From an uncultured Bacilli bacterium (GTDB taxonomy: Bacteria; Bacillota_I; Bacilli_A; RF39; UBA660), in the NCBI GenBank assembly GCA_947632205.1, contig CANROK010000001.1, forward strand, positions 4,682 to 68,681: DNA of 64,000 nt, written 5' to 3'. The notes under the pieces were generated by a model, which made no database searches, had not been told where the DNA came from, and saw only the letters and a list, made by a program, of their open reading frames with translations. Both the position numbers and the translations under genes were made by a program. Positions 1 to 64,000 of the stretch are shown here, piece by piece. Numbering within the stretch: position 1 is the stretch's first letter; each line of letters starts with the position of its first letter.

Positions 1-1
1 T

Positions 2-2701
2 TATGAAACAGGTAATATATTACCTAATATGGCTTTTAATATGGGAGCAGGTCAAAATATATTTAATTATAGTTATTATGGTTTACTTAGTCCAATTATT
101 TTATTATCGTATTTACTTCCATTTATCAATATGACAACTTATATTATTGGTATAAGTATTATATTACATACTTTATCTGGTGTATTATTATATTATTTTT
201 TAAAAGAAAATAATATTTCCAATAAAATATCTTTAATATTATCTTTATGTTTTATAAGTATAGGACCAATGTATCATTTCCATCATCATATTATGTTTGT
301 TTGGAATATCCCATTCTTACTTCTTAGTTTAATTGGTATAGATAGATATGTTACTAAAAGAAAATCTTTATTAATGATGATAAGTATCTTCTTAATGATT
401 ATGACTAACTATATGTTTGCAGTACCAGGTTTATTAGTTATTGTTTTATATGGTATTTATAAACTATTAGATAGTAAAAAATTTAAATTAAATACCTTTC
501 TTGTTGATTTATTTTTAGCAAGTATTCATGTTATTGTCCCATTACTTATGGCTGGCATTTTACTTTTCCCAAGTGCTAATATCATTCTTACAACTGGTCG
601 TGGTTTAAAAGATACTATGGCTTTAAAAAAACTTTTAATACCTAATGTAATTGAGTTATCATATAAAAGCTTTAGTATGGGTTTAACAGGTGTTTTCTTT
701 ATTAGTTTAATTGGTTTATTGTTTACTAAAAAGAAAAAGATAAGTGAAATATTTTTAAGTATTAGTTTATTATTAATATGTTTAATTCCTTTATTTATGT
801 ATATTCTTAATGGGATGCTTTATATAAGAGGTAAAGTATTAATACCCCTTGTTATTTGTTTTATAGTAATATTAACTAAATTTATTGATCACTTAAAAAA
901 TGATAATATTAAATTAAATAAATTATTAATAGTAACTTTTATATCTCTTATATTATTATTTATATTTAATTATAATCAAAAATTATTTTTATTAGGTATT
1001 GATTTAATTGTATCTTTTATTCTTCTATATTTATTTAAAAAATATAAAAAAGATGCTCTTATTTATATACCTTTATTAATAATAATGATCTTTATAGGAA
1101 TAATAAATAATAGTTATGAAACTTATGTAAGTATTGATGAATATAAAGATATTAATAATAAAGATATGATCAGTTTAATTAATAATATCAAAGATGATAG
1201 TTATTATCGTACTTTAAATGATTATAAAGCTTTAGAAGTATCTAATAAATATTATAATAGTAATTATTATAGTACAAGTATATATTCATCAAATTATAAT
1301 AAATATTATTGGAATTTTTATAATAATAATATTTTAAATAATATTACCTATCGTAATTTATTTATAACCGCTGGAGTAAATAATTATTTCTTTAATAAAT
1401 TAATGGGTATTAAATATATTATTACAGATAATGAATTAGATAGTTATGAACTTTTAGAAAGTAAAGATAAATTTAATTTATATTATAATAAAGAGGCATA
1501 TCCAATAATATATGAAACAACTAATTATGGTAGTATTGAGACTTATAATAAATTAAATGAAATTGATAAAGTAGTATATATGTTAAATTATCCCGTTACA
1601 GATAGTAAAGATGTTAATGAATATGAAAGTGAAGTTAATAAATTAGATCTGTCTTTAGAAGATAATTATGAATTTACTTTAAAAGAAAAAACTCATTATA
1701 TCTATGAATTAGAAAAAGCCATTGATAATAAAATATTAGTTATTACTTTTAAAATGAATTATAGTGAAAAATGTTCTAATGGTGATACAGAAATAATTAT
1801 TAATGGTATAAGTAATAAACTTACATGTCGTAGTTGGATGTATCATAATAAGAACTATAATTTTGAATATGTTATTACTGATGATAAAATAGAGAAGTTA
1901 GATATTATTCTTTCTAAAGGTAAATATGATATAAGTGATATAAATATTTATACACTAGATTATATTGATAATAATTTTAAAGAATTAAATAATTTACGAA
2001 TAGATAAGAAAACAAGTACTATTACCGGTGGTAGTAATTTAGATGAAGATGGTTATATAATAAGTAGTATTCCTTATGATAAAGGGTTTAAAGTTTATGT
2101 TGACAATAAGTTAGTGGATAGCGAAATAGTTAATACAGCGTTTTTAGGTTTTAAAGTTCCAAGTGGTAATCATAAAATAAAAATATCTTATACATCACCA
2201 TGGTTAATATTAGGAATATTATCTAGTATTATTGGTCTTTTTGGTTTTATAACGATGTTAATATATGATCATTTTTATGAAAAAATAAATAAAATACTTT
2301 TAAAAAATAAAGAAATAATTTTATATTTAGTTTTTGGTGTTTTAACCACTATTGTAAGTATATTTTCTTATTATATACTTACTAAAACAATATTAAATCC
2401 TGATAATGCTATATTATTACAAGTTGCAAATGTTATATCTTGGATTTTAGCAGTAACTTTTGCTTATATTACTAATCGTATTTTTGTTTTTACTAGTAAA
2501 AATAAAAATATTATTAAAGAAGCTTTAAAGTTTTATGAATCAAGATTAGCAACTTTAGTATTTGAAATGTTATTTATGTATATTTTTGTATCATGTTTCT
2601 ATTTCAATAATACTTTAATGAAAATAATTGCTCAATTTGTTATTATTATTTTAAATTATATATTAAGTAAATTGATAGTATTTAAAGGAGTGAAAGAATA
2701 A
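2..2701 (+). CDS. YfhO-family polytopic membrane protein with C-terminal GtrA-like four-helix domain; 5' end truncated by the window edge
   Basis: The reading frame is open from position 2 and there is no RBS before the ATG at 29. The N-terminus (NMGAGQNIFNYSYYGLLSPIILLSYLLP) aligns to an internal part of YfhO (about residue 80 of B. subtilis YfhO by recollection), so roughly 80 aa are missing upstream. It has many TM helices followed by a large soluble domain. The last ~130 aa show GtrA-family hallmarks (YITNRIFVF, ESRLATLVFEMLF). Confidence 0.6.
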   Translation, partial: YETGNILPNMAFNMGAGQNIFNYSYYGLLSPIILLSYLLPFINMTTYIIGISIILHTLSGVLLYYFLKENNISNKISLILSLCFISIGPMYHFHHHIMFVWNIPFLLLSLIGIDRYVTKRKSLLMMISIFLMIMTNYMFAVPGLLVIVLYGIYKLLDSKKFKLNTFLVDLFLASIHVIVPLLMAGILLFPSANIILTTGRGLKDTMALKKLLIPNVIELSYKSFSMGLTGVFFISLIGLLFTKKKKISEIFLSISLLLICLIPLFMYILNGMLYIRGKVLIPLVICFIVILTKFIDHLKNDNIKLNKLLIVTFISLILLFIFNYNQKLFLLGIDLIVSFILLYLFKKYKKDALIYIPLLIIMIFIGIINNSYETYVSIDEYKDINNKDMISLINNIKDDSYYRTLNDYKALEVSNKYYNSNYYSTSIYSSNYNKYYWNFYNNNILNNITYRNLFITAGVNNYFFNKLMGIKYIITDNELDSYELLESKDKFNLYYNKEAYPIIYETTNYGSIETYNKLNEIDKVVYMLNYPVTDSKDVNEYESEVNKLDLSLEDNYEFTLKEKTHYIYELEKAIDNKILVITFKMNYSEKCSNGDTEIIINGISNKLTCRSWMYHNKNYNFEYVITDDKIEKLDIILSKGKYDISDINIYTLDYIDNNFKELNNLRIDKKTSTITGGSNLDEDGYIISSIPYDKGFKVYVDNKLVDSEIVNTAFLGFKVPSGNHKIKISYTSPWLILGILSSIIGLFGFITMLIYDHFYEKINKILLKNKEIILYLVFGVLTTIVSIFSYYILTKTILNPDNAILLQVANVISWILAVTFAYITNRIFVFTSKNKNIIKEALKFYESRLATLVFEMLFMYIFVSCFYFNNTLMKIIAQFVIIILNYILSKLIVFKGVKE

Positions 2702-3645
2702 TGAAAAAGATATCAATTGTTGTACCATGTTATAATGAAGAAGAAAGTTTACATTACTTTTATGAGGAAATGCAAAAAATAGTTAAACAAATGCAAAAGA
2801 AAGCTAAATTTGAATTTGTCTTTGTTAATGATGGATCTAAAGATAAAACTTTAGAAATACTTAGAGAACTTGCTAAAAAAGATAAGAGTGTAAGATATAT
2901 TTCATTTTCGAGAAATTTTGGTAAAGAAGCTGGTATTTTAGCAGGACTTAAAGCCACAACGGGTGATTATATAGCTACGATGGATGCTGATTTACAAGAT
3001 CCACCAGCATTATTATTAGAAATGTTTGATACTCTTCAAAAAGGTGAGTATGATTGTTGTGCTGCGAAACAAACATCAAGAATTGGTTATTCACCATTAA
3101 GAAAATTTTTTACAAAAAGTTTTTATAAAATAATTAATAAACTTTCTAATATTGAAATGGTTGATGGTGCAAGGGATTTTCGTTTATTTACAAGACAGAT
3201 GTTAGATTCAATCTTAGAATTAGAAGAGTATAATCGTTATTCCAAAGGTATTTTTAGTTTTGTTGGTTATAATACAAAATGGATTGAATTTGAAAATCAA
3301 GAAAGAGTAGCAGGAACTACGAAATGGAATTTTTGGAAATTGTTTGTTTATGCCATTGAAGGAATTATATCTTTTTCAACATCACCATTATTAATAAGTG
3401 CTTTTATTGGAGTTTTATTTTGTTTAATTGCCTTTATTATGGTTATTGTAATAATTGTTAAAACATTAGTTTTTGGTGATCCCGTTAGTGGATGGCCATC
3501 ACTTGCTTGTATTATATTATTTGTATCAGGAATTCAATTATTTTGTCTTGGAATAATGGGATTATATTTATCTAAGACATATCTTGAAACGAAAAAAAGA
3601 CCAATTTATATAATAAAAGAAACTGAAAAAGATTTGGAAAAATAA
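2701..3645 (+). CDS. GT2 family glycosyltransferase, GtrB/CsbB/DPM1-like (polyprenol-phosphate sugar transferase)
   Basis: It has the GT2 motifs VVPCYNEE and VNDGSKDKT, a DAD..DP motif, and two C-terminal TM helices typical of GtrB. There is a good RBS (GGAGTGAAAG). The start overlaps the upstream stop (TAATG). Confidence 0.85.
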   Translation: MKKISIVVPCYNEEESLHYFYEEMQKIVKQMQKKAKFEFVFVNDGSKDKTLEILRELAKKDKSVRYISFSRNFGKEAGILAGLKATTGDYIATMDADLQDPPALLLEMFDTLQKGEYDCCAAKQTSRIGYSPLRKFFTKSFYKIINKLSNIEMVDGARDFRLFTRQMLDSILELEEYNRYSKGIFSFVGYNTKWIEFENQERVAGTTKWNFWKLFVYAIEGIISFSTSPLLISAFIGVLFCLIAFIMVIVIIVKTLVFGDPVSGWPSLACIILFVSGIQLFCLGIMGLYLSKTYLETKKRPIYIIKETEKDLEK

Positions 3646-3646
3646 T

Positions 3647-4582
3647 ATGGATAAAATAGCAGTATTAATACCTTGTTATAATGAAAGTAAAACTATTAAG
3701 AAGGTAATTAATGATGTAAAAAAAGAGTTGCCTAATGCAACAATATATGTTTATGATAATAATTCCACGGATGGAACTGATATAATTGCTAAAAAATGTG
3801 GTGCCAAAGTAATGTATGAATATAAGCAAGGAAAAGGTAATGTTTTAAGAAGTATGTTTCGGCATATTGATGCAGAGTGTTATTTACTTATTGATGGTGA
3901 TGATACTTATAATTGTAAGAATGCTAAAGAAATGTGTGATTTAGTACTAAATGGAAGAGCAGACATGGTTATTGGAGATAGATTATCCGGAACATATTTT
4001 CAAGAAAATAAAAGATTGTTTCACAATTTTGGCAATAAAATGGTAAGATATTTAATTAATAAAATATTTAAAAGTAATGTTAAAGATATTATGACTGGTT
4101 ATAGGACATTTAGTTATGAATTTGTTAAAAGTTTTCCTGTATTATCTAAAGGATTTGAAATAGAAACAGAAATGACTATTCATGCCATCGATAAAAATTT
4201 TAAAATAGTAGAGTTGCCAGTTAATTATCGTAATCGGCAAGTAGGTAGTGTTTCAAAATTAAATACTTATAGTGATGGTATTAAAGTTTTGAAAACAATT
4301 GGGACATTATTTAAAGAATATAAACCAACTTTATTTTTTAACTTAATTGCTTTAATGTTTTTAATTGTAACGATAATATTAGGAATACCACCTGTAATAG
4401 AATATTTCGAAACGGGCTTAGTTTTAAAATTTCCAAGATTAATTGTGGCTTCAGTATCTTTAGTAATAAGCATTTTATTATGTATAAGTGGTATTATTTT
4501 AGAGGTTATTGCTAAAAAGCATAAACAACTATATGAATTATATTTAAATTTATTAAGAGAAAATAATAAGAAGTTCAAATAA
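3647..4582 (+). CDS. second GT2 glycosyltransferase, GtrB/DPM1-like
   Basis: It has the GT2 motifs IPCYNE, DNNSTDGT and DGDDTY and two C-terminal TM helices. It starts 2 nt after the previous stop. Confidence 0.8.
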   Translation: MDKIAVLIPCYNESKTIKKVINDVKKELPNATIYVYDNNSTDGTDIIAKKCGAKVMYEYKQGKGNVLRSMFRHIDAECYLLIDGDDTYNCKNAKEMCDLVLNGRADMVIGDRLSGTYFQENKRLFHNFGNKMVRYLINKIFKSNVKDIMTGYRTFSYEFVKSFPVLSKGFEIETEMTIHAIDKNFKIVELPVNYRNRQVGSVSKLNTYSDGIKVLKTIGTLFKEYKPTLFFNLIALMFLIVTIILGIPPVIEYFETGLVLKFPRLIVASVSLVISILLCISGIILEVIAKKHKQLYELYLNLLRENNKKFK

Positions 4583-4595
4583 ACTTCTTATTTTA
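4568..4595. terminator. stem-loop aagaagtt/aacttctt spanning the GT2 stop codon
   Basis: An 8-bp perfect inverted repeat followed by a T-rich tract lies between convergent genes. Confidence 0.4.
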
Positions 4596-4654
4596 ATATC
4601 TTTATAACCTCTTAATTTAATATTTAATAACTTTAATTACTCATTATTATTTTC

Positions 4655-6271
4655 TTAATTTAATATTCTTATTACTTCTGGTAATACTTGTTTTTTTCTA
4701 GACATAACGTTTTCTAAAAAATCACCTTGGGTTAAATTGTTTTTAAAAGCATCCATTAAAATGTTCTTAGCACTTTCATTAAATAAAATATAAGATCCAT
4801 TTTTAAAGATATCGGTTATTAAAAAAATCATAATATCATATTTTTCACTTTTAGCTTCTTTATTTAAATAATTAATATAGCTATGCTTTTGTTTTAAAAT
4901 GGCTTTAGAATTAAGAGTAGTTATTTGACCTATACCAATATTTTTCTTATCAATAGTATAAGTTTTAAAATCCATATTAACAATTTCTTTAATGGTTTTT
5001 GATTTAACAACATCGCCAGCTTTAAACATCGCCATAGCTAAATCTATTGGTTTGATATTTGCTATTTTACTTAAATTTTCTATAGCTATTTCATCATCTT
5101 TAGTGGCAGTAGCACTTTTTAACATTAAAGTATCAGATATTATACCAGCCATTAAAAGCCCTGCGATATGTTCTGGAATTTTTACTTTATTTTCTATATA
5201 TAATCCATAAATTATTGTACAAGTACTACCCACAATCATATTTCTAAAACTTATCGGTTTAGTTGTACCAAGTATGCCCAATTTATGATGGTCAATAATT
5301 TCTAAGATATCTGCTTCATCTAAGCCATCCACACTTTGATTAACTTCATTATGATCAACTAAAATAACTTTTTTAGGATTAGTGTTTCTTAAATCAGAAA
5401 GTTTTATTAAGCCCAAACATTCATTATTATTATTAATAACAGGATAATAACTATGTTTAGTTTTATTAATAATATCATTTAAATCACTAACATCTAATTT
5501 TTCGTTTACTACCATAATGTCTTTTTGATAAGGATAATTATATATATAACTGGCAAATTTTATTTTAAGTAATGTTTCATAAGTATCTTTTTTAGTATAT
5601 ATAATATTAATTTTATTTTTTCTTGCTAACTTTAAATGTTCGTCTTTAAATTTATTATTACCCGTAACTATTATTAATTTAACTTTTTTATTAATAGCAT
5701 CTTCAATGATTGAATATCTATTTCCTACTACTAAGATGGAATTTTTATTAAGTAAATTTTCTTCTTTAAAAGTAGAACTTCTTAAATCTATATTTGTAAT
5801 ATTACCTTCAATTTCACTTTGAAATCTTAAGATTTCTATCCCATCTAAAGCATCAAGAATATAATCATAATTAGTTTTTAGAATATTTATATCGCCAAGA
5901 ATTTCTTGTCTGGCTATATCTTTCATCGCAAAAGTACCTACAAAGTTATTTTTATTATCCACAACCGGAATTGTACTCATATTATTATTTTGCATTTCAA
6001 AAAAAGCATTATAAACTGAGTTATTAATATTAATTTTAAAATCTTTATGATAATTAATATTTTTAACTTGTAATTTAACATCTTCTAAAATTGGCGGTAT
6101 ATCTACTTTAAATTTATTTAAAACATATTTTGTTTCTTCGTTTATATTGGATAAAATTCTTGGCTCTGTATTGTATCCTAATGCATTTTTTAAATAAGAT
6201 AGAGAAATAGCACTACAAACACTATCAGTATCAGGATTTTTATGGCCAAATATATATATTTTATCTTTCAT
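4655..6271 (-). CDS. CBS-domain family II (Mn-dependent) inorganic pyrophosphatase, DHH-CBS-DHHA2
   Basis: The N-terminus KIYIFGHKNPDTDSVCSAISLSYL matches the PpaC start, and it has the DHNE motif (VILVDHNEVNQS). The length (~538 aa) fits an inserted CBS pair. The ORF track starts at a GTG; I place the start at the downstream ATG (MKDKIYIF) with RBS AAAGGTGG. Confidence 0.7.
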   Translation of the reverse strand: MKDKIYIFGHKNPDTDSVCSAISLSYLKNALGYNTEPRILSNINEETKYVLNKFKVDIPPILEDVKLQVKNINYHKDFKININNSVYNAFFEMQNNNMSTIPVVDNKNNFVGTFAMKDIARQEILGDINILKTNYDYILDALDGIEILRFQSEIEGNITNIDLRSSTFKEENLLNKNSILVVGNRYSIIEDAINKKVKLIIVTGNNKFKDEHLKLARKNKINIIYTKKDTYETLLKIKFASYIYNYPYQKDIMVVNEKLDVSDLNDIINKTKHSYYPVINNNNECLGLIKLSDLRNTNPKKVILVDHNEVNQSVDGLDEADILEIIDHHKLGILGTTKPISFRNMIVGSTCTIIYGLYIENKVKIPEHIAGLLMAGIISDTLMLKSATATKDDEIAIENLSKIANIKPIDLAMAMFKAGDVVKSKTIKEIVNMDFKTYTIDKKNIGIGQITTLNSKAILKQKHSYINYLNKEAKSEKYDIMIFLITDIFKNGSYILFNESAKNILMDAFKNNLTQGDFLENVMSRKKQVLPEVIRILN

Positions 6272-6395
6272 TGCAACCACCTTTTAAAAAATTATACCAT
6301 TTAAAAATATATCTGACAATTGAATAATAAAAAATATAAATTATTTCGACAAAAAAATAATTTTTAATTTGCTATAGTATTAAGGGTGAAATATA

Positions 6396-6563
6396 ATGAA
6401 AGTAAAATTATTTGATGAAGAATGTGAGAGGGATTTAGAAAATAGTGTAAATGAATTTTTATTAAAAGATGTTGATGTTATTGATATTAAATATCAAGTA
6501 GCAGTGGGAATTAATGGAGAGGAACAAATATATTGTTTTAGTGCTATGATTATATACCATTAA
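6396..6563 (+). CDS. Cse60-like small sporulation protein (55 aa), not in the ORF track
   Basis: It translates to MKVKLFDEECERDLENSVNEFLLKDVDVIDIKYQVAVGINGEEQIYCFSAMIIYH. There is an RBS AAGGGTGA 8 nt upstream and an intrinsic terminator directly downstream. It resembles B. subtilis Cse60/YteV by recollection. Confidence 0.5.
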   Translation: MKVKLFDEECERDLENSVNEFLLKDVDVIDIKYQVAVGINGEEQIYCFSAMIIYH

Positions 6564-6590
6564 AAAACCTCTTTTTTTAGAGGTTATAAC
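6562..6590. terminator. bidirectional intrinsic terminator (aacctct-tttttt-agaggtt)
   Basis: A 7-bp stem has A-run and T-run flanks, and sits between convergent genes. Confidence 0.6.
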
Positions 6591-6901
6591 ATATACATAT
6601 TAGAATTATTGATTTCAACATCATCACTAGAAACAACGTTTCCAGCACTTTCTAGTTTAGATAATCGATAATCCATTCGATTTAACTGACGTTCTATTTT
6701 GGCAAAACGACTTTCTATATCACTTTCATTTGTGATATAATTATTAGGCATAGGACCTTGATAAAAATAATTACTTGAAGTTTGATAAGGACCTGGTGTC
6801 ATTGGTGTATTCATTTGATTTGTTTGAGGAATACCTCCTTGCATGGGATTATATGCTTGATAAGAACTTTCAGCAAAGAACGAATTTCTTGTTTTTTTCA
6901 T
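6584..6901 (-). CDS. hypothetical P/Q/N-rich protein with coiled-coil C-terminus (possibly sporulation/coat-associated)
   Basis: It has a strong RBS (AGGAGG) before the ATG. The composition is P/Q/N/Y-rich. No family was recognised. Confidence 0.5.
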   Translation of the reverse strand: MKKTRNSFFAESSYQAYNPMQGGIPQTNQMNTPMTPGPYQTSSNYFYQGPMPNNYITNESDIESRFAKIERQLNRMDYRLSKLESAGNVVSSDDVEINNSNMYML

Positions 6902-6949
6902 TTGAACCTCCTACAAACAATATATGATAAATTAAGGAAGTGGTTAAAA

Positions 6950-7555
6950 ATGCGGATGCGAAATCCTAAAGACAAAGATGAAGTTATTAATAGTTGTGAT
7001 TTTTTAATAACAGATACTATTAATTTTGTGGATAATAATAAACCATTATATATTGAAATAGGCATGGGTAAAGGTAATTTTATATTACAAATGGCTTTAA
7101 ATAACCCAGATATTAATTTTATTGGGATTGAAAAATATGCAAGTGTGGCAAGTATTGCAATAAAAAAAATTAGAGATTATAAACTTGATAATTTAAAAGT
7201 TATTATAAATGATGTTATTAATTTAGAAGAATTACTTAAAAAAAGAATAGATGTTATTTATTTAAATTTTTCTGATCCTTGGCCTAAAAAAAGGCATGAG
7301 AAAAGAAGATTAACATCTAAAATTTTTTTAGAATTTTATGATAAATTATTTAAAAATAAATGTGTTATTATTCAAAAAACAGATAATGATGAATTATTTA
7401 ATTATAGTATTGAATCTTTAAAAAATTATGGTTATAAATTAGAAATAGTAAGTTATGATCTTCATAATAGTAATATAGATAATGTTATGACTGAATATGA
7501 AGAAAAGTTTAGTAAGATGGGAATTAAAATAAAATATTTAAAAGCTATGAAATAA
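6950..7555 (+). CDS. trmB: tRNA (guanine46-N7)-methyltransferase
   Basis: Motifs LYIEIGMGKGNF, IGIE and DPWPKKRHEKRRL are present. The start is placed at the ATG at 6950 after RBS AGGAAG. The longer ORF in the track would overlap the convergent gene. Confidence 0.85.
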   Translation: MRMRNPKDKDEVINSCDFLITDTINFVDNNKPLYIEIGMGKGNFILQMALNNPDINFIGIEKYASVASIAIKKIRDYKLDNLKVIINDVINLEELLKKRIDVIYLNFSDPWPKKRHEKRRLTSKIFLEFYDKLFKNKCVIIQKTDNDELFNYSIESLKNYGYKLEIVSYDLHNSNIDNVMTEYEEKFSKMGIKIKYLKAMK

Positions 7556-7584
7556 ATGGTATAATAAAGATGGAGTTTAAAAAT

Positions 7585-8229
7585 ATGAAGAAAAAAATAT
7601 TGCTATTATTAATATTATCAATTACTTTAACGGGTTGTACAAAAGTAGCTAATCTTAGTTATGATGAAATAATTAATACAGTTATTAATAATAATAAAGA
7701 TGCAAATATTTATCGTAAAGGTTATAAATTTTATTTACCAAATGGGTTACAAATCAGTTCGGCAGGAAGTAATTATATTATTATTACGAGTGAAAATGTA
7801 AATTATTATTTATATGTAGATTTTGTAAGTTATATGGCAAATAGTAAAAGTAATTATAAAATAAATGAAAATGCTATTTATTCAAATACTATAAATTATA
7901 ATAATATAGAAGGTTATTTAGAGATAAATTTAAAAGAAAATAATAAATATTTGATTGAAATTATGTATAATTATGCTAAAATAGAAGTAATGGTAGATAA
8001 TGATCAAATTAATAGGACACTTATCAATGCCATTAATATCTTAAAGAGCATAAAATATAATGCAACAATTATCGAGAAACTATTAGCAGATGACGAATTA
8101 GATTATACAGAAGAAAAATTTGATATTTTTGAAAATAGTACAGATAAATCAGATGTATTAACCCATGAAGATGAAATAAATAAAGAAAGTGAAGAAAACG
8201 TTATTAAGGATACAGATTTCTTGAATTAG
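7585..8229 (+). CDS. lipoprotein of unknown function
   Basis: It has an MKKKILLLLILSITLTGC signal peptide with a lipobox. There is a GGAG RBS 8 nt upstream of the second ATG. The C-terminal tail is acidic. Confidence 0.6.
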   Translation: MKKKILLLLILSITLTGCTKVANLSYDEIINTVINNNKDANIYRKGYKFYLPNGLQISSAGSNYIIITSENVNYYLYVDFVSYMANSKSNYKINENAIYSNTINYNNIEGYLEINLKENNKYLIEIMYNYAKIEVMVDNDQINRTLINAINILKSIKYNATIIEKLLADDELDYTEEKFDIFENSTDKSDVLTHEDEINKESEENVIKDTDFLN

Positions 8230-8238
8230 GAGGACATA

Positions 8239-9246
8239 ATGAGTTTAGTAAAAAAGATTAAAGACATTTTATTTGAAGTAGAAGATGATGATAATGTTAA
8301 TGAAAGTGTCGATGTTATTAAGATAAAAGATAATGGAGATAATACGAATAATAACAATAAAATTGATGAATTAAAAGATATAAAAGAAGAAAAAACAGAA
8401 ACAGTACAAAGTGAAAGAGAATTATTTAAATTAGATAATAATACTTTTACATTTCCAGATTTTGATGAAGAAGAATTTCAAAACAATTTTTCCCGTAATA
8501 ATGAAAATAAAACTTATGAAGATAATTTTTTACAAAAAGATAATAATAAATATCGTCAAAATAATAATGTATTAGATTTTGAAAGAAAGAAAAATGTTGA
8601 AAAGAAAAATGAATATGCTAAATATGAACGTCAAGAAAGAAATATAGATAGAGATTTTGATAAGGGTGAAAAGAAAAAATTTAAACCATCACCAATTATT
8701 TCTCCGGTTTTTGGAGTTTTAAATAAGGATTATAAATCATCAGATATTGTTGATCGAACTGATAATACCAAAATTGATGTTGATTATGTAAGAAAGAAAG
8801 CATTCGAACCAATAAATAAGGAAAAAATAGAAATGCCAAAAGTTTCTGATTTTACTGAAGAAACTATATCTGAGCCAGTTGTTACTTTTTTTGAAGAAAG
8901 AGATGAAGTAAAGCCAGAAAAGGAAGATAATAAAGAAAACTCTCAAGAAAAAACTACTAAATCAATAGATACATTATTAGAAGAAGCTAGTGAAGAAATT
9001 AGTTTAGAAGATACCCTTGAAATACCTGTAAGTAATAATTTAGAAGCTATTGAAGAAGAATTAGAAAAAATTAGTGAAGAAGAAAAAACAAAAGATGCAG
9101 ATGATATGTTAGAAGAAGAATTCAGTAATAATTTAGATGCGGCCATTGATAAATCAATTAGTGATGAAAAAGTAAAAGATGATGATATTGATAATGATTT
9201 GTTTGAACTAATAGATAGTATTTATGATGAAAGAGAGGAGGACTAG
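8239..9246 (+). CDS. highly acidic low-complexity protein (E/D/K/N-rich), unknown function
   Basis: It is a long ORF with RBS AGGAGGA. Composition is extremely biased, and no domain was recognised. Confidence 0.5.
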   Translation: MSLVKKIKDILFEVEDDDNVNESVDVIKIKDNGDNTNNNNKIDELKDIKEEKTETVQSERELFKLDNNTFTFPDFDEEEFQNNFSRNNENKTYEDNFLQKDNNKYRQNNNVLDFERKKNVEKKNEYAKYERQERNIDRDFDKGEKKKFKPSPIISPVFGVLNKDYKSSDIVDRTDNTKIDVDYVRKKAFEPINKEKIEMPKVSDFTEETISEPVVTFFEERDEVKPEKEDNKENSQEKTTKSIDTLLEEASEEISLEDTLEIPVSNNLEAIEEELEKISEEEKTKDADDMLEEEFSNNLDAAIDKSISDEKVKDDDIDNDLFELIDSIYDEREED

Positions 9247-9252
9247 ATAGAT

Positions 9253-9546
9253 ATGGAATTTTTATCCCATTTTTTACCAATTATAGTTTATATCTTATTG
9301 ATAATATTAATAATGGTAGGTATAATTTTAGGTATAAAACTTATAATTACTATAGATAAAGTTAATACTATTGTCGATGATATTGACGATAAAGTAAAAA
9401 AAGTAACACCAATATTTGATATTGTGGGAGTAGTTTCAAATAAGGTAAATGGTATAGTAAATACCGTAGTAGGAACAGTAGAAAATTTAACATATAAATT
9501 ATTTACAAAAAAAGGTAAGAAAGAGGAGAGTGAAGAAGATGAGTAA
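9253..9546 (+). CDS. DUF948 (YtxG-like) membrane protein
   Basis: It has an N-terminal TM helix followed by TIDKVNTIVDDIDDKV, which resembles B. subtilis YtxG by recollection. The RBS is GAGAGGAGGA. Confidence 0.55.
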   Translation: MEFLSHFLPIIVYILLIILIMVGIILGIKLIITIDKVNTIVDDIDDKVKKVTPIFDIVGVVSNKVNGIVNTVVGTVENLTYKLFTKKGKKEESEEDE

Positions 9547-9970
9547 AAAAGGCAATTTTTTACTTGGAGCAGGTGTTGGTTTAGGATTAGGTTTGTTATT
9601 TGCTCCAAAAAGTGGTAAAGAAACAAGAAAGGATTTAGCTAAACTTATTGATGAATTAATCGATAAAGCCAAAGATATCGATGTTGAAGAAGTTAAAAAT
9701 ACTATAATAGTTAAAACGAGAGAACTAGAAAATACTATTAAAGAGTTAGATAAAGAAACTGCTAAACAATTAATAATTGATAAGTCAAATGAAGTAAAAA
9801 TAAAAGCCCAAGAATTAGTTGATTTGGCTAAAGAAAAGGGAACACCTATAGTTGAAAAAACAGCAAAACAAGTTAAAACAAAAACAGCAGAACTTTTAAA
9901 AAATGCTGCTGATAAATTAGAAGAAACTGAAAAACCAGTAAAAAAAGAAACTAAAAAGGCAAAAAAATAA
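9539..9970 (+). CDS. YtxH-family protein (GxxxG glycine-zipper motif)
   Basis: GNFLLGAGVGLGLGLLFAPKSGKETRKDL is the YtxH signature. The track start is a GTG; the ATG at 9539 has RBS GAGGAG. ytxG-ytxH adjacency is the same as in B. subtilis. Confidence 0.65.
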   Translation: MSKKGNFLLGAGVGLGLGLLFAPKSGKETRKDLAKLIDELIDKAKDIDVEEVKNTIIVKTRELENTIKELDKETAKQLIIDKSNEVKIKAQELVDLAKEKGTPIVEKTAKQVKTKTAELLKNAADKLEETEKPVKKETKKAKK

Positions 9971-10024
9971 AAGAGAAATGAATGAAAAGTTCATTTCTTT
10001 TAAAATAATTAAAGAGGTATGTAG

Positions 10025-10675
10025 ATGAAAAATAAAAAAAATATTATTATGATAGTAGTAATAGTTATATTCATTTGTTTAATTAGTGTTATTCCCGTTT
10101 ATAGATTGAGTCATACTAGTATTTCTGTTGAAAAAAATGGTTTAAAAATAACATCTTCAAGTAAAAAAAATAAAAATAATTATGTTAAAGATAAAAATAC
10201 TATAATCTTATCATCTCAAGAAAAAATGTCTGCAAATAATAAAGAAAAGAAATTTATAGAATTTAAAATAGCTGGTGAAAGTGAAGTTGCAAGTAATGTA
10301 ATTTTTAATATAACAGGAAATACAATTTATTTAAAGCAAGGAAAATATCGTGATATGACAACCAATGATATTAATGTTACTTTTAGTTTACAAGAAGATT
10401 ATTATCCTATAATTTATACATTAACTAAAAATGGTGAAGAAATAGGAAAAGGAAATTTAAATTCTATTAAAAATATTTTTAATAAAAATGAAATAATAGA
10501 TAAGAATAAAGAAGTAAATGATGTTTATAATTTATCTTGGGAATGGGTAAGCACTAATAGTAAAGCTGATAATTATTTAAGTAAAGCATTAGATGGGGCT
10601 GTAGTAGCAACATCAGAAAATTATAATATTACCGAAAGTTTTAAAATTGAATTAAAAATAGAAGAAGTAAAATAA
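10025..10675 (+). CDS. membrane-anchored hypothetical protein
   Basis: It has an N-terminal TM helix and RBS AAAGAGG. No family was recognised. Confidence 0.5.
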   Translation: MKNKKNIIMIVVIVIFICLISVIPVYRLSHTSISVEKNGLKITSSSKKNKNNYVKDKNTIILSSQEKMSANNKEKKFIEFKIAGESEVASNVIFNITGNTIYLKQGKYRDMTTNDINVTFSLQEDYYPIIYTLTKNGEEIGKGNLNSIKNIFNKNEIIDKNKEVNDVYNLSWEWVSTNSKADNYLSKALDGAVVATSENYNITESFKIELKIEEVK

Positions 10676-10697
10676 GTTCTAAATGAACTTTTTTTAT
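10674..10697 (+). terminator. intrinsic terminator aagttc/gaactt + T-run
   Basis: A hairpin is followed by TTTTTT. Confidence 0.5.
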
Positions 10698-10730
10698 TGA
10701 CATAATTTTTAAAGTATATTAATATATAAG

Positions 10731-10752
10731 TATATGAACAGATATTCATATA
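10731..10752. promoter_or_regulatory. putative ArsR/CadC operator, inverted repeat TATATGAA-N6-TTCATATA
   Basis: A perfect 8-bp inverted repeat with a 6-bp spacer lies between a TTGACA-containing promoter region and the cadC RBS. Confidence 0.5.
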
Positions 10753-10763
10753 TGGAGGAAGTT

Positions 10764-11057
10764 ATGGAATTGTTAAGTGAAGATAAATTAATCGATATGG
10801 CTGAATTATTTAAAATATTTGGTGATTCAACGCGTGTAAAAATAATTAATATTTTATTAGATAAAGAATTATGTGTTTGTGAAATATCGGAATTAGTTAA
10901 AGCTAGCCAATCGGCAGTATCCCATCAATTAAGAATATTAAAACAATCAAAATTAGTTAAATATCGTAAAGATGGTAATTGTACATATTATTCTTTAAGT
11001 GATGATCATGTAAAAAAAATATTTATGTTAGGACGTGAACATTTAGATGAAATGTAG
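10764..11057 (+). CDS. cadC: ArsR/SmtB-family metalloregulator (CadC-like)
   Basis: ELCVCEISELV is a metal-binding CVC motif, and SAVSHQLRIL is a wHTH recognition helix. An RBS GGAGGAAG precedes the ATG at 10764; the longer track ORF starts at 10734. Confidence 0.75.
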   Translation: MELLSEDKLIDMAELFKIFGDSTRVKIINILLDKELCVCEISELVKASQSAVSHQLRILKQSKLVKYRKDGNCTYYSLSDDHVKKIFMLGREHLDEM

Positions 11058-13080
11058 ATATAAATTAAATGCACTTGATTGTGCTAATTGTGCTAAAAAA
11101 ATTGAAGAGGCCCTAAATAAAGAAGATAGTATTAATAAAGCAGTAGTTAACTTTGCCAAGTTAACTATTGTAGTAGATACTGATAATAAAGATGCTAAAA
11201 AATTAGTTCAAGATATAGTAAAAAGAGTAGATAGTGATGTTAAAGTAATGGATGAATCAGAAACTAATAAAAATAATATTAAATTTGATATTATTCGTTT
11301 ATTACTTGGAATTATATTCTTTATTTTATCTATGATTATTCATATACCTTTAATACATCAAATACTTATTATTTTAGCTTATATAGTATTATTATTTAGA
11401 GTTATAAAAAAAGCATTCTTAATGCTTATAAGAAGTTTTACGATAGATGAAAATTTATTAGTTACCATATCTTGTGTGGGAGCATATTTTACTAATAATA
11501 TTCATGAAGGATTAATGGTTATTACTCTTTATGAGATTGGTAAAATATTAGAGGGTATTGCTGTTAATAATTCAAGAAAATCAATTAGTGATTTAATGGA
11601 TATAAAACCAGAATATGCTAATTTAGAGAGTAATAATAAAATAATTAAAGTAAGTCCAGAAGAAGTTAATATAAATGATATAATCGTAGTTAAAAAAGGA
11701 GAAAAAATACCTTTAGATGGTATCGTTATTGAAGGTGAATCGAAACTTGATAATAAGGCCTTAACTGGAGAAAGTAGATTAACATTTGTATCTAAAAATA
11801 GTGAAGTATTATCTGGTAGTATTAATATGGATAATGTACTTAGAATAAAAGTATTAAAAGAATATGAAAATAGTACCGTATCTCAAATCTTATCTTTAGT
11901 AGAAAATGCTACTGATAAAAAAGCTAAAACCGAAAATTTTGTTTCTAAAGCTGCTAAAATATATACCCCAATTATTTTATTACTAGCCATATTAATAATT
12001 ATTATTTTACCTTTATTTCCAAGCATATCTATCCATGATGCTATCTATAGAGCATTAGTATTCTTAGTAGTATCTTGTCCATGTGCAATAGCTATTTCTG
12101 TGCCTTTATCATATTTTTCTGGTATTGGGGCATCAAGTAAAAATGGTATTTTAATAAAGGGTAGTAATTTTCTTGAAGCATCATCATCTTTAAAAGAAAT
12201 TATTTTTGATAAGACAGGTACTATTACTACGGGAGATGATTTAAATTATCAATTAGAAATATTAGATAAAGAATATAAAAAAGATGAAATAATAAATTAT
12301 TATGTAAGTGGCGAAGCATTATCAAATCATCCCATTGCTAAAAATATTTTAAATATATTTAATGATATAAAGCCAAAAAAAGTAAATGATTTTAAAGAAA
12401 TAAGTGGTAAGGGAATAACATTTAATATAAAAAAAGATAATATTAAAATTGGATCTTCTAAATATTGTGAAGGAGATACAAATGATAATGGTATATATTT
12501 AAATGTTAATAATAAAAATATTGCTAAATTAATTATCAATGATGGTATAAAAAAAGAAGCAAAAGAGACAATAGCATCTTTAAAGAATTTAGGTATCAAT
12601 GTTAAGATGTTTACTGGTGATAGTAAAGATATTGCTTTAGATATTGCTAGTAAAGTAGGAATAGATGATGTATCTTATGAACTACTTCCTAAAGATAAAT
12701 ATGAATTATTAGAAAGTGAAATAGAAAAATATAATGGTGCTGTTGCCTTTGTTGGTGATGGAATTAATGATGCACCTGCCTTAAGAATTGCAAGGGTTGG
12801 TATATCTATGGGTAGTATTGGTAGTGCATCTGCTATTGAAGCAAGTGATATTGTTATTATGAATGATAATTTAGATAGTTTATTGACACTTTTTAAAATA
12901 TCAAAGAAGACTAATAAAATAATTAAACAAAATTTAATCTTTGCAATAGGTATTAAAGTATTAGTGTTAATACTTAGTGGTTTAGGTCTTGCAACAATGT
13001 GGGAAGCAGTTTTTGCTGATACGGGTGTTACACTCTTAACAATATTAAATACAACAAGAATATTAAAAAATAAAAAATAG
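11047..13080 (+). CDS. cadA: heavy-metal (Cd/Zn-type) translocating P1B-type ATPase
   Basis: It has an N-terminal HMA CANC motif, a CPC transmembrane motif (SCPCAIAIS), the DKTGT phosphorylation site and the GDGINDAP hinge. It overlaps cadC by 11 nt. Confidence 0.85.
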   Translation: MKCRYKLNALDCANCAKKIEEALNKEDSINKAVVNFAKLTIVVDTDNKDAKKLVQDIVKRVDSDVKVMDESETNKNNIKFDIIRLLLGIIFFILSMIIHIPLIHQILIILAYIVLLFRVIKKAFLMLIRSFTIDENLLVTISCVGAYFTNNIHEGLMVITLYEIGKILEGIAVNNSRKSISDLMDIKPEYANLESNNKIIKVSPEEVNINDIIVVKKGEKIPLDGIVIEGESKLDNKALTGESRLTFVSKNSEVLSGSINMDNVLRIKVLKEYENSTVSQILSLVENATDKKAKTENFVSKAAKIYTPIILLLAILIIIILPLFPSISIHDAIYRALVFLVVSCPCAIAISVPLSYFSGIGASSKNGILIKGSNFLEASSSLKEIIFDKTGTITTGDDLNYQLEILDKEYKKDEIINYYVSGEALSNHPIAKNILNIFNDIKPKKVNDFKEISGKGITFNIKKDNIKIGSSKYCEGDTNDNGIYLNVNNKNIAKLIINDGIKKEAKETIASLKNLGINVKMFTGDSKDIALDIASKVGIDDVSYELLPKDKYELLESEIEKYNGAVAFVGDGINDAPALRIARVGISMGSIGSASAIEASDIVIMNDNLDSLLTLFKISKKTNKIIKQNLIFAIGIKVLVLILSGLGLATMWEAVFADTGVTLLTILNTTRILKNKK

Positions 13081-13095
13081 TTAAACTAAGCAAAT

Positions 13096-13857
13096 TTAAC
13101 TATTTTTTCTTGTCTTACGATGTTGAATAAAACTAGTAATAATAAGTTGTAACCTATATGGTATAAATCTTATTCCAAATATTCCTAATTTCATCATTAG
13201 AGTAGGAATAATAATCATTTTACCTTTAAACATTTTATCTATCCCATATTTAGCAACATATTCACTTGAGGTTTCTCTTAAACTAAAATTACCTTTAGCA
13301 ACTTTAGTAAATTCTGTACTAGTTGGTCCTGGACATAATGTACATACTTTAACATTACTTTTTATTTGTCTTAATTCTTCATTAATAGCCATTGATAATT
13401 TAAGTAAATAATTTTTAGTAGCATAGTAAGTATTCAAATGAGGACCAGCCATAAATCCTGCACTTGATGCTACATTTAAAATATAACCTTTATCTTTTTT
13501 AACAAAATCTTGTAAAAATAATTTAGTTAAAATATGTGGTGCTTTAATATTAACATCAATCATATTGAGTTCAGTATCTAAATCAGTTTTGATAAAATCA
13601 CCAAATAAACCAAAACCAGCATTATTAATTAATATATCAATATCATCATTTTTACATTTATCATATAATTTATAAACATTATCTTCATGGCTTAAATCCA
13701 TTTCAATTATTTTAACATTAACATCTAATTCTTTTTTTAATTCTTCTAATTTATCTTTTCTTCTTGCTACTAATATTAAATCAATATTTAATGTATTTAA
13801 GTATCTAGCCATGTCTCTTCCAATACCAGAAGAGGCCCCAGTTACAAGTGCTTTCAT
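13096..13857 (-). CDS. SDR-family short-chain dehydrogenase/reductase
   Basis: It has a TGASSGIG Rossmann motif, an NNAG motif and a YxxxK (YYATK) catalytic motif. The start overlaps the uvrB stop (ATGA). Confidence 0.8.
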
Positions 13858-15809
13858 AATTTATATTCTCCTTTAAGTTCAAATAAGATATCTCTAAGTT
13901 CCATAGCCCTTTCAAAGTCTAAGTTTTTCGCAGCTTCTTTCATTTCCATTTCAATATTTTGAATCATATTAACTGCTTCTTTCTTACTAACTTTAGCTTT
14001 CTTTTCACTTTTTTCAATTTTATTAGAAATAACTTCTTTAATATCTTTAATAATAGTCTTAGGTACTATACCATGTTCTTTATTATATTTATCTTGAATT
14101 TCTCTTCTTCTTTTTGTTTCATCGATAGCTATTTTCATGGCATCACTTATCATATCAGCATACATAATAACCATACCATTTTCATTTCTAGCGCATCTTC
14201 CAATAGTTTGAATTAAACTACGATCACTTCTTAAGAACCCTTGTTTATCAGCATCTAAAATACATATTAAACTTACTTCCGGTATATCGATTCCTTCTCT
14301 AAGTAGATTGATACCTACAACCACATCATAGATACCACATCTTAAATCATGAATAATTTTAAGACGCTCTAAAGTTTTAATTTCATTATGTAAATAAGCA
14401 ACTTTAATATTCATTTCCTTTAAATAGTTAGTAAGTTCTTCACTCATTCTAATAGTTAGAGTAGTAATTAAAACTCTTTCATTTTTTTTGATTCTTTTGT
14501 TAATTTCCCCAATTATATCATCTATTTGTCCTTCCGTTTCTCTTACTTCAATAATTGGATCAAGTAAACCAGTTGGTCTAATAATTTGTTCAACTACTTC
14601 ATGATTAACTTTTTCAAGTTCATAATCACCTGGTGTTGCAGAAACATAAATAGCATTTTTTATTTTACTTTCAAATTCTGGGAATTTAAGAGGTCTATTA
14701 TCAAGGGCACTAGGTAGACGGAAACCATAATCTACTAAAGTTTGTTTACGCATTCTATCTCCATTATACATACCTCTTACTTGGGGAAGAGTAACATGTG
14801 ATTCATCTACCACAAGTAAAAAATCATCAGGCATAAAATCAATTAAACAAGTTGGTGTTACACCTTCTTCTCTTAAAGCTAAATGTCTTGCATAATTTTC
14901 CACACCATTACAATAGCCAGTTTCTCTAAGCATCTCTAAATCATAATTAACTCTTTCTTTGATTCTTTGTTCTTCAATAAATTTATTATTATCATGGAAG
15001 TATTTAACTCTTTCTTCACATTCTTTTTCAATTCTTCTAATAGCTTCTTCCATTTTATCTGGACTTGTAACAAAGTGAGAAGCAGGGGATATAACTATTG
15101 TTTTTTTACTTTCTTTAACAACTCCCGTTAAAGGATCAAAAACAACTAAACTATCAACTTTATCATCATCAAGCTCAATTCTAATACCACTTTCTCTTTC
15201 ATTAACAGGTATAATATCAATACTATTTCCTCTAACTCTAAAAGTACCACGATGAAAATCTAAATCACTTCTTTCATATGTCATATCAACAAGTTTATCA
15301 ATAATATAATTTCTTTTAATATTATCCCCAATATTTAATACTAACATATTTTTTTCATATTCTTCTTTTTCGCCAATACCATATATACATGATACAGAAG
15401 CAACTACAATAACATCACGATAATTGATTAATGCTGATGTAGCACTATGTCTAAGTTCATCTATTTCATCATTAATTGATGCATCTTTTTCAATATAAGT
15501 ATCACTTGATGGAACATATGCTTCCGGTTGATAATAATCATAATATGAAACAAAATACTCAACATGGTTATTTGGAAATAATTCTTTAAATTCTGAATAT
15601 AATTGACCTGCTAAAGTTTTATTATGAGCAAGTACTAGAGTTGGCTTATTTACTTCTTTAATAACATTTGCTATAGTAAAAGTTTTACCAGTACCTGTTG
15701 CTCCAAGTAGTACTTGTTCTTTTTTATTATCTTGTATTCCTTTAACTAATTTTTTTATAGCATCAGGTTGATCACCACTAGGTTTATAATTTGATACTAA
15801 TTCAAACAT
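13854..15809 (-). CDS. uvrB: excinuclease ABC subunit B
   Basis: Walker A GATGTGKT is present, along with helicase motifs and a C-terminal UvrB/UvrC interaction coiled coil. It is full length (~651 aa). Confidence 0.95.
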
Positions 15810-16031
15810 AATATCACATCCAATTTCAAATTTATTTTAGCATTTCTATTATAATAAAACAAGAATTTGCTTCTTGTTATTATTATTAACAATTATTATA
15901 TAAATTAAAATGTATTTTCTTGTAAAAAAATCATACTAATTTCACAATTTTATATTATAATGTAATATGTGTGGTAATTTGTTATTTAAATTATTTTAAT
16001 TTAATGATATATTACTTAAGGAGGGTTCAAC

Positions 16032-19000
16032 ATGTTAGAGATAAAGAACATAAAAAAAGAATATAGTACTGATGGTTTTAAACAAAGGGCCTTAGATAAT
16101 GTTTCTGTTAGCTTCAGAAAGTGTGAATTTGCTAGTATCCTTGGTCCATCTGGAAGTGGAAAAACAACTTTTTTAAATATAATTGGTGGTCTTGATCATT
16201 ATGATTCAGGAAATTTAATAATAGATGGTGTTAGTACTAAAGATTTTAAAGATGCTGATTGGGATAGTTATCGAAATCATCGTATTGGTTTTGTTTTTCA
16301 AAGTTATAATTTAATAACACATCAAACTGTTCTATCTAATGTTAAATTAGCTTTAACTTTGTCTGGTATTTCGAAAAGAGAAGCCACTGAAATGGCTAAA
16401 AAAGCGTTAATTGAAGTTGGACTTAAAGACCATATTAATAAAAGACCAAATCAATTATCTGGTGGTCAAATGCAAAGAGTGGCTATAGCAAGAGCGTTAG
16501 TTAACAATCCCGATATTATTTTAGCTGATGAACCAACTGGAGCCCTAGATAGTGAAACAAGTATTCAAATAATGAATGTCTTAAAGAAAATATCTAAAGA
16601 TAAATTAGTAATTATGGTAACACATAATCCTGATCTTGCTAAAGAATATTCAACTAGAATTATTAATTTAAAAGATGGAAAAATAATATCAGATTCTAAT
16701 CCTTATGATGGAAAAAATGAAAAAATAGAAAATGAAAATAATAATAAAAGTGATAAAACAAAAATGAAATTTTTAACTGCTTTAGGTTTATCTTTCAATA
16801 ATTTAATGACGAAAAAAGCTCGTACTATTTTAGTAGCTCTAGCAGGTTCAATTGGTATAATTGGTATTGCTTTAATTATGTCTGTTTCCACTGGTTTTCA
16901 AAATTATGTAGATTCCATTCAAGAAGAAACAATGACTTCTTATCCTTTATCTATAACGGAGGAAACTGGCGATTTAACAAGTATGCTTTTATCTTTAACG
17001 AGTAAAGATAATAGTAATACTAATAAAAATGAGGTAGTAGAGCAACAAAGTATTACTTCGATGTTATCAAGTATAAGTACTAATGATTTAAAAAGCTTTA
17101 AAAAATATTTAGAAGATAATCAAGATATTATTGATAAAGATTTAAGTAATATAAAATATACATATAATATAGTACCAAATATATATACGATTGATGTTAC
17201 TAATAAAATAACTAAGTTAAATCCAAGTAATTTATTAACCACAATTGTTGGTGAAAATAGTATTGTTGGTTCAATGTCATCATATTCATCTGTATATTCA
17301 GAAATGGTTGATAATATTGATGAGATAAAAGAACAATATGATGTAGTAGCGGGAAGATACCCAAAAAACTATGATGAAGTAATTATGGTTTTAACAGACA
17401 AGAATAAAATATCTGATTTACTTGTATATTCACTAGGGTTAAGAGATAATGAAGAATTAAAAAAGATGGTAACTAATCTTATAAATGGTGAAGCGAATAA
17501 AGTAGAAAATGAACCAATGAGTTTTAGTTATGAAGATTTAATGAATATTGATTTAAGAGTAGTTATTCCGACAGAATTATATAGATATAATAGTAAATAT
17601 GATATTTATGAAGATATGAGTTCTCATGAAGATACCATGAAAGATGTATATGATAAAGCTTTAAAATTAAAAATAGTTGGTATTGTATCGCCAAAAGAAG
17701 GAAGTATGAATACAATGGCTTTAAGTCCTGGTATCAATTATACTTCTGATTTAACTAAATATATTATTAATGAAACTAAAGATAAAGATATTGTTAAAAA
17801 ACAATTAGCAAATCCAGAGATAGATGTATTTTCTGGTAAAGAATTTGCAGATAAAAATAATAAGTTTGATTTTGAACTTAGTGATTTAATTGAAATAGAT
17901 AAAGAAAAGTTGCAAAGTGCTTTTAATATTAATATTGATGAAGAAAAAATGCAAAAAGATACGGCTGCATCAATGAATGAAATATTAAATTCAATTACAA
18001 CGGATACATCTAAGGCAAAAAAGATGTTTACAGATAATTTAAATCTTTTTGCAAGTGAAATATTTACTACAATTAATGGTGAATTTGCTTTAAGTGATGT
18101 AGATAATATTGTTAATACTTATTTAGATAGTACATCAGTTGTTTTAAAATTACAAGAAATGGAAAATGCCTATGTTGTTCCTAAAGATACTTTTAAATTA
18201 ACTTATAGTGGTATCCTAAAATCATTATTACAAGCTTATATTGCTGGTTATAATGAATATGCAAAATTAAATAATAGTGATTATGTAGTAGATGAAGAGA
18301 ATCCTAAAGCAATAGTTATTGATATAATTAAACAAACAGTTTTAGATTCTTACTTAAATAGTGCGCAAATAGTTATGGTAAGTGAAAAAATGGGTAGTGC
18401 TATGACTGAGGCGTTAATGAAAAAAGAAGTTTTAACTAAAGTTGGAGAACTTACAGCAAGTTATACAAGTGCTTTAGCTAGTTCATTTAATGTTGATGAA
18501 ACGAAGATAGCATCGGCTTTTAAATTAAAATATACAGAAGAAGAGTTAACAAGAATCATATCAGCAATGATGAGTCCTACGGAAGCTAGTGCTAAATCTA
18601 ATTTAGTATCTTTAGGATATCAAGATTTAGATGAACCAACAATGATATCATTTTATTTTAAAGATTTTGATAGTAAAGAAGATTTTATTAATTTCTTAGA
18701 TAAATATAATGCTACAGTAGAAGAAGAAAAGAAAATAAATTATACTGATACAACTGGTATTTTAATGGATTCAGTTAAAACAATTGTTAATGCTGTTAGT
18801 TATGTTTTAATTGCTTTTGTATCAATTTCTTTAGTTGTATCAAGTATTATGATTGGGGTAATAACATATATATCTGTTTATGAAAGAACAAAAGAAATTG
18901 GTATTCTAAGAGCTATTGGTGCCTCTAAGAGAAATGTTTCTTCTATCTTTAATGCTGAAACATTTATTATTGGTTTATTATCTGGCTTACTAGGTATTGG

Positions 19001-19199
19001 CATATCTTATGCATTAATTCCAATTATAAATGCTGTTTTACATCATTATACTGGTAATATTCCATTATCGGCATCACTAGCTATAGATCGAGCTTTAATT
19101 TTAATTATCTTAAGTGTTATCCTTACTTTGATTGGTGGTTTGATCCCAGCAAGAGCTGCCTCTAAAAAAGATCCAGTTGAAGCTTTAAGAAGTGAATAG
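16032..19199 (+). CDS. fused ABC transporter ATP-binding protein/permease, MacB/FtsX-type, with large extracytoplasmic domain
   Basis: The N-terminal ABC ATPase has Walker A GPSGSGKT, signature LSGGQ and Walker B ILADE. A TM helix is followed by a ~600-aa soluble domain and a C-terminal FtsX-like 3-TM bundle. Confidence 0.85.
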   Translation: MLEIKNIKKEYSTDGFKQRALDNVSVSFRKCEFASILGPSGSGKTTFLNIIGGLDHYDSGNLIIDGVSTKDFKDADWDSYRNHRIGFVFQSYNLITHQTVLSNVKLALTLSGISKREATEMAKKALIEVGLKDHINKRPNQLSGGQMQRVAIARALVNNPDIILADEPTGALDSETSIQIMNVLKKISKDKLVIMVTHNPDLAKEYSTRIINLKDGKIISDSNPYDGKNEKIENENNNKSDKTKMKFLTALGLSFNNLMTKKARTILVALAGSIGIIGIALIMSVSTGFQNYVDSIQEETMTSYPLSITEETGDLTSMLLSLTSKDNSNTNKNEVVEQQSITSMLSSISTNDLKSFKKYLEDNQDIIDKDLSNIKYTYNIVPNIYTIDVTNKITKLNPSNLLTTIVGENSIVGSMSSYSSVYSEMVDNIDEIKEQYDVVAGRYPKNYDEVIMVLTDKNKISDLLVYSLGLRDNEELKKMVTNLINGEANKVENEPMSFSYEDLMNIDLRVVIPTELYRYNSKYDIYEDMSSHEDTMKDVYDKALKLKIVGIVSPKEGSMNTMALSPGINYTSDLTKYIINETKDKDIVKKQLANPEIDVFSGKEFADKNNKFDFELSDLIEIDKEKLQSAFNINIDEEKMQKDTAASMNEILNSITTDTSKAKKMFTDNLNLFASEIFTTINGEFALSDVDNIVNTYLDSTSVVLKLQEMENAYVVPKDTFKLTYSGILKSLLQAYIAGYNEYAKLNNSDYVVDEENPKAIVIDIIKQTVLDSYLNSAQIVMVSEKMGSAMTEALMKKEVLTKVGELTASYTSALASSFNVDETKIASAFKLKYTEEELTRIISAMMSPTEASAKSNLVSLGYQDLDEPTMISFYFKDFDSKEDFINFLDKYNATVEEEKKINYTDTTGILMDSVKTIVNAVSYVLIAFVSISLVVSSIMIGVITYISVYERTKEIGILRAIGASKRNVSSIFNAETFIIGLLSGLLGIGISYALIPIINAVLHHYTGNIPLSASLAIDRALILIILSVILTLIGGLIPARAASKKDPVEALRSE

Positions 19200-19200
19200 A

Positions 19201-19228
19201 AACAAATAGTCAAATATTTGTTTTTTTC
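19201..19228 (+). terminator. intrinsic terminator aacaaata/tatttgtt + T7
   Basis: An 8-bp stem is followed by a T-run right after the ABC stop. Confidence 0.6.
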
Positions 19229-19307
19229 ATGTCTAATTAATTGGTATGTAAGTATTTAAACTATAAAAAACTATAAAAATATGGTATATTTATTTTAGGT
19301 GAAAAGA

Positions 19308-19970
19308 ATGAAAGAAAAATTCAAAGCAATTGGTATGCAATTTTTATTAATATTGTTATATATTTTTTTATCATTTGTTTTGACAGGAATTTTCTTTCAT
19401 TTTCTAACAAATAATAATGTATTTATTAAAACACTTTCTTATATAACTTTAGATTTAATCATTTTAACAATTTATATTATTATATTTAGAAAAACTATCG
19501 TCCCTGATTTTGAAGATTTTAAAAAGAATGGTAAAAAATATATCAATGATAATATTAAATATTATTTAATAGGATTAATAATCATGTTTATTACTAATAG
19601 TATTATTTCTTTATTTATAGGAATGCCTCAAAATGAAGAAGCAAATAGAGAACTATTAAGTAATTTACCAGTTGCATCTATTTTATCAGTTTTGGTCTTT
19701 GCTCCCATTACGGAAGAATTATTAACAAGAGTAGCGTTAAAGGATAAATTTAAACATAAAATAATATATATTTTTTTATCGGGCTTTGTTTTTGGTTTAT
19801 TACATGTAATATTTTCATCTCAAAAAATAGTAGAATTATTGTTTATTATCCCTTATGGAGCACTAGGGTGTGCCCTAGCTAAAATTTACGATAATTCAAA
19901 TAATGTTTGGACAAATATTTTTTATCATTCATTTCATAATTTAATATGTGTATTATTATTAACTTTGTAA
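19308..19970 (+). CDS. CPBP-family (CAAX) intramembrane metalloprotease
   Basis: It has EELLTR and FxxxH motifs (ITEELLTRVAL, FGLLH) and is polytopic. The track start is a GTG; the start is placed at the ATG at 19308. Confidence 0.7.
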   Translation: MKEKFKAIGMQFLLILLYIFLSFVLTGIFFHFLTNNNVFIKTLSYITLDLIILTIYIIIFRKTIVPDFEDFKKNGKKYINDNIKYYLIGLIIMFITNSIISLFIGMPQNEEANRELLSNLPVASILSVLVFAPITEELLTRVALKDKFKHKIIYIFLSGFVFGLLHVIFSSQKIVELLFIIPYGALGCALAKIYDNSNNVWTNIFYHSFHNLICVLLLTL

Positions 19971-19979
19971 GGAGTGTTT

Positions 19980-20777
19980 ATGAAAAGATTTTTTGCTATA
20001 TTAATACTTATTTTTTTAATTATATTTTTATATGGTAGATTTATTGAAATTAATAATATAAAAATAAATAGTTATGAGTTAGATGGTAGTGTACTTCCAG
20101 AAAGTTTTAAAGAATTAAAAATAGTTCATTTTTCTGATTTACTATATGTTAAAAATGAAGAACAATTAAAAAAAGTGGTTAAATTAATAAATAATGAAGA
20201 TGCTGATATTGTTATTTTTAGTGGCGATTTATTTAATAAAACAATTAAATATAATGATGATGATTATCAAATAATAAAAGATAATTTAAAAAATATAGAA
20301 GCTAATTTATTTAAATTTGCTGTTGCTGGTGAGAATGATGAAAGTAATATAGATAAATATAAAGATATATTATATGATGCAGATTTTATTTATTTAGATA
20401 ATAGTAATAAATTATTATTTTATAAAGATGCTACTCCTATTAATATTATTGGTATTAATAATACAGATAATATTGAAACTTTACTAAATAGTGATATTGA
20501 AACAAATTATAATTTAGTAATAACTCATAAACCTGATTTATTTGAAAAAATAAGTAATTATAATGTCAATATTGTTTTAAGTGGTCATTCTCTAGGTGGT
20601 ATAATTAATATTCCATATTATGGAGGATTAATAAAAAAAGAAGGGGCTAAAAAATATCTTAATAATTATTATCAAAAAAATAATTCTATATTATATGTAT
20701 CAAATGGTTTAGGATATCAAAATTTTAATTTTAGATTATTAAATACCCCATCAATAAATGTTTATCGTTTTAAATAA
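19980..20777 (+). CDS. membrane-anchored calcineurin-like metallophosphoesterase
   Basis: An N-terminal TM helix is followed by HFSD, GDLF and GH motifs. The track start is a GTG; the start is placed at the ATG at 19980 after AAGGAG. Confidence 0.7.
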   Translation: MKRFFAILILIFLIIFLYGRFIEINNIKINSYELDGSVLPESFKELKIVHFSDLLYVKNEEQLKKVVKLINNEDADIVIFSGDLFNKTIKYNDDDYQIIKDNLKNIEANLFKFAVAGENDESNIDKYKDILYDADFIYLDNSNKLLFYKDATPINIIGINNTDNIETLLNSDIETNYNLVITHKPDLFEKISNYNVNIVLSGHSLGGIINIPYYGGLIKKEGAKKYLNNYYQKNNSILYVSNGLGYQNFNFRLLNTPSINVYRFK

Positions 20778-20845
20778 TTAAGGAATAATGCTAAGAATTA
20801 TTTCTTTTTTTTATTAATATAATTAACTAGCAAAAGGTGAGTTAA

Positions 20846-21931
20846 ATGTTAAAAAAATTGCTTTTAATTATAATAATTTTTTTATTAATACCTATGAAAG
20901 TATTTGCGATAAGTGCCTCAACAATGGTAGCAATGGATTTAGATAATGGAAGAGTATTATCGGGATATAATATAAATAATTCAAGACTTATTGCCAGTAT
21001 TACTAAAATTATGACTGCCATCATTGCCATAGAAAAAGGTAATTTAAATGATGAAATAGAAGTATCAGATATAGTTTATAAAGCGTATGGTAGTGCGATA
21101 TATTTAGAAGTTGGAGAAAAAATTACTTTAAAAGATTTATTATATGGTTTAATTATGCGTAGTGGTAATGATGCTGCTTTAGTTATTGCAGAATACATAT
21201 CAGGTAGTGTAGAAGAATTTGTCTATTTAATGAATGAGTATGCTAATAATTTAGGTATGGAAAATACCCATTTTGTTAATCCTCATGGACTAGAAAATGA
21301 TGATAAAAGTGCTAATATTTCTACTGCCTTAGATATGGCAAAACTCACTAAATATGCTATGGAAAATAGTACATTTAGAAGTATTTTTAAAACGAAAAAT
21401 TATACTACTAAATCAAATACTAAATCTTATGTATGGCATAATAAAAATAAATTATTAGATGAAGAATATATTACGGGTGGAAAAACGGGATTTACGGAAC
21501 TTGCCAGAAGAACTTTAGTTTCAACGGGAAGTAAAAACAATATTAATGTTGTTGTCGTAACTTTAAATGATCCAGATGATTGGCAAGATCATAAAGATAT
21601 ATATAATAATATTTTTAAAAATTATCAAAGTTATTTAATACTTGAAAAAGATAATTTTGAAATTAAAGATGAAAAATATTATAAAGATACTTTATATATT
21701 AAAAATGATTATTATATGACTTTAAAAGAAGACGAAATAAAAGATGTTAGTATTAATTATAATTTAAATAAATTAAAAGAATATAGTGATGATGAAATAG
21801 TAGGTTATGCTTTAATTAATTTAAAAGATAAAACTTATCATAAAGAACCAATATATATTAAAAAAGATGCAAAGAAAGAAGAAAAATTAAGTTGGTGGCA
21901 AAAATTTAAAAGGTGGTTATTTAAATGGTAG
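20846..21931 (+). CDS. dacB: D-alanyl-D-alanine carboxypeptidase (S11, PBP5*-like, sporulation type)
   Basis: It has a signal peptide plus SITK (SxxK), SGN and KTG motifs. It is followed by spmA-spmB, as in the B. subtilis dacB operon. Confidence 0.8.
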   Translation: MLKKLLLIIIIFLLIPMKVFAISASTMVAMDLDNGRVLSGYNINNSRLIASITKIMTAIIAIEKGNLNDEIEVSDIVYKAYGSAIYLEVGEKITLKDLLYGLIMRSGNDAALVIAEYISGSVEEFVYLMNEYANNLGMENTHFVNPHGLENDDKSANISTALDMAKLTKYAMENSTFRSIFKTKNYTTKSNTKSYVWHNKNKLLDEEYITGGKTGFTELARRTLVSTGSKNNINVVVVTLNDPDDWQDHKDIYNNIFKNYQSYLILEKDNFEIKDEKYYKDTLYIKNDYYMTLKEDEIKDVSINYNLNKLKEYSDDEIVGYALINLKDKTYHKEPIYIKKDAKKEEKLSWWQKFKRWLFKW

Positions 21932-22512
21932 GATATATTTGGGCATTCTTAATTGGTATTGGTATCATTTATTCTTTATTATCGGGTAATATTAATATTA
22001 TAAATGATAGTATTTTAACTAATGCTACTGAGGCCCTTGATTTAATACTTAATTTATTACCTACGGTTGTTTTATGGACCGGTATCTTAAAAATAGCGGA
22101 AAAAAGTGGCCTTTTAGATAAATTTGCTAAATTATTAAATCCATTTTTAAAAAGAATATTTCCTGATATTCCTAAAGATAATAAGGCCTTAGGTTATATT
22201 TCTTCCAATATTGCAGCGAATATGTTAGGTCTTGGTAGTGCGGCAACACCAGCAGGATTAAAAGCAATGGAAGAGTTACAAAAAATAAATAAAGAGAAAG
22301 ATACAGCATCAACCCCAATGATTACTTTTTTAGTTTTAAATACAGCAGGTGTTACTTTAATACCTACAACTATTTTAGCTTTAAGAGTTGCCTATAAATC
22401 TAGTAATCCATCTTCCATAATTGTCCCGGCAATTATTGCTACAACTTGTTCCTCAATTGCTGGTCTTACTTTAGATTATTTTATTAGAAAGAAGCAAAAA
22501 AAATGGCGATAA
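21925..22512 (+). CDS. spmA: spore maturation protein A (nucleoside-recognition domain membrane protein)
   Basis: It is a polytopic membrane protein in the conserved position after dacB, and overlaps dacB by 7 nt. Confidence 0.7.
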   Translation: MVGYIWAFLIGIGIIYSLLSGNINIINDSILTNATEALDLILNLLPTVVLWTGILKIAEKSGLLDKFAKLLNPFLKRIFPDIPKDNKALGYISSNIAANMLGLGSAATPAGLKAMEELQKINKEKDTASTPMITFLVLNTAGVTLIPTTILALRVAYKSSNPSSIIVPAIIATTCSSIAGLTLDYFIRKKQKKWR

Positions 22513-23021
22513 TATCGAAAATAATTCTACCTATATTTATTATTATCATTATCTTTTATGGTGTTAAAAAGAAAATTAATGTGTATGATACTTTTTTAGA
22601 AGGTGCTAAAGAGGGCTTAGTTACAACTTTTAATATTTTTCCTGCAATTATTGCTATGATTTTTGCTATTAATATCTTTTTAGATAGTAATGTTTTAGGA
22701 TTTATTATAAATTTAATAAGTAAATATATTGGTAATATAAATATTCCTTTAGAAATTATTCCAATGGCTCTTTTAAGACCAATTTCAGGAACCGCATCAC
22801 TTGCCATAATGAATGATTTATTTAAAAATTTTGGACCCGATAGTTTTATTGGTTATTTAGCATCTATCTTACAAGGTTGTACTGATACAACAGTATATGT
22901 TATTGCTCTTTATTTTGGTAGTATTAAAGTTACAAAAATAAAACATGCTTTATGGACTGGTTTATTTGCTGATTTAGTAGGTATTATTATGGCTATCGTT
23001 TTAACTAATCTTTTCTTTTAA
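22503..23021 (+). CDS. spmB: spore maturation protein B
   Basis: It is a polytopic membrane protein overlapping spmA by 10 nt, in the conserved dacB-spmA-spmB order. Confidence 0.7.
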   Translation: MAIISKIILPIFIIIIIFYGVKKKINVYDTFLEGAKEGLVTTFNIFPAIIAMIFAINIFLDSNVLGFIINLISKYIGNINIPLEIIPMALLRPISGTASLAIMNDLFKNFGPDSFIGYLASILQGCTDTTVYVIALYFGSIKVTKIKHALWTGLFADLVGIIMAIVLTNLFF

Positions 23022-23057
23022 AAATATTTTTGTTATACTTATCTTGCTGGTGATTTT

Positions 23058-23771
23058 ATGGAAAGATTACAAAAAGTTATCGCAAATAGTGGTTATACTT
23101 CAAGAAGAAAAGCTGAAGAATTAATAATTAATAATCATGTCTGTGTTAATGGTGAAGTAGTAAATACTTTAGGATATAAAGTAAATGATAATGATATTAT
23201 AACTATTGATGGGATAACTATCACCAAAAATACTAATTATGAATATTATCTTTTAAATAAACCAAGAGAAGTAATATGTTCTGTATCAGATGAAGTAGGA
23301 AGAAAATGTGTCGTAGATTTCATTAAAACGAAAACTAGAATATATCCGGTAGGAAGGTTAGATTATGATACAACCGGTTTAATAATTTTAACTAATGATG
23401 GTAATCTTGCTAATATTTTAATGCATCCTAAAAATAAAGTTTATAAAACTTATATAGCTAAGATAAATGGTATATTAAATGAAGAAGATTTTAAATGTTT
23501 AAGAAAAGGAATAATGATTGATAAAAGAATACTTAAAATAGATCATTTTAAAGTTAAAAGTATTGATAAAGAAAAGAATACTTCTTTAGTAGAAGTAACT
23601 ATTCATGAAGGTAGAAATCATATTGTTAGAAAATTATTTGAAAGTTTACATTATGATGTTTTAAAACTTACAAGAAGTAAATATGCTAATCTTACTTTAG
23701 ATAATTTAAAAAGTGGAGAATATAGAGAACTATCAAGTAGTGAAGTAAGAGAATTATATAAATTAGGTTAA
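23058..23771 (+). CDS. rluB: 23S rRNA pseudouridine synthase, RsuA/RluB family
   Basis: It has an N-terminal S4 domain and the catalytic GRLDYDTTGLIILTNDG motif. It lies downstream of spmB, as in B. subtilis. Confidence 0.85.
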   Translation: MERLQKVIANSGYTSRRKAEELIINNHVCVNGEVVNTLGYKVNDNDIITIDGITITKNTNYEYYLLNKPREVICSVSDEVGRKCVVDFIKTKTRIYPVGRLDYDTTGLIILTNDGNLANILMHPKNKVYKTYIAKINGILNEEDFKCLRKGIMIDKRILKIDHFKVKSIDKEKNTSLVEVTIHEGRNHIVRKLFESLHYDVLKLTRSKYANLTLDNLKSGEYRELSSSEVRELYKLG

Positions 23772-23772
23772 G

Positions 23773-24120
23773 ATGAATGATATATTAGATAAACTTAGTA
23801 AATCAAAATTTCGAAGTAGTTTTCATTTAAAAGGAAAAGATATTTTATATATAAAGGAAAAGGGTATAGATACAATAAGAAATCATGCTTATGATTTTAT
23901 TAAAAAAAGACTTGCTCCAAAGTATATACCTAATGATGGTAAACAAACTCCAATGCATGGGCATCCAGTGTTTATCTCTGAACATGCTACCGCAACTTGC
24001 TGTAGAGATTGTTTATATAAGTGGCATCATATTGAAAAAAATAAAGAATTAACTAATGAAGAAATTGATTATATTGTTAATATTATTATGTTGTGGATAG
24101 AAAAAGAAATGCATAAATAA
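23773..24120 (+). CDS. DUF4186-family protein
   Basis: GHPVFISEHATATCCRDCLYKWHHI matches the DUF4186 signature by recollection. Confidence 0.6.
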   Translation: MNDILDKLSKSKFRSSFHLKGKDILYIKEKGIDTIRNHAYDFIKKRLAPKYIPNDGKQTPMHGHPVFISEHATATCCRDCLYKWHHIEKNKELTNEEIDYIVNIIMLWIEKEMHK

Positions 24121-24147
24121 AAAAAATTACATCGCTGTAATTTTTTT
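24121..24147. terminator. bidirectional terminator aattaca-tcgc-tgtaatt
   Basis: A 7-bp stem with an A-run upstream and a T7 run downstream sits between convergent genes. Confidence 0.6.
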
Positions 24148-24403
24148 AACGAAAAGAACTACTTAAACTTATTGCTTCTTCTTCTTTTTTATTATTAATG
24201 TTGTATTCCGGTATATTTGCTATGTTCATTGCTCGGTTGAAAGCATCCATTCTTAACTCTTCTGTGGCTAAAGGATTATTGGCAATTTGTAAATAATTTT
24301 GAACTTGTAAAAGTCCTACAATGCTATCTAATTGTTCTTGCAAAGAATTAACTTTAGCATTTAATTTTTTTATTTGATCTTCTAATATTTCTGTATTATT
24401 CAT
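24146..24403 (-). CDS. hypothetical small coiled-coil protein
   Basis: A strong RBS AGGAGG sits 9 nt before the ATG. No family was recognised. Confidence 0.5.
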   Translation of the reverse strand: MNNTEILEDQIKKLNAKVNSLQEQLDSIVGLLQVQNYLQIANNPLATEELRMDAFNRAMNIANIPEYNINNKKEEEAISLSSSFR

Positions 24404-24543
24404 AGTTTTTATCCTCCTAAGTTTATTATATAATTTATCTTTATTGAAAACAATTAATTTATCATAAACTTTACATTAATATATCTTGAATTTTAATTAT
24501 ATAAATGCTATTATAAACTTTAAAAAAGAAAGGAAATTTTTTT

Positions 24544-25935
24544 ATGAGAAATGTTATTGATTTAGAAGATGTATTATATGAATATTTAACTCCTTATGAT
24601 ATTCTTAAAGCTTTAGGTAGATTTTATATTAATGTAGGTGATGGTGATTGGGATGAAACAAATCATCCACTTCATTTTACAACATTATTAGAAAATATTG
24701 CTGGAGAACAAAAAGATGTAAAATTAAAAGATGCTGATTTAAATGCTTTTGCTTATAACGCTCTTGGTAAATTAACGGCATTTTTGTATGCTTATGCGGG
24801 TTACAAAACTAATGATGAAATTTATAAAGGACTTGATGCAGTAAAATATCGTTTTACTGATTATGTAATGCCGGGACTTGTAAGAGCAATTAATAATAAC
24901 AATACAAAAGCAGTTTTTAAATTTCATGATATGTTGTTAATTGATTTAACCGCAACTAATGCTTTTAATGGCACTTTTAATGGTACTTTTGGTTCATATT
25001 CAATATCTAAGATATTTGATGAAATAGAAGAATATAGTATCGATTTAGCAAAAGAAAGAAAAAATTATTATAATCGACCTTGTGACATTTATAATGGTAA
25101 TGATCGTAAAAATAGAATTGATAAAAATTATGAAGAAGGAAATAAGAAAGTTATTAACATTTTACAAGAATTTAGGAAAAAATTAGAAGAAGAAGATTAT
25201 CAAAAAGAAGAAATTGATAATATTGTTAATAAAGTTCAAGCTGTGTTAATTGAAGGTAAAGAAAATCCTCATCACAACATGGAATTTAGCGAAACTTTTA
25301 TTAATGCTTTTATTAATGATAAATCAGTAAGGATAAGTGATAAAAGAAAATTATTAGATGAAGTTTGTGGTTTTACCAATAGTTTTTTCAGTCCTGATGT
25401 TAGTTTTTGGATAGATGACCAAGCATATGGAATAAATCATAACCGAGCTGAATTAAAACATAATTTTAAAGTTATTGTTAATTTAGATGCTTTTATACAA
25501 ACTTTTATCAAGAATATTAATAAGAAAATAGTAGAATTAAAAAACCTTAAAAGTTTAACTAATTATGAAAAAGAGGTAAATAATAAAAATATTAAATTCT
25601 TAAATGAAGTAAAAGATAAAGCAAAAGAAATATCAAATAACACAATAGATAATCTTATTAGAAATACTGATTATCATATTTTAGAGATATTATATGAAGT
25701 ATTAAAAAATAATAAGGTAAATGGTAATATCGAAGAATTTATAAAAACAATTGATAAACAAAAAGAAGAAAGATTATTAAAAATTGAAGCAGAGAAAAAG
25801 CAAGCTTTAGTTAATGATTTTGAAAGTTTAATTTCATCTTTAGGTAAAGAAGAATTAAATGATTTATATAATACATTAAAAAATAATGATAATATTTATG
25901 AAAAAATACAAGAAAAATTAACAAGAAAAAAATAG
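24544..25935 (+). CDS. hypothetical cytoplasmic protein (463 aa), no recognisable domain
   Basis: It is a long ORF with typical codon usage, an RBS AAAGGAAA and its own promoter-like region. Confidence 0.5.
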   Translation: MRNVIDLEDVLYEYLTPYDILKALGRFYINVGDGDWDETNHPLHFTTLLENIAGEQKDVKLKDADLNAFAYNALGKLTAFLYAYAGYKTNDEIYKGLDAVKYRFTDYVMPGLVRAINNNNTKAVFKFHDMLLIDLTATNAFNGTFNGTFGSYSISKIFDEIEEYSIDLAKERKNYYNRPCDIYNGNDRKNRIDKNYEEGNKKVINILQEFRKKLEEEDYQKEEIDNIVNKVQAVLIEGKENPHHNMEFSETFINAFINDKSVRISDKRKLLDEVCGFTNSFFSPDVSFWIDDQAYGINHNRAELKHNFKVIVNLDAFIQTFIKNINKKIVELKNLKSLTNYEKEVNNKNIKFLNEVKDKAKEISNNTIDNLIRNTDYHILEILYEVLKNNKVNGNIEEFIKTIDKQKEERLLKIEAEKKQALVNDFESLISSLGKEELNDLYNTLKNNDNIYEKIQEKLTRKK

Positions 25936-25945
25936 ACAAATGTAA

Positions 25946-25974
25946 TTGACGATAAAAAATAAAAAGAATATAAT
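25946..25974 (+). promoter_or_regulatory. sigma-A type promoter TTGACG-17-TATAAT for the metK leader
   Basis: It has a consensus -35 and -10 with 17-nt spacing, about 10 nt upstream of the riboswitch P1 helix. Confidence 0.65.
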
Positions 25975-25984
25975 AATTGTAACA

Positions 25985-26105
25985 TCTTATAAAGAGTGAT
26001 GGAGGGACTAGCCCAATGAAGTCACACCAACCTATTTAATTAGGTGGTAATGCTAGAGCTATAAGATAACTTTGAAACATTCAAGTTATCTTGGGTGTTT
26101 TTTTA
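25985..26105 (+). promoter_or_regulatory. SAM-I (S-box) riboswitch with intrinsic terminator
   Basis: It has the P1 pairing tcttat/ataaga, conserved GGAGGGACTAGCCCAATGAAG...CACCAACC...GGTGGTAATGC core blocks, and a terminator agataactt/aagttatct + T8. It lies directly upstream of metK. Confidence 0.85.
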
Positions 26106-26135
26106 TGAGATGTTACTATATAGAAGGAGGAGTAT

Positions 26136-27158
26136 ATGAAATTATATAGTAACGAAATTGTTTTTAGAGGTCATCCTGATAAAGTGTGTGACCAAATAAG
26201 TGATGCTCTTTTAGATGCTTACTTAAAAGGTGATAAACAAAGTAGATGTGGTATTGAAGTAATGGGAGGTAAAGGTAAAATATTTATTACGGGAGAAGTA
26301 ACAAGTAAAAGTAATATTAATGTTCAAGATATTGTTAAAAGAGTTTTAGAAGATGTTGGTTATGATAGTAATGTAGAAATTATTAACAATTTAGGAGTAC
26401 AAAGTAGTGATATCGCGATGGGTACAAATGATTTAGTTAATGGTGCTGGTGATAATGGCATGATGTTTGGTTATGCTTGTCGGGATAATGATAAATACTT
26501 ACCAACAGCCATGGTAATCTTACAAAAATTTAGTGAAGAGTATGATAATTTAAGAAAACAAGATAAAAGATTCTTACCTGATGGCAAAGCAGAAATTACT
26601 GGTATATATGATGATAATAATCATCTTTCTAAAATAAAAACATTTACAATATGTTATCAAAATACGGAAGAAGAAAGAAGTAAAACTGATCAAATTTTAA
26701 AAAATTTAGTAAATAAAATATGTAAACAATATAATATTGAAGTTTTAGAGTATTTAATTAATCCAACGGGAAGATTTAAAATTGGTGGCTTTATGGGAGA
26801 TGCTGGTCTTACAGGAAGAAAAATAGTTGTTGATAGTTATGAATCTTTTGCACCCGTTGGGGGAGGAGCTTTCTCTGGAAAAGACCCAACTAAAGTTGAT
26901 CGAAGTGGAGCATATAAAGCCAGAAGTTTAGCAGTAAGAGTATTAGAAGAAAATAAAGATATAAATACTTGTGAAATTCAATTATCTTATGCCATAGGAA
27001 AAGAAGAACCACTGGCAATATACATTAAAACCGATAAAGGAGATTTAGAACCAACGAAAGAAATGTATGAAGAATGTAAAGTTAAAAATATAATAAATGA
27101 TTTAAATTTATTAAATATTAGTTATGAAGAAAAAGCTAGATTTGGTCATTTTAGATAA
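26136..27158 (+). CDS. metK: S-adenosylmethionine synthetase (short form, 340 aa)
   Basis: It has GHPDKVCDQISDA, GAGDNGMMFGYA, INPTGRFKIGGFMGDAGLTGRKIVVD, GGGAFSGKD and a C-terminal FGHF motif. Confidence 0.9.
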   Translation: MKLYSNEIVFRGHPDKVCDQISDALLDAYLKGDKQSRCGIEVMGGKGKIFITGEVTSKSNINVQDIVKRVLEDVGYDSNVEIINNLGVQSSDIAMGTNDLVNGAGDNGMMFGYACRDNDKYLPTAMVILQKFSEEYDNLRKQDKRFLPDGKAEITGIYDDNNHLSKIKTFTICYQNTEEERSKTDQILKNLVNKICKQYNIEVLEYLINPTGRFKIGGFMGDAGLTGRKIVVDSYESFAPVGGGAFSGKDPTKVDRSGAYKARSLAVRVLEENKDINTCEIQLSYAIGKEEPLAIYIKTDKGDLEPTKEMYEECKVKNIINDLNLLNISYEEKARFGHFR

Positions 27159-27236
27159 AATGTTTACTGTCAAATAATGTAATATTTATTTATAATAAAG
27201 ATAATAAATGCTATACTAATAATAAGGAGTGTATAT

Positions 27237-28250
27237 ATGAAATGTGTAGCAATAAAAGGGGTTAGAGAATTTGAAATTAAAGATATTAATGAACCAACAA
27301 AAGAAGAAGGTAAAGTTTTAATTGATGTTAAAGTTACTGGTATTTGTGGTTCTGATTTACATTATTTTGAAATTGGTAATCCAGTTGGTTTAGTTATGGG
27401 CCATGAATATGCTGGTGTAGTTGTAGATAATGGTGGTAGAGAAGATTTAAAAGTTGGAGATAGGGTAACAGCTCTTCCAATATCACCATGTAATGAATGT
27501 GAGGCATGTTTAAAAGGAGATATCCATTATTGTGCTCAAACTTGGGCATATGCTAGTGGCCTTTCTTTAGAAAATCCAGGTGGACTTGCTCCTAAATTAA
27601 AAGTTCGTAGTGATATGGTTTTAAAACTTCCTGATAATATGACATTTGACGAAGGTGCTTTAGTAGAACCAACTGCAGTATGTTATCATGCCGTTAATCT
27701 TGCTGATATTAAAGTTGGTGATACTGTTTTAGTTATTGGGGCTGGTATTATTGGTCTTGCATCTGCTATGTTTGCTAAAAAGAGTGGAGCTAGTAAAGTA
27801 ATTGTTTCAGAAACTAATGAAGCTCGTGGTAAAAAAGCTGTATCTCTTGGTGTTTGTGATGATTGGATAGATGCTAAAGACGAAAATGTTATGAATCAAT
27901 ATATGGGTTCATTTGATAAAGTAATTGAATGTTGTGGTAATACTCCAGCCGTCAATTCTTCCCTAAATCTTGTTAAAAGTGGAGGAACTGTGGTTTTAGT
28001 TGGTGTTTCCATGATGCCAATCAACTTTAATAGTATTAATGCTGTAATGAAAGAAGTAACACTAAAAGGTGCAATAGCATATACTAAAGAAGAATTTGCT
28101 AAATGTATAAGTATGATAGCTAATAAAGAGATTGAAGTAACTAAATTTATCTCAAAGAAAATTACTTTAGATGAAGTACAAAGTGCTTATGAAGAACTTA
28201 CAAGTGGGACTTCAAGTTCAATTAAAATATTAGTTGATCCCAATAAATAA
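27237..28250 (+). CDS. zinc-dependent MDR-family alcohol dehydrogenase (sorbitol/threonine dehydrogenase-like)
   Basis: It has GICGSDLHY and GHEYAGVV, structural zinc cysteines (CNECEAC) and a GAGIIG Rossmann motif. Confidence 0.8.
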   Translation: MKCVAIKGVREFEIKDINEPTKEEGKVLIDVKVTGICGSDLHYFEIGNPVGLVMGHEYAGVVVDNGGREDLKVGDRVTALPISPCNECEACLKGDIHYCAQTWAYASGLSLENPGGLAPKLKVRSDMVLKLPDNMTFDEGALVEPTAVCYHAVNLADIKVGDTVLVIGAGIIGLASAMFAKKSGASKVIVSETNEARGKKAVSLGVCDDWIDAKDENVMNQYMGSFDKVIECCGNTPAVNSSLNLVKSGGTVVLVGVSMMPINFNSINAVMKEVTLKGAIAYTKEEFAKCISMIANKEIEVTKFISKKITLDEVQSAYEELTSGTSSSIKILVDPNK

Positions 28251-28261
28251 GTAATAATTTG

Positions 28262-28292
28262 GAACTGATTTAGATAAAATCAGTTCTTTTTC
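28262..28292 (+). terminator. intrinsic terminator gaactgattt/aaatcagttc + T-run
   Basis: A 10-bp perfect stem is followed by TTTT. Confidence 0.65.
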
Positions 28293-28344
28293 TTTATTTT
28301 TTATCTATTTTCTTATATAATTAGTTATGGAAATGAGGCAAATT

Positions 28345-30039
28345 ATGAAATTAAAAGAAAGCTATTTTTTCACTTTAAGAGAAGATGCTAAAGATGAAGA
28401 AAGTATAAGTGGTAATTTATTAGTTAGAGCAGGCATGATTAAAAAAGTTAGTGCTGGTATTTATATGTATTTGCCTTTAGGATTAAGAGTATTAAATAAT
28501 GTTAAAAGAATTATTGCAGAAGAAATGGATAATACAGGAGCTCAAGAATTATTGATGCCAAGTTTAATCCCTAGTGAAATTTATGATGTAGCTAATCGTA
28601 ATAAACTTTTAGGAGCAAGTATGTTCCATTTAAATGATCGTTTTTCAAAGCCATATGTTTTAGGACCAACACATGAAGAATTATTTACAATGGCTGCTAA
28701 ATATAAAATAAATAGTTATAAAGATTTACCTTTTACTTTATATCAACAAGCAGATAAGTTTAGAGATGAACCAAGACCAAGATATGGACTTGTAAGAGTA
28801 AGAGAATTTTATATGAAAGATGCTTATTCATTTGATAAAGATGAAAAAGGACTAGATAAATCTTATAAAGTCATGAGAGATGCTTATAATAAAATCTTTG
28901 ATAGAATGGATATTGACTATAAAATAGTTAAAGCTGATACTGGTGTTATGGGTGGTAGTTTATCTGAAGAATATCAAGCTGTAACTGATATTGGTGAAGA
29001 TATATTAGTGTTATGTAAAAATTGTGATTATGCATCAAATATTGAAGTATCAAAAATGAATTATGTTGAAGATGATGAACCTTTAAAAGAATTAGAATTA
29101 GTAGAAACAAAGGGTAAAGAATCTATTGAAGAAGTTAGTGCTTACTTAAATATATCTTCGAAAAAGACAGTTAAGGCCTTACTTATGGATGTTAATAATG
29201 AATTAGTTGTTTTCTTTATAAGAGGAGATAGAGAATTAAATTTAGTTAAAGCATGTAAATTACTAGATGTTACAGAAATAAACTTTGCTCAAGATGAATT
29301 AATTAATAAGAGTAATGCTGTACCAGGATTTACTGGACCAATTTCTCTAAATGCAAAAATTGTAATAGATGAAGAAATATTACATATGAAAAATTTTGTA
29401 GTTGGTGCTAATAAAAAAGATTATCACTATATAAATGCTAATGTTAAAGATTTTAAATATGATATTGTGGGAGACATAGTAAATGTAGTGGAAGGCGATT
29501 TATGTCCAGAATGTTCTCATGAATTATATTTCAAAAAAGGAATTGAAATTGGTAATATTTTTAAACTTGGTACTAAATATTCTAATGCCTTTAATTTAAC
29601 TTATTTAGATGAAGAAAATAATTCAAAACCAGTAGTAATGGGCTGTTATGGTATGGGAGCAGGTAGAATACTTGCTAGTATTATTGAACAACATAATGAT
29701 GAACATGGTATTATCTTCCCAATGAATGTTGCTCCATATCAAGTAGCAATTGTCTTAATAGATAATAAAGATGAAAATATGGTAAAAGTAGCAGATAATT
29801 TATATGAAACTTTAAGAAGTAAGAAAATAGATGTTATATATGATAATCGTGACGAAAGACCAGGTATTAAATTTAAAGATATGGATTTAATTGGTATCCC
29901 TATACGAATTACTGTTGGTAAAAAAGTTAATGATAATTTAGTAGAAATCAAATTAAGATGCGAAAAAGAATCAATAGATATTGAAATAAATGAAGTTATT
30001 GATAAAGTAATTAATTATATAAAAGATCAAACAAAATAA
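28345..30039 (+). CDS. proS: proline--tRNA ligase (bacterial type with INS editing domain)
   Basis: It carries class II aaRS motifs and an editing-domain insertion. The start is placed at the ATG at 28345 after a GAGG RBS; the track ORF starts 18 nt earlier without an RBS. Confidence 0.9.
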   Translation: MKLKESYFFTLREDAKDEESISGNLLVRAGMIKKVSAGIYMYLPLGLRVLNNVKRIIAEEMDNTGAQELLMPSLIPSEIYDVANRNKLLGASMFHLNDRFSKPYVLGPTHEELFTMAAKYKINSYKDLPFTLYQQADKFRDEPRPRYGLVRVREFYMKDAYSFDKDEKGLDKSYKVMRDAYNKIFDRMDIDYKIVKADTGVMGGSLSEEYQAVTDIGEDILVLCKNCDYASNIEVSKMNYVEDDEPLKELELVETKGKESIEEVSAYLNISSKKTVKALLMDVNNELVVFFIRGDRELNLVKACKLLDVTEINFAQDELINKSNAVPGFTGPISLNAKIVIDEEILHMKNFVVGANKKDYHYINANVKDFKYDIVGDIVNVVEGDLCPECSHELYFKKGIEIGNIFKLGTKYSNAFNLTYLDEENNSKPVVMGCYGMGAGRILASIIEQHNDEHGIIFPMNVAPYQVAIVLIDNKDENMVKVADNLYETLRSKKIDVIYDNRDERPGIKFKDMDLIGIPIRITVGKKVNDNLVEIKLRCEKESIDIEINEVIDKVINYIKDQTK

Positions 30040-30055
30040 TCAAGAAGGAATTAAA

Positions 30056-30541
30056 ATGAATACACTAAAAGAAGAAGACAATATAGAATTAAAAAAATTA
30101 AAAAATATAATAAATGAATTAAATGAAACTAGAATAGTAACACCAGCTATGTTGGAAGAATTTTTAGAATATATTTTAGAATATAGTAAATATTGTATAC
30201 CAGAAATGCAAGAAGCATGGCAAATTGATATCAAAAGATTATTAAGTGCTATTTTAGATAATGATACTTTAATTGATTATTTAGCATACTATGTTTATAC
30301 AGCTGAATTAATGCAAATATATGCTAATACTCATTCATATAAAGATTTAAAAGGTACTTTATATAATCAAAAACATACTGGCTTATCTTTTTCAGGAACA
30401 TCTAGTTTAATAATTAAATATGCTACCTTTGGTAAAGATTTTATTAATTCATTTGATCCAACTAGACCTATAAAAGAAAAAAATAATTTTTTAGAATCAA
30501 GAAATTATAATAATTATTTAATTAGAAAAAGATATAGATAA
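30056..30541 (+). CDS. hypothetical protein
   Basis: The ORF has RBS AGAAGGA and is followed by a terminator hairpin. No domain was recognised. Confidence 0.45.
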   Translation: MNTLKEEDNIELKKLKNIINELNETRIVTPAMLEEFLEYILEYSKYCIPEMQEAWQIDIKRLLSAILDNDTLIDYLAYYVYTAELMQIYANTHSYKDLKGTLYNQKHTGLSFSGTSSLIIKYATFGKDFINSFDPTRPIKEKNNFLESRNYNNYLIRKRYR

Positions 30542-30642
30542 ATTTAAATAGTACTTGCTTTAGAATAGTTGGTACTATTTTTATTAGTAAAGAAGTTTAA
30601 CATAAAAAAGAAGATAATTTGATTCATCTTCTTATAATAAAT

Positions 30643-31524
30643 TTAATCATTTTTGATAAATGGGAATATCTTTTTTATCAATGTTAATCTTTTTTGCCTT
30701 TTCATTTCTTCATACTTTATTTGTTCTTCTTGTCTTTGCTTCATTTCTTCTTGTCTTTGTTTTAGTTCATCCAATTGTTTTTGCTTTAATTCTAATTGCT
30801 TTTTTCTTATTTCTAATAATTGTTTTTGACACCATATTGGGCAATCAGATATATTAACAAAAATTCTTTTGAAAATTTCATTTTCTTTTCCTTTAATACC
30901 TTCTATAACAATATTAGAATTACATTTTATGTCGTATTTATTACTACAACTTAAAGCAATTAAATATAAATCATTTTTAAACTGAATATTTATTGCATCA
31001 TTACCAATGTAAACATCAAATAATGAATTAATTGGATGAATATTATACTTATCATTTTTATAATCTTTATAATCAGCATAAGTTAGAAATTCATCATACA
31101 TTATAGATAACTTAGAACTTAAAACATTAAATACATCATCAATAAACAATTTATCAGGATATGATTCATTTTTGGTTTTAGCTACATATAAATCACCATT
31201 TCTTTTTGCAAAATAAATATCTATACACTCTTTATTAAGATCATTAATATCAAAAAGAAGTTGAAACCCAATATGTAATAATTTGTTTTTAAAATCAAAA
31301 CCATAAAGAACAATGAAACTATCTATGGAAAAATTCTTTTTCATATAATAATCAAGTATATTATTGAATTGTTTTCTCATATTTTCATATTCATTGTCTA
31401 ATTTTCTTAATAAAATTGCTGCATCATATAAAGATATACAATTATAATCATTATTATCTTTAGAAGTTAAAATTTTTTTGATTTCTTCTAATATTATTGT
31501 TTGAGAATTAATTGGTATCATCAT
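30643..31524 (-). CDS. hypothetical protein with C-terminal K/Q/E-rich coiled-coil repeat
   Basis: It is a long ORF. The start is placed at ATGATG (MMIPIN) after RBS AAGGAAG; the track start is a GTG. The C-terminus has reiterated KQLxELKQ(R/K)Q heptads. Confidence 0.45.
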   Translation of the reverse strand: MMIPINSQTIILEEIKKILTSKDNNDYNCISLYDAAILLRKLDNEYENMRKQFNNILDYYMKKNFSIDSFIVLYGFDFKNKLLHIGFQLLFDINDLNKECIDIYFAKRNGDLYVAKTKNESYPDKLFIDDVFNVLSSKLSIMYDEFLTYADYKDYKNDKYNIHPINSLFDVYIGNDAINIQFKNDLYLIALSCSNKYDIKCNSNIVIEGIKGKENEIFKRIFVNISDCPIWCQKQLLEIRKKQLELKQKQLDELKQRQEEMKQRQEEQIKYEEMKRQKRLTLIKKIFPFIKND

Positions 31525-31562
31525 AATTAACACTTCCTTTGCCTAAATATTATAAACTAATT

Positions 31563-31945
31563 ATTATTTAATAACAATAAAAAATACGTTATAATTTAGT
31601 AGAGGCGACTAATAAATGAATGCAGTAAGTATAGCTAAAGCTCAAAATAATTTTTATAAATTGGTGTCAGATGTAAATGCCGGATTGGGTCCAATTACGA
31701 TTGTTAATAATAAAGGTAAAAATGCCGTTTTAATATCAGAAAGTGAATGGAAAAATATTGAAGAAACTTTATTTTTATCAAATATACCAGATTATATTGA
31801 AAATATTAATAGTATAAAAAATAACGAAAATTGGAATACTGCTTTAGAATATAAAAGAGATGAAGAATGGTAATTATTAAATAACCGAAAATAAACATGT
31901 TTTTATTTTCTTTTTTTGTCAAAAAATAACGTTTTTAACATATAG
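31563..31945 (+). repeat. copy 1 of a ~375-bp direct repeat (promoter + phd/yefM gene + downstream palindrome)
   Basis: It is near-identical to 32858..33238. The coding part is 100% identical, and the 5' flank has a handful of mismatches. Confidence 0.85.
31616..31873 (+). CDS. Phd/YefM-family type II antitoxin (copy 1), no cognate toxin downstream
   Basis: MNAVSIAKAQNNFYKLV...AVLISESEWKNIEETLFL has the same residue pattern as E. coli YefM (Y.EA..N......V....P..I......AV..S..E....EET..L). There is a TTATAAT -10 and RBS AGAGGCGA. Confidence 0.75.
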   Translation: MNAVSIAKAQNNFYKLVSDVNAGLGPITIVNNKGKNAVLISESEWKNIEETLFLSNIPDYIENINSIKNNENWNTALEYKRDEEW

Positions 31946-32189
31946 ATAAATTTTTATTGACATAATTATAATTTATTATATAATAAATTAACTAATTTAA
32001 TAAATTGTATTATTGCTTTTAAGGATTAAATTAGTTATAATTTTTATAGAAGAAAATTTTTATTTGTTCTTCTACATTTTACGTGATAGAAAAGAGTAAT
32101 TTGTATTAGTTGCTCTTAGTCTAAACATATACTTTGAGCATCTATGAATTAATAGTGCTCATTTTTAATAATTAAATTAAATTAGAAAG

Positions 32190-32372
32190 ATGAAGGAGAA
32201 TATGGAAAACGAAAAAAAAGATTTTAGAAGTAATGAGTTAAAAAAAAGAGTAAAAATTTTAATGGAAAAATCTAAAAAATTGAAGCTTATTAAGCCGCAT
32301 ACATTAGCATTTAAAGAAAATCCAACAGAAGTTGAAGAACATAAAGGAAAATTAATTGCATATAGAAAGTAG
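32190..32372 (+). CDS. small basic protein (56-60 aa), candidate antitoxin partner of the downstream MazF-like gene
   Basis: RBS GAAGGAG is present. The stop is 8 nt before the next gene's ATG. No fold was recognised. Confidence 0.4.
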   Translation: MKENMENEKKDFRSNELKKRVKILMEKSKKLKLIKPHTLAFKENPTEVEEHKGKLIAYRK

Positions 32373-32379
32373 GAGCAAT

Positions 32380-32757
32380 ATGAAATATGAGGTCGGTGAT
32401 ATAGTTTTTGTATCAAAATATAAATACGATAATGGAGAAAAAGGAAAAAATCATTTATTTGTTATAATTGATGAAGAAGAAAATTTGGTTCCTGTTGAAT
32501 ATTTTGGCATGATAGTTTCTTCGAGAATTGAAAAATCAAAAGAAAATTCGAATTTTAAATTTAATGAACCTTTAAGGAAAAATAAAATAAATAAATTAAA
32601 TGTTGATAGCATAGTAAAATGCGATCAAATTTACAAAATACCTTCAAAAAATATTCAATTTAAAATAGGTAGAGTTGATATTGATGATTACATAAGATTT
32701 ATGGATGCTTATAATATAGCTTTGCAAGAAATAGAAGATAAATTACAAACTGTATAA
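32380..32757 (+). CDS. divergent MazF/PemK/EndoA-family endoribonuclease toxin-like protein
   Basis: It aligns with B. subtilis EndoA along its length: GDIVFV~GDVYFA, G-E-G at the same spacing, FVII~LVIQ, SSRIEKSK~TAQIQKAK, DSIVKCDQIYKI~DSVILLEQIRTI and IGRVD~ITHLD. The track start is a TTG; the start is placed at the ATG at 32380 after AGGAG. Confidence 0.6.
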   Translation: MKYEVGDIVFVSKYKYDNGEKGKNHLFVIIDEEENLVPVEYFGMIVSSRIEKSKENSNFKFNEPLRKNKINKLNVDSIVKCDQIYKIPSKNIQFKIGRVDIDDYIRFMDAYNIALQEIEDKLQTV

Positions 32758-32857
32758 TTAAAACAAAAAATCTTTGTGAAAAAAGATTTTTTTAATTCTT
32801 CATAAGTTTTAGTGTTTATTATTTCATTTTCAATTGTGTGTTAAAAGTAGTTTAATA

Positions 32858-33238
32858 ATTATTTAATAACAATAAAAAATACATTATAATTAAGTGGAGG
32901 TGACTAATAAATGAATGCAGTAAGTATAGCTAAAGCTCAAAATAATTTTTATAAATTGGTGTCAGATGTAAATGCCGGATTGGGTCCAATTACGATTGTT
33001 AATAATAAAGGTAAAAATGCCGTTTTAATATCAGAAAGTGAATGGAAAAATATTGAAGAAACTTTATTTTTATCAAATATACCAGATTATATTGAAAATA
33101 TTAATAGTATAAAAAATAACGAAAATTGGAATACTGCTTTAGAATATAAAAGAGATGAAGAATGGTAATTATTAAATAACCGAAAATAAACATGTTTTTA
33201 TTTTCTTTTTTTGTCAAAAAAGCATGTTTTTTAATGAC
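32858..33238 (+). repeat. copy 2 of the ~375-bp direct repeat
   Basis: See copy 1. Confidence 0.85.
32911..33168 (+). CDS. Phd/YefM-family type II antitoxin (copy 2, identical protein)
   Basis: The 85-aa product is identical to 31616..31873. RBS GGAGGTGA is present. Confidence 0.75.
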   Translation: MNAVSIAKAQNNFYKLVSDVNAGLGPITIVNNKGKNAVLISESEWKNIEETLFLSNIPDYIENINSIKNNENWNTALEYKRDEEW

Positions 33239-33287
33239 TATAAAAGTCATAAATGATATAATAAATCTATAAGAGGGTAGATGGGTT

Positions 33288-35384
33288 ATGAATTACTTAG
33301 ATAGTTTAAATAAAGAGCAAAAAGAAGCTGTTAAACATATATATGGGCCTTGTTTAGTAGTAGCAGGAGCTGGTTCAGGAAAAACGAAAGTACTAACTAC
33401 GAGAATAGCATACTTAATTGATTCTGGGATTTATAGTGGTAATATTTTAGCGATTACATTTACAAATAAAGCTGCAAAAGAAATGAAAGAAAGGGTTAGT
33501 ACGATGGTTACTAATAACTATGCTTTTGTGGGAACATTTCATTCCTTTGGCTTAAGAATAATTAAAGAAAACTATGATACTTTAGGTTTAACGAAAAATT
33601 TTACAATATTAGATTCTGATGATGTTTTAAGTTTAATTAAAAAAATCATGAAAGATTTAAATTATGATATTAAAGATATTGCCCCATCTTATATTAGAAA
33701 TAGAATAAGTTTTATTAAAAATGAAATGTTAAGTGATGGCGAAGTAGAAAAATATTTTATTAGTGATATTGAAAAGATTGTAGTTAAAGTATATTTTGAA
33801 TATCAAAAAAGATTAAGAAAGAATAATGTTATTGATTTTGATGATTTACTTAAATTACCAGTTGAATTATTTATGAAACATGAAGATATATTAGATAAAT
33901 ATCAAGAGAAATATCAATATATCTTAGTAGATGAATATCAAGATACAAATGAAGTTCAATATAAATTAATAAAATTATTAAGTAAGAAATATCGTAATAT
34001 TTTTGTAGTAGGTGATCAAAATCAAGCTATATATGGATTTAGACAAGCTAATTATAAGAATATAGTTAATTTTGAAAAAGATTATCAAGATGCTAAAGTT
34101 GTTGTTTTAAATCAAAATTATCGTAGTACGACGACAATATTAAATGTTGCTAATTCAGTTATTAAAAATAATGTTCATAAAAAAGAAGTTAATTTATTTA
34201 GTGAACTTGGTGAAGGAGTAAAAGTTAAGTATTTAAGAAGTAATAATGGGGTACAAGAAGCAACAGTTATATGTGAAGAAATAAATAATTTACTGAGTGA
34301 AGGATACAAAAAAAATGATATAGCTATTTTTTATAGAACTAATGCTCAATCACGGGTATATGAAGAAGCATTATTAAAATATAATATTCCTTATAAAGTA
34401 TTTGGAAGTATCTATTTCTATAAAAGAAAAGAAATAAAAGATTTAATTAGTTATTTAAAATTAATTGCTAATCATGATGATGATATAGCTCTAAAAAGAA
34501 TTATAAATGAACCAAAAAGAGGAGTAGGAAGTAAAACAATTGAAGATTTAGAAATAACTAGTAATTTAGAATATAAATCAATGTATGAAGTTATTACTAA
34601 AGGAAAAGAATTAGAATTTAAAAAGATAATTGAAGAGTTAACTAAAGATGCCGAAAGCATGTCTTTAACAGAATTAATTGATGATGTTTTAGAAAAATCA
34701 GGAATAAAAGAAAGTTTAACTAAAGATAATTCTTTAGAAGGCGAACTTAGAATGGAAAACTTATTAGAATTTAGAAGTATTACAGAAAGTTATCAAAATG
34801 TTACAGGTAGTGTTAACTTACAAGACTTCTTAGATGAAATAAGTTTAATTGCTGATATTGAAGAACATAAAAATGATGGTGATAATGTTACATTAATGAC
34901 TCTACATTCAGCGAAAGGATTAGAATTTAAAGTAGTCTTTTTAGCAGGAATGGAAGATGGCTTATTACCACATGCTAATTCCTTTATGGAAGAAGATGGT
35001 ATCGAAGAAGAAAGACGGCTTTGCTATGTTGGGATTACAAGGGCTAAAGAAAGATTGTATTTAACTAATGCTAAATCAAGAATGTTATATGGAAAAGAAT
35101 CGATGAATCCACCATCAAGATTTATAAGTGAAATAGAAAATAAATATATTGAAAGTAATGTTCAAGAAGAGAAAATTAAACCTAATTTAAATAGTGAAGC
35201 ATTTAAAGATATATTATATAATGATGGTGAGGTTACTTATAAACATGGGGATAGAGTTATTCATGATAGTTTTGGCTCTGGAGTAGTTGTAGGAGTAGAT
35301 GATAAATTTATCTCTATTGCATTTAGTAAAAATATTGGTATAAAGAAATTTTTAAAAAATTATAAAGGTATAAGGAAAGGATAA
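33288..35384 (+). CDS. pcrA: ATP-dependent DNA helicase PcrA (UvrD/Rep SF1)
   Basis: Walker A AGAGSGKT and the SF1 helicase motifs (VDEYQDTN, LNQNYRST) are present. It lies upstream of ligA, as in B. subtilis. Confidence 0.9.
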   Translation: MNYLDSLNKEQKEAVKHIYGPCLVVAGAGSGKTKVLTTRIAYLIDSGIYSGNILAITFTNKAAKEMKERVSTMVTNNYAFVGTFHSFGLRIIKENYDTLGLTKNFTILDSDDVLSLIKKIMKDLNYDIKDIAPSYIRNRISFIKNEMLSDGEVEKYFISDIEKIVVKVYFEYQKRLRKNNVIDFDDLLKLPVELFMKHEDILDKYQEKYQYILVDEYQDTNEVQYKLIKLLSKKYRNIFVVGDQNQAIYGFRQANYKNIVNFEKDYQDAKVVVLNQNYRSTTTILNVANSVIKNNVHKKEVNLFSELGEGVKVKYLRSNNGVQEATVICEEINNLLSEGYKKNDIAIFYRTNAQSRVYEEALLKYNIPYKVFGSIYFYKRKEIKDLISYLKLIANHDDDIALKRIINEPKRGVGSKTIEDLEITSNLEYKSMYEVITKGKELEFKKIIEELTKDAESMSLTELIDDVLEKSGIKESLTKDNSLEGELRMENLLEFRSITESYQNVTGSVNLQDFLDEISLIADIEEHKNDGDNVTLMTLHSAKGLEFKVVFLAGMEDGLLPHANSFMEEDGIEEERRLCYVGITRAKERLYLTNAKSRMLYGKESMNPPSRFISEIENKYIESNVQEEKIKPNLNSEAFKDILYNDGEVTYKHGDRVIHDSFGSGVVVGVDDKFISIAFSKNIGIKKFLKNYKGIRKG

Positions 35385-35390
35385 AATAAT

Positions 35391-38798
<3,408 letters not shown>

Positions 38799-38849
38799 AT
38801 TTTTTATCTTTTTTTATAAAAAAGATAGAAAAAATCAATTTTAATTTAC

Positions 38850-38878
38850 TTTACATATAAATTGAAACGATATATAAT
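38850..38878 (+). promoter_or_regulatory. putative sigma-A promoter TTTACA-17-TATAAT upstream of leuS
   Basis: The -35 and -10 spacing is 17 nt. It sits about 60 nt before the leuS ATG. No T-box was recognised. Confidence 0.45.
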
Positions 38879-38936
38879 AAATGTAAATTTTATGAGATAA
38901 GTTATAAGAAAAATTAATAAAAAGGAGAAATTAGAA

Positions 38937-41351
38937 ATGTATAATTTTACAGAAATTGAAAAGAAATGGCAAGATTATTGGGAAAAGAACAAAACATTTA
39001 AAGTTGATGCTTGGGATTTTTCGAAGCCAAAATATTATGTACTTGATATGTTTCCATATCCATCTGGGGTTGGTCTTCATGCTGGTCATCCCGAGGGATA
39101 TACTGCTACTGACATTGTAGCAAGAATGAAAAGAATGCAAGGATATAATGTTTTGCATCCAATGGGTTATGATTCTTTTGGGTTACCTGCTGAACAATAT
39201 GCGATTCAAACTGGTAATCATCCTGGTAAATTTACAGAACAAAATATTAAAATATTTGAAGGACAATTAAAAAGAATTGGCTTTTCTTATGACTGGGATA
39301 GAGTAATATCTACTAGTGAGCCAAGTTATTATAAATGGACACAATGGATATTTAAAAAATTATATGAAGATGGTTATGCAAGACAAATTAATATGCCAGT
39401 TAATTGGTGTGAAGAATTAGGTACTGTTTTAGCAAATGATGAAGTAATAGATGGTAAGAGTGAAAGAGGCGGTTATCCAGTTGTAAGAAAATATATGAAA
39501 CAATGGATAATTGATATTCCAGCTTTTGCTGAAAAACTTCTAGAAGGTTTAAATGAAGTTGATTGGCCTGAATCAACGAAAGAAATTCAAAGAAATTGGA
39601 TTGGAAAATCTGAAGGTGTTGAAGTAGAAGTAAAAATAAAAGATGGTGGTAGTTTTTCCATATTTACTACTTGTATAGAAACTATTTATGGTATAACTTT
39701 CTTTGTTTTAGCGCCAGAAAATAAATTAGTTGATGATTTAAAAGATAGAATAAAAAACTGGGATGAAGTTGTAAAATATCGTGAAGAAACAGCTAAAAAA
39801 TCAGATGTAGATAGAACAGAATTAAATAAAACTAAAAGTGGTGTTAAATTAGATGGTATCCTTGCTATTAATCCTGTCAATAATAAAGAAGTTCCAATCT
39901 TCTTAGGTGATTTCGTTTTAGCAAATTATGGTACTGGTGCTGTAATGGCTGTTCCAAGTCATGACCAAAGAGACTTTGATTATGCCATAGTTCACAAAAT
40001 ACCAATGATTCAAGTAATTGAAGGCAAAGATACTACTGAATCTGCTTTTGAAAAACAAGATTATTTAGGTAAAGGTTGTAAATTAATTAATAGTGAAGAA
40101 TTTACGGGTTTAACTGTGGAAGAAGCTAAAGTAGCTATTACTGATAAACTTGTAAAAATGGGTTGTGGTAAAAAGAAAGTTAATTATCATATAAGAGAAT
40201 GGATTTTTGCCAGACAAAGATATTGGGGAGAACCAATTCCAATTATTCATTTAGAAGATGGAAGAGATATTGTTTTAGATGATAAAGATTTACCATTAAT
40301 TTTACCAGAAATGGAAGATTATAAAGGTAAAAATGGTCAAGCTCCTTTAGAAAATGCTACTGAATGGAAAAATGTTACAGTTGATGGTATAAAAGGTGTA
40401 AGAGAAACTTCTACTATGCCTGGCTCAGCTGGTTCTAGTTGGTATTTCTTAAGATATATAGATCCAAATAATGATAAATGTTTTGCTGATCCTAAGTTAA
40501 TTGAACACTGGATGCCAGTAGATTTATATGTTGGTGGTCCAGAACATGCTGTTGGTCATTTATTATATTCAAGAATGTGGAATCATTACTTATATGATAA
40601 AGGTTTAGTTAATGTTAAAGAACCATTTAAAAAATTAGTTCATCAAGGAATGATTTTGGGCTCAAATGGTATCAAAATGGGTAAAAGATTTCCTGAATTT
40701 GTTATAAATCCTGATGATATAGTAAAAGAATATGGGGCCGATACTCTTAGAATGTATGAAATGTTTATGGGACCACTTGAAACTGATAAACCATGGAATG
40801 ATGAAGCAGTAAGAGGAATAAAGAAATTCTTAGACCGTGTATGGCGATTATATCATGAAGAAATTAGAGAATTTAAAGATAATCCAAATTTGGATAAAGT
40901 ATATAATCAAACTGTAAAGAATGTTACTAAAGATTATGAAACACTAAATTTCAATACTGCTATATCCCAAATGATGATATTTGTTAATGCTGTATATAAA
41001 GAAGATACTTGGAATTTAGAATATGCTCAAAATTTCATTAAATTATTAAATCCAATCGTTCCTCATATTACGGAAGAAATATGGCAAGAAGTATTTAATA
41101 AAAAAGATACGATTGCTTATGAACCATGGCCAACTTATGATGAAGATAAAATAGTAGATGAAGTTTATGAATTAGTTGTTCAAGTTAATGGTAAAGTAAG
41201 AGGAAGAGTAACAGTTCCAACAACTTGTACGGAAGAAGAAATGAAAGCTAAAGCTAAAGAAATAGATAATGTTAAAAATAATATTGATGGGAAAACTATT
41301 GTAAAAGAAATTGTCGTACCAAAAAAATTAGTTAATATTGTTGTTAAATAA
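38937..41351 (+). CDS. leuS: leucine--tRNA ligase
   Basis: It has a HAGHPEGY-type HIGH motif and a KMSKS-like (KMGKR) motif. The length (804 aa) is typical. Confidence 0.95.
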   Translation: MYNFTEIEKKWQDYWEKNKTFKVDAWDFSKPKYYVLDMFPYPSGVGLHAGHPEGYTATDIVARMKRMQGYNVLHPMGYDSFGLPAEQYAIQTGNHPGKFTEQNIKIFEGQLKRIGFSYDWDRVISTSEPSYYKWTQWIFKKLYEDGYARQINMPVNWCEELGTVLANDEVIDGKSERGGYPVVRKYMKQWIIDIPAFAEKLLEGLNEVDWPESTKEIQRNWIGKSEGVEVEVKIKDGGSFSIFTTCIETIYGITFFVLAPENKLVDDLKDRIKNWDEVVKYREETAKKSDVDRTELNKTKSGVKLDGILAINPVNNKEVPIFLGDFVLANYGTGAVMAVPSHDQRDFDYAIVHKIPMIQVIEGKDTTESAFEKQDYLGKGCKLINSEEFTGLTVEEAKVAITDKLVKMGCGKKKVNYHIREWIFARQRYWGEPIPIIHLEDGRDIVLDDKDLPLILPEMEDYKGKNGQAPLENATEWKNVTVDGIKGVRETSTMPGSAGSSWYFLRYIDPNNDKCFADPKLIEHWMPVDLYVGGPEHAVGHLLYSRMWNHYLYDKGLVNVKEPFKKLVHQGMILGSNGIKMGKRFPEFVINPDDIVKEYGADTLRMYEMFMGPLETDKPWNDEAVRGIKKFLDRVWRLYHEEIREFKDNPNLDKVYNQTVKNVTKDYETLNFNTAISQMMIFVNAVYKEDTWNLEYAQNFIKLLNPIVPHITEEIWQEVFNKKDTIAYEPWPTYDEDKIVDEVYELVVQVNGKVRGRVTVPTTCTEEEMKAKAKEIDNVKNNIDGKTIVKEIVVPKKLVNIVVK

Positions 41352-41359
41352 ACTTTTAA

Positions 41360-41387
41360 GGCAGATTTTCAATATCTGTCTTTTTTG
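41360..41387 (+). terminator. intrinsic terminator ggcagat/atctgtc (one G-U) + T6
   Basis: The hairpin is followed by TTTTTT directly after the leuS stop. Confidence 0.55.
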
Positions 41388-41412
41388 TGACATAAAAAAA
41401 ATAACTTTATAG

Positions 41413-41571
41413 TTATTTCATCTTTTTAGCTTCTCTTGCACTTATTCTTACTGTTTTGCCATCGATTGTTTTCTTTTGTAGATTTGGTTTTTGTTTCATT
41501 TTAGTTGCGTTTAAAGCATGACTTCTTAAATTACCAGTTAAAGGTTTTTTATTAGTTACTTTTTTAGCCAT
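41413..41571 (-). CDS. rpmB: 50S ribosomal protein L28 (52 aa), not in the ORF track
   Basis: The reverse strand encodes MAKKVTNKKPLTGNLRSHALNATKMKQKPNLQKKTIDGKTVRISAREAKKMK, which matches the L28 pattern (GKKP..GN..SHA.N.TK....NLQ). RBS GGAGG is present. Confidence 0.8.
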   Translation of the reverse strand: MAKKVTNKKPLTGNLRSHALNATKMKQKPNLQKKTIDGKTVRISAREAKKMK

Positions 41572-41681
41572 TATTATGCCTCCTCTTTTCACTTAAAAAC
41601 TTTATCATATATTAAAAGATATGTCAAATATTTTCTATTGCAAAACAATATTTATGTTATAATTTAAGTAGGGAGGTTTGT

Positions 41682-44543
41682 ATGTATATACCACTTAAAG
41701 TTACAACTGATAATTGCCTTTTAAAAAGTTTAATTAAAATAGAAGATTTAATTAATTTTTGTGTTCAAAAAGATATAAAAGTATGTGGTATATGTGATAC
41801 AAATTTATTCGGGGTAATTAAATTTTATAATTTATGTAAGAGTAATAATATTAAACCAATTGTAGGACTTGAAATAACGATAGATGGTAAAACAATATAT
41901 TTGTATGCAGAAAACATTTTAGGATATAAAAATTTACTTAAAATTCATACGATAATAACGGAAAGAGAAATAACTTTAGAGGAATTTAAACAATATAGTA
42001 ATCATATTTTAGTAATTATTCCCTATCAAAATCGTGATTTATTTGCTATTTTTAATTTTGTTAATAATATATATATAGGATATAAAACTAGTTTAGAAAG
42101 AACTAATGCTTTAATAAAAACCCAAAATGTTGTTTATATAAATGATATTAAAACATTTAATAAAGAAGATGGAGAATATTTAAAATATTTAGATATTCTA
42201 AATAATACAGAAGTTAATAATTATAGTAATTATTATTTTGATTATAATAATTTAGATGATTTTGATTTAGAAAAATTAGATGAAATAAATAATTTAATTG
42301 ATTTAGAGTTAGAAAATAATGAAAGATATATTCCTAAGTATTGTGATAATTCTTATGAATATTTAACTAATTTATGTATTAAAGGATTAAAAAGAAGATT
42401 AAATAATAATGTATCACAAATATATATAGATAGATTAAAATATGAATTAAATGTTATTAATAAAATGGGATTTGTTGATTATTTTTTAATAGTATATGAT
42501 TATGTTTTGTATGCGAAAAAAAATAATATTTTAGTAGGTCCCGGAAGAGGAAGTGCTGCTGGGTCTTTAGTTAGTTTCGTAATTGGTATTACAGATATTG
42601 ATCCCATTAAATATAATTTATTATTTGAAAGATTCTTAAATCCAGAAAGAATTAGTATGCCTGATATCGATATCGACTTTGATAATACGAAAAGAGATTT
42701 AGTTATTGACTATGTTAAAAATAAATATGGAGAGTATAATGTTTCTAGTGGTATTACTTTTTCAACTTTAAAAACAAGATTAGTATTAAGAGAGATAGGT
42801 AAAATATTAAAAGTAGATGATAATTTATTAAATAAATTTATTAAAGTATTAGATAAAGATAAAGATTTAAAAAGTAATTTAGAAAATAATGTTGTTAAAA
42901 GTTATTTAAATAATTATGAAGAGTTAAAAAATACTTATAAGATAAGTTTAAAATTAGAGGGCTTAAAGAGAAATATTAGTAAACATGCTGCTGGTATCGT
43001 TATTGCTGATCGTCCTTTGGATGATATAATACCAATGTATAAAAATAAAGATGTTTATAGTACAGGTATAACTATGGATGAACTCGAAAATCTGGGCTTA
43101 TTAAAAATGGATTTTTTGGCTTTAAAAAATTTAAGTATAATTAGTAAAATTATTAATAAAATACCTAACTTTAAATTAAATGAAATTAATTTAGAAGATA
43201 AAGAAGTTTATGAATTATTTACACGGGCTGAAACAGATGGTATCTTTCAATTTGAAACATCTTCATTTAAAAATATATTACCTAAATATAAACCAAAAAA
43301 CTTCTTAGAATTAGTTGCTTTAATTGCCTTAGGTAGACCTGGACCTTATAAAGAATTAGAAACATATATTAAAAGAAAAGAAGGATTAGAAAAAGTTACT
43401 TATTATGATGAATCATTAAAATCTATTTTAGAGGAAACTTATGGAGTTATTGTTTACCAAGAGCAAGTAATTCAAATTCTAGTTAAGATGGCTTCCTTTA
43501 GTTATGCTGAAGCTGATAATATAAGAAGAGCAATGTCTAAGAAAAAAGAAGAAGTAATTAAAAAAGAAAGAAATAATTTTTTAGAAAGAAGTATTAAAAA
43601 AGGGTATAGTAAAGAATTAGCAAATACTGTTTATGAGGCCATTTTAGAATTTGCTTATTATGGTTTTAATAAATCTCACTCAGTCGCCTATGCTTTAGTT
43701 TCTTATCAAATGGCTTATTTAAAAGTTCATTATAATGCATTATTTACTTTTGTTTTATTAGATGATGCAATAGGTAGTAGTGAACTTATTAAAAAATATT
43801 TAAATGAACTTAAACATCATAATTTATTAATCCATAAAGTTGATATAAATATATCTACTAATAATTTTATTATTCAAAATAGAGTAGTTTATTTACCATT
43901 TAAGCTTATTAAAAATTTAAAAAGTGAATTAATCGATAAAATTCTTTTGGAAAGAAATAGTAATGGTTTATTTAAAGATATATTTGATTTTTTCAGAAGA
44001 ACTTATAAATTTATTTCTAAAAATGAATATTTAATGTTAATAAATGCCTCTGTTTTAGATTGTTTTGATTATAATGTTAATGAACTAGTTACTAACTTAG
44101 ATGAATTTATTAACTATGGTAATTTGTATGATGATTTAGGAAGTATGGCTTTAATACCAAACATAAAAAGAAGTGAAGTAAGTAGTGATATTTTAAGAGA
44201 AAATGAACTAAATAGTTATGGCTTTTATATTAGTAATCATCCAGCAAGTAAATATAATAGTAAAGATATTATGAAGTTAGAAAAAATAAAAGATTACATC
44301 TTTAAAAATGTAACTTGTTATGTTATGATAGAAAATGTTAAAAAGATAAAGACGAAAAAGAATGAAGATATGGCTTTTTTAAGTTGTAGTGATGAAACAG
44401 GAAATGCTGATTTTACTCTTTTTCCAAAGAACTATAAATTATTAGATCAATTTACTAAAAATAGTTTAGTAAAAATAAAAGGGACTGTTAGTAAAAGATA
44501 CGATAAAGTAAGTATTATTATAAACAATATAGAAAGTGTGTAA
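41682..44543 (+). CDS. dnaE: DNA polymerase III alpha subunit, DnaE type (953 aa, short C-terminus)
   Basis: It has an N-terminal PHP domain, a polymerase core (GPGRGSAAGS, PDIDIDF) and an OB fold near the C-terminus. RBS GGGAGG is present. Confidence 0.9.
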   Translation: MYIPLKVTTDNCLLKSLIKIEDLINFCVQKDIKVCGICDTNLFGVIKFYNLCKSNNIKPIVGLEITIDGKTIYLYAENILGYKNLLKIHTIITEREITLEEFKQYSNHILVIIPYQNRDLFAIFNFVNNIYIGYKTSLERTNALIKTQNVVYINDIKTFNKEDGEYLKYLDILNNTEVNNYSNYYFDYNNLDDFDLEKLDEINNLIDLELENNERYIPKYCDNSYEYLTNLCIKGLKRRLNNNVSQIYIDRLKYELNVINKMGFVDYFLIVYDYVLYAKKNNILVGPGRGSAAGSLVSFVIGITDIDPIKYNLLFERFLNPERISMPDIDIDFDNTKRDLVIDYVKNKYGEYNVSSGITFSTLKTRLVLREIGKILKVDDNLLNKFIKVLDKDKDLKSNLENNVVKSYLNNYEELKNTYKISLKLEGLKRNISKHAAGIVIADRPLDDIIPMYKNKDVYSTGITMDELENLGLLKMDFLALKNLSIISKIINKIPNFKLNEINLEDKEVYELFTRAETDGIFQFETSSFKNILPKYKPKNFLELVALIALGRPGPYKELETYIKRKEGLEKVTYYDESLKSILEETYGVIVYQEQVIQILVKMASFSYAEADNIRRAMSKKKEEVIKKERNNFLERSIKKGYSKELANTVYEAILEFAYYGFNKSHSVAYALVSYQMAYLKVHYNALFTFVLLDDAIGSSELIKKYLNELKHHNLLIHKVDINISTNNFIIQNRVVYLPFKLIKNLKSELIDKILLERNSNGLFKDIFDFFRRTYKFISKNEYLMLINASVLDCFDYNVNELVTNLDEFINYGNLYDDLGSMALIPNIKRSEVSSDILRENELNSYGFYISNHPASKYNSKDIMKLEKIKDYIFKNVTCYVMIENVKKIKTKKNEDMAFLSCSDETGNADFTLFPKNYKLLDQFTKNSLVKIKGTVSKRYDKVSIIINNIESV

Positions 44544-44545
44544 GT

Positions 44546-47500
44546 ATGGAAGAAGTAAAAAGATTTTTAAGTAGTATTAATTATACATATACAGATGAAT
44601 TTTCTAATACTGAAATAGAAAAAGTAGTATTAAATAGAGAAAAACAATTATATACTGTTTATTTAAAAAGTAAAAATGTCATTGCTTATGATTTAATATC
44701 TAATTTATTTAGATGTGCTAAAAATGGTATTAATGGTACCGATAATTGTTATATTATTATACATTATGAAAATATAAATGAAGATGATATTATTCATTAT
44801 GTAAAAGAAATATTAGGATCTATTATTTTTGAACATCCTTCCCTTACTGGTTTAGAAAAATGTTTTAAAGAACTTAATCAACATGTTATTAATTTAGAAG
44901 TTGGTAATGAGGCAGAAAAGAAAACATTAAAAAGATTTGAAAAAAAATTAATTCAAGAATTAGAAAATTATGGCATTGGGACATTTGCAGTTAATATTCT
45001 AGTTAATGAAAATTTAAATACAGAAATAAAGAAAGAAATAGAAACATCTAAAGAAGTAGTTTTAGAGAAAAAAGAAGAAAGTCCTGTTTGTTTTGGTATC
45101 CATAAAGATGGAGAAGTTACTTTAATTAAAAATATTATTAGTGAAGTAAAAGGCATAATTATTGAGGGCTATATTTTTGGCGTTGATACTAGTGAAAGAA
45201 AATTTACTAGTGCTAAAACAGGAAGAAGTGGCACAACTTATATTGTCAATTTAAAAGTTAGTGATAAAACGGATAGTTTCTTAGTTAAATTTGTTAGATT
45301 TAATGAAAAAGAATATAAAGCCATATGTCGTGGTTCTAAAGAAGGTAATTGGGTTAGAATTTATGGCGATGTAGAAATGGATAATTATGCTAGACAAATG
45401 GTTATTAATGGTAAGGGTTTAGAAATTATTCCTAGTAAAGATTTAGCAATTAAAGATGAAGAAGAAGAAAAAAGATTTGAATTACATGCTCATACCATGA
45501 TGAGTGCCATGGACGGAGTAATTGATGCTAAAAAATTAGTTAAGTTTGCCAAAAAATTAGGCCATAAAGGTGTAACTGTTACTGACCATGATTGTTTGCA
45601 ATCTTATCCTGATTTGTATCATGCTGTATGTGATATCAATAAAGGAATAGAAAATGAAGAAGATAAGTTTAAAGTTATATATGGTGCTGAGATGAGTATT
45701 GTTAATAATGATAATGAACTCATATTTAATTTAAAAGATTATGATTTATTAAATACTGAATTTGTTGTATTTGATACAGAAACTACGGGCTTTACACCAT
45801 ATAATGATCAAATGATTGAAATTGGAGCCGTTAAAATAAAAAATGGAGTAGTTACAGATAGATTTGATGAACTTATCAATCCTAATCGAAAATTACCACA
45901 AAAAATAGTTGATTTAACTTGTATAACAGATGAAATGTTACAAGATAAAGATAGTGAAGAAAATGTTGTTAAGAGATTTAAAGAGTTTATTAAAGATATG
46001 CCAATGGTAGCCCATAATGCTAAATTTGATATTGGTTTTATGACTGCTGCTTATAATAAATATAATTTAGGCGAGTTTACTAACACTGTAATTGATACGA
46101 TGGGTATGGCAAGAATGCTTTATCCCGAGTGGAAAAACCATAAGTTATCAACACTTGTTAAGAATTTAGAAGTCCCTTGGGATGAAAATTTACACCATCG
46201 TGGTGATTATGATAGTGAAGGTACTGCGATTGCTTTTTATAAAATGTGTAAAGTTTTATCTAATCGTAATATTGAAACGACAACTAAACTTCATGATTCC
46301 ATTGATGAACAAGCATTACTTAAATTTTCAAGACCTTTTCATATGTGTGTTTTAGTTCAAAATAAAGTTGGTTTAAAAAATTTATTTAAATTAATAAGTT
46401 TTGCTAATACTAAATATCTATTTAAAGGTGATCAAGCTAAACTTCCTCGTAATGAACTTAATCTCCATAGGGAGGGCTTATTATTTGGGTCTGGCTGTGT
46501 TAATGGGGAAATATTTAATGCGGCCTTTACTAAAGAAGATGAAGAACTTGCCAAAATGATGCAATATTATGATTATATTGAAGTCCAACCACCAGAGGTT
46601 TATTCCTTTTTAGTGGGAATGGATGATAGTCCTGTTAAAAGTTTAATGGATATATATACACATATTAAAAGAATTGTCAAAGTAGCTGAAGAAGCTGGGG
46701 TATTAGTTTGTGCTACTAGTGATGCTCATCATTTAACAAGAGAAGATAAAATATATCGTGATATTATTGTTAATCAAAGATTTAATGGTAAATTACATCC
46801 TTTAAATAGAAGTGGAATAGTTGTACCAGATATGCATTTTTATACGACAAAAGAAATGCTTGATGCTTTTTCTTTCTTAGGAGAAGAAAAAGCTAAAGAA
46901 ATAGTAGTAACTAATCCAAATATTATTGCATCTAAATGTGAAATAGTTGAAGTTATTATTGAAACGGGTGGTGTTCCTTTTTCACCAAGAATTGAAAATT
47001 CAAAAGAAATAGTTAAAGATATGGTTTATACTAGAGCCAAAGAATGGTATGGTGATCCAATCCCCGAAAATATTAGTGATCGTATTGAACAAGAATTAAA
47101 AGGTATCATTGGTGGTGGCTTTGACGTTATTTATTTAATTGCCCAAAAACTAGTAAAAAAAAGTAATGATGATGGTTTCTTAGTTGGATCCCGTGGTTCA
47201 GTTGGTTCATCTTTTGTTGCGACGATGATGGGTATAACGGAAGTTAATCCTCTTCCAAGTCATTATCGTTGTCCAAAGTGTAAATATAGTATTTTTAAAA
47301 ATGATAAGGGTGAAGATTTAGCCATTGAATATGGTATTGGTTTTGATTTACCAGATAAAGATTGTCCAAAATGTGGGACAAAAATGATTAAAGATGGTGA
47401 AGATATGCCATTTGCTACTTTCCTTGGTTTTAATGCTGATAAAGTACCAGATATTGATCTTAACTTTTCCGATTTAAATCAAGCTGCTGCTCATGAATAT

Positions 47501-48889
47501 ACAAAAGTATTATTTGGAGTAGATAATGTATATAGGGCCGGAACAATTGGAACAGTAGCAGATAAAACAGCTTATGGTTTTGTTAAATATTATTGTGAAG
47601 ATAAAAATATTACGATGCGTAATATTGAAATCGAAAGGTTAGCTCAAGGATGTGTTGGTGTAAAAAGAACAACTGGTCAACATCCTGGTGGTATCGTTGT
47701 TATTCCTGGTTATATGGATGTTTATGATTTTACTCCATATCAATATCCAGCTGAAGATGTTGATGCCAACTGGCGAACTACTCATTTTGATTACCATGCG
47801 ATTGATCAAGATGTATTAAAATTAGATATCTTAGGTCATACTGATCCAACTCAACTTAGAATGTTACAAGATTTAACGGGAATTGATGTTAAAACAGTGC
47901 CCTTTGATGATAAAGAAACAATGGGATTATTCTTATCCCCAGAACCCCTTGGCGTAACAAAAGAACAAATAATGAATGATACTGGTACTCTTGGAGTTCC
48001 GGAATTTGGAACTAACTTTACAATTGGTATGCTTAAAGATACAAAACCAACAACCTTTGCGGAACTTATTAAAATATCAGGACTTTCTCATGGTACTGAT
48101 GTATGGCTTGGTAATGCCCAAGAACTTATTAAAAATAATATTGTTCCTTTTAAAGAAGTTATTGGTTGTCGTGATGATATTATGGTTCATTTAATTCAAT
48201 GTGGTATGGAACCAATAAAAGCGTTTAAAATTATGGAGTTTGTTCGTAAAGGTAAAGCTAGTAAAGAACCAGATGCTTGGGTACAACATAAAAAGACTAT
48301 GGAAGATGCTGGTATACCTGATTGGTATATTGAATCTTGTGGAAAAATTAAATACATGTTTCCAAAAGCCCATGCAGCTGCCTATGTTATGAGTGCTTTT
48401 CGTATTGCTTATTTTAAAGTTCATTATCCTGCTGAATATTATGCTTCCTATTTTTCAACAAGATTTGATATTTTTGAAGTAGAAACAATGATTAATGGAT
48501 ATGATGCAATTAAAGCAAGAATGACAGATATCATAAGTAAAGGTGATGAAGCTACAAGTAGAGAAAAAGAATTATTAGAAACTTTAAAATTGGCCTTAGA
48601 AGCAACGGCCAGAGGATTCAAATTTGGCAATATTGATATTAAGAAAAGTGATGCTAAAAATTTCGTTATAGATGAAGATAAAAAAACACTTATTCATCCA
48701 TTTAGAGCATTAGAAGGTCTAGGTGGAGCAGTTGCTAAACAAATCGTTGATGAAAGAGAAAAGAAAGAATATTTTTGTGTAGAAGATTTTCAAGAGAGAG
48801 GTAAAGTTAATGTTACATCTATGGAAAAATTACGTAACCTAGGAGTATTTAATAATTTACCAGAATCAGCTCAATTAAGTTTATTTTAG
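44546..48889 (+). CDS. polC: PolC-type DNA polymerase III
   Basis: It has a DEDDh exonuclease motif (FVVFDTETTGF), a PHP motif (HAHTMMSAMDG), a Zn-finger (CPKC...CPKC) and a polymerase core. The length is 1447 aa. It starts 2 nt after the dnaE stop. Confidence 0.95.
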   Translation: MEEVKRFLSSINYTYTDEFSNTEIEKVVLNREKQLYTVYLKSKNVIAYDLISNLFRCAKNGINGTDNCYIIIHYENINEDDIIHYVKEILGSIIFEHPSLTGLEKCFKELNQHVINLEVGNEAEKKTLKRFEKKLIQELENYGIGTFAVNILVNENLNTEIKKEIETSKEVVLEKKEESPVCFGIHKDGEVTLIKNIISEVKGIIIEGYIFGVDTSERKFTSAKTGRSGTTYIVNLKVSDKTDSFLVKFVRFNEKEYKAICRGSKEGNWVRIYGDVEMDNYARQMVINGKGLEIIPSKDLAIKDEEEEKRFELHAHTMMSAMDGVIDAKKLVKFAKKLGHKGVTVTDHDCLQSYPDLYHAVCDINKGIENEEDKFKVIYGAEMSIVNNDNELIFNLKDYDLLNTEFVVFDTETTGFTPYNDQMIEIGAVKIKNGVVTDRFDELINPNRKLPQKIVDLTCITDEMLQDKDSEENVVKRFKEFIKDMPMVAHNAKFDIGFMTAAYNKYNLGEFTNTVIDTMGMARMLYPEWKNHKLSTLVKNLEVPWDENLHHRGDYDSEGTAIAFYKMCKVLSNRNIETTTKLHDSIDEQALLKFSRPFHMCVLVQNKVGLKNLFKLISFANTKYLFKGDQAKLPRNELNLHREGLLFGSGCVNGEIFNAAFTKEDEELAKMMQYYDYIEVQPPEVYSFLVGMDDSPVKSLMDIYTHIKRIVKVAEEAGVLVCATSDAHHLTREDKIYRDIIVNQRFNGKLHPLNRSGIVVPDMHFYTTKEMLDAFSFLGEEKAKEIVVTNPNIIASKCEIVEVIIETGGVPFSPRIENSKEIVKDMVYTRAKEWYGDPIPENISDRIEQELKGIIGGGFDVIYLIAQKLVKKSNDDGFLVGSRGSVGSSFVATMMGITEVNPLPSHYRCPKCKYSIFKNDKGEDLAIEYGIGFDLPDKDCPKCGTKMIKDGEDMPFATFLGFNADKVPDIDLNFSDLNQAAAHEYTKVLFGVDNVYRAGTIGTVADKTAYGFVKYYCEDKNITMRNIEIERLAQGCVGVKRTTGQHPGGIVVIPGYMDVYDFTPYQYPAEDVDANWRTTHFDYHAIDQDVLKLDILGHTDPTQLRMLQDLTGIDVKTVPFDDKETMGLFLSPEPLGVTKEQIMNDTGTLGVPEFGTNFTIGMLKDTKPTTFAELIKISGLSHGTDVWLGNAQELIKNNIVPFKEVIGCRDDIMVHLIQCGMEPIKAFKIMEFVRKGKASKEPDAWVQHKKTMEDAGIPDWYIESCGKIKYMFPKAHAAAYVMSAFRIAYFKVHYPAEYYASYFSTRFDIFEVETMINGYDAIKARMTDIISKGDEATSREKELLETLKLALEATARGFKFGNIDIKKSDAKNFVIDEDKKTLIHPFRALEGLGGAVAKQIVDEREKKEYFCVEDFQERGKVNVTSMEKLRNLGVFNNLPESAQLSLF

Positions 48890-48890
48890 G

Positions 48891-48915
48891 AAGGTCATAT
48901 TGACCTTTTTTCTTT
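48891..48915 (+). terminator. intrinsic terminator aggtca-tat-tgacct + T-run
   Basis: The hairpin is followed by TTTTTT right after polC. Confidence 0.6.
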
Positions 48916-49034
48916 TTTTAAGTCAAATTATTTTTCAACTTTTTTTATTTTTATGGTTATTTTATTTTACAATTACTAAGTTAATTTAATCTGCAAATCT
49001 ATACTTGATTTCACACATTTCAAATTAAAAATTA

Positions 49035-49062
49035 TTGACACTCGGGGGGGGTATTATATAAT
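49035..49062 (+). promoter_or_regulatory. consensus promoter TTGACA-16-TATAAT with a G8 homopolymer in the spacer
   Basis: The sequence TTGACActcGGGGGGGGtattaTATAAT is identical to 63534..63561. The ATG lies 28 nt downstream of the -10, with RBS AAAGAGGAAAA. Confidence 0.6.
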
Positions 49063-49089
49063 TAAAATATATAAAATAAAGAGGAAAAT

Positions 49090-51588
49090 ATGTATAATAA
49101 GAGATATAAGAAAAGTAATAAAAAGATATATGGAATGTGTACGATAATAGTATTGCTAATATATACAATATCAATATGTTATTCAACATTACAACAACAA
49201 CTAGAAATAAATGGCTTAGTAAAAGTAAGAAGACAAGAGAATATAAGAGTAACAGGAGTAGAAGTAGAAAGTAGTACAAAAGCCACATCAAATTGGGAAG
49301 AATATGATGTAAAGAATGTAAGTGCAGGAATAACTTTACCAAATGCAGAATCAAGTATAACATATAAAGTAAAAGTAACAAACTTTGGAAATGTTGATAT
49401 GGGAATATATAATATCGATGGATTAGATAATAGATTAACATATACAATAGAAGGATATGAATTAAAAGATAAAATAGAAAAAAGCGGAAATAAAAGAGAA
49501 TTTAAAATAACAATTAAATATAAAGATGGAAGTTATGATGCAAGTAATACTGATTATAATATCTTATTAAATTTTGAATTTAGAGCATATTATAAAGTAA
49601 CATATAAGAATTTTCCAAGTGGAACAGATAATTTACCAAAAGAAGTAATGGAAAGAGACAAATTAATTGTAGATTTAAAAGATTATCAAAATGCAAGATA
49701 TAAGATAACAGAAAATGAAATAACTTTACCAAGTGATAGATATACATATATCAATAATGAATTAACAATATCATCAGTTGAAGGAGATATAGAGATAACA
49801 TATAAGAAGATACCAGATATAGAATTAGTATTAAGGGATAATGATAGTAATAAAACATTAAGTGAAGATATCCAAGCAGGGATGTATAGATATCAAGGAT
49901 CATATGAACAAGTTAAAAATAACTATATATGTTTTGGAACAAGTAGCAAAGATGAATGTTTAAACAATAAAGATAAGTATATGTACCGAATAATAGGAAT
50001 AACAGAAGATGGACAATTAGAACTAATCAAAATGACAGCATTAAATGATACAGGAGTACAATGGAATAGTGTAGATCAAAGTACATGGAATACAGATGTA
50101 AATAAAAATGAAAAAATAGTTGATGCTGATGTACCATGGAGTAAAAGTGATTTATATAAAAGACTAAATGGCTTATCAGATGATAACATATTTATAAATA
50201 GTACTAGTTATGATTATATGCAAAAAGATTCAATATGGTATAACAAAATAGCTGATACAAATTGGTTAAGTGGCCAAATTTATACAACTGGACAAGTTAG
50301 TTATGTTGATTTGTTTAAACTACCAACGATATATGAAATAGAATCTGGGCAAAATAAATCTGCTTATGCTGAAGAAGCAAGTCCATATTACTATAATGGT
50401 GGAAATACAAATATAGTAGTTAATACAGAGCCATACATGACAAGAAGAACTAAAGATAGTGTAACTTGTGAAAGATATGATGAGATAAGTAAAGTAACAT
50501 GCTATAAAAACATTAATGAAAAATTTAATGATAAAGTAACATCAAAAATTGGCTTAATGCATGCATATGAATTTGATTATTCAGTAGAAAAGAATGGAAA
50601 AGATTGCTTAAGAAGTACAATATGGAATGGTAATGAACAAACAGGAACATATAAAGATGGATTGGATGGCGAAAAATGTAAAGCAAGTTGGATGCATATA
50701 AGTAATAATGATACAACAGTTACTGGTTATGCTGTGCATGAATGGACTATGTCTCGAGCTGGATTTATTTATGCAAACGACCATTTCGATGACTGGTACA
50801 TTCGTTCAAAGGGATATGTAAATAGTTGGGATGTTAGGGTTGGAACCCTTTCTACTCGTCCAGTATTCTACTTAACAACTGATATTATCTTAAAAGAAGA
50901 AACAACAGGAACAAAAGATAATCCGTATATTATAGATATGTATGAAATGAATGGTTATATTGATGATTTAAGTGGAAATAATAATTATGGAATAGCTAAT
51001 GTTGCTTCTTGGGATAGTGATGGTATAACTACTAGTGATAAACAAACGAGAGGTTTTATAAATTGTGGACTTGAAAATCATGATTTTGAAAATACCATAA
51101 CAATGATAACAAGAGTAAAATTTAATGATTTAGTTTCCGGACAATATTATTTTGGCAATTGGCAAGGTGCTGGTGGTGGATTATATTTATCTAATTCTTC
51201 TTTAAAATTTGAACAACATATAGGTGGTCATTACGAAAAAGTAGAAAGTAACTATAATATTAGTTTAAATACATACTATACAATTGTTGGTGTTTATAAT
51301 GGTAGTGAAATGAGTATATATATTGATGGGCAAAAAATAGGAAGTAGCGTAAATGGTAATATAAAACCTTGTAATATGCCAATATTATTAGGTGCAAATC
51401 CAGAAGTCAATATGCCGTATTATAACTATTCTTATACCACTTTTACAGATGCTTTAATATTTGATACAGCATTAAGTGATGCAGAAATACAAAAAGATTT
51501 TAGTAATGAAATAGATAAAGATAATGTAATAAAAAACTATGTTAACAACCAAGATAAAAAATTACTACTTTATTATAGATTTGTATAA
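49090..51588 (+). CDS. large secreted/surface protein (832 aa): basic N-terminus + signal-anchor helix, conserved beta-rich N-domain, C-terminal LamG/concanavalin-like domain
   Basis: The first ~140 aa and the 5' UTR are paralogous to 63589..64000. The C-terminal ~200 aa resemble Laminin_G_3-type lectin folds by recollection. The composition is secreted-type (N/T/Y/G-rich). Confidence 0.55.
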   Translation: MYNKRYKKSNKKIYGMCTIIVLLIYTISICYSTLQQQLEINGLVKVRRQENIRVTGVEVESSTKATSNWEEYDVKNVSAGITLPNAESSITYKVKVTNFGNVDMGIYNIDGLDNRLTYTIEGYELKDKIEKSGNKREFKITIKYKDGSYDASNTDYNILLNFEFRAYYKVTYKNFPSGTDNLPKEVMERDKLIVDLKDYQNARYKITENEITLPSDRYTYINNELTISSVEGDIEITYKKIPDIELVLRDNDSNKTLSEDIQAGMYRYQGSYEQVKNNYICFGTSSKDECLNNKDKYMYRIIGITEDGQLELIKMTALNDTGVQWNSVDQSTWNTDVNKNEKIVDADVPWSKSDLYKRLNGLSDDNIFINSTSYDYMQKDSIWYNKIADTNWLSGQIYTTGQVSYVDLFKLPTIYEIESGQNKSAYAEEASPYYYNGGNTNIVVNTEPYMTRRTKDSVTCERYDEISKVTCYKNINEKFNDKVTSKIGLMHAYEFDYSVEKNGKDCLRSTIWNGNEQTGTYKDGLDGEKCKASWMHISNNDTTVTGYAVHEWTMSRAGFIYANDHFDDWYIRSKGYVNSWDVRVGTLSTRPVFYLTTDIILKEETTGTKDNPYIIDMYEMNGYIDDLSGNNNYGIANVASWDSDGITTSDKQTRGFINCGLENHDFENTITMITRVKFNDLVSGQYYFGNWQGAGGGLYLSNSSLKFEQHIGGHYEKVESNYNISLNTYYTIVGVYNGSEMSIYIDGQKIGSSVNGNIKPCNMPILLGANPEVNMPYYNYSYTTFTDALIFDTALSDAEIQKDFSNEIDKDNVIKNYVNNQDKKLLLYYRFV

Positions 51589-51771
51589 AAGATAGTATTT
51601 CTAAGATTAAAAATATTGTTGGTAACTATTTAGTTATCAACATTTTTTAAATATAAATAATATATCAAAAATAAAATATTTTTTAATATTTTAATAAAGA
51701 TAAGGGCTTTAAAAATATCTTGTTAATAATTAAAATAAACATTATAATATACATGAAAGGAGAATTCTATA

Positions 51772-53043
51772 ATGGAAAATACAACACTTTTACCAGCTGA
51801 TCGTTATATTGTAGTAAATAAAAGTATTTTAACAGATAATGATCGTAATATAATCATTAATTTATATTCACCTTTAGTGGGATCACTCGCAGTTTCTTTG
51901 TATTTTACATTATGGAATGATCTGGGATTATATCAAATAATGAGTAAAGATTTAATTCATCATCATTTAATTACTTCTCTTAAATGTGGAATAGGTAATA
52001 TTAAAGTTGCAAGAGAGGCCTTAGAGGCATTTGGTCTACTTAAAACTTATGTTAAAAAAGGGGAAATAAATGATTATGTATATGAATTATATTCACCACT
52101 TACTCCACAAGAATTTTTTAATCATCCTATATTAAATATAGTTCTTTATAATAATTTAGGAGATAAAGAATATGAAAGATTAAAAGAATTATATAAATAT
52201 CCTAAATTTGATTTAAAAGAATTTGAAGAAATTACTAAAAAATTAGATGAAGTTTATGATACTTCAAGATTTAATTTATCGGAAGATTTAATTGATAAAA
52301 AGAGTAATAATATAACAGTATTAAATACTATTAATTTTGATGAAATTATTAGTAGTATTCCCAAAGAATTAATAAACGAAAGAGCATTTAATAAGAAGAT
52401 GCGAGAATTTATAAATAATTTGGCTTTTATATATAATATTGATACATTAAAAATGATTGAACTTATTAGAAGTGTATTAAATGAATATGGTAATATTGAT
52501 AAAAATGGTTTAAGAATAGTTGCTAGAAAAGATTATCAATTTAAAAAAGGTGGCCTTCCAACTTTAGTGTATCGTACTCAGCCAGAATATTTAAAAAATC
52601 CTTTAGGAGATAATTCCAAAAGAGGTAGATTAATTGCTGTCTTTGAAAATACAAGTCCTTATGATTTTTTAAAAAGAAAAAATGGAGGTATTAATCCTTC
52701 CCCTAAAGATTTAAAATTAATTGAACATTTGTGCTTAGATTTAGAACTTAATGCTGCCGTTGTTAATGTTTTAATAGATTATGTTCTTAGAATTAATAAT
52801 AATAAACTTACTACTAATTATGTGGAAACGATAGCTAGTCAATGGCAAAGAGCGGGATTAAAAACAGCAAAAGATGCAATGGAATTTGCTGAAAAAGAAT
52901 ATCATAAGAATAAGAAAAAAATAGGAAATACTAATAAAGTTGTGTCTCAAGTTCCAATATGGGTTGATAAGAAAATAGAAGAAGGAACAATGACTAAGGA
53001 AGAAGAAGAAGAGTTAAATGACTTATTGAAGGAGTTTAAGTAA
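51772..53043 (+). CDS. dnaB: replication initiation and membrane attachment protein (B. subtilis DnaB-type, DnaD-like domains)
   Basis: It has a C-terminal DDBH2-like region (NAAVVNVLIDYVLR...ETIASQWQRAGLKT). It is followed by dnaI, as in B. subtilis dnaB-dnaI. Confidence 0.65.
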   Translation: MENTTLLPADRYIVVNKSILTDNDRNIIINLYSPLVGSLAVSLYFTLWNDLGLYQIMSKDLIHHHLITSLKCGIGNIKVAREALEAFGLLKTYVKKGEINDYVYELYSPLTPQEFFNHPILNIVLYNNLGDKEYERLKELYKYPKFDLKEFEEITKKLDEVYDTSRFNLSEDLIDKKSNNITVLNTINFDEIISSIPKELINERAFNKKMREFINNLAFIYNIDTLKMIELIRSVLNEYGNIDKNGLRIVARKDYQFKKGGLPTLVYRTQPEYLKNPLGDNSKRGRLIAVFENTSPYDFLKRKNGGINPSPKDLKLIEHLCLDLELNAAVVNVLIDYVLRINNNKLTTNYVETIASQWQRAGLKTAKDAMEFAEKEYHKNKKKIGNTNKVVSQVPIWVDKKIEEGTMTKEEEEELNDLLKEFK

Positions 53044-53044
53044 A

Positions 53045-53965
53045 ATGAAATTAAAAAATGATAATAAAAATTTTAAATTGGAACAAGAAAAAGAATTTAG
53101 AGAAGCTCTTTTAGATGATGATTATAAGGCATTGGTAAAGAAATTAAAGATAACGGAAGAACAAGCATTTAAAAATACTTTAAAGTTAAAAGATACAATT
53201 GAAGAATTACATAATTGTAAAAATTGTAAAAATTTATATAATTGTCAAAACAAAATGCATGGGTATGTTTATTTTCCTTCAGTTAAAGAAAGTAATTTAA
53301 TTTTTACTTATACGCCATGTAAATATCAAAAACAAGCATTTAAAATGTTGGACCAAAGAAAAACTAATAATAATATTTTAGCAAGCGCTAAGATGAAAGA
53401 TATTAAGATAACGAAAAATAGAGCTGAGGTCATTAAATGGATAAAAGCATATTTTGATAAATATAATCCTTATGAATTTAGTAAAGGATTATATTTACAT
53501 GGTAATTTTGGAACAGGAAAAACTTATTTAATTGCTGCTTTATTTAATGAAATAAAAAATAGATATCAAGTTACTACGGAAATAGTATATGTACCAGAAT
53601 TATTAAGACATTTAAAAGAAAATTTAAATTCTGTTGGAGATATTATTTATAATTTAGAAAATGTAGATTTACTTTTATTTGATGATATAGGAGCTGAAAA
53701 AGTTACAGAATGGGGTAGAGATGAAATAATTGGTACTATTTTACAAACAAGAATGAATAAAGGAATGCCAACATTTTTTACATCAAATTTGAAAATAGAT
53801 GAACTTGAAAAAACATTAAGCTTAACAAAAGATGCAGAAGATGTTTTAAAGGCCAAAAGAATTATTGAAAGAATAAAATATCTAACTGAAGATATAGAGC
53901 TTTTAGGAAATAATTATCGTGAACAAAGTGAAAACAACGATTTAAATAAAGCAAAAGAAAAATAA
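53045..53965 (+). CDS. dnaI: primosomal helicase loader DnaI (AAA+)
   Basis: It has an N-terminal Cys-rich zinc module (CKNCKN..C), Walker A GNFGTGKTYL and Walker B LLLFDDIG. It starts 2 nt after the dnaB stop. Confidence 0.8.
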   Translation: MKLKNDNKNFKLEQEKEFREALLDDDYKALVKKLKITEEQAFKNTLKLKDTIEELHNCKNCKNLYNCQNKMHGYVYFPSVKESNLIFTYTPCKYQKQAFKMLDQRKTNNNILASAKMKDIKITKNRAEVIKWIKAYFDKYNPYEFSKGLYLHGNFGTGKTYLIAALFNEIKNRYQVTTEIVYVPELLRHLKENLNSVGDIIYNLENVDLLLFDDIGAEKVTEWGRDEIIGTILQTRMNKGMPTFFTSNLKIDELEKTLSLTKDAEDVLKAKRIIERIKYLTEDIELLGNNYREQSENNDLNKAKEK

Positions 53966-53977
53966 AACATTAGTTCG
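53964..53977. promoter_or_regulatory. possible degenerate LexA (Cheo/DinR) box AAAACATTAGTTCG upstream of the recA promoter
   Basis: It matches CGAAC-N4-GTTCG with one core mismatch (GAAC to AAAC), 7 nt upstream of the recA -35. Confidence 0.3.
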
Positions 53978-53984
53978 ATTTTTG

Positions 53985-54013
53985 TTGACATTATAAAATT
54001 TCTAAGGTAAAAT
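53985..54013 (+). promoter_or_regulatory. recA promoter TTGACA-17-TAAAAT
   Basis: It has a consensus -35, 17-nt spacing and a near-consensus -10. Confidence 0.55.
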
Positions 54014-54040
54014 GGAATTGTCAGAGAGTGAAGGAGATTT

Positions 54041-55078
54041 ATGAAAGCAAAAGATACAAAAGAAGTAAAAAATAGTGATAAAGCTCTAGAACAAGTTTTA
54101 AAAGATATTGAAAAACAATTTGGGGCTGGGGCTATTATGAAATTAGGAACTGATGAACATATAAAAATCGATGTTACAAGTAGTGGTTCAATTGCCTTAG
54201 ATATTGCTTTGGGAGTTGGTGGTTTTCCTAAGGGAAGAATTATTGAAATATATGGTCCTGAATCATCAGGTAAAACAACAATTGCTCTTCATGCGATAGC
54301 TGAAGTTCAAAAAGCTGGTGGTAGAGCGGCCTTCATTGATGCTGAGCATGCTCTTGATCCAGTATATGCTAAAAGTTTAGGAGTTGATATTAATGAACTT
54401 TTATTAAGTCAACCTGATACTGGTGAACAAGCTTTAGAAATTTGTGATGCTCTTGTTAAAAGTGAAGCAATAGATTTAGTAGTTATTGATTCAGTTGCGG
54501 CTTTAGTTCCTCAAGCTGAAATTGATGGTGAAATGGGAGATAGTCATGTTGGTCTTCAAGCAAGATTAATGTCTCAGGCCTTAAGAAAATTATCTGGAAC
54601 TCTAAATAAAACAAATACTACGGCTATCTTTATTAATCAATTGAGAGAAAAAGTTGGTGTAATGTTTGGAAATCCAGAAACAACACCAGGAGGAAGAGCA
54701 TTAAAATTTTATGCCACTATTCGTCTTGATATTAGAAGAGGCGAACAAATTAAGCAAGGTGAACAAGTCCTTGGAAATAGAACTAATATAAAAGTAGTAA
54801 AAAATAAAGTTGCACCACCATTTAAAACTGCTTGTGTAGATATAATGTATGGAGAAGGTATTTCCCATGAAGGTGAACTTGTTGATATAGGAAGCGAAAT
54901 TGATGTTATTGAAAAAACCGGAGCATGGTATGCTTATAAAGGTGAAAAAATAGGCCAAGGAAAAGAAAATGCTAAAGCTGTTTTAAGAGGAAACCCAGAT
55001 ATGGCTCAAGAAATTGAAGAAAAAATATATGAACACTACGGATTTAAAAAGGAAAATGCTTCTAAGGAAGAAAATTAA
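54041..55078 (+). CDS. recA: recombinase RecA
   Basis: Walker [10 protein letters not shown] and the L1/L2 loops are present, and the protein is highly conserved throughout. Confidence 0.95.
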
Positions 55079-55189
55079 AATTTCTTCCTTTTTTTAAGCA
55101 ATAATTTCACTTGCTAAATAGAGTAAAGTTTATTATAATAAGATTGTAGATAATTAATTTTTATTTATAGAAAGAAATGGAGTGAGAGA

Positions 55190-56743
55190 ATGGAAAAAAT
55201 AGCCGTTCCAATCTTATTTCTATTTCTTGGTATTGTTATTGGAGCAATTATTTTAGTAGTTATAAATCATTTAAGAGGTGTAAGTGCTCAAAATAACGCT
55301 AATAAATTATTAGAAGAAGCTAAAAAAGAAGCTGAAAAACATAAAAGAGATGCTCTTTTAGAATTAAAAGAAGAATCATATAAATTAAAACAACAAACTA
55401 ACGATGAGATTAAAGAAAAGAAAAAAGAAATCAAAGATAGTGAAGATAGACTTATAGGTAGAGAAAATAATTTAGATAAAAGGGAAGAAATGTTACAAAA
55501 ACGTGATCTTGCCTTGGAAGAAAAAGAAAATAATTTGTTAGTTAAACAACAAAGTATACAAGAAAAAGAAGATAAGATTGAGAAAATATTAAAAGAAGAA
55601 TTATCAGAATTAGAAAAAATAAGTGGGTTAAGTAAAGAAAAAGCACATGATTTAATTATGGCTAAAGTTGAATCAGAGATGTCTTTAGAAATAGCTGAAT
55701 ATATTCGTGAAGAAGAAGAAAAAGCAAAAATAACAGCTAATGATAAAGCCAAACAATTAATTGTTAGTAGTATGGAAAGATATTCTGATGATGTAGTATC
55801 AGTTCAAACAGTAACAACAATTGATTTACCAAATGATGAAATGAAAGGAAGATTAATTGGTAGAGAAGGAAGAAATATTCGTACCTTTGAATCTGTTACG
55901 GGAGTAGATTTAATTATTGATGATACACCTGAAGCAATTGTTATTTCCTCATTTGATCCTTTAAGAAGAGAAATAGCTAAAGTTACAATTGAAACATTAA
56001 TTAAAGATGGTAGAATTCATCCAAGTAGAATTGAAGAAGTTTATGAAAAAACTTGTAAAGATGTATATAGTAGAATTACAGAAATAGGTAATAATGCTAT
56101 TACTGATTTAGGTATTACTAAAATGGATAGTGAACTAATTAATTTAGTTGGTAAACTTAATTTTCGAACAAGTTATGGTCAAAATGCTTTAAAACATTCA
56201 ATTGAAGTAGCTAATTTATGTGGTTTAATGGCTGCTGAAATAGGGGAAAATGTTACCCTTGCTAAAAGAGCTGGATTACTTCATGATATAGGCAAAGCTA
56301 TTGATTTTGAAATTGAAGGAAGCCATGTTGAAGTTGGAGAACAAATTGCTAAAAAGTACCATGAAAGTGATACCGTAATTGATGCAATTGTATCTCATCA
56401 TGGTGATGTAGAACCAAAGTCAGTTATAGCTGTATTAGTATCTATTGCTGATACATTATCGGCTGCAAGACCAGGGGCTAGAAATGATTCACTTGAAAAT
56501 TATATTAAACGTCTTGAACAACTTGAAGAAATAGGTAATTCATTTGAAGGTGTTGAAAAAGCTTATGCAATGCAAGCTGGAAGAGAAATAAGAGTTATGG
56601 TAAAACCAAATGAAATAGATGATTTAACTAGTTATAAACTAGCCAGGGAAATGAAGGATAAAATTGAAGCAGAAATGCAATATCCTGGAACTATAAAAAT
56701 AACAGTTATAAGAGAAACAAGAGCTCAAGAAGAAGCTAAATAA
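55190..56743 (+). CDS. rny: ribonuclease Y
   Basis: It has an N-terminal TM helix, a coiled coil, a KH domain and an HD domain (HSIEVANL, LLHDIGK). It lies downstream of recA, as in B. subtilis. Confidence 0.9.
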   Translation: MEKIAVPILFLFLGIVIGAIILVVINHLRGVSAQNNANKLLEEAKKEAEKHKRDALLELKEESYKLKQQTNDEIKEKKKEIKDSEDRLIGRENNLDKREEMLQKRDLALEEKENNLLVKQQSIQEKEDKIEKILKEELSELEKISGLSKEKAHDLIMAKVESEMSLEIAEYIREEEEKAKITANDKAKQLIVSSMERYSDDVVSVQTVTTIDLPNDEMKGRLIGREGRNIRTFESVTGVDLIIDDTPEAIVISSFDPLRREIAKVTIETLIKDGRIHPSRIEEVYEKTCKDVYSRITEIGNNAITDLGITKMDSELINLVGKLNFRTSYGQNALKHSIEVANLCGLMAAEIGENVTLAKRAGLLHDIGKAIDFEIEGSHVEVGEQIAKKYHESDTVIDAIVSHHGDVEPKSVIAVLVSIADTLSAARPGARNDSLENYIKRLEQLEEIGNSFEGVEKAYAMQAGREIRVMVKPNEIDDLTSYKLAREMKDKIEAEMQYPGTIKITVIRETRAQEEAK

Positions 56744-56798
56744 TGCTTCTTCTTTTTATGAAAATAAAATCGAAAGGGTGAAAAAAGGGGGGTGAAAT

Positions 56799-56827
56799 TT
56801 GACATTTTTTTACAAATATGCTATACT
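56799..56827 (+). promoter_or_regulatory. promoter TTGACA-17-TATACT
   Basis: It has a consensus -35 with 17-nt spacing, preceded by an A-tract/G6 region. Confidence 0.55.
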
Positions 56828-56833
56828 TGTAGC

Positions 56834-56905
56834 AGTTGATGAGCAATGGGGGTTGCGGAAAAATAGTGTTGATACTGTAATCTCGTTCTCAAAAACGAGT
56901 TTTTT
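56834..56905 (+). ncRNA. candidate ~72-nt small RNA or regulatory leader ending in an intrinsic terminator (ctcgtt-ctcaaa-aacgag + T6)
   Basis: It is bounded by the promoter above and a clean terminator at 56881..56905. Internal hairpin GCAA-UGGGGG-UUGC and a GTTGAT direct repeat are present. The downstream gene has its own RBS 25 nt after the T-run. Confidence 0.35.
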
Positions 56906-56930
56906 ATTGAATTGAAAGGGGAAATAAAAA

Positions 56931-57464
56931 ATGAAGAACAAAATAATATCTTCAATTATAGCTTCAGTAGTAGCCATTACAACAATAACAAGTGTAGCAT
57001 GTACAACTTTAAATAATCAAGATAATTTTCAAGTAATATCAAATTCAAATATGGTTTTATATGATGATAATATGGATTATATAAGTACTATTAATGATTA
57101 TATAACTAATGACAAAGAATTAAGTGATATGGAGTATAAAAAAGCCGTATATATGTATTTATATAATACAAATGTATCAATGGATGAATATAAGAGTGAA
57201 TTACATACATTACTTTTATGTAGTATTAATCCAAGTTGTGTTGATAATTTTGATACTTTGTTTGTTAATTTAATTAATGCTTTAAATAATAAAAATTTAA
57301 ATGTTCAAGTTAGAGAAGAATTATCTCGTGTTTATCTACCATTAGCGGCATATTTTCATGAGTTAGAATGTAATGATCCAAGTCATCTTAAAAATTATAA
57401 TCCGGATATTAATGTTTATGAATGTGATACATTAAAAGAAGAATATAGAAAGAGAAGCAGATAA
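56931..57464 (+). CDS. secreted Cys-containing hypothetical protein (signal peptide)
   Basis: It has an N-terminal signal sequence MKNKIISSIIASVVAITTITSVA and RBS AAAGGGGAAA. Confidence 0.5.
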   Translation: MKNKIISSIIASVVAITTITSVACTTLNNQDNFQVISNSNMVLYDDNMDYISTINDYITNDKELSDMEYKKAVYMYLYNTNVSMDEYKSELHTLLLCSINPSCVDNFDTLFVNLINALNNKNLNVQVREELSRVYLPLAAYFHELECNDPSHLKNYNPDINVYECDTLKEEYRKRSR

Positions 57465-57478
57465 TTTGCTTCTCTTTT

Positions 57479-58282
57479 TTAACGAAAATAAATAAATATA
57501 AAAGCTGCTAAACATAAACAATAAATTGAAAACTTCCATAATTTACCATTTTTAACAATATTACTTAACCATTGGTAAGAGAAAAAGGTAATTATTAATG
57601 AAGCTAACATACCTAAGAAATAAGGCATTAATAATGTATTATCTATATTCATTAAATCTGGTACTTTTAATAACATTGTTCCCACACTTACAGGGAAATA
57701 TAACATAAATGTATATTTTAAAGCATCATCTCTTTTTAATTTACATAGAAGACATGCAACTAAAACAGTACCACTTCTACTTATACCAGGAATAATTGTA
57801 ATGCATTCAAATAATCCAATAATTATAGCATCTTTAAAAGTTATATCTTTACTATCTTTATTACCTTTAATATTACGAACTATAAAAAGCATTAAAGAAG
57901 TAAATAAAAATGTAAAACCAAGAATGATTAAAGAATTAAATCTTGCTTCTAAATAATCACCCAGTAGGATTCCCGTTATTCCAACAGGAATAGTACTGAT
58001 AATCATTTTTATAACATACATAAAACTATCTTTGTATTTTTTCTTATCTTTAAAAATAAAACCAAAGAATCCCTTTATTAAATCTATAATATCTTTTCGA
58101 AAAATAAATAAGATGGCTAAAAATGATCCAAAATTAGATATAATTTCAAAAGTAAAGCCATCAAAAAAATTAGGATTACTAAATAAATTTTTAAATAAAA
58201 AGATATGACCACTACTAGAAATAGGAAGTGGTTCTGTAATTCCTTGAATAATTCCTAATATTAGATATTTAATATAATTCAT
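57479..58282 (-). CDS. uppP: undecaprenyl-diphosphate phosphatase
   Basis: It has the BacA/UppP motifs GITEPLPISSSGH and PGISRSG. The track start is a GTG; the start is placed at the ATG (MNYIKY) after AGGTGA. Confidence 0.85.
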   Translation of the reverse strand: MNYIKYLILGIIQGITEPLPISSSGHIFLFKNLFSNPNFFDGFTFEIISNFGSFLAILFIFRKDIIDLIKGFFGFIFKDKKKYKDSFMYVIKMIISTIPVGITGILLGDYLEARFNSLIILGFTFLFTSLMLFIVRNIKGNKDSKDITFKDAIIIGLFECITIIPGISRSGTVLVACLLCKLKRDDALKYTFMLYFPVSVGTMLLKVPDLMNIDNTLLMPYFLGMLASLIITFFSYQWLSNIVKNGKLWKFSIYCLCLAAFIFIYFR

Positions 58283-58345
58283 TGTACTCACCTATTTAAT
58301 TATATAATATTTTTTTTAAAATAGAAATAAAATATAGAGATAGTT

Positions 58346-58543
58346 ATGTTAAATTGTTGTTTATTTTTATTAGGATTATTTTTAATGACTATAGGACTAT
58401 TTTTTATAATTTTATATTTAAATTTGTTAGTTATAGGGTATAGTTTTTTTGATTTTGTTTATTTTATTATTAGAAGTATTAATTGTGATTTATTCTTTAT
58501 TGGCTTTTTTATAATATTGTTTTTGTTAGAAAGGAAAAAATAA
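58346..58543 (+). CDS. possible small hydrophobic membrane peptide (65 aa)
   Basis: The stop abuts the next gene's start (TAATAATG), which suggests translational coupling. The RBS is weak and the protein is purely hydrophobic, so it could be spurious. Confidence 0.25.
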   Translation: MLNCCLFLLGLFLMTIGLFFIILYLNLLVIGYSFFDFVYFIIRSINCDLFFIGFFIILFLLERKK

Positions 58544-58545
58544 TA

Positions 58546-59178
58546 ATGGATTATTATTATGATATTTTATTAAATTTTGATGAATATTATTTTAAATTTT
58601 ATGAATGGGATAAAGATGATACTATTGAAGATGTTAAAAAAATTCCTATTAAACATATAGATAGTAATACGATGTTTGATTTATTAGTAAATAAAATAAA
58701 AGTAGATAAGGCATTTATCGAAGGTATTAAAAATAAAACTAAATTAAAAGATAATAAAGTATTAAAATATGCTTGTATTTTTAGTGATAGTAAGAATGCT
58801 TTAGCAATTGAATTTAATGAGAATGGAGAAAGTATTAATAAAAGTAGTTTATTATTAGAAGATGAAATTAATATCAATGAGTTTATGTTTAATATAAATT
58901 TAACAGAAATAAAATATGATATTTTAGAAAAAGATATAATTTATAATGAATTAAGACAAGATCGAAAAATAAAAAGATTAATAAAAATAGAGATTGATAA
59001 CTTATATAAAAAACATAATGATAGTAAACTTAAATATCTTTATTTAGAATGGTTTAATAAATTAGAAGATGAAAGAGATATTATGTATAAACAAATGCTT
59101 AATAAATTAAATGATAATTTAACTAAAAAAGAATATGATATCTATGAATTAATAAAAATATCTTACAATAATGTATAA
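58546..59178 (+). CDS. hypothetical protein
   Basis: It is an ORF of 210 aa with no recognised domain. Confidence 0.45.
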   Translation: MDYYYDILLNFDEYYFKFYEWDKDDTIEDVKKIPIKHIDSNTMFDLLVNKIKVDKAFIEGIKNKTKLKDNKVLKYACIFSDSKNALAIEFNENGESINKSSLLLEDEININEFMFNINLTEIKYDILEKDIIYNELRQDRKIKRLIKIEIDNLYKKHNDSKLKYLYLEWFNKLEDERDIMYKQMLNKLNDNLTKKEYDIYELIKISYNNV

Positions 59179-59216
59179 ATAAGAAAATATGTTAAATAAT
59201 ACTAATAGGTGAAGAT

Positions 59217-59762
59217 ATGAAAAAATTATTGTCATTAATATTTATTTTAATTATTTTAAGTGGTTGTGGAAATAATACTGCTAAAGGTGCAGTAGAAAGT
59301 TATTTAAAAAAATATAAAACTTTAGATAGTGAAGTATTAGTTGATTTAGAAAATGTTGTTGAAAAAGAAAATTTAAGTGAAGATGCTAAAGATAAGTATC
59401 GTGATGTTTTAAAAAAACAATATAAAGATTTAGCATATGAAATATTAGATGAAAAGTATGAAGGGGATATTAGTTATGTAACTGTTAAAATAAAAGTTTA
59501 TGATTTATATCAAGCCCAAGTAGATGCCAAAAATTATTTAGATAATAATCCTGGAGAATTTATAAAAGATGGAGTGTATGATGAAGAAAAATATACATTG
59601 TATAAATTAGATAAAATGCAAGATACTACTAATAAAATTGAATATACAATAACTTTTACAGTTTCTAAGGATAAAGACGATGATAATAAATATTTAATAG
59701 TGCAACCAACAGAAAGTGATTTATTAAAAATACATGGTATATACAATTATGAATTAGATTAA
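59217..59762 (+). CDS. lipoprotein of unknown function
   Basis: It has a MKKLLSLIFILIILSGC lipobox and RBS AGGTGAAG. Confidence 0.6.
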   Translation: MKKLLSLIFILIILSGCGNNTAKGAVESYLKKYKTLDSEVLVDLENVVEKENLSEDAKDKYRDVLKKQYKDLAYEILDEKYEGDISYVTVKIKVYDLYQAQVDAKNYLDNNPGEFIKDGVYDEEKYTLYKLDKMQDTTNKIEYTITFTVSKDKDDDNKYLIVQPTESDLLKIHGIYNYELD

Positions 59763-59790
59763 AAGCGAAGATTTTATTTCTTCGCTTTTG
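59761..59790. terminator. bidirectional terminator agcgaaga/tcttcgct
   Basis: An 8-bp stem flanked by A-rich and T-rich tracts sits between convergent genes. Confidence 0.6.
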
Positions 59791-60178
59791 TATTTTTACT
59801 TTTTTTAGTACTAGTAGATGATTTAGTATTTTTAGGATTATTTTTTTGATAAGAAATATTGTTTTTATAGTTTCTTGGTTTATGATTTGGTTTCTTTTTT
59901 GTATTATTAGGTCTTTTAGTACTTCTTTTCTTAACTTTTGGTTTTTCTTCTTTAATAATTTCCTTTTCCTTTTTATCATTAGTTGGTTTTTTCTTTTCTG
60001 CTTTTTTCTCCTTTGACTTTTTAATTGTTTTCTTTTTATCTTCTATTTTCTCATTATTATTTTTTTTATCTAATATGTATTCTACTGAAAAGATTATTAT
60101 AAATGAAATTAAAAAGAAAAAATAAGCAGAAATAAGTATAATAAAAAATATATCAACATTATCAAAATTCTTGTTCAT
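59774..60178 (-). CDS. membrane-anchored protein with extremely lysine-rich basic tail
   Basis: It has an N-terminal TM helix followed by a K/E/T/N-rich tail (KKKPTNDKKEKE..., KKKPNHKPRNYKNN). RBS AAAGGGATGA is present. Confidence 0.45.
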   Translation of the reverse strand: MNKNFDNVDIFFIILISAYFFFLISFIIIFSVEYILDKKNNNEKIEDKKKTIKKSKEKKAEKKKPTNDKKEKEIIKEEKPKVKKRSTKRPNNTKKKPNHKPRNYKNNISYQKNNPKNTKSSTSTKKSKNTKAKK

Positions 60179-60326
60179 TTAAATCATCCCTTTCTCAATA
60201 TTATATTATAAGATACTTAAAAATAATAGATAAAAAATGTCAAATAGGCACTAAAATTTGACATTTTTGGGGATAATATACAAAATTTAACTTTTATGTG
60301 ATAAAATTAAGTAGAGAGTAGGCATT

Positions 60327-62060
60327 ATGAAGAATAAATTATTAATTAAATTTTTTTTATTTTTTCTATTATTCATATTTAATATGAATATTTGCCATGC
60401 GACAATTTATCGTGCTAAACTTGTGGGAAATGATGTTAATTTAAGAAGTGGACCAGGTACTAATTATTCTTCTCTTAAAACATTAAGTAAAGATTCAGAG
60501 TATACAATGGTTAATGATACTCTTTATCCTGATGAAGGTGGCTGTGGTAATGGTTGGTATAAAATTTATTATGAAGCCAGTGCTACAGGTTATATCTGTA
60601 GTAATTATATTACAGTTTCAACTTTAGTTTTTAAAGAAGAAGCCACTACTGAGTGTGAAATGGCTTTAAAAGAAGCTGGTTTTCCGGCATCTTATTGGCC
60701 TGGCTTATGTAATTTAAAAGAAATGCATCCTACATGGGAATTTAGCCCTGTTTTTACTGGTTTAGATTGGAGTAATGCTGTTGATTCGGAAAGTGAATGT
60801 GGAATAAGTTATATAGCTAGTAGTATTCCTACTAATATAGATAATACTTGTAAAAATCCCTATACTAAAACATGGTATCCAGCATCTTCAACCGCGGTTG
60901 CTTATTATATGGATCCTCGAAATTGGTTTTCAGAAAATACGATTTTTCAATTTGAATATTTAAGATATAGTGATTTACTCAAAGATAAATATATTGATGC
61001 TACTTCTAATATTCTTAAAAATGCTGAATTTTATAAATATCATTTAAATATTGGTAATAATCTTGGTGAAATTATTAATGAAGCGGGATTAAAGGCAAAT
61101 ATAAGTCCTATTTTTGTTGGTGGAAGAATACTACAAGAACTGGGAAATGCCACTTCTTTATATAATCTTTATAGTGGTGTTTATGAAGAAAGTGAAGGAC
61201 AATTTAAAGGATATTATAATTTTTATAATTTTGGAGTAACAGATAGTTGTGCCACTAGTAGGGGTACAACTATATGTGGACTTGAATATGCAAAGAAAAA
61301 TAATTGGAATAGCGTTTATGATGCTATATATGGAGGAGCTAATCAAATTGCATCATCATATATCGCTGTTGGTCAATATAATGGTTATTTACAAAAATTT
61401 AATGTTGTACCTACTCAAGCATCAAAACTATATGGTCATCAATATATGACTAACATTGCTGCTCCATCAAGTGAAGCTAAGACTACATATAATTCATATA
61501 AAAATTTAGGAGTTTTAGAAAGTGCTTTTGTTTTTTATATACCAATTTATAATAATATGGATGATTCTTTTTATACAGAAGGTAATGGGGCAGTTGATAC
61601 ACCAGATGATAATGAAAAATCAACATTAGATATTAATACTATAATTGTAAGTAGTGGTTATAAATATCAAAGTGGAACTATTTCCGGTATTGCTCAAAAT
61701 ACAGATATTAAAACAGTAAAGAGTAATTTAGAAAGTATTGCGGGAGCTGGTAATGTTTTGATTAAAACTAAAGATGATCAATTAGTAACTGATGGTTTAA
61801 TTGGAACAGGATTTAAAATAACTATTAAAAATCAAACTTTAGAAGAAACTTTAATGGTGGTAATACATGGTGATACTTCAGGAGATGGAATAGTAAATGC
61901 CCTAGATTTATTACAAGTTCAAAAAAATATTTTAGGCACTTATACATTAAATGATGTTTATCTAAATGCGGGTGATACTTCGAAAGATGGAATAGTAAAT
62001 GCCCTAGATTTATTACAAATTCAAAAAAGTATATTAGGAACATATACAATTGAATATTAG
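60327..62060 (+). CDS. secreted cell-wall hydrolase-like protein: signal peptide, SH3b-like domain, glucosaminidase (GH73)-like domain, C-terminal dockerin (2 repeats)
   Basis: It has a signal peptide and an SH3_3-like region (YRAKLVGNDVNLRSGPGT...GWYKIYY). A glucosaminidase-like block follows (ILQELGN...YNFYNFGV...YAKKNNW..YLQKFN). Two dockerin repeats follow, GDTSGDGIVNALDLLQVQKNILG and GDTSKDGIVNALDLLQIQKSILG (Ca-binding D-x-S-x-D-G-x-V-N-x-x-D). Confidence 0.6.
   Translation: MKNKLLIKFFLFFLLFIFNMNICHATIYRAKLVGNDVNLRSGPGTNYSSLKTLSKDSEYTMVNDTLYPDEGGCGNGWYKIYYEASATGYICSNYITVSTLVFKEEATTECEMALKEAGFPASYWPGLCNLKEMHPTWEFSPVFTGLDWSNAVDSESECGISYIASSIPTNIDNTCKNPYTKTWYPASSTAVAYYMDPRNWFSENTIFQFEYLRYSDLLKDKYIDATSNILKNAEFYKYHLNIGNNLGEIINEAGLKANISPIFVGGRILQELGNATSLYNLYSGVYEESEGQFKGYYNFYNFGVTDSCATSRGTTICGLEYAKKNNWNSVYDAIYGGANQIASSYIAVGQYNGYLQKFNVVPTQASKLYGHQYMTNIAAPSSEAKTTYNSYKNLGVLESAFVFYIPIYNNMDDSFYTEGNGAVDTPDDNEKSTLDINTIIVSSGYKYQSGTISGIAQNTDIKTVKSNLESIAGAGNVLIKTKDDQLVTDGLIGTGFKITIKNQTLEETLMVVIHGDTSGDGIVNALDLLQVQKNILGTYTLNDVYLNAGDTSKDGIVNALDLLQIQKSILGTYTIEY
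61869..62052 (+). repeat. tandem duplication (period ~102 nt) encoding the two dockerin calcium-binding segments
   Basis: The stretch ggtgatacttc..gatggaatagtaaatgccctagatttattacaa is repeated with a few substitutions. Confidence 0.8.
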
Positions 62061-62074
62061 AAGGAGGATAAATA

Positions 62075-63475
62075 ATGAAAAAAGTTTTAACAACAATAAT
62101 ATTATTTTTAGCTTTCATACCTATAATTGTAAATGCTACATCTGGTAAAATATCAGTAAGTAGTACTAGTACAGTAGTGGTAGGAAATAAAGTTACAGTA
62201 ACAGTTACTTTAAGTGGTAGTGATATTGGTAGTTGGCAAATGACTTTAAATTATGATAAAAGTTATTTACAACTAACAAATAGTTCAGCTGAAGCTGGTG
62301 GTACAGTTATGGCTTCTTCTGTTACTAAACCAATAACTTCTAAAAAATATACTTTTACATTTAAAACATTAAAAAAAGGAAGTACAACAGTATCTGTAAA
62401 AAGTTATGAAGCATATGCTTTTTCTGATATGCAAGAGATTAATCTTACCAGTGGTAGTAAAACTATTAAAATAATTACGCAAGAAGAACTTGAAGCTAGT
62501 TATTCTAAAGATAATAATTTAAAAAGTTTAAGTGTTGAGGGATATGAACTTGATAAAACTTTTGATAAAAATACTTTAGATTATAGTGTTAATGTTAATG
62601 AAGGAACAACAAGTATTAAAATAAATGCAACAGCAAATGATAAAAAAGCATCAATAAATGGTGATGGCGTAGTTAATGTTACTGCTGGTACTAATGTTTT
62701 TAAAATAGTTGTCAGGGCAGAAAATGGTAGTGAAAAAATATATAATTTGACAATTAATGTTATTGATCAAAATCCTATAAATGTTACTATTAATAATAAT
62801 AATTATACAGTTATTAAATTAAGAGATAATTTTGAATGTTCTGGTTCTTTTAGTGAAAGTACAGTAAAAATAAATGATATTGATATTCCATCATGTTATA
62901 ATGAAAATCTAAATTATCAATTAGTAGGATTAAAACTTAGTGATGGAACAATAGAAAGTTATATATATGAAAATAATAATTATAAAAAATATGTTGAAGT
63001 CATTGGAACAAGTTTAAAATTAATAATTAATGATTATAATGGAGAAATAGAAGGACTTACAAAATATGTAGAAGAAATAGATGGAACAGAATATAATGTC
63101 TTTAAAAAGAATGCTAACTCAAAATATTATATAGTATATGGTACTAATATAGAAAATGGTAAGAAAGATTTTTATTCTTATGATACTATTAGTAAAACAT
63201 TTAGTTTATATGATAAAGAGGAAGCAAAAGAAAATAATAATTTAAATAATTTATATTTATATGTAATTATTGCTTTTGGTAGTTGTTTATTTCTAGCCAT
63301 CATTTGTGTTATATCTTTATTAAATAAAATTAGTCGTATTAAAAAATTAAATTTACAAATGCAAAAAGATATTGTGAAAAAAGAAGAGATAATTAAACAA
63401 GCAGAAGAAGAAAAAGAACAAGTAAATAATTCAAAAAAAGAAAAGAAAACTACTAAGAAAAAGAAAAAGCAATAA
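62075..63475 (+). CDS. membrane-anchored cohesin-domain protein with cadherin-like beta-sandwich domain and C-terminal TM anchor + K/E-rich cytoplasmic tail
   Basis: It has a signal peptide and a cohesin-like pattern (KVTVTVTLSGSDIGSWQMTLNYDKSYLQL...G). A cadherin-like block follows (LKSLSVEGYELDKTFDKNTLDYSVNV...NVFKIVVRAENGSEKIYNLTIN). The C-terminal TM helix is LYLYVIIAFGSCLFLAIICVISLL. RBS AAGGAGG is present. Confidence 0.55.
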   Translation: MKKVLTTIILFLAFIPIIVNATSGKISVSSTSTVVVGNKVTVTVTLSGSDIGSWQMTLNYDKSYLQLTNSSAEAGGTVMASSVTKPITSKKYTFTFKTLKKGSTTVSVKSYEAYAFSDMQEINLTSGSKTIKIITQEELEASYSKDNNLKSLSVEGYELDKTFDKNTLDYSVNVNEGTTSIKINATANDKKASINGDGVVNVTAGTNVFKIVVRAENGSEKIYNLTINVIDQNPINVTINNNNYTVIKLRDNFECSGSFSESTVKINDIDIPSCYNENLNYQLVGLKLSDGTIESYIYENNNYKKYVEVIGTSLKLIINDYNGEIEGLTKYVEEIDGTEYNVFKKNANSKYYIVYGTNIENGKKDFYSYDTISKTFSLYDKEEAKENNNLNNLYLYVIIAFGSCLFLAIICVISLLNKISRIKKLNLQMQKDIVKKEEIIKQAEEEKEQVNNSKKEKKTTKKKKKQ

Positions 63476-63491
63476 AATATACGACTACAAA

Positions 63492-63521
63492 ATGTGCGAA
63501 TTTTTGTTCGTACATTTTTTT
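63492..63521 (+). terminator. intrinsic terminator atgtgcgaa/ttcgtacat (one G-U) + T7
   Basis: A 9-bp stem is followed by a T-run. Confidence 0.6.
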
Positions 63522-63533
63522 GACTCAAAATTA

Positions 63534-63561
63534 TTGACACTCGGGGGGGGTATTATATAAT
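63534..63561 (+). promoter_or_regulatory. second copy of the TTGACA-ctc-G8-...TATAAT promoter
   Basis: It is identical to 49035..49062. Confidence 0.6.
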
Positions 63562-63588
63562 TAAAATATATAAAATAAAGAGGAAAAT

Positions 63589-64000
63589 ATGTATAATAAG
63601 AGATATAAGAAAAGTAATAAAAAGATATATGGAATGTGTACGATAATAGTAGTGTTAATATATACAATATCAATATGTTATTCAACATTACAACAACAAC
63701 TAGAAATAAATGGCTTAGTAAAAGTAAGAAGACAAGAGAATATAAGAGTAACAGGAGTAGTAGTAGATAGTAGTATAAATGCCACATCAAATTGGGAAGA
63801 ATATGATGTAAAGAATGTAAGTGCTGGAATAAGTTTACCAAATGAAGATTCAAGTATAACATATAATGTAAAAGTAACAAACTTTGGAAATGTTGATATG
63901 GGAATATATAATATTGATGGTTTAGATGATAGATTAACATATACAATAACAGATTATACATTAAAAGAGAAAATAGAAAAAAGTGGACATAAAAAAGAAT
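63589..64000 (+). CDS. paralog of the 49090 surface protein (3' truncated by window end)
   Basis: The first ~137 aa are about 90% identical to 49090..51588 (MYNKRYKKSNKKIYGMCTIIV.LIYTISICYSTLQQQLEINGLVKVRRQENIRVTGV...). The 5' UTR is identical. Confidence 0.55.
   Translation, partial: MYNKRYKKSNKKIYGMCTIIVVLIYTISICYSTLQQQLEINGLVKVRRQENIRVTGVVVDSSINATSNWEEYDVKNVSAGISLPNEDSSITYNVKVTNFGNVDMGIYNIDGLDDRLTYTITDYTLKEKIEKSGHKKE

Follow-up and report, generated by a model that had tools for sequence, protein, structure and literature searches.

A probable yefM-yoeB remnant doubled around an independent MazF-type module at a toxin-antitoxin hotspot upstream of pcrA

Toxin-antitoxin (TA) modules bracketed by direct repeats reportedly lie in deletion-prone segments whose loss would be penalised by the toxin. 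That chromosomal antitoxins can act in anti-addiction is well established. YefM-YoeB is autoregulated through an operator in its promoter that consists of two palindromes, each with GTAC at its core, whose centres lie 12 bp apart (PMC1802561). Here we analyse a locus in which two copies of a YefM-type antitoxin gene, neither with a toxin partner, flank a two-gene MazF-type cassette. The arrangement is probably a yefM-yoeB remnant doubled around an independent MazF-type module at a TA hotspot between a gene that we call X and pcrA. The window, the whole 64-kb stretch of DNA that was analysed, comes from an uncultured rabbit-gut Bacilli bacterium with 25% G+C.

The yefM copies lie in a long and nearly perfect direct repeat. 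Self-comparison of the window at offset 1295 and a repeat search place R1 at 31558–31926 and R2 at 32853–33221, both on the plus strand, with 369 bp and 98.6% identity. This agrees with an earlier sequence-only reading of the same DNA, which had put the repeat at ~375 bp and had described identical phd/yefM ORFs with differing promoter and RBS flanks. All five mismatches (R1 positions 31562, 31588, 31597, 31601 and 31606) fall 5' of the ATG, and the Shine-Dalgarno sequence of R2 (GGAGGTGA) is stronger than that of R1 (AGAGGCGA). The terminal 320 bp, which span the 258-bp ORF, the bases next to the RBS and 53 bp beyond the 3' end, are 100% alike, a figure that may be slightly overstated because assembly on de Bruijn graphs can even out the differences between repeats that are nearly the same. 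All five mismatches crowd into the initial 49 bp and the following 320 bp have none, a skew unexpected under plain duplication and drift; gene conversion, mosaic ancestry or homogenisation by the assembler is needed to account for it. The segment between the copies (31927–32852) carries the small ORF and MazF-like gene read there earlier and measures 926 bp, not 925.

Independent sequences confirmed that assembly did not create the duplication. In two other samples, contigs run through R1, cassette and R2 in full, one 100% identical to the window (L003) and one 99.7% identical (L001). A Logan unitig from a separate project (L006, k=31) spans 31897–32931 and ends exactly 30 nt beyond the last copy-specific base on both sides, as a two-copy genome predicts. 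The idea that an assembler made the duplicate from a single real yefM copy draws on the fact that every available sequence was assembled from short metagenome reads, in several cases at about 3x coverage; copy-specific SNPs, four distinct flanks, the two contigs that cross the structure besides the window's own and the unitig's end points make it extremely improbable.

Both copies encode the same 85-aa antitoxin of the Phd/YefM family. Copy 1 (31616–31873, plus strand) and copy 2 (32911–33168, plus strand) match PF02604 (E=1.6e-11, 44.3 bits, cut-off 29.8) and TIGR01552, phd_fam (37.7 bits, cut-off 20.8); against the equivalog NF008499 for E. coli YefM the score of 26.7 bits falls below the cut-off of 121. 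PDB YefM antitoxins are matched at E=1.5e-7 to 5e-3. Among species-representative loci the protein is 61–74% identical to YefM encoded beside yoeB. Relative to the YefM of intact pairs identity is 72–73%, and the differences extend across the C-terminal part that binds the toxin. The sequence-only reading had found no Doc/YoeB/RelE-type toxin after either copy, and indeed no YoeB, Doc or RelE ORF lies 3' of either one, nor did tblastn with YoeB find a match anywhere in the 64-kb window. What follows each copy is a yoeB stub of six codons, ATG AAG AAT GGT AAT TAT TAA (MKNGNY*), at 31860–31880 in R1 and 33155–33175 in R2 on the plus strand. Like yoeB in intact operons, it overlaps the stop codon of yefM, and it equals the N-terminus of the YoeB encoded on contig L007 (MKNGNYIIKF).

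The sequence comparisons argue that each repeat is what decay has left of a yefM-yoeB operon. Aligned with the intact operon of a relative (L033), it has lost about 290 bp of yoeB, starting at codon 7 and reaching slightly beyond the stop codon. Alignment with L033 and L038 further shows that 64 bp of promoter are missing, including the ancestral -35 box (TTGACG) and the left GTAC box, and that the right box is mutated. Otherwise R1 is a complete transcription unit, running from a promoter-like site (TTAATA-16-TATAAT, 10 of 12 positions; 31568–31595 in R1, 32863–32890 in R2, plus strand) through RBS, yefM and stub to a hairpin and T-run. The hairpin (31887–31917, plus strand) is weak, with a 9-bp A/T-rich stem, dG -5.5 kcal/mol and a T7 run, and does not fold significantly better than shuffles (z -1.3); it is the equivalent of the terminator after yoeB in L033.

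Loss of the toxin goes with loss of the operator across the clade. We surveyed 80 species-representative yefM loci, five of them cut by contig ends; the 75 assessable ones comprise 66 intact yefM-yoeB pairs, five with degraded yoeB and four orphans. Paired GTAC boxes 12 bp apart occur in 60 of the 66 intact pairs vs none of the four orphans, and none are found in R1, in R2 or anywhere in the window. Having neither YoeB nor a paired operator, the YefM copies have probably lost autoregulation. All haplotypes of the site retain an intact yefM ORF, and orphan yefM has a dN/dS of 0.30–0.46, estimated from 3–10 substitutions and not significantly below 1, vs 0.11 for intact pairs. Given these values on few substitutions, orphan YefM may keep some function.

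The cassette between the repeats carries a predicted MazF-type toxin gene and a small upstream ORF. The toxin candidate (32380–32757, plus strand, 125 aa) matches PF02452, PemK_toxin, over profile positions 2–98 of 109 (E=1.4e-7, 32.2 bits, cut-off 23.1); it has no NCBIfam match. Because neither single-sequence (phmmer) nor profile searches gave a significant PDB match, a fold search was needed. In an AF2 model (pLDDT 81, pTM 0.69) the protein is predicted to adopt the MazF/CcdB-type SH3-like barrel fold: the best 50 PDB matches by Foldseek are all MazF or MoxT (TM 0.6–0.75, probability 1.00), headed by B. anthracis MoxT and the MazF of S. aureus and B. subtilis at TM about 0.7. The protein has 664 homologues. 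The motifs invariant in the family, G.NHLFVI and YFG.IVSS, look unlike the usual Arg/Thr catalytic motifs, as judged by eye only. The upstream ORF, a putative antitoxin gene for this toxin (32202–32372, plus strand, 56 aa), has the Shine-Dalgarno sequence AAGGAG 6 nt upstream. We prefer this start because the 60-aa reading from 32190 begins within that Shine-Dalgarno sequence. The 56-aa protein has zero matches in Pfam, NCBIfam and PDB, and PADLOC on five locus proteins returned no defence-system match.

The two cassette genes also occur together in contexts that have no yefM. In L015, L019, L020 and L113 the MazF-like gene is immediately preceded by a homologue of 52 to 58 aa, with gaps of 5–8 nt in the window, L015, L019 and L020 (7 nt in the window). 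The pair is present in other gut Bacilli MAGs, and both chromosomal contexts with neighbours listed, a cotZ-side one (L015–L019) and a mutS-side one (L020–L023), have it without Phd/yefM. It also occurs on the viral contig L113, where the pair itself was examined; among viral contigs this distant MazF-like locus stands alone, so the module is not typically phage-borne. DNA homology of the cassettes in other contexts to the window is restricted to 32168–32763, and the cassette has no conserved ends in other genomes. On this evidence the pair is an independent, complete two-gene type II module, with toxicity and neutralisation predicted. The sequence-only reading had placed a different, MazF/PemK-like two-gene cassette between the copies, and family match, fold and occurrence elsewhere all bear it out.

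A leader specific to this strain group precedes the cassette genes. The segment 31927–32167 (plus strand) comprises a promoter, a structured stretch of ~180 nt and a terminator-like hairpin followed by a T-run (32135–32161, plus strand), and shows homology at no other locus compared. Its promoter matches consensus at 12 of 12 positions, with TTGACA (31957–31962), a 16-nt spacer and TATAAT (31979–31984). The sequence-only reading had placed a promoter-like region in the segment between the copies, but in the string it gave (TTGACATAATTATAAT) TATAAT follows the -35 box by just 4 nt, whereas the boxes of the consensus promoter are 16 nt apart. Rfam searches of the window and locus gave nothing in the leader and a SAM riboswitch elsewhere; the hairpin motif had two matches in JGI metagenomes, unrelated and high in G+C. 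A second hairpin and T-run after the MazF-like gene (32765–32792, plus strand; dG -8.1 kcal/mol, z -2.5) is a likely terminator.

The site is rearranged among close relatives. R1 is flanked on the left by X (30643–31533, minus strand, 293–296 aa), a member of a family of 27 proteins with no Pfam, NCBIfam or PADLOC match, and R2 on the right by pcrA, a UvrD-family helicase gene (33288–35384, plus strand). X also adjoins yefM in L033 and L111, and pcrA keeps its place relative to yefM in L033, L031 and L014. L033 has the arrangement X (87%)-yefM-yoeB (intact)-pcrA (93%), and L111 the upstream part, with X (90%), the full promoter and yefM. Relatives thus carry a recognisable cognate toxin at this very site, a finding that counts against the earlier account. 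A second haplotype, o161-X-yefM-pcrA (L002), is single-copy and cassette-less; a third reads o161-anti56-[mazF gone]-yefM-pcrA (L031, L014); the fourth is that of the window, shared by L001 and L003. Four arrangements at one site among related contigs mark it as a recombination hotspot. Presence of the cassette, which the sequence-only reading had proposed comparing among relatives, is variable: the low-coverage L002 is without it, and L033 has yefM-yoeB.

Low-coverage contigs carry both junctions of a possible exchange between the repeats. L002 combines R1-type 5' SNPs with an R2-type 3' flank, as an R1xR2 deletion product would, and L005 has the reciprocal junction, cassette end, repeat with R2-type SNPs and cassette start. 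With coverage of about 2–3x (L005: 684 bp, 1.9x) and both traversing the 320-bp identical stretch, L002 and L005 could be graph paths and no real molecules. In L031 and L014 the anti56 remnant precedes the X 3' remnant, that is, it lies on the other side of it, and divergence from the window is uneven, the X remnant being 84%, anti56 about 78% and the flanks 97% identical. Derivation of L031 and L014 from the window by deletions is ruled out by this order and by 84% and about 78% vs 97% in the flanks. A scenario in which [X + yefM] was duplicated in tandem and the second X then replaced is likewise ruled out, the segment left of R2 having no DNA similarity to the X 5' end. As a possible relic of the N-terminal domain of long-form X homologues, 32783–32852 (minus strand) scores 4.9 bits, a value reached by 5 of 300 shuffles in a post hoc comparison. 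No simple deletion series connects the haplotypes.

The junctions suggest how the window arrangement could have arisen. In alignment, the left flank of R1 runs on as the X-yefM spacer of L033 and the right flank of R2 as its yoeB-pcrA spacer. The outer junctions with X and with pcrA are ancestral and both inner junctions are new, so the structure equals [cassette + second unit] inserted beside the original unit. The 19 bp directly left of R2 (TTGTGTGTTAAAAGTAGTT, 32834–32852, plus strand) are also found left of the lone yefM unit in L031, and in L014 with two mismatches. Two deletions would have pared down the yefM-yoeB operon, one taking 64 bp of promoter that held the -35 box and a single GTAC box of the pair, the other about 290 bp of yoeB. 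What remained would be a self-contained yefM that has its RBS, a promoter-like site and the terminator of the former operon. Insertion may then have come about by a Campbell-type single crossover or by illegitimate recombination helped by homology, the donor DNA presumably stemming from a different haplotype that had the cassette beside the unit already. The 369-bp direct repeats would permit RecA-type deletion of the cassette and one copy, or amplification, and the cassette toxin would be expected to penalise such loss, as TA modules generally do. Deletion through the repeats, foreseen by the sequence-only reading, is plausible in view of the single-copy, cassette-less L002, whereas the inversion it also foresaw is not, since direct repeats yield deletion or duplication only. 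Its picture of a duplicated module that captured a different toxin cassette fits the orphan copies and the self-contained MazF-type module but overlooked the yoeB stub and the intact yefM-yoeB at this site in a close relative.

Other roles for the yefM copies fit the data less well. YefM might regulate the MazF-like cassette or serve it as a second antitoxin, with both flanking copies functional, much as the earlier proposal of Phd acting in trans or on a three-component partner had it. Yet the pair does without yefM in both chromosomal contexts (L015–L019, L020–L023), intact yoeB follows close YefM relatives at 66 of the 75 assessable loci, no GTAC box lies in or near the cassette promoter, the yefM unit is older than the cassette at the site (L033, L111), and L031 and L014 retain yefM with mazF gone. 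Tight physical linkage, two intact and identical ORFs, a yefM dN/dS below 1 and the swap of the cassette promoter region for a unique leader, which makes new regulation conceivable, leave such a role very unlikely all the same. Alternatively, orphan yefM was kept and doubled for anti-addiction or immunity, free YefM guarding against YoeB on mobile DNA or elsewhere in the genome and operator loss giving constitutive expression. This we consider quite unlikely: yefM-yoeB is nearly universal in the clade (YoeB 64–100% identical to the L012 query), four haplotypes and both copies keep the ORF intact, all four orphans have lost the operator and dN/dS is 0.30–0.46, but that ratio lies above the 0.11 of intact pairs and is not significantly below 1, and window YefM shares just 72–73% identity with YefM from intact pairs and differs from it in the toxin-binding part too.

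The repeat and cassette might also form an excisable or amplifiable unit of 1295 bp, a circle or tandem array integrated by recombination at yefM. The L005 junction is the one expected of such a molecule and L002 is the matching empty site, with ancestral outer and new inner junctions in the window; L005, however, is a 684-bp, 1.9x sequence across a 320-bp identical stretch, a valid de Bruijn path even if no such molecule exists, no recombinase is present, and the cassette ends are not conserved in other genomes. The idea is unlikely. A reading in which yefM was doubled as a deregulated, operator-less free antitoxin against clade YoeB, and its copies at the same time make the MazF module losable or amplifiable, with cassette copy number varying within the population, strikes us as decidedly doubtful. 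If, as we favour, the repeats are a doubled yefM-yoeB remnant, the YefM copies would be no partners of the MazF-like toxin; they would be decaying leftovers, or at most free YefM buffering YoeB from elsewhere.

The site upstream of pcrA documents chromosomal TA turnover among close relatives. The stages seen are yefM-yoeB in intact form, yefM stripped of both toxin and operator, a second TA module from another family, and that module decayed to a lone antitoxin. What the locus shows looks like TA genes being gained, decaying and being reshuffled in the ordinary way, with no new type of system, and current ideas on TA systems stand unchanged by it. That toxin loss goes with operator loss across the clade is a small, testable general point on orphan antitoxins, and the 56-aa partner of a MazF-fold protein, belonging to no described antitoxin family, could merit a biochemical look.

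A limited literature search found no description of an orphan antitoxin unit serving as the repeat. Like YefM-YoeB (PF02604), the window has an antitoxin of the same family and length, the overlap with the yoeB start kept as a six-codon stub, and the same terminator and genomic site as the intact operon of relatives; unlike it, the unit is toxin-less and doubled, and its promoter has lost the -35 box and one GTAC box to deletion and the second GTAC box to mutation. The cassette resembles MazEF/PemIK (PF02452) in its small upstream ORF, its toxin of ~120 aa 7 nt further on and its predicted MazF fold, and differs in a 56-aa partner that matches no MazE, PemI, AbrB or RHH family and no PDB chain. 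As in orphan antitoxins and decayed chromosomal TA loci, the toxin was lost first and the antitoxin kept, in a variable region. Unlike repeat-flanked TA cassettes, the repeat here is itself the orphan antitoxin unit.

The duplication of the yefM unit is real. Comparison of the window with itself at offset 1295 and a repeat finder both delimit a direct repeat of 369 bp per copy, R1 at 31558-31926 and R2 at 32853-33221, with 926 bp between them in a window of 25% G+C. Each copy carries the same 85-aa ORF on the plus strand (31616-31873 and 32911-33168 in the ORF list), and the locus is flanked by proS and a 161-aa ORF (o161) on the left and by pcrA on the right. Five mismatches separate the copies (31562, 31588, 31597, 31601 and 31606), all of them 5' of the ATG, within the -10/RBS zone; over the other 320 bp the copies agree throughout, an identity that may be slightly optimistic since assemblers can blur small differences between near-identical repeats. 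The identical phd/yefM ORFs with differing 5' flanks reported by the sequence-only reading are therefore confirmed. That every mismatch is confined to the first 49 bp needs an explanation: gene conversion at a later stage, a mosaic origin or smoothing by the assembler. Against the assembly artefact which that reading had entertained stand contigs from other samples that span the full R1-cassette-R2 structure at 100% (L003) and 99.7% (L001) identity. A sequencing project unrelated to these contributes a k-mer unitig (L006) that likewise spans 31897-32931 and ends on both sides exactly 30 nt past the last copy-distinguishing base, the expectation for a two-copy genome.

Each unit is a decayed yefM-yoeB locus. 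Its 85-aa product is a Phd/YefM antitoxin (PF02604, 44.3 bits; also TIGR01552) whose best PDB sequence matches are solved YefM-type antitoxins. The database has 1,559 homologues at E <= 1e-5, and nearly all of the best 120 have a length of 85 aa. On the contigs of two more distant homologues (P0115 and P0027), a YoeB gene comes next, with about 14 bp of overlap at the antitoxin stop, and a 95% identical one (P0001) is a further toxin-less copy at the same site, on contig L014. A species scan at one genome each yielded 80 yefM loci, mostly from rabbit ('Lapin') gut MAGs labelled uncultured Bacilli/Tenericutes: 66 are intact yefM-yoeB pairs, 5 have a degraded yoeB, 4 are true orphans and 5 are cut by a contig end. 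The pair recurs in gut MAGs labelled 'Bacilli/Tenericutes' from rabbits, ruminants and humans, dozens in all (L031-L110, 80 loci), with YefM constant at 85 aa and YoeB 64-100% identical to the L012 YoeB query, mostly 70-90%. Some genomes have two such loci (L044 and L064, for example, lie in one MAG).

The decisive locus for the origin of the repeat unit is L033, a related contig on which gene X (minus strand), yefM, an intact yoeB and pcrA follow one another at the site corresponding to that of the window. Its proteins are 93% (pcrA) and 87% (gene X) identical to those of the window, and L111 has the same X-promoter-yefM arrangement. Alignment with L033 and L038 shows that two pieces of that operon are missing from the window unit. 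One is a 64-bp promoter segment with the -35 box TTGACG and the left of two paired GTAC-core boxes; the other, about 290 bp long, runs from yoeB codon 7 to just beyond the stop. Codons 1-6 of yoeB remain as a stub, MKNGNY-stop (31860-31880 and 33155-33175), identical to the N-terminus of the L007 YoeB, and the hairpin and T-run at the unit end correspond to the post-yoeB terminator of L033. The left flank of R1 matches the X-yefM spacer of L033 and the right flank of R2 its yoeB-pcrA spacer; the outer junctions are thus ancestral and the inner junctions both new.

Where the toxin is lost, the autoregulatory site has decayed as well. The E. coli YefM-YoeB pair represses itself through two palindromes built on TGTACA, their centres 12 bp apart, and the GTAC core is common to Phd operators too (PMC1802561). 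Paired GTAC boxes 12 bp apart precede the yefM ATG by 41-55 bp (mostly 41-47) in 60 of the 66 intact pairs, several of the six others being contigs that start too near the gene; all four orphan loci lack them, as does the entire 64-kb window. The remaining right box is mutated differently in R1, R2, L031 and L014. Across L031-L110 the promoter/operator is highly conserved (ACGTACGT-N6-GTACGT before TATAAT). The yefM ORF itself remains intact. Values of dN/dS are 0.30-0.46 among orphan alleles, on 3-10 substitutions, and 0.11 between two intact-pair alleles, suggesting that orphan yefM is under relaxed constraint, though constraint is not demonstrably absent.

We read the cassette between the repeats as a complete, independent type II module. 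On the plus strand, a 56-aa ORF (anti56, 32202-32372) is followed after 7 nt by a 125-aa ORF (32380-32757) scoring above the Pfam PemK/MazF threshold. The 125-aa protein has 664 homologues, and the neighbourhoods listed place the homologous gene with cotZ and PBP genes (L015-L019) or with mutS (L020-L023), in both contexts behind a homologous 56- to 58-aa ORF and with no yefM nearby. On a viral contig (L113), where the pair itself was examined, a small ORF of the anti56 family again lies directly upstream of a MazF-like gene. DNA similarity of other loci to the window is confined to 32168-32763, the two genes and their RBS. PDB sequence searches with the MazF-like protein were uninformative; its AlphaFold model (35 homologues, pLDDT 81) matches MazF and MoxT structures only, at TM ~0.7, and the usual MazF Arg/Thr pair is not obvious by eye among the invariant motifs of the family. 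Together, the yefM-free contexts, the conserved upstream ORF and the fold argue for a MazF-fold toxin, presumably an RNase, and an antitoxin predicted to neutralise it. This putative antitoxin has no match in Pfam, NCBIfam or PDB and is read as an undescribed family. A different toxin cassette between the phd copies, as first proposed, is supported by the homologous pair in two contexts free of yefM. Just downstream of the homologous module in L015 lie an IS91-family (Y2 transposase) gene and two small ORFs (5205-6470, minus strand) that are absent from its sister genome L019.

The cassette promoter, TTGACA-16 nt-TATAAT at 31957-31984, matches the sigma-70 consensus at 12 of 12 positions. The sequence-only reading had both spacer ORFs right, but this promoter is not the contiguous string that it quoted. 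A leader unique to the window's strain group makes up the first 241 bp (31927-32167) of the cassette. On the plus strand, 31990-32172 adopts a fold of four hairpins (dG -39 kcal/mol, z -3.5; none of 200 shuffles reached that stability), and the leader ends in a terminator-like hairpin and U-run (dG -11.4 kcal/mol, z -3.3) just before the antitoxin RBS. It has no Rfam match and no relatives for covariation analysis, and may serve as an attenuator or encode a small RNA.

Related contigs show the site in four arrangements: X-yefM-yoeB-pcrA (L033, and L111 for the left part); o161-X-yefM-pcrA (L002); o161, an anti56 remnant, no mazF, a 3' remnant of X, yefM and pcrA (L031 and L014 (36x coverage)); and o161-X-yefM-[anti56-mazF]-yefM-pcrA (the window, L001 and L003). 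The single unit of L002 has R1-type SNPs at its 5' end and the pcrA-side flank at its 3' end, the structure expected of recombination between R1 and R2, and L005 holds the reciprocal junction: cassette end, a repeat with R2-type SNPs, cassette start. Both are 2-3x contigs running through a 320-bp identical stretch, so this evidence is suggestive rather than proof; at the least, L002 represents a strain of its own, having private SNPs and none in common with L001. Derivation of L031 and L014 from the window by deletions alone is ruled out by the order of parts. The 19 bp left of the R2 unit form a junction that recurs in L031 exactly and in L014 with two mismatches. Relative to the window, these contigs have 84% identity in the anti56 remnant, about 78% in the X remnant and 97% in the flanks. 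Such diverged remnants, in that order, imply that diverged haplotypes have exchanged DNA with the site on more than one occasion. On the most economical account, a fragment of cassette plus yefM unit would have joined a chromosome already carrying X-yefM-pcrA, with the yefM unit as homologous anchor, perhaps by Campbell-type or homology-facilitated illegitimate recombination.

Smaller changes also mark the site. L002 (5223-5228, window 33539-33604) has a 66-bp in-frame deletion in pcrA that takes out ...FHSFGLRIIKENYDTLGLTKNF..., including a conserved helicase motif; with only ~5 bp of microhomology around it, a graph artefact is unlikely. L001 (2913-2917, window 30551-30571) lacks 21 bp, one arm of the hairpin after o161 (TAGTAC...GTACTA plus T-run), a further small indel in the same variable region. 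Gene X (30643-31533, minus strand) encodes a member of a small, unannotated family that numbers 27 proteins (P0241-P0267). Distant members of 350-377 aa have an extra N-terminal domain of ~100 aa; the window protein (293 aa) and its close relatives do without it, their starts corresponding to residue 96-99 of the longer proteins. A Lys/Glu/Gln-rich repeat, variable in length, leads up to a conserved C-terminus (...EIFKRIFVxISDCPxW...KIFPFIKK). A minus-strand translation of the stretch left of R2 (32783-32891; ..TIENEIINTKTYEELKK..) weakly resembles the end of that N-terminal domain, at an HMM score of 4.9 bits equalled by 5 of 300 shuffles in a post hoc test; if real, the resemblance would mean that the cassette tail came from beside an X-like gene. 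Elsewhere in the window, a SAM (S-box) riboswitch (25984-26067, plus strand, 66.9 bits) lies directly 5' of the S-adenosylmethionine synthetase gene (26136-27158).

Each yefM unit would be transcribed from a residual promoter, TTAATA-16-TATAAT, and R2 has the better Shine-Dalgarno sequence. YefM is probably no longer autoregulated, because corepressor and operator are gone, and would have no role in the MazF-type module. That free YefM is kept as a buffer against foreign YoeB seems improbable to us. Homologous recombination between the repeats should be liable to delete or amplify the cassette; inversion, also suggested initially, does not follow from their direct orientation. Deletion would be selected against by toxin that outlasts its gene.

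Orphan antitoxins and toxin-antitoxin hotspots are well documented, and both parts of this locus are of known kinds, one a decayed YefM-YoeB locus, the other a divergent module of MazEF-like type. Mildly new are an orphan antitoxin unit that itself forms the direct repeats around another toxin-antitoxin module, the clade-wide tie between toxin loss and operator loss, and anti56 as an uncharacterised antitoxin family. Compared with the YefM-YoeB operon, the window unit shares the antitoxin, the yoeB start and the terminator, without the toxin and the operator pair, and the cassette is a divergent member of the MazEF-like modules.

Follow-up and report, generated by a model that had tools for sequence, protein, structure and literature searches.

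We identified a 28-bp promoter, TTGACA-CTC-Gn-TATTA-TATAAT, at 27 distinct loci in 7 genomes, namely that of the uncultured Bacilli bacterium whose 64-kb stretch of DNA was analysed here (hereafter called the window) and six species-level 'uncultured Bacilli' MAGs from rabbit gut. It precedes genes for predicted exported proteins and carries a homopolymeric G tract between its -35 and -10 hexamers. We put at about even the chance that, as its sequence suggests, the tract makes it a slipped-strand contingency promoter of the porA, tp0126 or vlp type in a new lineage.

A G-tract promoter present in two copies

The window harbours two copies of the promoter (A and B, Table 1). The initial annotation had placed a G8 tract between perfect TTGACA and TATAAT hexamers at both positions, which is exactly what the sequence reads; the length of the tract sets the -35/-10 spacing of this predicted promoter. 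Copies A and B account for all runs of at least seven G residues in the window, for which 0.36 matches were expected by shuffling, and none of 100 shuffles reached the observed count. In approximately 200 kb of DNA from the clade, all 31 instances of such runs are located in this promoter and none elsewhere, with none seen inside coding regions. The earlier assertion that G8 is improbable by chance is thus borne out, and G-tract repeats are over-represented relative to the composition of the genome (~25% GC) and conserved across six or more species. Perfect TTGACA-N15-19-TATAAT promoters number three in the window versus 0.45 expected, the third one, at 31957, being devoid of a G tract. A search for the 28-mer with up to three mismatches allowed yielded no further match in the window beyond copies A and B.

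Transcription from copy A is expected to start near 49069, with the Shine-Dalgarno sequence and the start codon found 18-28 nt 3' of the -10 hexamer. TATTAT was discarded as an alternative -10 hexamer because the resulting spacer would be 11 nt. A terminator-like hairpin at the end of polC should isolate the copy A promoter from read-through. The hairpin that precedes copy B looks like a terminator and is absent from the terminator-scan output. The two copies are 100% identical over ~126 nt, encompassing the 5' UTR and the first ~37 codons, and then gradually diverge; the duplication begins just 6 nt 5' of the -35 hexamer.

Table 1. Features of the two promoter copies and their surroundings (positions in the window)
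Feature	Position	Strand	Basis or remark
Terminator-like hairpin and T run, end of polC (44546-48889)	48888..48920	+	Terminator scan; PolC domains
-35 hexamer TTGACA, copy A	49035-49040	+	Read from sequence; promoter scan
16-nt spacer CTC-GGGGGGGG-TATTA, copy A	49041-49056	+	Invariant at 27 loci save for CTC-Gn length
G8 homopolymer, copy A (candidate slippage tract)	49044-49051	+	
-10 hexamer TATAAT, copy A	49057-49062	+	Read from sequence; promoter scan
Shine-Dalgarno AGAGGA, copy A	49080-49085	+	4 nt before ATG; read directly from sequence
832-aa predicted exported/anchored protein	49090..51588	+	Start codon ATG at 49090; domain and N-terminus analysis
Hairpin GTGCGAA...TTCGTAC and T run, 3' of cadherin-like gene (62075-63475)	63494..63521	+	By eye
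Copy B, same 28-bp promoter	63534-63561	+	-35 at 63534-63539, spacer at 63540-63555, -10 at 63556-63561
G8 homopolymer, copy B	63543-63550	+	
Paralogue of the 49090 gene, first 137 codons (continues beyond the window)	63589..64000	+	Start codon ATG at 63589

A clade-wide promoter cassette

The verbatim duplication at 63.5 kb reported in the initial annotation is confirmed, but the 27 loci in 7 genomes show that the element extends well beyond this local event: it is a promoter cassette found across the clade. Conservation amounts to ~2 bits per position over the 28-mer and falls to ~0.4 bits, i.e. background, directly 5' of the -35 hexamer; different loci have unrelated sequences upstream of that hexamer, but almost identical hexamers and spacers. 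This confinement of conservation to the 28-mer indicates that the element itself is maintained, rather than being part of a large recent duplication.

Spacers are 15 nt (4 loci), 16 nt (19 loci), 17 nt (3 loci) or 20 nt (1 locus) long. The tract is exactly G8 at 22 of the 27 loci and G8 or G9 at all of them, as called from short-read MAGs of low coverage (about 4-10x). The 15-nt spacers correspond to C-C-G8 (four loci in two genomes), those of 17 nt to G9 (three loci in two genomes) and the 20-nt spacer to G9AGG at locus L003, arguably a G12 with one interruption, the other 26 tracts being uninterrupted. Apart from one -10 substitution (L033), the core thus differs between loci by length within CTC-Gn only, and all eight non-G spacer positions are invariant at the 27 loci, except for the loss of the T in the four CC-G8 loci. 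The bin22 genome alone holds spacers of 15, 16, 16, 17, 17 and 20 nt, and two of its recently duplicated cassettes, with near-identical downstream sequences, are 2 nt apart in length (CTC-G9 at L034 and CC-G8 at L048). Three loci, each represented in two to three independent assemblies, always have G8; these are consensus sequences of strains 99.8-100% identical, and a T7/T6 difference was found elsewhere between those same near-identical assemblies.

The G-tract loci are dispersed, beside unrelated housekeeping genes. Contigs often break at the element, because it behaves as a ~50-bp repeat. At one locus (L018), an IS element is inserted directly 3' of TATAAT; an RNA gene was ruled out at this place, as Rfam gave no match and the sequence is that of the IS element. 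The pattern TTGACACTCGGGG-N0-12-TATTATATAAT has 0 matches in JGI metagenome contigs and IMG/VR viral contigs, and the element is not obviously phage-borne. A BLAST search of positions 49000-49300 for a mobile-element origin gave no match in plasmids and phages. Our literature search returned no description of the element or of the rabbit MAG clade.

All data come from short-read metagenome assemblies and many loci are at contig ends, so that a sequencing or assembly artefact, such as the poly-G read-end artefact of two-colour chemistry, had to be considered. We regard it as extremely improbable, since the same internal context, with perfect -35 and -10 hexamers, is found in seven genomes from independent samples and assemblers, the element is also present mid-contig in long contigs such as that of the window, and the repeat accounts for the contig breaks.

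Another explanation is that the promoter and the 5' end of the gene were spread together by duplication, recombination or gene conversion, with the G tract as a functionless founder accident. The two copies of the window, identical at the 5' end and divergent deeper in the gene, are consistent with such hitch-hiking, as is the repeat behaviour evidenced by the frequent contig breaks. At L034 and L048, moreover, the cassette and a 16-codon gene remnant (MEV...) precede a different family gene that retains its own palindrome promoter. However, an unselected G8 tract should decay at ~25% GC, which is not what the uninterrupted tracts of six or more species indicate. The T that follows the tract creates a GnT motif, reported as a hotspot of T-to-G mutation (PMC12344412), yet it is never mutated here. 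On the 5' side, similarity stops abruptly and always at the -35 hexamer, beyond which the flanks are unrelated; this speaks for prolonged selection on the core and against recent copying. We therefore consider hitch-hiking improbable.

Genes behind the promoter

The initial annotation also proposed that both copies drive paralogous secreted proteins, and both indeed precede genes for such paralogues, with export or anchor signals predicted at their N-termini. The product of the 49090 gene has a Lys/Arg-rich N-terminus and a hydrophobic helix at residues 10-40, followed by beta-sandwich domains; it comprises an unannotated core of ~380 residues (GMYRYQG...RPVFYL) and a C-terminal lectin-like Laminin_G_3 domain. 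The 63589 paralogue is 88% identical to it at the protein level, the 5' UTR and signal region being identical. This protein family has more than 230 homologues, with several paralogues per genome.

All readable products encoded downstream of the cassette have a Lys/Arg-rich N-terminus and a strongly hydrophobic segment, i.e. a predicted export signal or membrane anchor. Some belong to this unannotated surface-protein family, others are TasA-like, and one is a signal peptidase of the SipW or archaeal type, encoded at L017, where its gene and then a TasA-like gene follow a G9 promoter. The peptidase scores 94.8 bits with TIGR02228 (cut-off 51.85) and 113.8 bits with the B. subtilis SipW equivalog model, below the cut-off of 190. 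The 195-residue ORF located 3' of the peptidase gene harbours ...VGGTYARYTD..., a candidate SipW-class signal peptide motif, after its hydrophobic segment, and the L002 and L009 products harbour TFAYF and TYAYF, respectively; these motifs were identified by eye, with no significant model.

Family members without the tract

Homologues beyond the clade are devoid of the tract, as are some within it. In those cases, we found a divergent gene for a small HTH_3- or Arc-type regulator and a palindrome in or next to the promoter spacer, which suggests that switchable control is the norm for the family and that the G tract may be an alternative device at the same position. No G or C tracts were found in the promoters of 12 distant family loci from other metagenomes, indicating that the device is specific to the clade rather than family-wide.

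The repressor-controlled promoters (XRE/HTH_3 or Arc type) serve the same exported family, with up to 81-86% identity to G-tract paralogues, and their control element similarly lies in or at the promoter spacer. They differ in that the homopolymer is replaced by a palindromic operator with a divergent regulator gene beside it, and their control is presumably responsive rather than stochastic. Both promoter types coexist in one genome (bin22).

A length switch or a static mark

If the tract is a contingency element, G8 would be the length-variable core of a 28-bp cassette of the housekeeping-sigma (sigma-A/sigma-70) type, which, in a clade of uncultured rabbit-gut Bacilli, stands ahead of numerous scattered genes whose products are predicted to be exported or surface proteins. 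Slipped-strand mispairing in the tract at replication would add or remove G residues, and the resulting changes of the -35/-10 spacing (15, 16, 17 nt and so on) would raise, lower or silence the transcription of each gene independently, heritably and reversibly, possibly in the manner of a rheostat and not strictly ON/OFF. We infer that the 28-mer is an active promoter, that the tract is hypermutable and that length changes alter expression. The exclusive pairing of tract and promoter, its conservation in seven genomes, the exported nature of the products and the length polymorphism restricted to CTC-Gn all fit this model, the latter being the signature expected of a length switch.

Other observations argue against it. 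The strong predominance of G8 is at odds with classical contingency loci, which usually spread wider. G8 was also the sole length at the three loci compared across assemblies, albeit of near-identical strains. Tracts of eight residues are among the shortest that mutate. Promoters usually work with a spacer of either 16 or 17 nt, all the more so when both hexamers are perfect. Variants with 15 nt come from the loss of T in CTC and not from homopolymer slippage. In addition, apart from this T loss neither CTC nor TATTA varies, a constancy that spacing alone would not require, and these non-G spacer bases may have a sequence-specific role. We found no gene for MutS or MutL among the scanned genes of the window, a piece too small to inform on the genome.

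The alternative is a static promoter, in which the 28-mer is the fixed mark of a secretome regulon comprising surface proteins, TasA-like fibres and SipW. A regulator or RNA polymerase would read the CTC-G8-TATTA sequence or the rigid geometry of the G/C tract, and length would be no switch. The invariant non-G positions in the midst of unrelated flanks, the modal G8 and the presence of SipW and its likely substrates, which are functionally linked, under a common promoter are consistent with this proposal, as is the predicted control of family relatives by repressors binding inside the spacer. Furthermore, TATTATATAAT is enriched across the window (7 found versus 2 expected) and is also part of the G-less perfect promoter, so that the 3' spacer bases may reflect an RNA polymerase preference. 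Nevertheless, a reader of a fixed site should not tolerate the coexistence of spacers of 15, 16, 17 and 20 nt, even within one genome. The spacer lacks palindromic symmetry, the loci have unrelated neighbours and no linked candidate regulator, and the homopolymeric nature of the site is left without explanation. We deem a static regulon rather unlikely, although it is more plausible than hitch-hiking.

The initial annotation described a change of one G as a departure from a 16-nt optimum. This figure has to be corrected, as the canonical optimum of the -35/-10 spacing is 17 nt (PMC7864442); G8 gives 16 nt, and G9 would give 17 nt. The proposed ON/OFF switch is upheld in part: the core does vary in length across the 27 loci, but G8 and G9 both fall within the usually active range of 16-18 nt, and a change of one residue may tune expression rather than turn it ON or OFF.

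Comparison with known systems

Phase variation driven by repeats is known chiefly from pathogens (Neisseria, Haemophilus, Campylobacter, Helicobacter, Treponema, Mycoplasma). In gut commensals, most work on phase variation has concerned invertible promoters and methyltransferases. In Campylobacter and Helicobacter, G/C homopolymers are strongly over-represented relative to the AT-rich genome and tied to genes for surface structures. The excess in an AT-rich genome and the link to surface genes are shared with the present element; however, the tracts of those bacteria are mostly coding and mediate ON/OFF frameshifts, unlike the non-coding G tracts described here.

Spacer indels are known for M. 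hyorhinis vlp, M. arthritidis maa2 and M. mycoides vmm (PMC2268961). As in the cassette family, these are surface multigene families in which each gene has its own conserved promoter, 5' UTR and signal region; a repeat tract lies between the -35 and -10 hexamers, its length setting transcription in the vlp-type system (PMC2268961), and the hosts are low-GC relatives, members of the Bacilli sensu lato. The differences are that the tract is poly-A (or TA repeats) there and poly-G here, that clustered lipoprotein genes there contrast with dispersed genes for large multi-domain anchored proteins here, and that switching has been demonstrated there, whereas here it is inferred.

Promoter tracts of G8 to G11, including some in -35/-10 spacers, vary within isolates and alter transcription at tp0126 and tprL of T. 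pallidum and at porA of N. meningitidis (PMC7864442). The poly-G tracts of porA, tp0126 and tpr promoters, of about 8-11 nt, resemble that of the cassette, and those of porA and tp0126 similarly lie between the hexamers, with best expression at a 17-nt spacing (PMC7864442). The genes concerned also encode surface proteins, tpr forming a paralogous family (PMC7864442). Those hosts are Gram-negative or spirochaete pathogens in which heterogeneity is documented within isolates, e.g. 81% G9 and 18.6% G8 for tprL in one near-clonal isolate, lengths ranging from 7 to 11 (PMC7864442), whereas here it is seen between loci only. By contrast with porA and tp0126, the host of the present element is an uncultured gut Firmicute with genes for Spo0A and a spore protein (Cse60), and the flanking spacer bases are invariant as well.

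Significance

A broader proposal, which we advance tentatively and rate slightly below the static regulon, is that a portable clade-specific cassette displaced repressor/operator control across the secretome, with units individually set by slippage (about 5-8 or more surface proteins per genome, TasA-like fibres and the SipW peptidase). If this is true, the surface of a commensal gut Firmicute with sporulation-type genes would vary heritably and in a combinatorial manner. This would be the first case of such a poly-G promoter phasome in bacteria other than pathogens and Mollicutes, and the constancy of the flanking bases would suggest a further, sequence-specific reader.

Should the G tract act as a contingency element, the biology of contingency loci would extend to a new lineage of uncultured, very AT-rich gut Bacilli, and a simple sequence signature would be available to find such genes in MAGs. 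The family with the unannotated core domain would then be marked as likely surface antigens exposed to the host or to phages.

A G-tract promoter at two chromosomal loci

The initial annotation had described eight G residues between a perfect TTGACA and a perfect TATAAT at two sites of the window, which is chromosomal DNA with a GC content of 19-32%, and direct reading of the sequence bears this out (copies A and B in the table). G runs of at least seven residues are confined to these copies across the 64 kb, against 0.36 expected from shuffles, and none of 100 shuffles matched the observed count, so that chance is improbable, as had been claimed. Perfect TTGACA-N15-19-TATAAT promoters number three for 0.45 expected, the third without a G tract. 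Identity between the copies starts just 6 nt 5' of the -35 element, is complete over ~126 nt and then declines gradually inside the coding region. This promoter feature is real and strongly non-random; that it might be an artefact is hardly conceivable.

Features of the window and of related loci
Sequence	Feature	Position	Strand	Remarks
Window	SAM riboswitch (RF00162, 66.9 bits)	25984-26067		5' of ORF 26136-27158
Window	Duplicated 85-aa ORF	31616-31873, 32911-33168		98% DNA identity; flanks an insert (region 31558-33170)
Window	Third perfect promoter, TTGACA-N16-TATAAT	31957-31984		In the insert; 3' half TATTATATAAT as in copies A and B
Window	Small ORFs	32190-32372, 32356-32757		3' of the third promoter, after a ~200-nt leader
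Window	Copy A, -35 TTGACA	49035-49040	+
Window	Copy A, G8 between CTC and TATTA	49044-49051	+
Window	Copy A, -10 TATAAT	49057-49062	+
Window	Copy A gene, Shine-Dalgarno AGAGGA	49080-49085		ATG at 49090
Window	G6 run	56787-56804		6 nt 5' of a good promoter, TTGACA-17-TATACT (56799-56827), preceding ORF 56931-57464
Window	SH3_3 and type I dockerin protein, then cadherin-like beta-sandwich protein	60327-63475		78-nt internal repeat in the dockerin protein gene at 61869/61971
Window	Copy B, same 28 bases as copy A	63534-63561		G8 63543-63550; ATG 63589
L018	G8 promoter with IS element	1700-2330	-	Inserted exactly 3' of TATAAT
L034	Cassette and gene remnant	9928-10137
L048	Cassette and gene remnant	17100-17319

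Along the window, dnaE and polC are followed by the first G8 gene and then by dnaB/dnaD-like, dnaI-like, recA, rny and bacA, with the dockerin/SH3 and cadherin-like protein genes and the second G8 gene further 3'. According to a terminator scan, polC is closed by a predicted terminator 115 nt upstream of the copy A promoter. The first G8 gene codes for an 832-residue protein with a K/R-rich N-terminus, a hydrophobic helix, beta-sandwich domains, a confidently modelled core of ~380 residues without Pfam or NCBIfam match and a C-terminal lectin-like Laminin_G_3 domain. The second gene is its paralogue (88% identity across the 137 visible codons), in keeping with the earlier proposal that both promoters precede paralogous secreted proteins.

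Elsewhere in the window, the dockerin is unexpected in a gut Bacilli genome of ~25% GC, with no cohesin partner in view. The ORF behind the G6-associated promoter has no Pfam match. By eye only, the duplicated 85-aa ORF resembles Phd/YefM-type antitoxins, and the second small ORF (32356-32757) has a PemK/MazF-like look.

Distribution of the cassette

The initial annotation had suggested searching for the pattern in the remainder of the genome. Scanning one genome per species returned 20 matches, all in six rabbit-gut MAGs labelled 'uncultured Bacilli bacterium', and contigs of homologous proteins supplied further copies and variants, giving a non-redundant total of 27 loci in 7 genomes. The 28-mer (TTGACA-CTC-Gn-TATTA-TATAAT, hereafter the cassette) is nearly invariant; information content is at background right 5' of the -35 element and decays slowly on the 3' side. 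All runs of at least seven G in ~200 kb of fetched clade DNA lie inside cassette promoters.

The genes behind the cassette form several subfamilies with differing N-termini. In all readable products, the N-terminus is basic and precedes a strongly hydrophobic stretch, and most share a core domain (GGMYRYQG...DKYMYRIIG...RPVFYL). At locus L017, the promoter precedes a SipW-type signal peptidase gene (TIGR02228, 94.8 bits) and then a putatively TasA-like ORF. The IS element at L018 encodes a convergent 575-aa DDE transposase, with an IS200-like TnpA gene just upstream. Directly next to the -35 element (25 nt upstream of it), two subfamilies (L010/L011/L012/L020) carry a hairpin or palindrome, in which most differences from copy to copy compensate each other (GCCATGTAAT..ATTACATGG, GCCATATAAT..ATTATATGG, GCCACATAAT..ATTATGTAG). 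This structure lacks a T run and might serve as an operator or a structure.

Length variation in a fixed sequence

Only four kinds of core differences occur among the 27 loci: CTC-G9, giving a 17-nt spacer (L009 and L010 of bin22, L017 of bin12), CTC-G9AGG, giving 20 nt (L003), C-C-G8, giving 15 nt (three loci of bin44 and one of bin22), and a -10 substitution, CATAAT (L033). The length changes all fall within CTC-Gn, the remaining spacer bases being identical throughout. The genome bin22 alone harbours spacers of 15, 16, 16, 17, 17 and 20 nt, and its L034 (CTC-G9) and L048 (CC-G8) cassettes, which are recent copies as judged from their near-identical downstream sequences, differ by 2 nt.

If the cassette were a static regulon promoter, with a regulator or RNA polymerase reading its spacer sequence, this would account for the invariance of CTC and TATTA, T loss excepted, and for the general enrichment of TATTATATAAT. 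However, differing spacer lengths coexist, and a length switch would be expected to leave the sequence fixed while its length varies. This combination counts against a rigid protein-binding site; we consider the static explanation rather unlikely. That the cassette spread with the tract as a neutral passenger is more doubtful still, since the tract stays pure across species despite their AT-rich genomes and the T of the GnT hotspot motif (PMC12344412) is unmutated.

The best-supported reading, to which we give an even chance, is that of a slipped-strand contingency promoter. Replication slippage within the G tract would alter the -35/-10 spacing and thereby the transcription of each gene, independently at each locus. 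The initial annotation took 16 nt as the optimal spacing, which is incorrect: the canonical optimum is 17 nt (PMC7864442), one more than the 16-nt spacer of copies A and B, and is reached by G9 rather than G8. Since promoters normally tolerate spacings of both 16 and 17 nt, the cassette might act as a rheostat, with 15 nt or at least 18 nt as clearly weak states.

The proposed switch is plausible and partly supported, in a broader picture than the two copies first seen. The fixed core and the length variation between loci speak for it, but the tract is G8 at 22 of the 27 loci, and three loci, each present in two or three independent assemblies, invariably have G8. This same-locus comparison is a weak test because the strains are 99.8-100% identical and assemblies give only a consensus. 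Homopolymer length differences do appear between these assemblies, though not at G8 tracts, as two near-identical assemblies of one strain have a single indel between them, T7 versus T6 within the T run of a terminator (L028 3028 versus L030).

Probable switchable control in the protein family

Homologues without the tract come from three settings: a genome that also has the tract (L031 and the 10001 gene of L048), rabbit-gut relatives (L032, L035) and other hosts or metagenomes (L024-L027, L036-L047). In many of them, the promoter spacer contains or adjoins a palindrome, such as TAGACAAAATTTGTCTA between TTGACT and TAAAAT in L032, and a small HTH_3 or Arc-type gene is encoded divergently; one protein with a putative operator of this kind is 81% identical to another that is driven by G9. 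At L034 and L048, the cassette and a 16-codon remnant of an MEV... family gene precede another member of the family, which keeps a degenerate palindrome promoter, resulting in tandem promoters, and L034 retains the divergent HTH_3 gene beside the palindrome-promoter gene. The remnants indicate that the cassette moves along with a short 5' gene piece. From these layouts, we infer that expression of the family is normally switchable, and that a portable G-tract promoter was probably added to, or substituted for, repressor control in this clade.

The closest analogues include the vlp genes of M. hyorhinis, in which a conserved promoter with a spacer homopolymer similarly precedes every member of a surface-protein family (PMC2268961), and the poly-G promoters of N. 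meningitidis porA and T. pallidum tp0126 and tpr, with 7-11 G and an optimum at the canonical spacing (PMC7864442). The cassette shares with this class the repeat type, the promoter-core position, the over-representation and the association with surface genes; its length variation is seen between loci only, whereas porA, tp0126 and tpr tracts vary within isolates (PMC7864442). It is probably a promoter-spacer homopolymer contingency locus of a known kind that occurs in a new lineage, where it precedes genes of an uncharacterised protein family.

Follow-up and report, generated by a model that had tools for sequence, protein, structure and literature searches.

The window, which is the whole 64-kb stretch of DNA analysed here (25% GC), comes from an uncultured low-GC gut Bacilli lineage and carries two genes with a common 5′ end, designated copies A and B (Table 1). 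The complete product of ORF B (P0124) has 455 residues, is encoded on the same 71,256-bp contig as the product of ORF A (P0001), and ends early, inside its own M domain. Both copies lie where the original prediction placed them, and the promoter and ribosome-binding site that it described as common to both are identical, as parts of a perfectly matching block that comprises the 62 nt 5′ of the ATG and the first 63 nt of the coding sequence, and that stops 7 nt 5′ of the −35 hexamer. By blastn, positions 49028–49501 and 63527–64000 share 94.9% identity across 474 nt, and there is no third copy of this block within the 64-kb window. The predicted similarity of the 5′ coding block was also found, at a level higher than the ~90% given: 24 differences in the 411 common coding bases, corresponding to 94.2% identity. 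At the protein level, the two copies are 88% identical over 137 residues. The predicted clustering of substitutions holds in part, in that residues 58–64 account for 4 of the 16 non-synonymous codon differences, and the others are located at residues 82–93 and 114–136. The dN/dS ratio between A and B is 0.82, a value that speaks clearly for neither purifying nor diversifying selection.

A strong intrinsic terminator with a U run precedes each copy, in agreement with the original prediction. The terminator before copy B was called by its RNA fold and was overlooked by a simple scanner. The flanks of the window are occupied by housekeeping genes (polC, a replication gene with a DnaB_2 domain, a dnaI-like ATPase gene, recA and the RNase Y gene), with no phage genes among them, and copy A is found in synteny after polC in a second species too. 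A search of the window against Rfam returned a SAM riboswitch alone, which is unrelated.

Table 1 Features of copies A and B and of their immediate surroundings, in window coordinates
Feature	Position	Strand	Basis
Intrinsic terminator of polC, directly 5′ of copy A	48888..48910	+	10-pair stem then T run; fold −9.5 kcal/mol, z −3.1
Block with 100% A/B identity, 125 nt (promoter, leader, first 21 codons)	49028..49152	+	Alignment
Copy A promoter: −35 TTGACA (49035–49040), 16-nt spacer, −10 TATAAT (49057–49062)	49035..49062	+	12/12 consensus
G8 homopolymer in copy A spacer, candidate slipped-strand switch	49044..49051	+	One of 2 G8 runs in the window
Shine-Dalgarno AAAGAGG, 5 nt 5′ of copy A ATG	49078..49084	+	Direct reading; kept in all copies
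ORF A, 832 aa	49090..51588	+	ORF list; 100% match to database protein P0001
Putative N-terminal export/anchor segment, aa 1–43	49090..49218	+	AF2 helix at 11–43; family alignments
N1 beta-sandwich domain, aa ~47–173, holding the ITYKVKVTNFGNVDMGI motif	49228..49608	+	AF2 pLDDT above 90
N2 small beta domain, aa ~174–250	49609..49839	+	AF2 model
M domain, aa ~256–620, enlarged C-type-lectin-like with DUF6273-like fold	49855..50949	+	AF2 pLDDT 89, pTM 0.88
LamG / concanavalin-A-like lectin domain, aa 663–801	51076..51492	+	Laminin_G_3 PF13385, E 3.1e-12
Intrinsic terminator 3′ of ORF A	51617..51642	+	11-pair stem then T run; fold −13.8 kcal/mol, z −5.1
Terminator hairpin and U run 5′ of copy B	63489..63522	+	13 pairs then U7; fold −14.1 kcal/mol, z −4.4
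Copy B promoter: TTGACA, 16 nt, TATAAT, with G8 at 63543–63550	63534..63561	+	12/12 consensus match
ORF B, running past the window end	63589..64000	+	Sequence; full product P0124

Each of the two promoters has a homopolymer of at least ~7 nt between its −35 and −10 hexamers, namely a G8 run within a 16-nt spacer, which the original prediction did not mention. Perfect TTGACA-16 nt-TATAAT sites occur three times in the window (0.23 expected), and G8 runs occur twice (0.11 expected), both of them in the A and B promoter spacers only. The 30-nt promoter core, ATTGACACTC-G8-TATTATATAATT, is unchanged in all six copies from three assemblies. The four copies beyond A and B lie in two other assemblies, one of which is a different species whose N-modules are only ~63% identical, and the DNA 5′ of the core is unrelated among copies. 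A homologue search with copy B returned P0220 alone, the locus of which (L041) adds one promoter, again with G8. Scanning the metagenome collection for the promoter pattern gave no additional copies (0 matches), and no poly-G runs were present at 12 loci from a protein-based metagenome scan. As for other types of switch, an invertible promoter was rejected after a repeat scan found no inverted repeats common to A and B, and the region scan revealed no relevant tandem repeat apart from the homopolymer.

The poly-G in the promoter spacer is our strongest lead towards variable expression, from which we infer, by analogy, that the family may well be phase-variable. A G-rich spacer of fixed length, or a site for a regulator, would be indistinguishable from a switch, and the genes might simply form an ordinary paralogous lectin-like family with a strong constitutive promoter, in which G8 is fixed as a regulator site or DNA-shape element and regulation is conventional. 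Purifying selection would give what we observed in the promoters, which are exactly G8 in 6/6 cases with no differences in tract length across the three assemblies, and a core perfectly kept between species; with all six copies at G8, the tract is at most a candidate for hypermutability. However, such a run is highly unexpected at 25% GC, it is placed where its length sets the −35/−10 spacing, and family members from other lineages have G9 and G10 runs within their 5′ coding region, which a specific binding site would hardly explain. We regard a fixed tract as quite possible, if on the unlikely side.

These coding-region runs occur in the more distant homologues L006, L007 and L012, from other MAGs, and tract lengths among the homologues vary (G5, G9 and G10). 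In L006 and L007, long intact ORFs of 491 and 894 aa, respectively, are one G off the frame of a Shine-Dalgarno-bearing ATG, which is conserved in L011, L012 and L018. In both loci, another ATG overlaps the beginning of the tract and shares the frame of the long ORF, so that these two genes may be expressed simply from that tract-overlapping ATG.

The species, or strains close to it, carry at least six near-identical front ends: A, B (P0124), P0002, P0005, P0268 and P0220. A sister species contributes four further front ends. The original prediction of a paralogous family, in which a conserved promoter, ribosome-binding site and N-module precede divergent distal parts, is thus borne out, and the further paralogues for which it proposed a search exist beyond the window, within the species or its close strains and in its sister. 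In a profile search with the N-module, the wider family amounted to 2124 cluster representatives (clusters at 50% identity), in which the module heads proteins of 155–1325 aa. The cargo found in the wider family by a Pfam scan (DUF6273, DUF285, Flg_new, ricin-B, LamG, LRR, GLUG and dockerin domains) is typical of adhesins. Recombination between copies, also raised by the original prediction, finds support in a clear mosaic pattern: residues 1–50 are 98–100% identical within species and 78% identical across species, and residues 256–330 of A are 89–91% identical to P0003 and P0004 of the other species, but only 52–58% identical to its own paralogues. Because the 5′ cassette is uniform within species and the cargo has its orthologues in the other species, the pattern indicates that the cassettes have probably been homogenised by gene conversion. 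The N2 domain exists in two allelic types, one in A and P0002 and the other in B and P0268, with 91% identity within and ~54% identity between the types.

The protein encoded by ORF A opens with a Lys/Arg-rich start and a hydrophobic helix, followed by ...SICYS/TLQQQLEING, where the slash marks a putative signal peptidase cleavage site, as judged from sequence; the family consensus of this segment is ...LSIGYSAF..L.I.G. The AF2 confidence is low at residues 37–46, just past the putative site. The N-module that follows (N1 and N2) has no Pfam or NCBIfam match, PDB sequence searches with profiles of both domains returned nothing, and N1 has no significant match among solved structures, either by fold (Foldseek) or by sequence. 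At the other end of the protein, the LamG/concanavalin-like domain expected from the original prediction is present at 47.3 bits, against a Laminin_G_3 gathering cut-off of 27.6.

Between these parts lies the M domain, with the motifs GMYRYQG, YICFG, KYMYRIIGIT, RPVFYL and NPYII, which is present in 112 of 120 homologues among those listed. Its AF2 model has a sole significant match in the PDB (Foldseek), the T. ramosa IgA peptidase 9qa6 (E 2.5e-6, probability 1.00), and matches phage DUF6273 proteins in the BFVD (E 4e-7 to 6e-4). The TM-scores to DUF6273 folds are low (0.34–0.41) because the domain has large insertions. Pfam DUF6273 (PF19789) did not match A at E 1 or below, and it matched 8 of the 77 other family members scanned (best 5.6e-31). 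The N-terminal domain of the T. ramosa IgA peptidase is a C-type-lectin-like DUF6273 domain (PMC12402451, PMC12237041), and the 9qa6 match presumably falls on this domain and not on the catalytic one.

Could the proteins be secreted enzymes, or accessory subunits, that act on host glycans or immunoglobulins, with the lectin-like domains serving for substrate targeting? LamG and C-type-lectin-like domains are frequent companions of catalytic domains, and an IgA peptidase is the only solved structure that the M domain significantly resembles. However, Pfam and NCBIfam detect no catalytic domain or motif in A, an HExxH motif is lacking, and the N-terminal domain of the matching IgA peptidase is dispensable for catalysis (PMC12237041), so that we consider an enzymatic role improbable. 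DUF6273 also occurs in phage receptor-binding proteins (PMC10743442). The domain is frequent in tail proteins of gut phages, and the matches of the M model to gut-phage DUF6273 proteins, as strong as E 4e-7, would suit an origin of the genes as phage receptor-binding protein remnants or as targets of a diversity-generating retroelement. This origin is very improbable in view of the core housekeeping flanks, the conserved position of copy A after polC, the signal or anchor sequence with which the proteins begin, and a PHROGs search that gave one sub-threshold match, over the LamG region; as for a retroelement, scanning the region for tandem and inverted repeats yielded no candidate template repeat, and Pfam detected no reverse transcriptase in 20 large ORFs. 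Least credible of all is that the duplication arose as an assembly artefact, by collapse or chimeric joining of a repeat in the MAG: several paralogues do sit at contig edges (L004, L005 and the 643-bp L041), as repeats that break assemblies would, but A and B are separated by 14.5 kb of a single contig, differ in their flanks and show the coding differences described above, and the cassette recurs in three independent assemblies.

The original prediction also noted a loose resemblance of the N-domain to TasA/camelysin-type proteins. Membership in that family found no support in the sequence and fold searches applied. On A, Pfam gave no match to Peptidase_M73 (TasA/camelysin) at E 1 or below and NCBIfam gave nothing, the N-module profile aligned with TasA in hhalign at a probability of 0.3% (E 0.24), and TasA was absent among the 50 Foldseek matches listed for the N-module model. 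The TasA query consisted of the mature part (residues 28–261), which was checked against 8AUR, and a signal peptide (residues 1–27) that includes the GTWA half of the junction. What stands is a functional analogy, drawn from the genes found beside relatives. In L008, genes for a Peptidase_S24/S26 protein (E 5e-6) and a DUF5305 protein (E 1e-9) lie directly 5′ of a family member; L014 has a similar layout, with a 345-aa protein at the DUF5305 position that did not match the Pfam DUF5305 model, and in many other family loci the upstream gene ends in the same C-terminal motif. In these relatives, the SipW-type peptidase carries a large polytopic membrane domain as a fusion partner. Both clusters also hold small proteins of ~200 aa with a 'GFAAF/GFATF..L.I' N-terminus, as in the N-module genes. 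The pairing of a SipW-type peptidase with DUF5305 is a hallmark of TasA-like donor-strand pilus loci (PMC11821415, PMC12337348). Neither a sipW nor a DUF5305 gene was detected in the 64-kb window by tblastn.

Taken together, these results lead us to favour, with modest confidence, the view that A and B belong to an exported lectin-type multigene family in which a 5′ cassette, G8 slippage, SipW-like export and cargo reshuffling act in combination. Each gene stands alone as a unit bounded by terminators and opens with a portable cassette, consisting of a sigma-70-type promoter with a G8 spacer, a Shine-Dalgarno leader, a cationic hydrophobic N-terminus and the two-domain beta module. Variable cargo comes next, which in A is the predicted enlarged C-type-lectin-like domain with a DUF6273 fold plus LamG. 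The N-terminus may be recognised by a SipW-like peptidase, and the N-module would then either anchor the protein or plug it into a TasA-like donor-strand surface fibre, where the displayed lectin domains could bind glycans of host mucus or of other microorganisms. The G8 tract would change length by slipped-strand mispairing, such that G9 yields a spacer of 17 nt, the optimum, and G7 one of 15 nt, which is poor, and the expression of each paralogue could be raised or lowered reversibly and without affecting the others (phase variation at repeat tracts in general is covered in PMC5084427 and PMC2831843). The common cassette would also let the paralogues recombine, thereby reshuffling the cargo. 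On these grounds we infer that the family is probably displayed at the cell surface and may undergo antigenic variation.

A more specific version of this explanation is that the N-module is a previously undescribed SipW-dependent pilin-type domain, and that the proteins are very large lectin adhesin-pilins attached to or capping TasA-like fibres, encoded by stand-alone paralogues that undergo gene conversion and that in some lineages have gained poly-G switches, located in the promoter spacer here and within the 5′ coding region in another lineage. We hold this version only tentatively and think it rather unlikely as it stands. If it is true, the family would be a combinatorial and stochastically varied adhesin set, in which gene conversion of the 5′ cassette maintains the capacity to recombine, and a new substrate class for the SipW/DUF5305 machinery; to our knowledge, it would also be the first repeat-tract contingency system in that part of the gut microbiota.

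The uncultured, reduced-genome Bacilli of the animal and human gut are abundant. The family described here is very large (~2100 clusters at 50% identity) and lacks a Pfam or NCBIfam match, and its N-module is tied to the SipW/DUF5305 machinery, on which work to date has dealt with Bacillus biofilm fibres and archaeal pili. The lectin-type cargo includes a fold common to phage receptor-binding proteins and the N-terminal domain of an IgA protease from the gut. A poly-G run within a consensus promoter, together with gene conversion, is the surface-variation strategy of mucosal pathogens, and here it would provide a simple, testable genetic switch. If this switch operates, commensal 'Mollicutes-like' Bacilli would vary their adhesion through contingency loci, and G-tract lengths in existing metagenomes would be a readable marker of expression state.

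Several known systems share parts of this organisation. In the B. subtilis TasA/TapA-SipW system and the archaeal Taf/ABP pili, a peptidase is combined with DUF5305 and small proteins, as at L008 and L014, and the family consensus ...IGYS-AF resembles the TasA junction ...GTWA-AF in a weak in-register alignment. Compared with TasA-like systems, the family proteins are far larger and have C-terminal lectin cargo, and A and B are stand-alone genes. The DUF6273 domains of the T. ramosa IgA peptidase and of the phage receptor-binding 'tentaclins' resemble the M domain of A in fold, whereas the latter, at ~365 aa, is larger, contains motifs of its own and frequently occurs as tandem repeats in homologues.

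With regard to the promoter, homopolymers are located in the spacers of porA (poly-G) and opc (poly-C) in Neisseria meningitidis and of vlp (poly-A) in Mycoplasma hyorhinis; we know of no repeat-tract switch in uncultured low-GC gut Bacilli. As in these systems, the homopolymer described here sits in the −35/−10 interval of a putative surface-protein gene, where tract length sets the spacing, and, as in vlp, there are several paralogues, each with its own copy of the candidate switch and a conserved 5′ region. In contrast to the known systems, all six promoters carry G8, and the proteins are unrelated to PorA, Opc and Vlp. The Mycoplasma vsa/vlp families and the phase-variable surface proteins of Bacteroides and Clostridioides likewise consist of a conserved expression and export cassette followed by divergent cargo, and they further resemble the present family in that each genome has several copies and that these show signs of recombining with one another. 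Unlike those families, A and B have neither invertible promoters nor site-specific recombinase sites, as judged from the lack of shared inverted repeats in the scan, and variation in their family would arise from repeat-tract slippage together with gene conversion.

ORF A (copy A; database protein P0001) and ORF B (copy B; product P0124) were the only copies of this sequence within the window according to blastn. As originally predicted, the locus is duplicated: 49028-49501 and 63527-64000 align at 94.9% identity (blastn), with a base-for-base match that runs from 62 nt upstream of the ATG through coding nucleotide 63. Upstream of the -35 hexamer, the similarity extends 7 nt and then ends sharply. 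We also found convincing terminator hairpins before both copies, in agreement with the prediction, and another downstream of A. The promoter is indeed the same in both copies, but the poly-G tract in its spacer had been overlooked.

This common promoter is TTGACA-16 nt-TATAAT (12/12 match), a perfect site observed three times in the window against 0.23 expected, and its spacer reads CTC-GGGGGGGG-TATTA. At a window GC content of 25%, the two spacer G8 tracts are the only runs of at least 7 G or at least 5 C in the 64 kb, and G8 runs were seen twice versus 0.11 in shuffles. Since the G8 lies inside the spacer, the tract length fixes the distance between the -35 and -10 hexamers, for which the canonical spacing is 17 nt: with G8 it is 16 nt, and one G more or fewer would make it 17 nt (G9) or 15 nt (G7). 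A 30-nt core, ATTGACACTC-G8-TATTATATAATT, is unchanged in 6/6 readable promoters, while the DNA 5' of it is unrelated, a pattern of conservation that clearly points to a promoter element under selection and moving with the gene. A fragment from an independent ENA assembly (L041) adds a further promoter. The invariance of the core cuts both ways: it is a signal of selection, yet no variation in G-tract length was seen among the six promoters, all G8, which is the main weakness of reading the tract as a switch. The G8 may instead be a constant part of the promoter, with the surface-protein family otherwise unremarkable, an explanation that we regard as possible but less likely.

Two other promoters in the window deserve mention. 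The third perfect site (31957-31984) lies in the gene-poor region 31534-33287, where the sole large ORF encodes 133 aa. The third-longest G run, a G6 at 56787-56792, is located 6 nt 5' of a TTGACA-17 nt-TATACT promoter preceding a small ORF (56931-57464). The signal sequence of this ORF (...ITSVAC) resembles that of a lipoprotein, and the promoter may also be sensitive to a repeat tract.

The host belongs to an uncultured gut 'Bacilli' lineage, whose relatives are all MAGs of rabbit, goat, rumen or human gut origin under varying labels (Bacilli, Tenericutes, Mycoplasma or Erysipelotrichaceae). The nearest genome in the collection, Lapin-017__bin12, encodes N-modules ~63% identical to that of A and has no fewer than four paralogues (L002-L005), including L005, which is placed after polC, as is copy A. 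In distant MAGs, the homopolymer is found in the codons of the signal-peptide n-region instead of the promoter spacer, and this region is a control point as expression-critical as the spacer. The ORF of one such locus, L012, is in frame with its ATG, and a Shine-Dalgarno sequence precedes that ATG. L006 and L007, paralogues in one MAG with a common promoter and 5' end (92.5% identity), are each one G too long for the conserved ATG with its Shine-Dalgarno sequence, and their downstream ORFs are intact (491 and 894 codons, respectively). Both also contain an alternative in-frame ATG, its G doubling as the tract's first base; this tract-overlapping ATG has no Shine-Dalgarno sequence and is the start chosen by gene callers (P0128). 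The copy within the peptidase/DUF5305 operon of the same MAG (L009) has no poly-G tract. Judged from these sequences, the occurrence of poly-G at two distinct control points in one family is the best comparative argument for a switch role.

Coordinates of the two copies, the parts of protein A, and the tracts and gene clusters of related loci
Feature	Location	Strand	Description
ORF A	49090-51588	+	832 aa
ORF B	63589 to window end		
A, N-terminus	residues 1-43		Lys/Arg-rich start, hydrophobic helix, then ...SICYS-TLQQQLEING
A, N-module	residues ~47-250		two beta domains; model pLDDT >90
A, M domain	residues ~256-620		model pLDDT 89, pTM 0.88
A, Laminin_G_3	residues 663-801		Pfam
L006 tract	2947-2957		G9
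L007 tract	2947-2958		G10
L012 tract	~2945-2955		G9
L011, L018, L029 tracts			G5
L008 cluster	676-3014		SipW-type peptidase/DUF5305
L014 cluster	1845-2978 and 5156-6193		SipW-type peptidase/DUF5305-type protein

Homology searches divide A into four parts. Across the family, alignments of the N-terminus give the consensus ...LSIGYSAF..L.I.G. The N-module that follows has no relative in Pfam, NCBIfam or PDB; when its profile was searched against 1.84 billion representatives, 2124 clusters were retrieved, 471 of them at E <=1e-30. It is mostly N-terminal, at times in tandem repeats, in proteins of 155-1325 aa, and the cargo among 77 members includes DUF6273, DUF285, Flg_new, ricin-B, LamG, LRR, GLUG, dockerin and the ALK/LTK glycine-rich domain. 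The M domain is common to 112 of the 120 homologues listed, frequently in tandem copies. The sole significant PDB match of its model was the Thomasclavelia ramosa IgA peptidase 9qa6 (E 2.5e-6), the N-terminal domain of which has been classed as DUF6273, an enlarged C-type-lectin-like domain dispensable for catalysis (PMC12402451, PMC12237041). The search gave no target coordinates, and we infer that the match falls on this domain rather than the catalytic one; the A sequence contains no HExxH motif. The model also matches gut-phage DUF6273 proteins (E 4e-7), and phages use this fold in receptor-binding proteins (PMC10743442). We consider a phage or DGR origin of the genes unlikely; the window is core chromosome, with dnaE, polC, a DnaB_2-domain replication gene, a dnaI-like ATPase gene, recA, an RNase Y gene, ligA, pcrA and uvrB. 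An enzymatic function is also unlikely, as no catalytic domain was detected in A. The predicted C-terminal LamG domain was recovered as Laminin_G_3. From this anatomy, A is therefore predicted to combine an export and anchor module with two lectin-type binding domains.

The original prediction likened the N-domain to TasA/camelysin-type proteins. This held in spirit, because a signal peptidase and DUF5305 pair accompanies family genes in relatives, but not as family membership. At the L008 and L014 loci, the N-module gene is clustered with small proteins (~200 aa) sharing the 'GFAAF/GFATF..L.I' N-terminus and with a polytopic membrane protein (~250 aa) fused C-terminally to a SipW-type S24/S26 signal-peptidase domain. 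The L008 cluster also encodes a DUF5305 protein (Pfam E 1e-9); the L014 protein at that position had no match to the Pfam DUF5305 model. At many further loci, the start of the family gene directly follows the C-terminal sequence typical of the DUF5305 gene. A signal peptidase with DUF5305 constitutes TafD/TafG in haloarchaeal Tafi loci and related archaeal clusters, and Tafi assemble by donor-strand exchange, like TasA fibres (PMC11821415, PMC12337348). The L008 and L014 clusters look like a bacterial counterpart of these archaeal Taf/TasA-like pilus loci. TasA membership of the N-module itself found no support: hhalign against TasA, with the mature sequence checked against 8AUR, gave a probability of 0.3% and restricted the alignment to the signal-peptide junction (...IGYSAF against ...GTWAAF), and TasA was absent among the 50 Foldseek matches listed for the N-module model. 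Neither sipW nor DUF5305 genes were found within the 64-kb window; A and B would be stand-alone satellites of a system that the genome, if it has one, encodes elsewhere.

Over 411 common coding bases, A and B differ at 24, which makes an assembly artefact unlikely; the resulting 94.2% identity is higher than the ~90% predicted. Sixteen codon differences are non-synonymous and five synonymous (dN/dS 0.82). The predicted substitution patch at residues 58-64 holds four of the 16 replacements, but the remainder lie at 82-93 and 114-136; by our reading of the predicted model's secondary structure, most appear to fall in loops. Further near-identical front ends occur in P0002 (813 aa), P0005 (554 aa), P0268 (895 aa) and P0220 (fragment), the first three putatively belonging to the window's genome; A and P0124 share one 71-kb contig. 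A segment-wise comparison, addressing the recombination raised by the original prediction, revealed a mosaic. Within this group of copies, residues 1-50 share 98-100% identity, versus 78% with the sister species, and the second beta domain of the N-module is of two types (A and P0002 versus B and P0268). Over residues 256-330, A and P0002 match P0003 and P0004 of that other species at 89-91% identity but their own paralogues at only 52-58%. Thus, the cargo types are older than the species split, with the 5' cassette homogenised within each species; on these alignments, the pattern is one of concerted evolution by gene conversion.

P0124 itself is only 455 aa long, ending '...TSWIAPKKNRNRCR' in the middle of a C-type-lectin-like domain, while its paralogues run at least 100 aa further. 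The early end may come from a frameshift, mark a pseudogene or represent a second switch; the relevant DNA is outside the window. Directly 5' of copy B, 60327-63475 contains two adjoining surface-protein genes. The product of one is secreted and combines SH3_3 with a type I dockerin at the C-terminus; that of the other is a Cadherin-like beta-sandwich protein whose C-terminal end has a membrane anchor and a Lys-rich tail. They may be a dockerin and its anchoring partner, which would be unusual for so small an AT-rich genome. Nearby, a 134-aa ORF (59774-60178, - strand) with a single membrane helix at its N-terminus and a tail extremely rich in Lys (KKKTIKKSKEKKAEKKKPTNDKKEKE...) had no match in Pfam. 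Elsewhere, 29-4582 encodes a YfhO-GtrA fusion protein (890 aa) and then two family-2 glycosyltransferases, which looks like a surface glycosylation module, and a SAM riboswitch (RF00162, 66.9 bits) is located at 25984-26067, 5' of ORF 26136-27158.

We propose that the family proteins would be exported and processed by a SipW-like peptidase, and that their lectin domains would then be displayed, possibly on a TasA-like fibre. Slipped-strand changes in the length of G8 could modulate promoter strength in each paralogue independently, and the common cassette would permit cargo shuffling. Neither multigene surface families nor homopolymer switches in promoter spacers are new kinds of system. What is new here is the host lineage, a protein family without a Pfam or NCBIfam match that is linked to SipW/DUF5305, and the presence of poly-G at two alternative control points.
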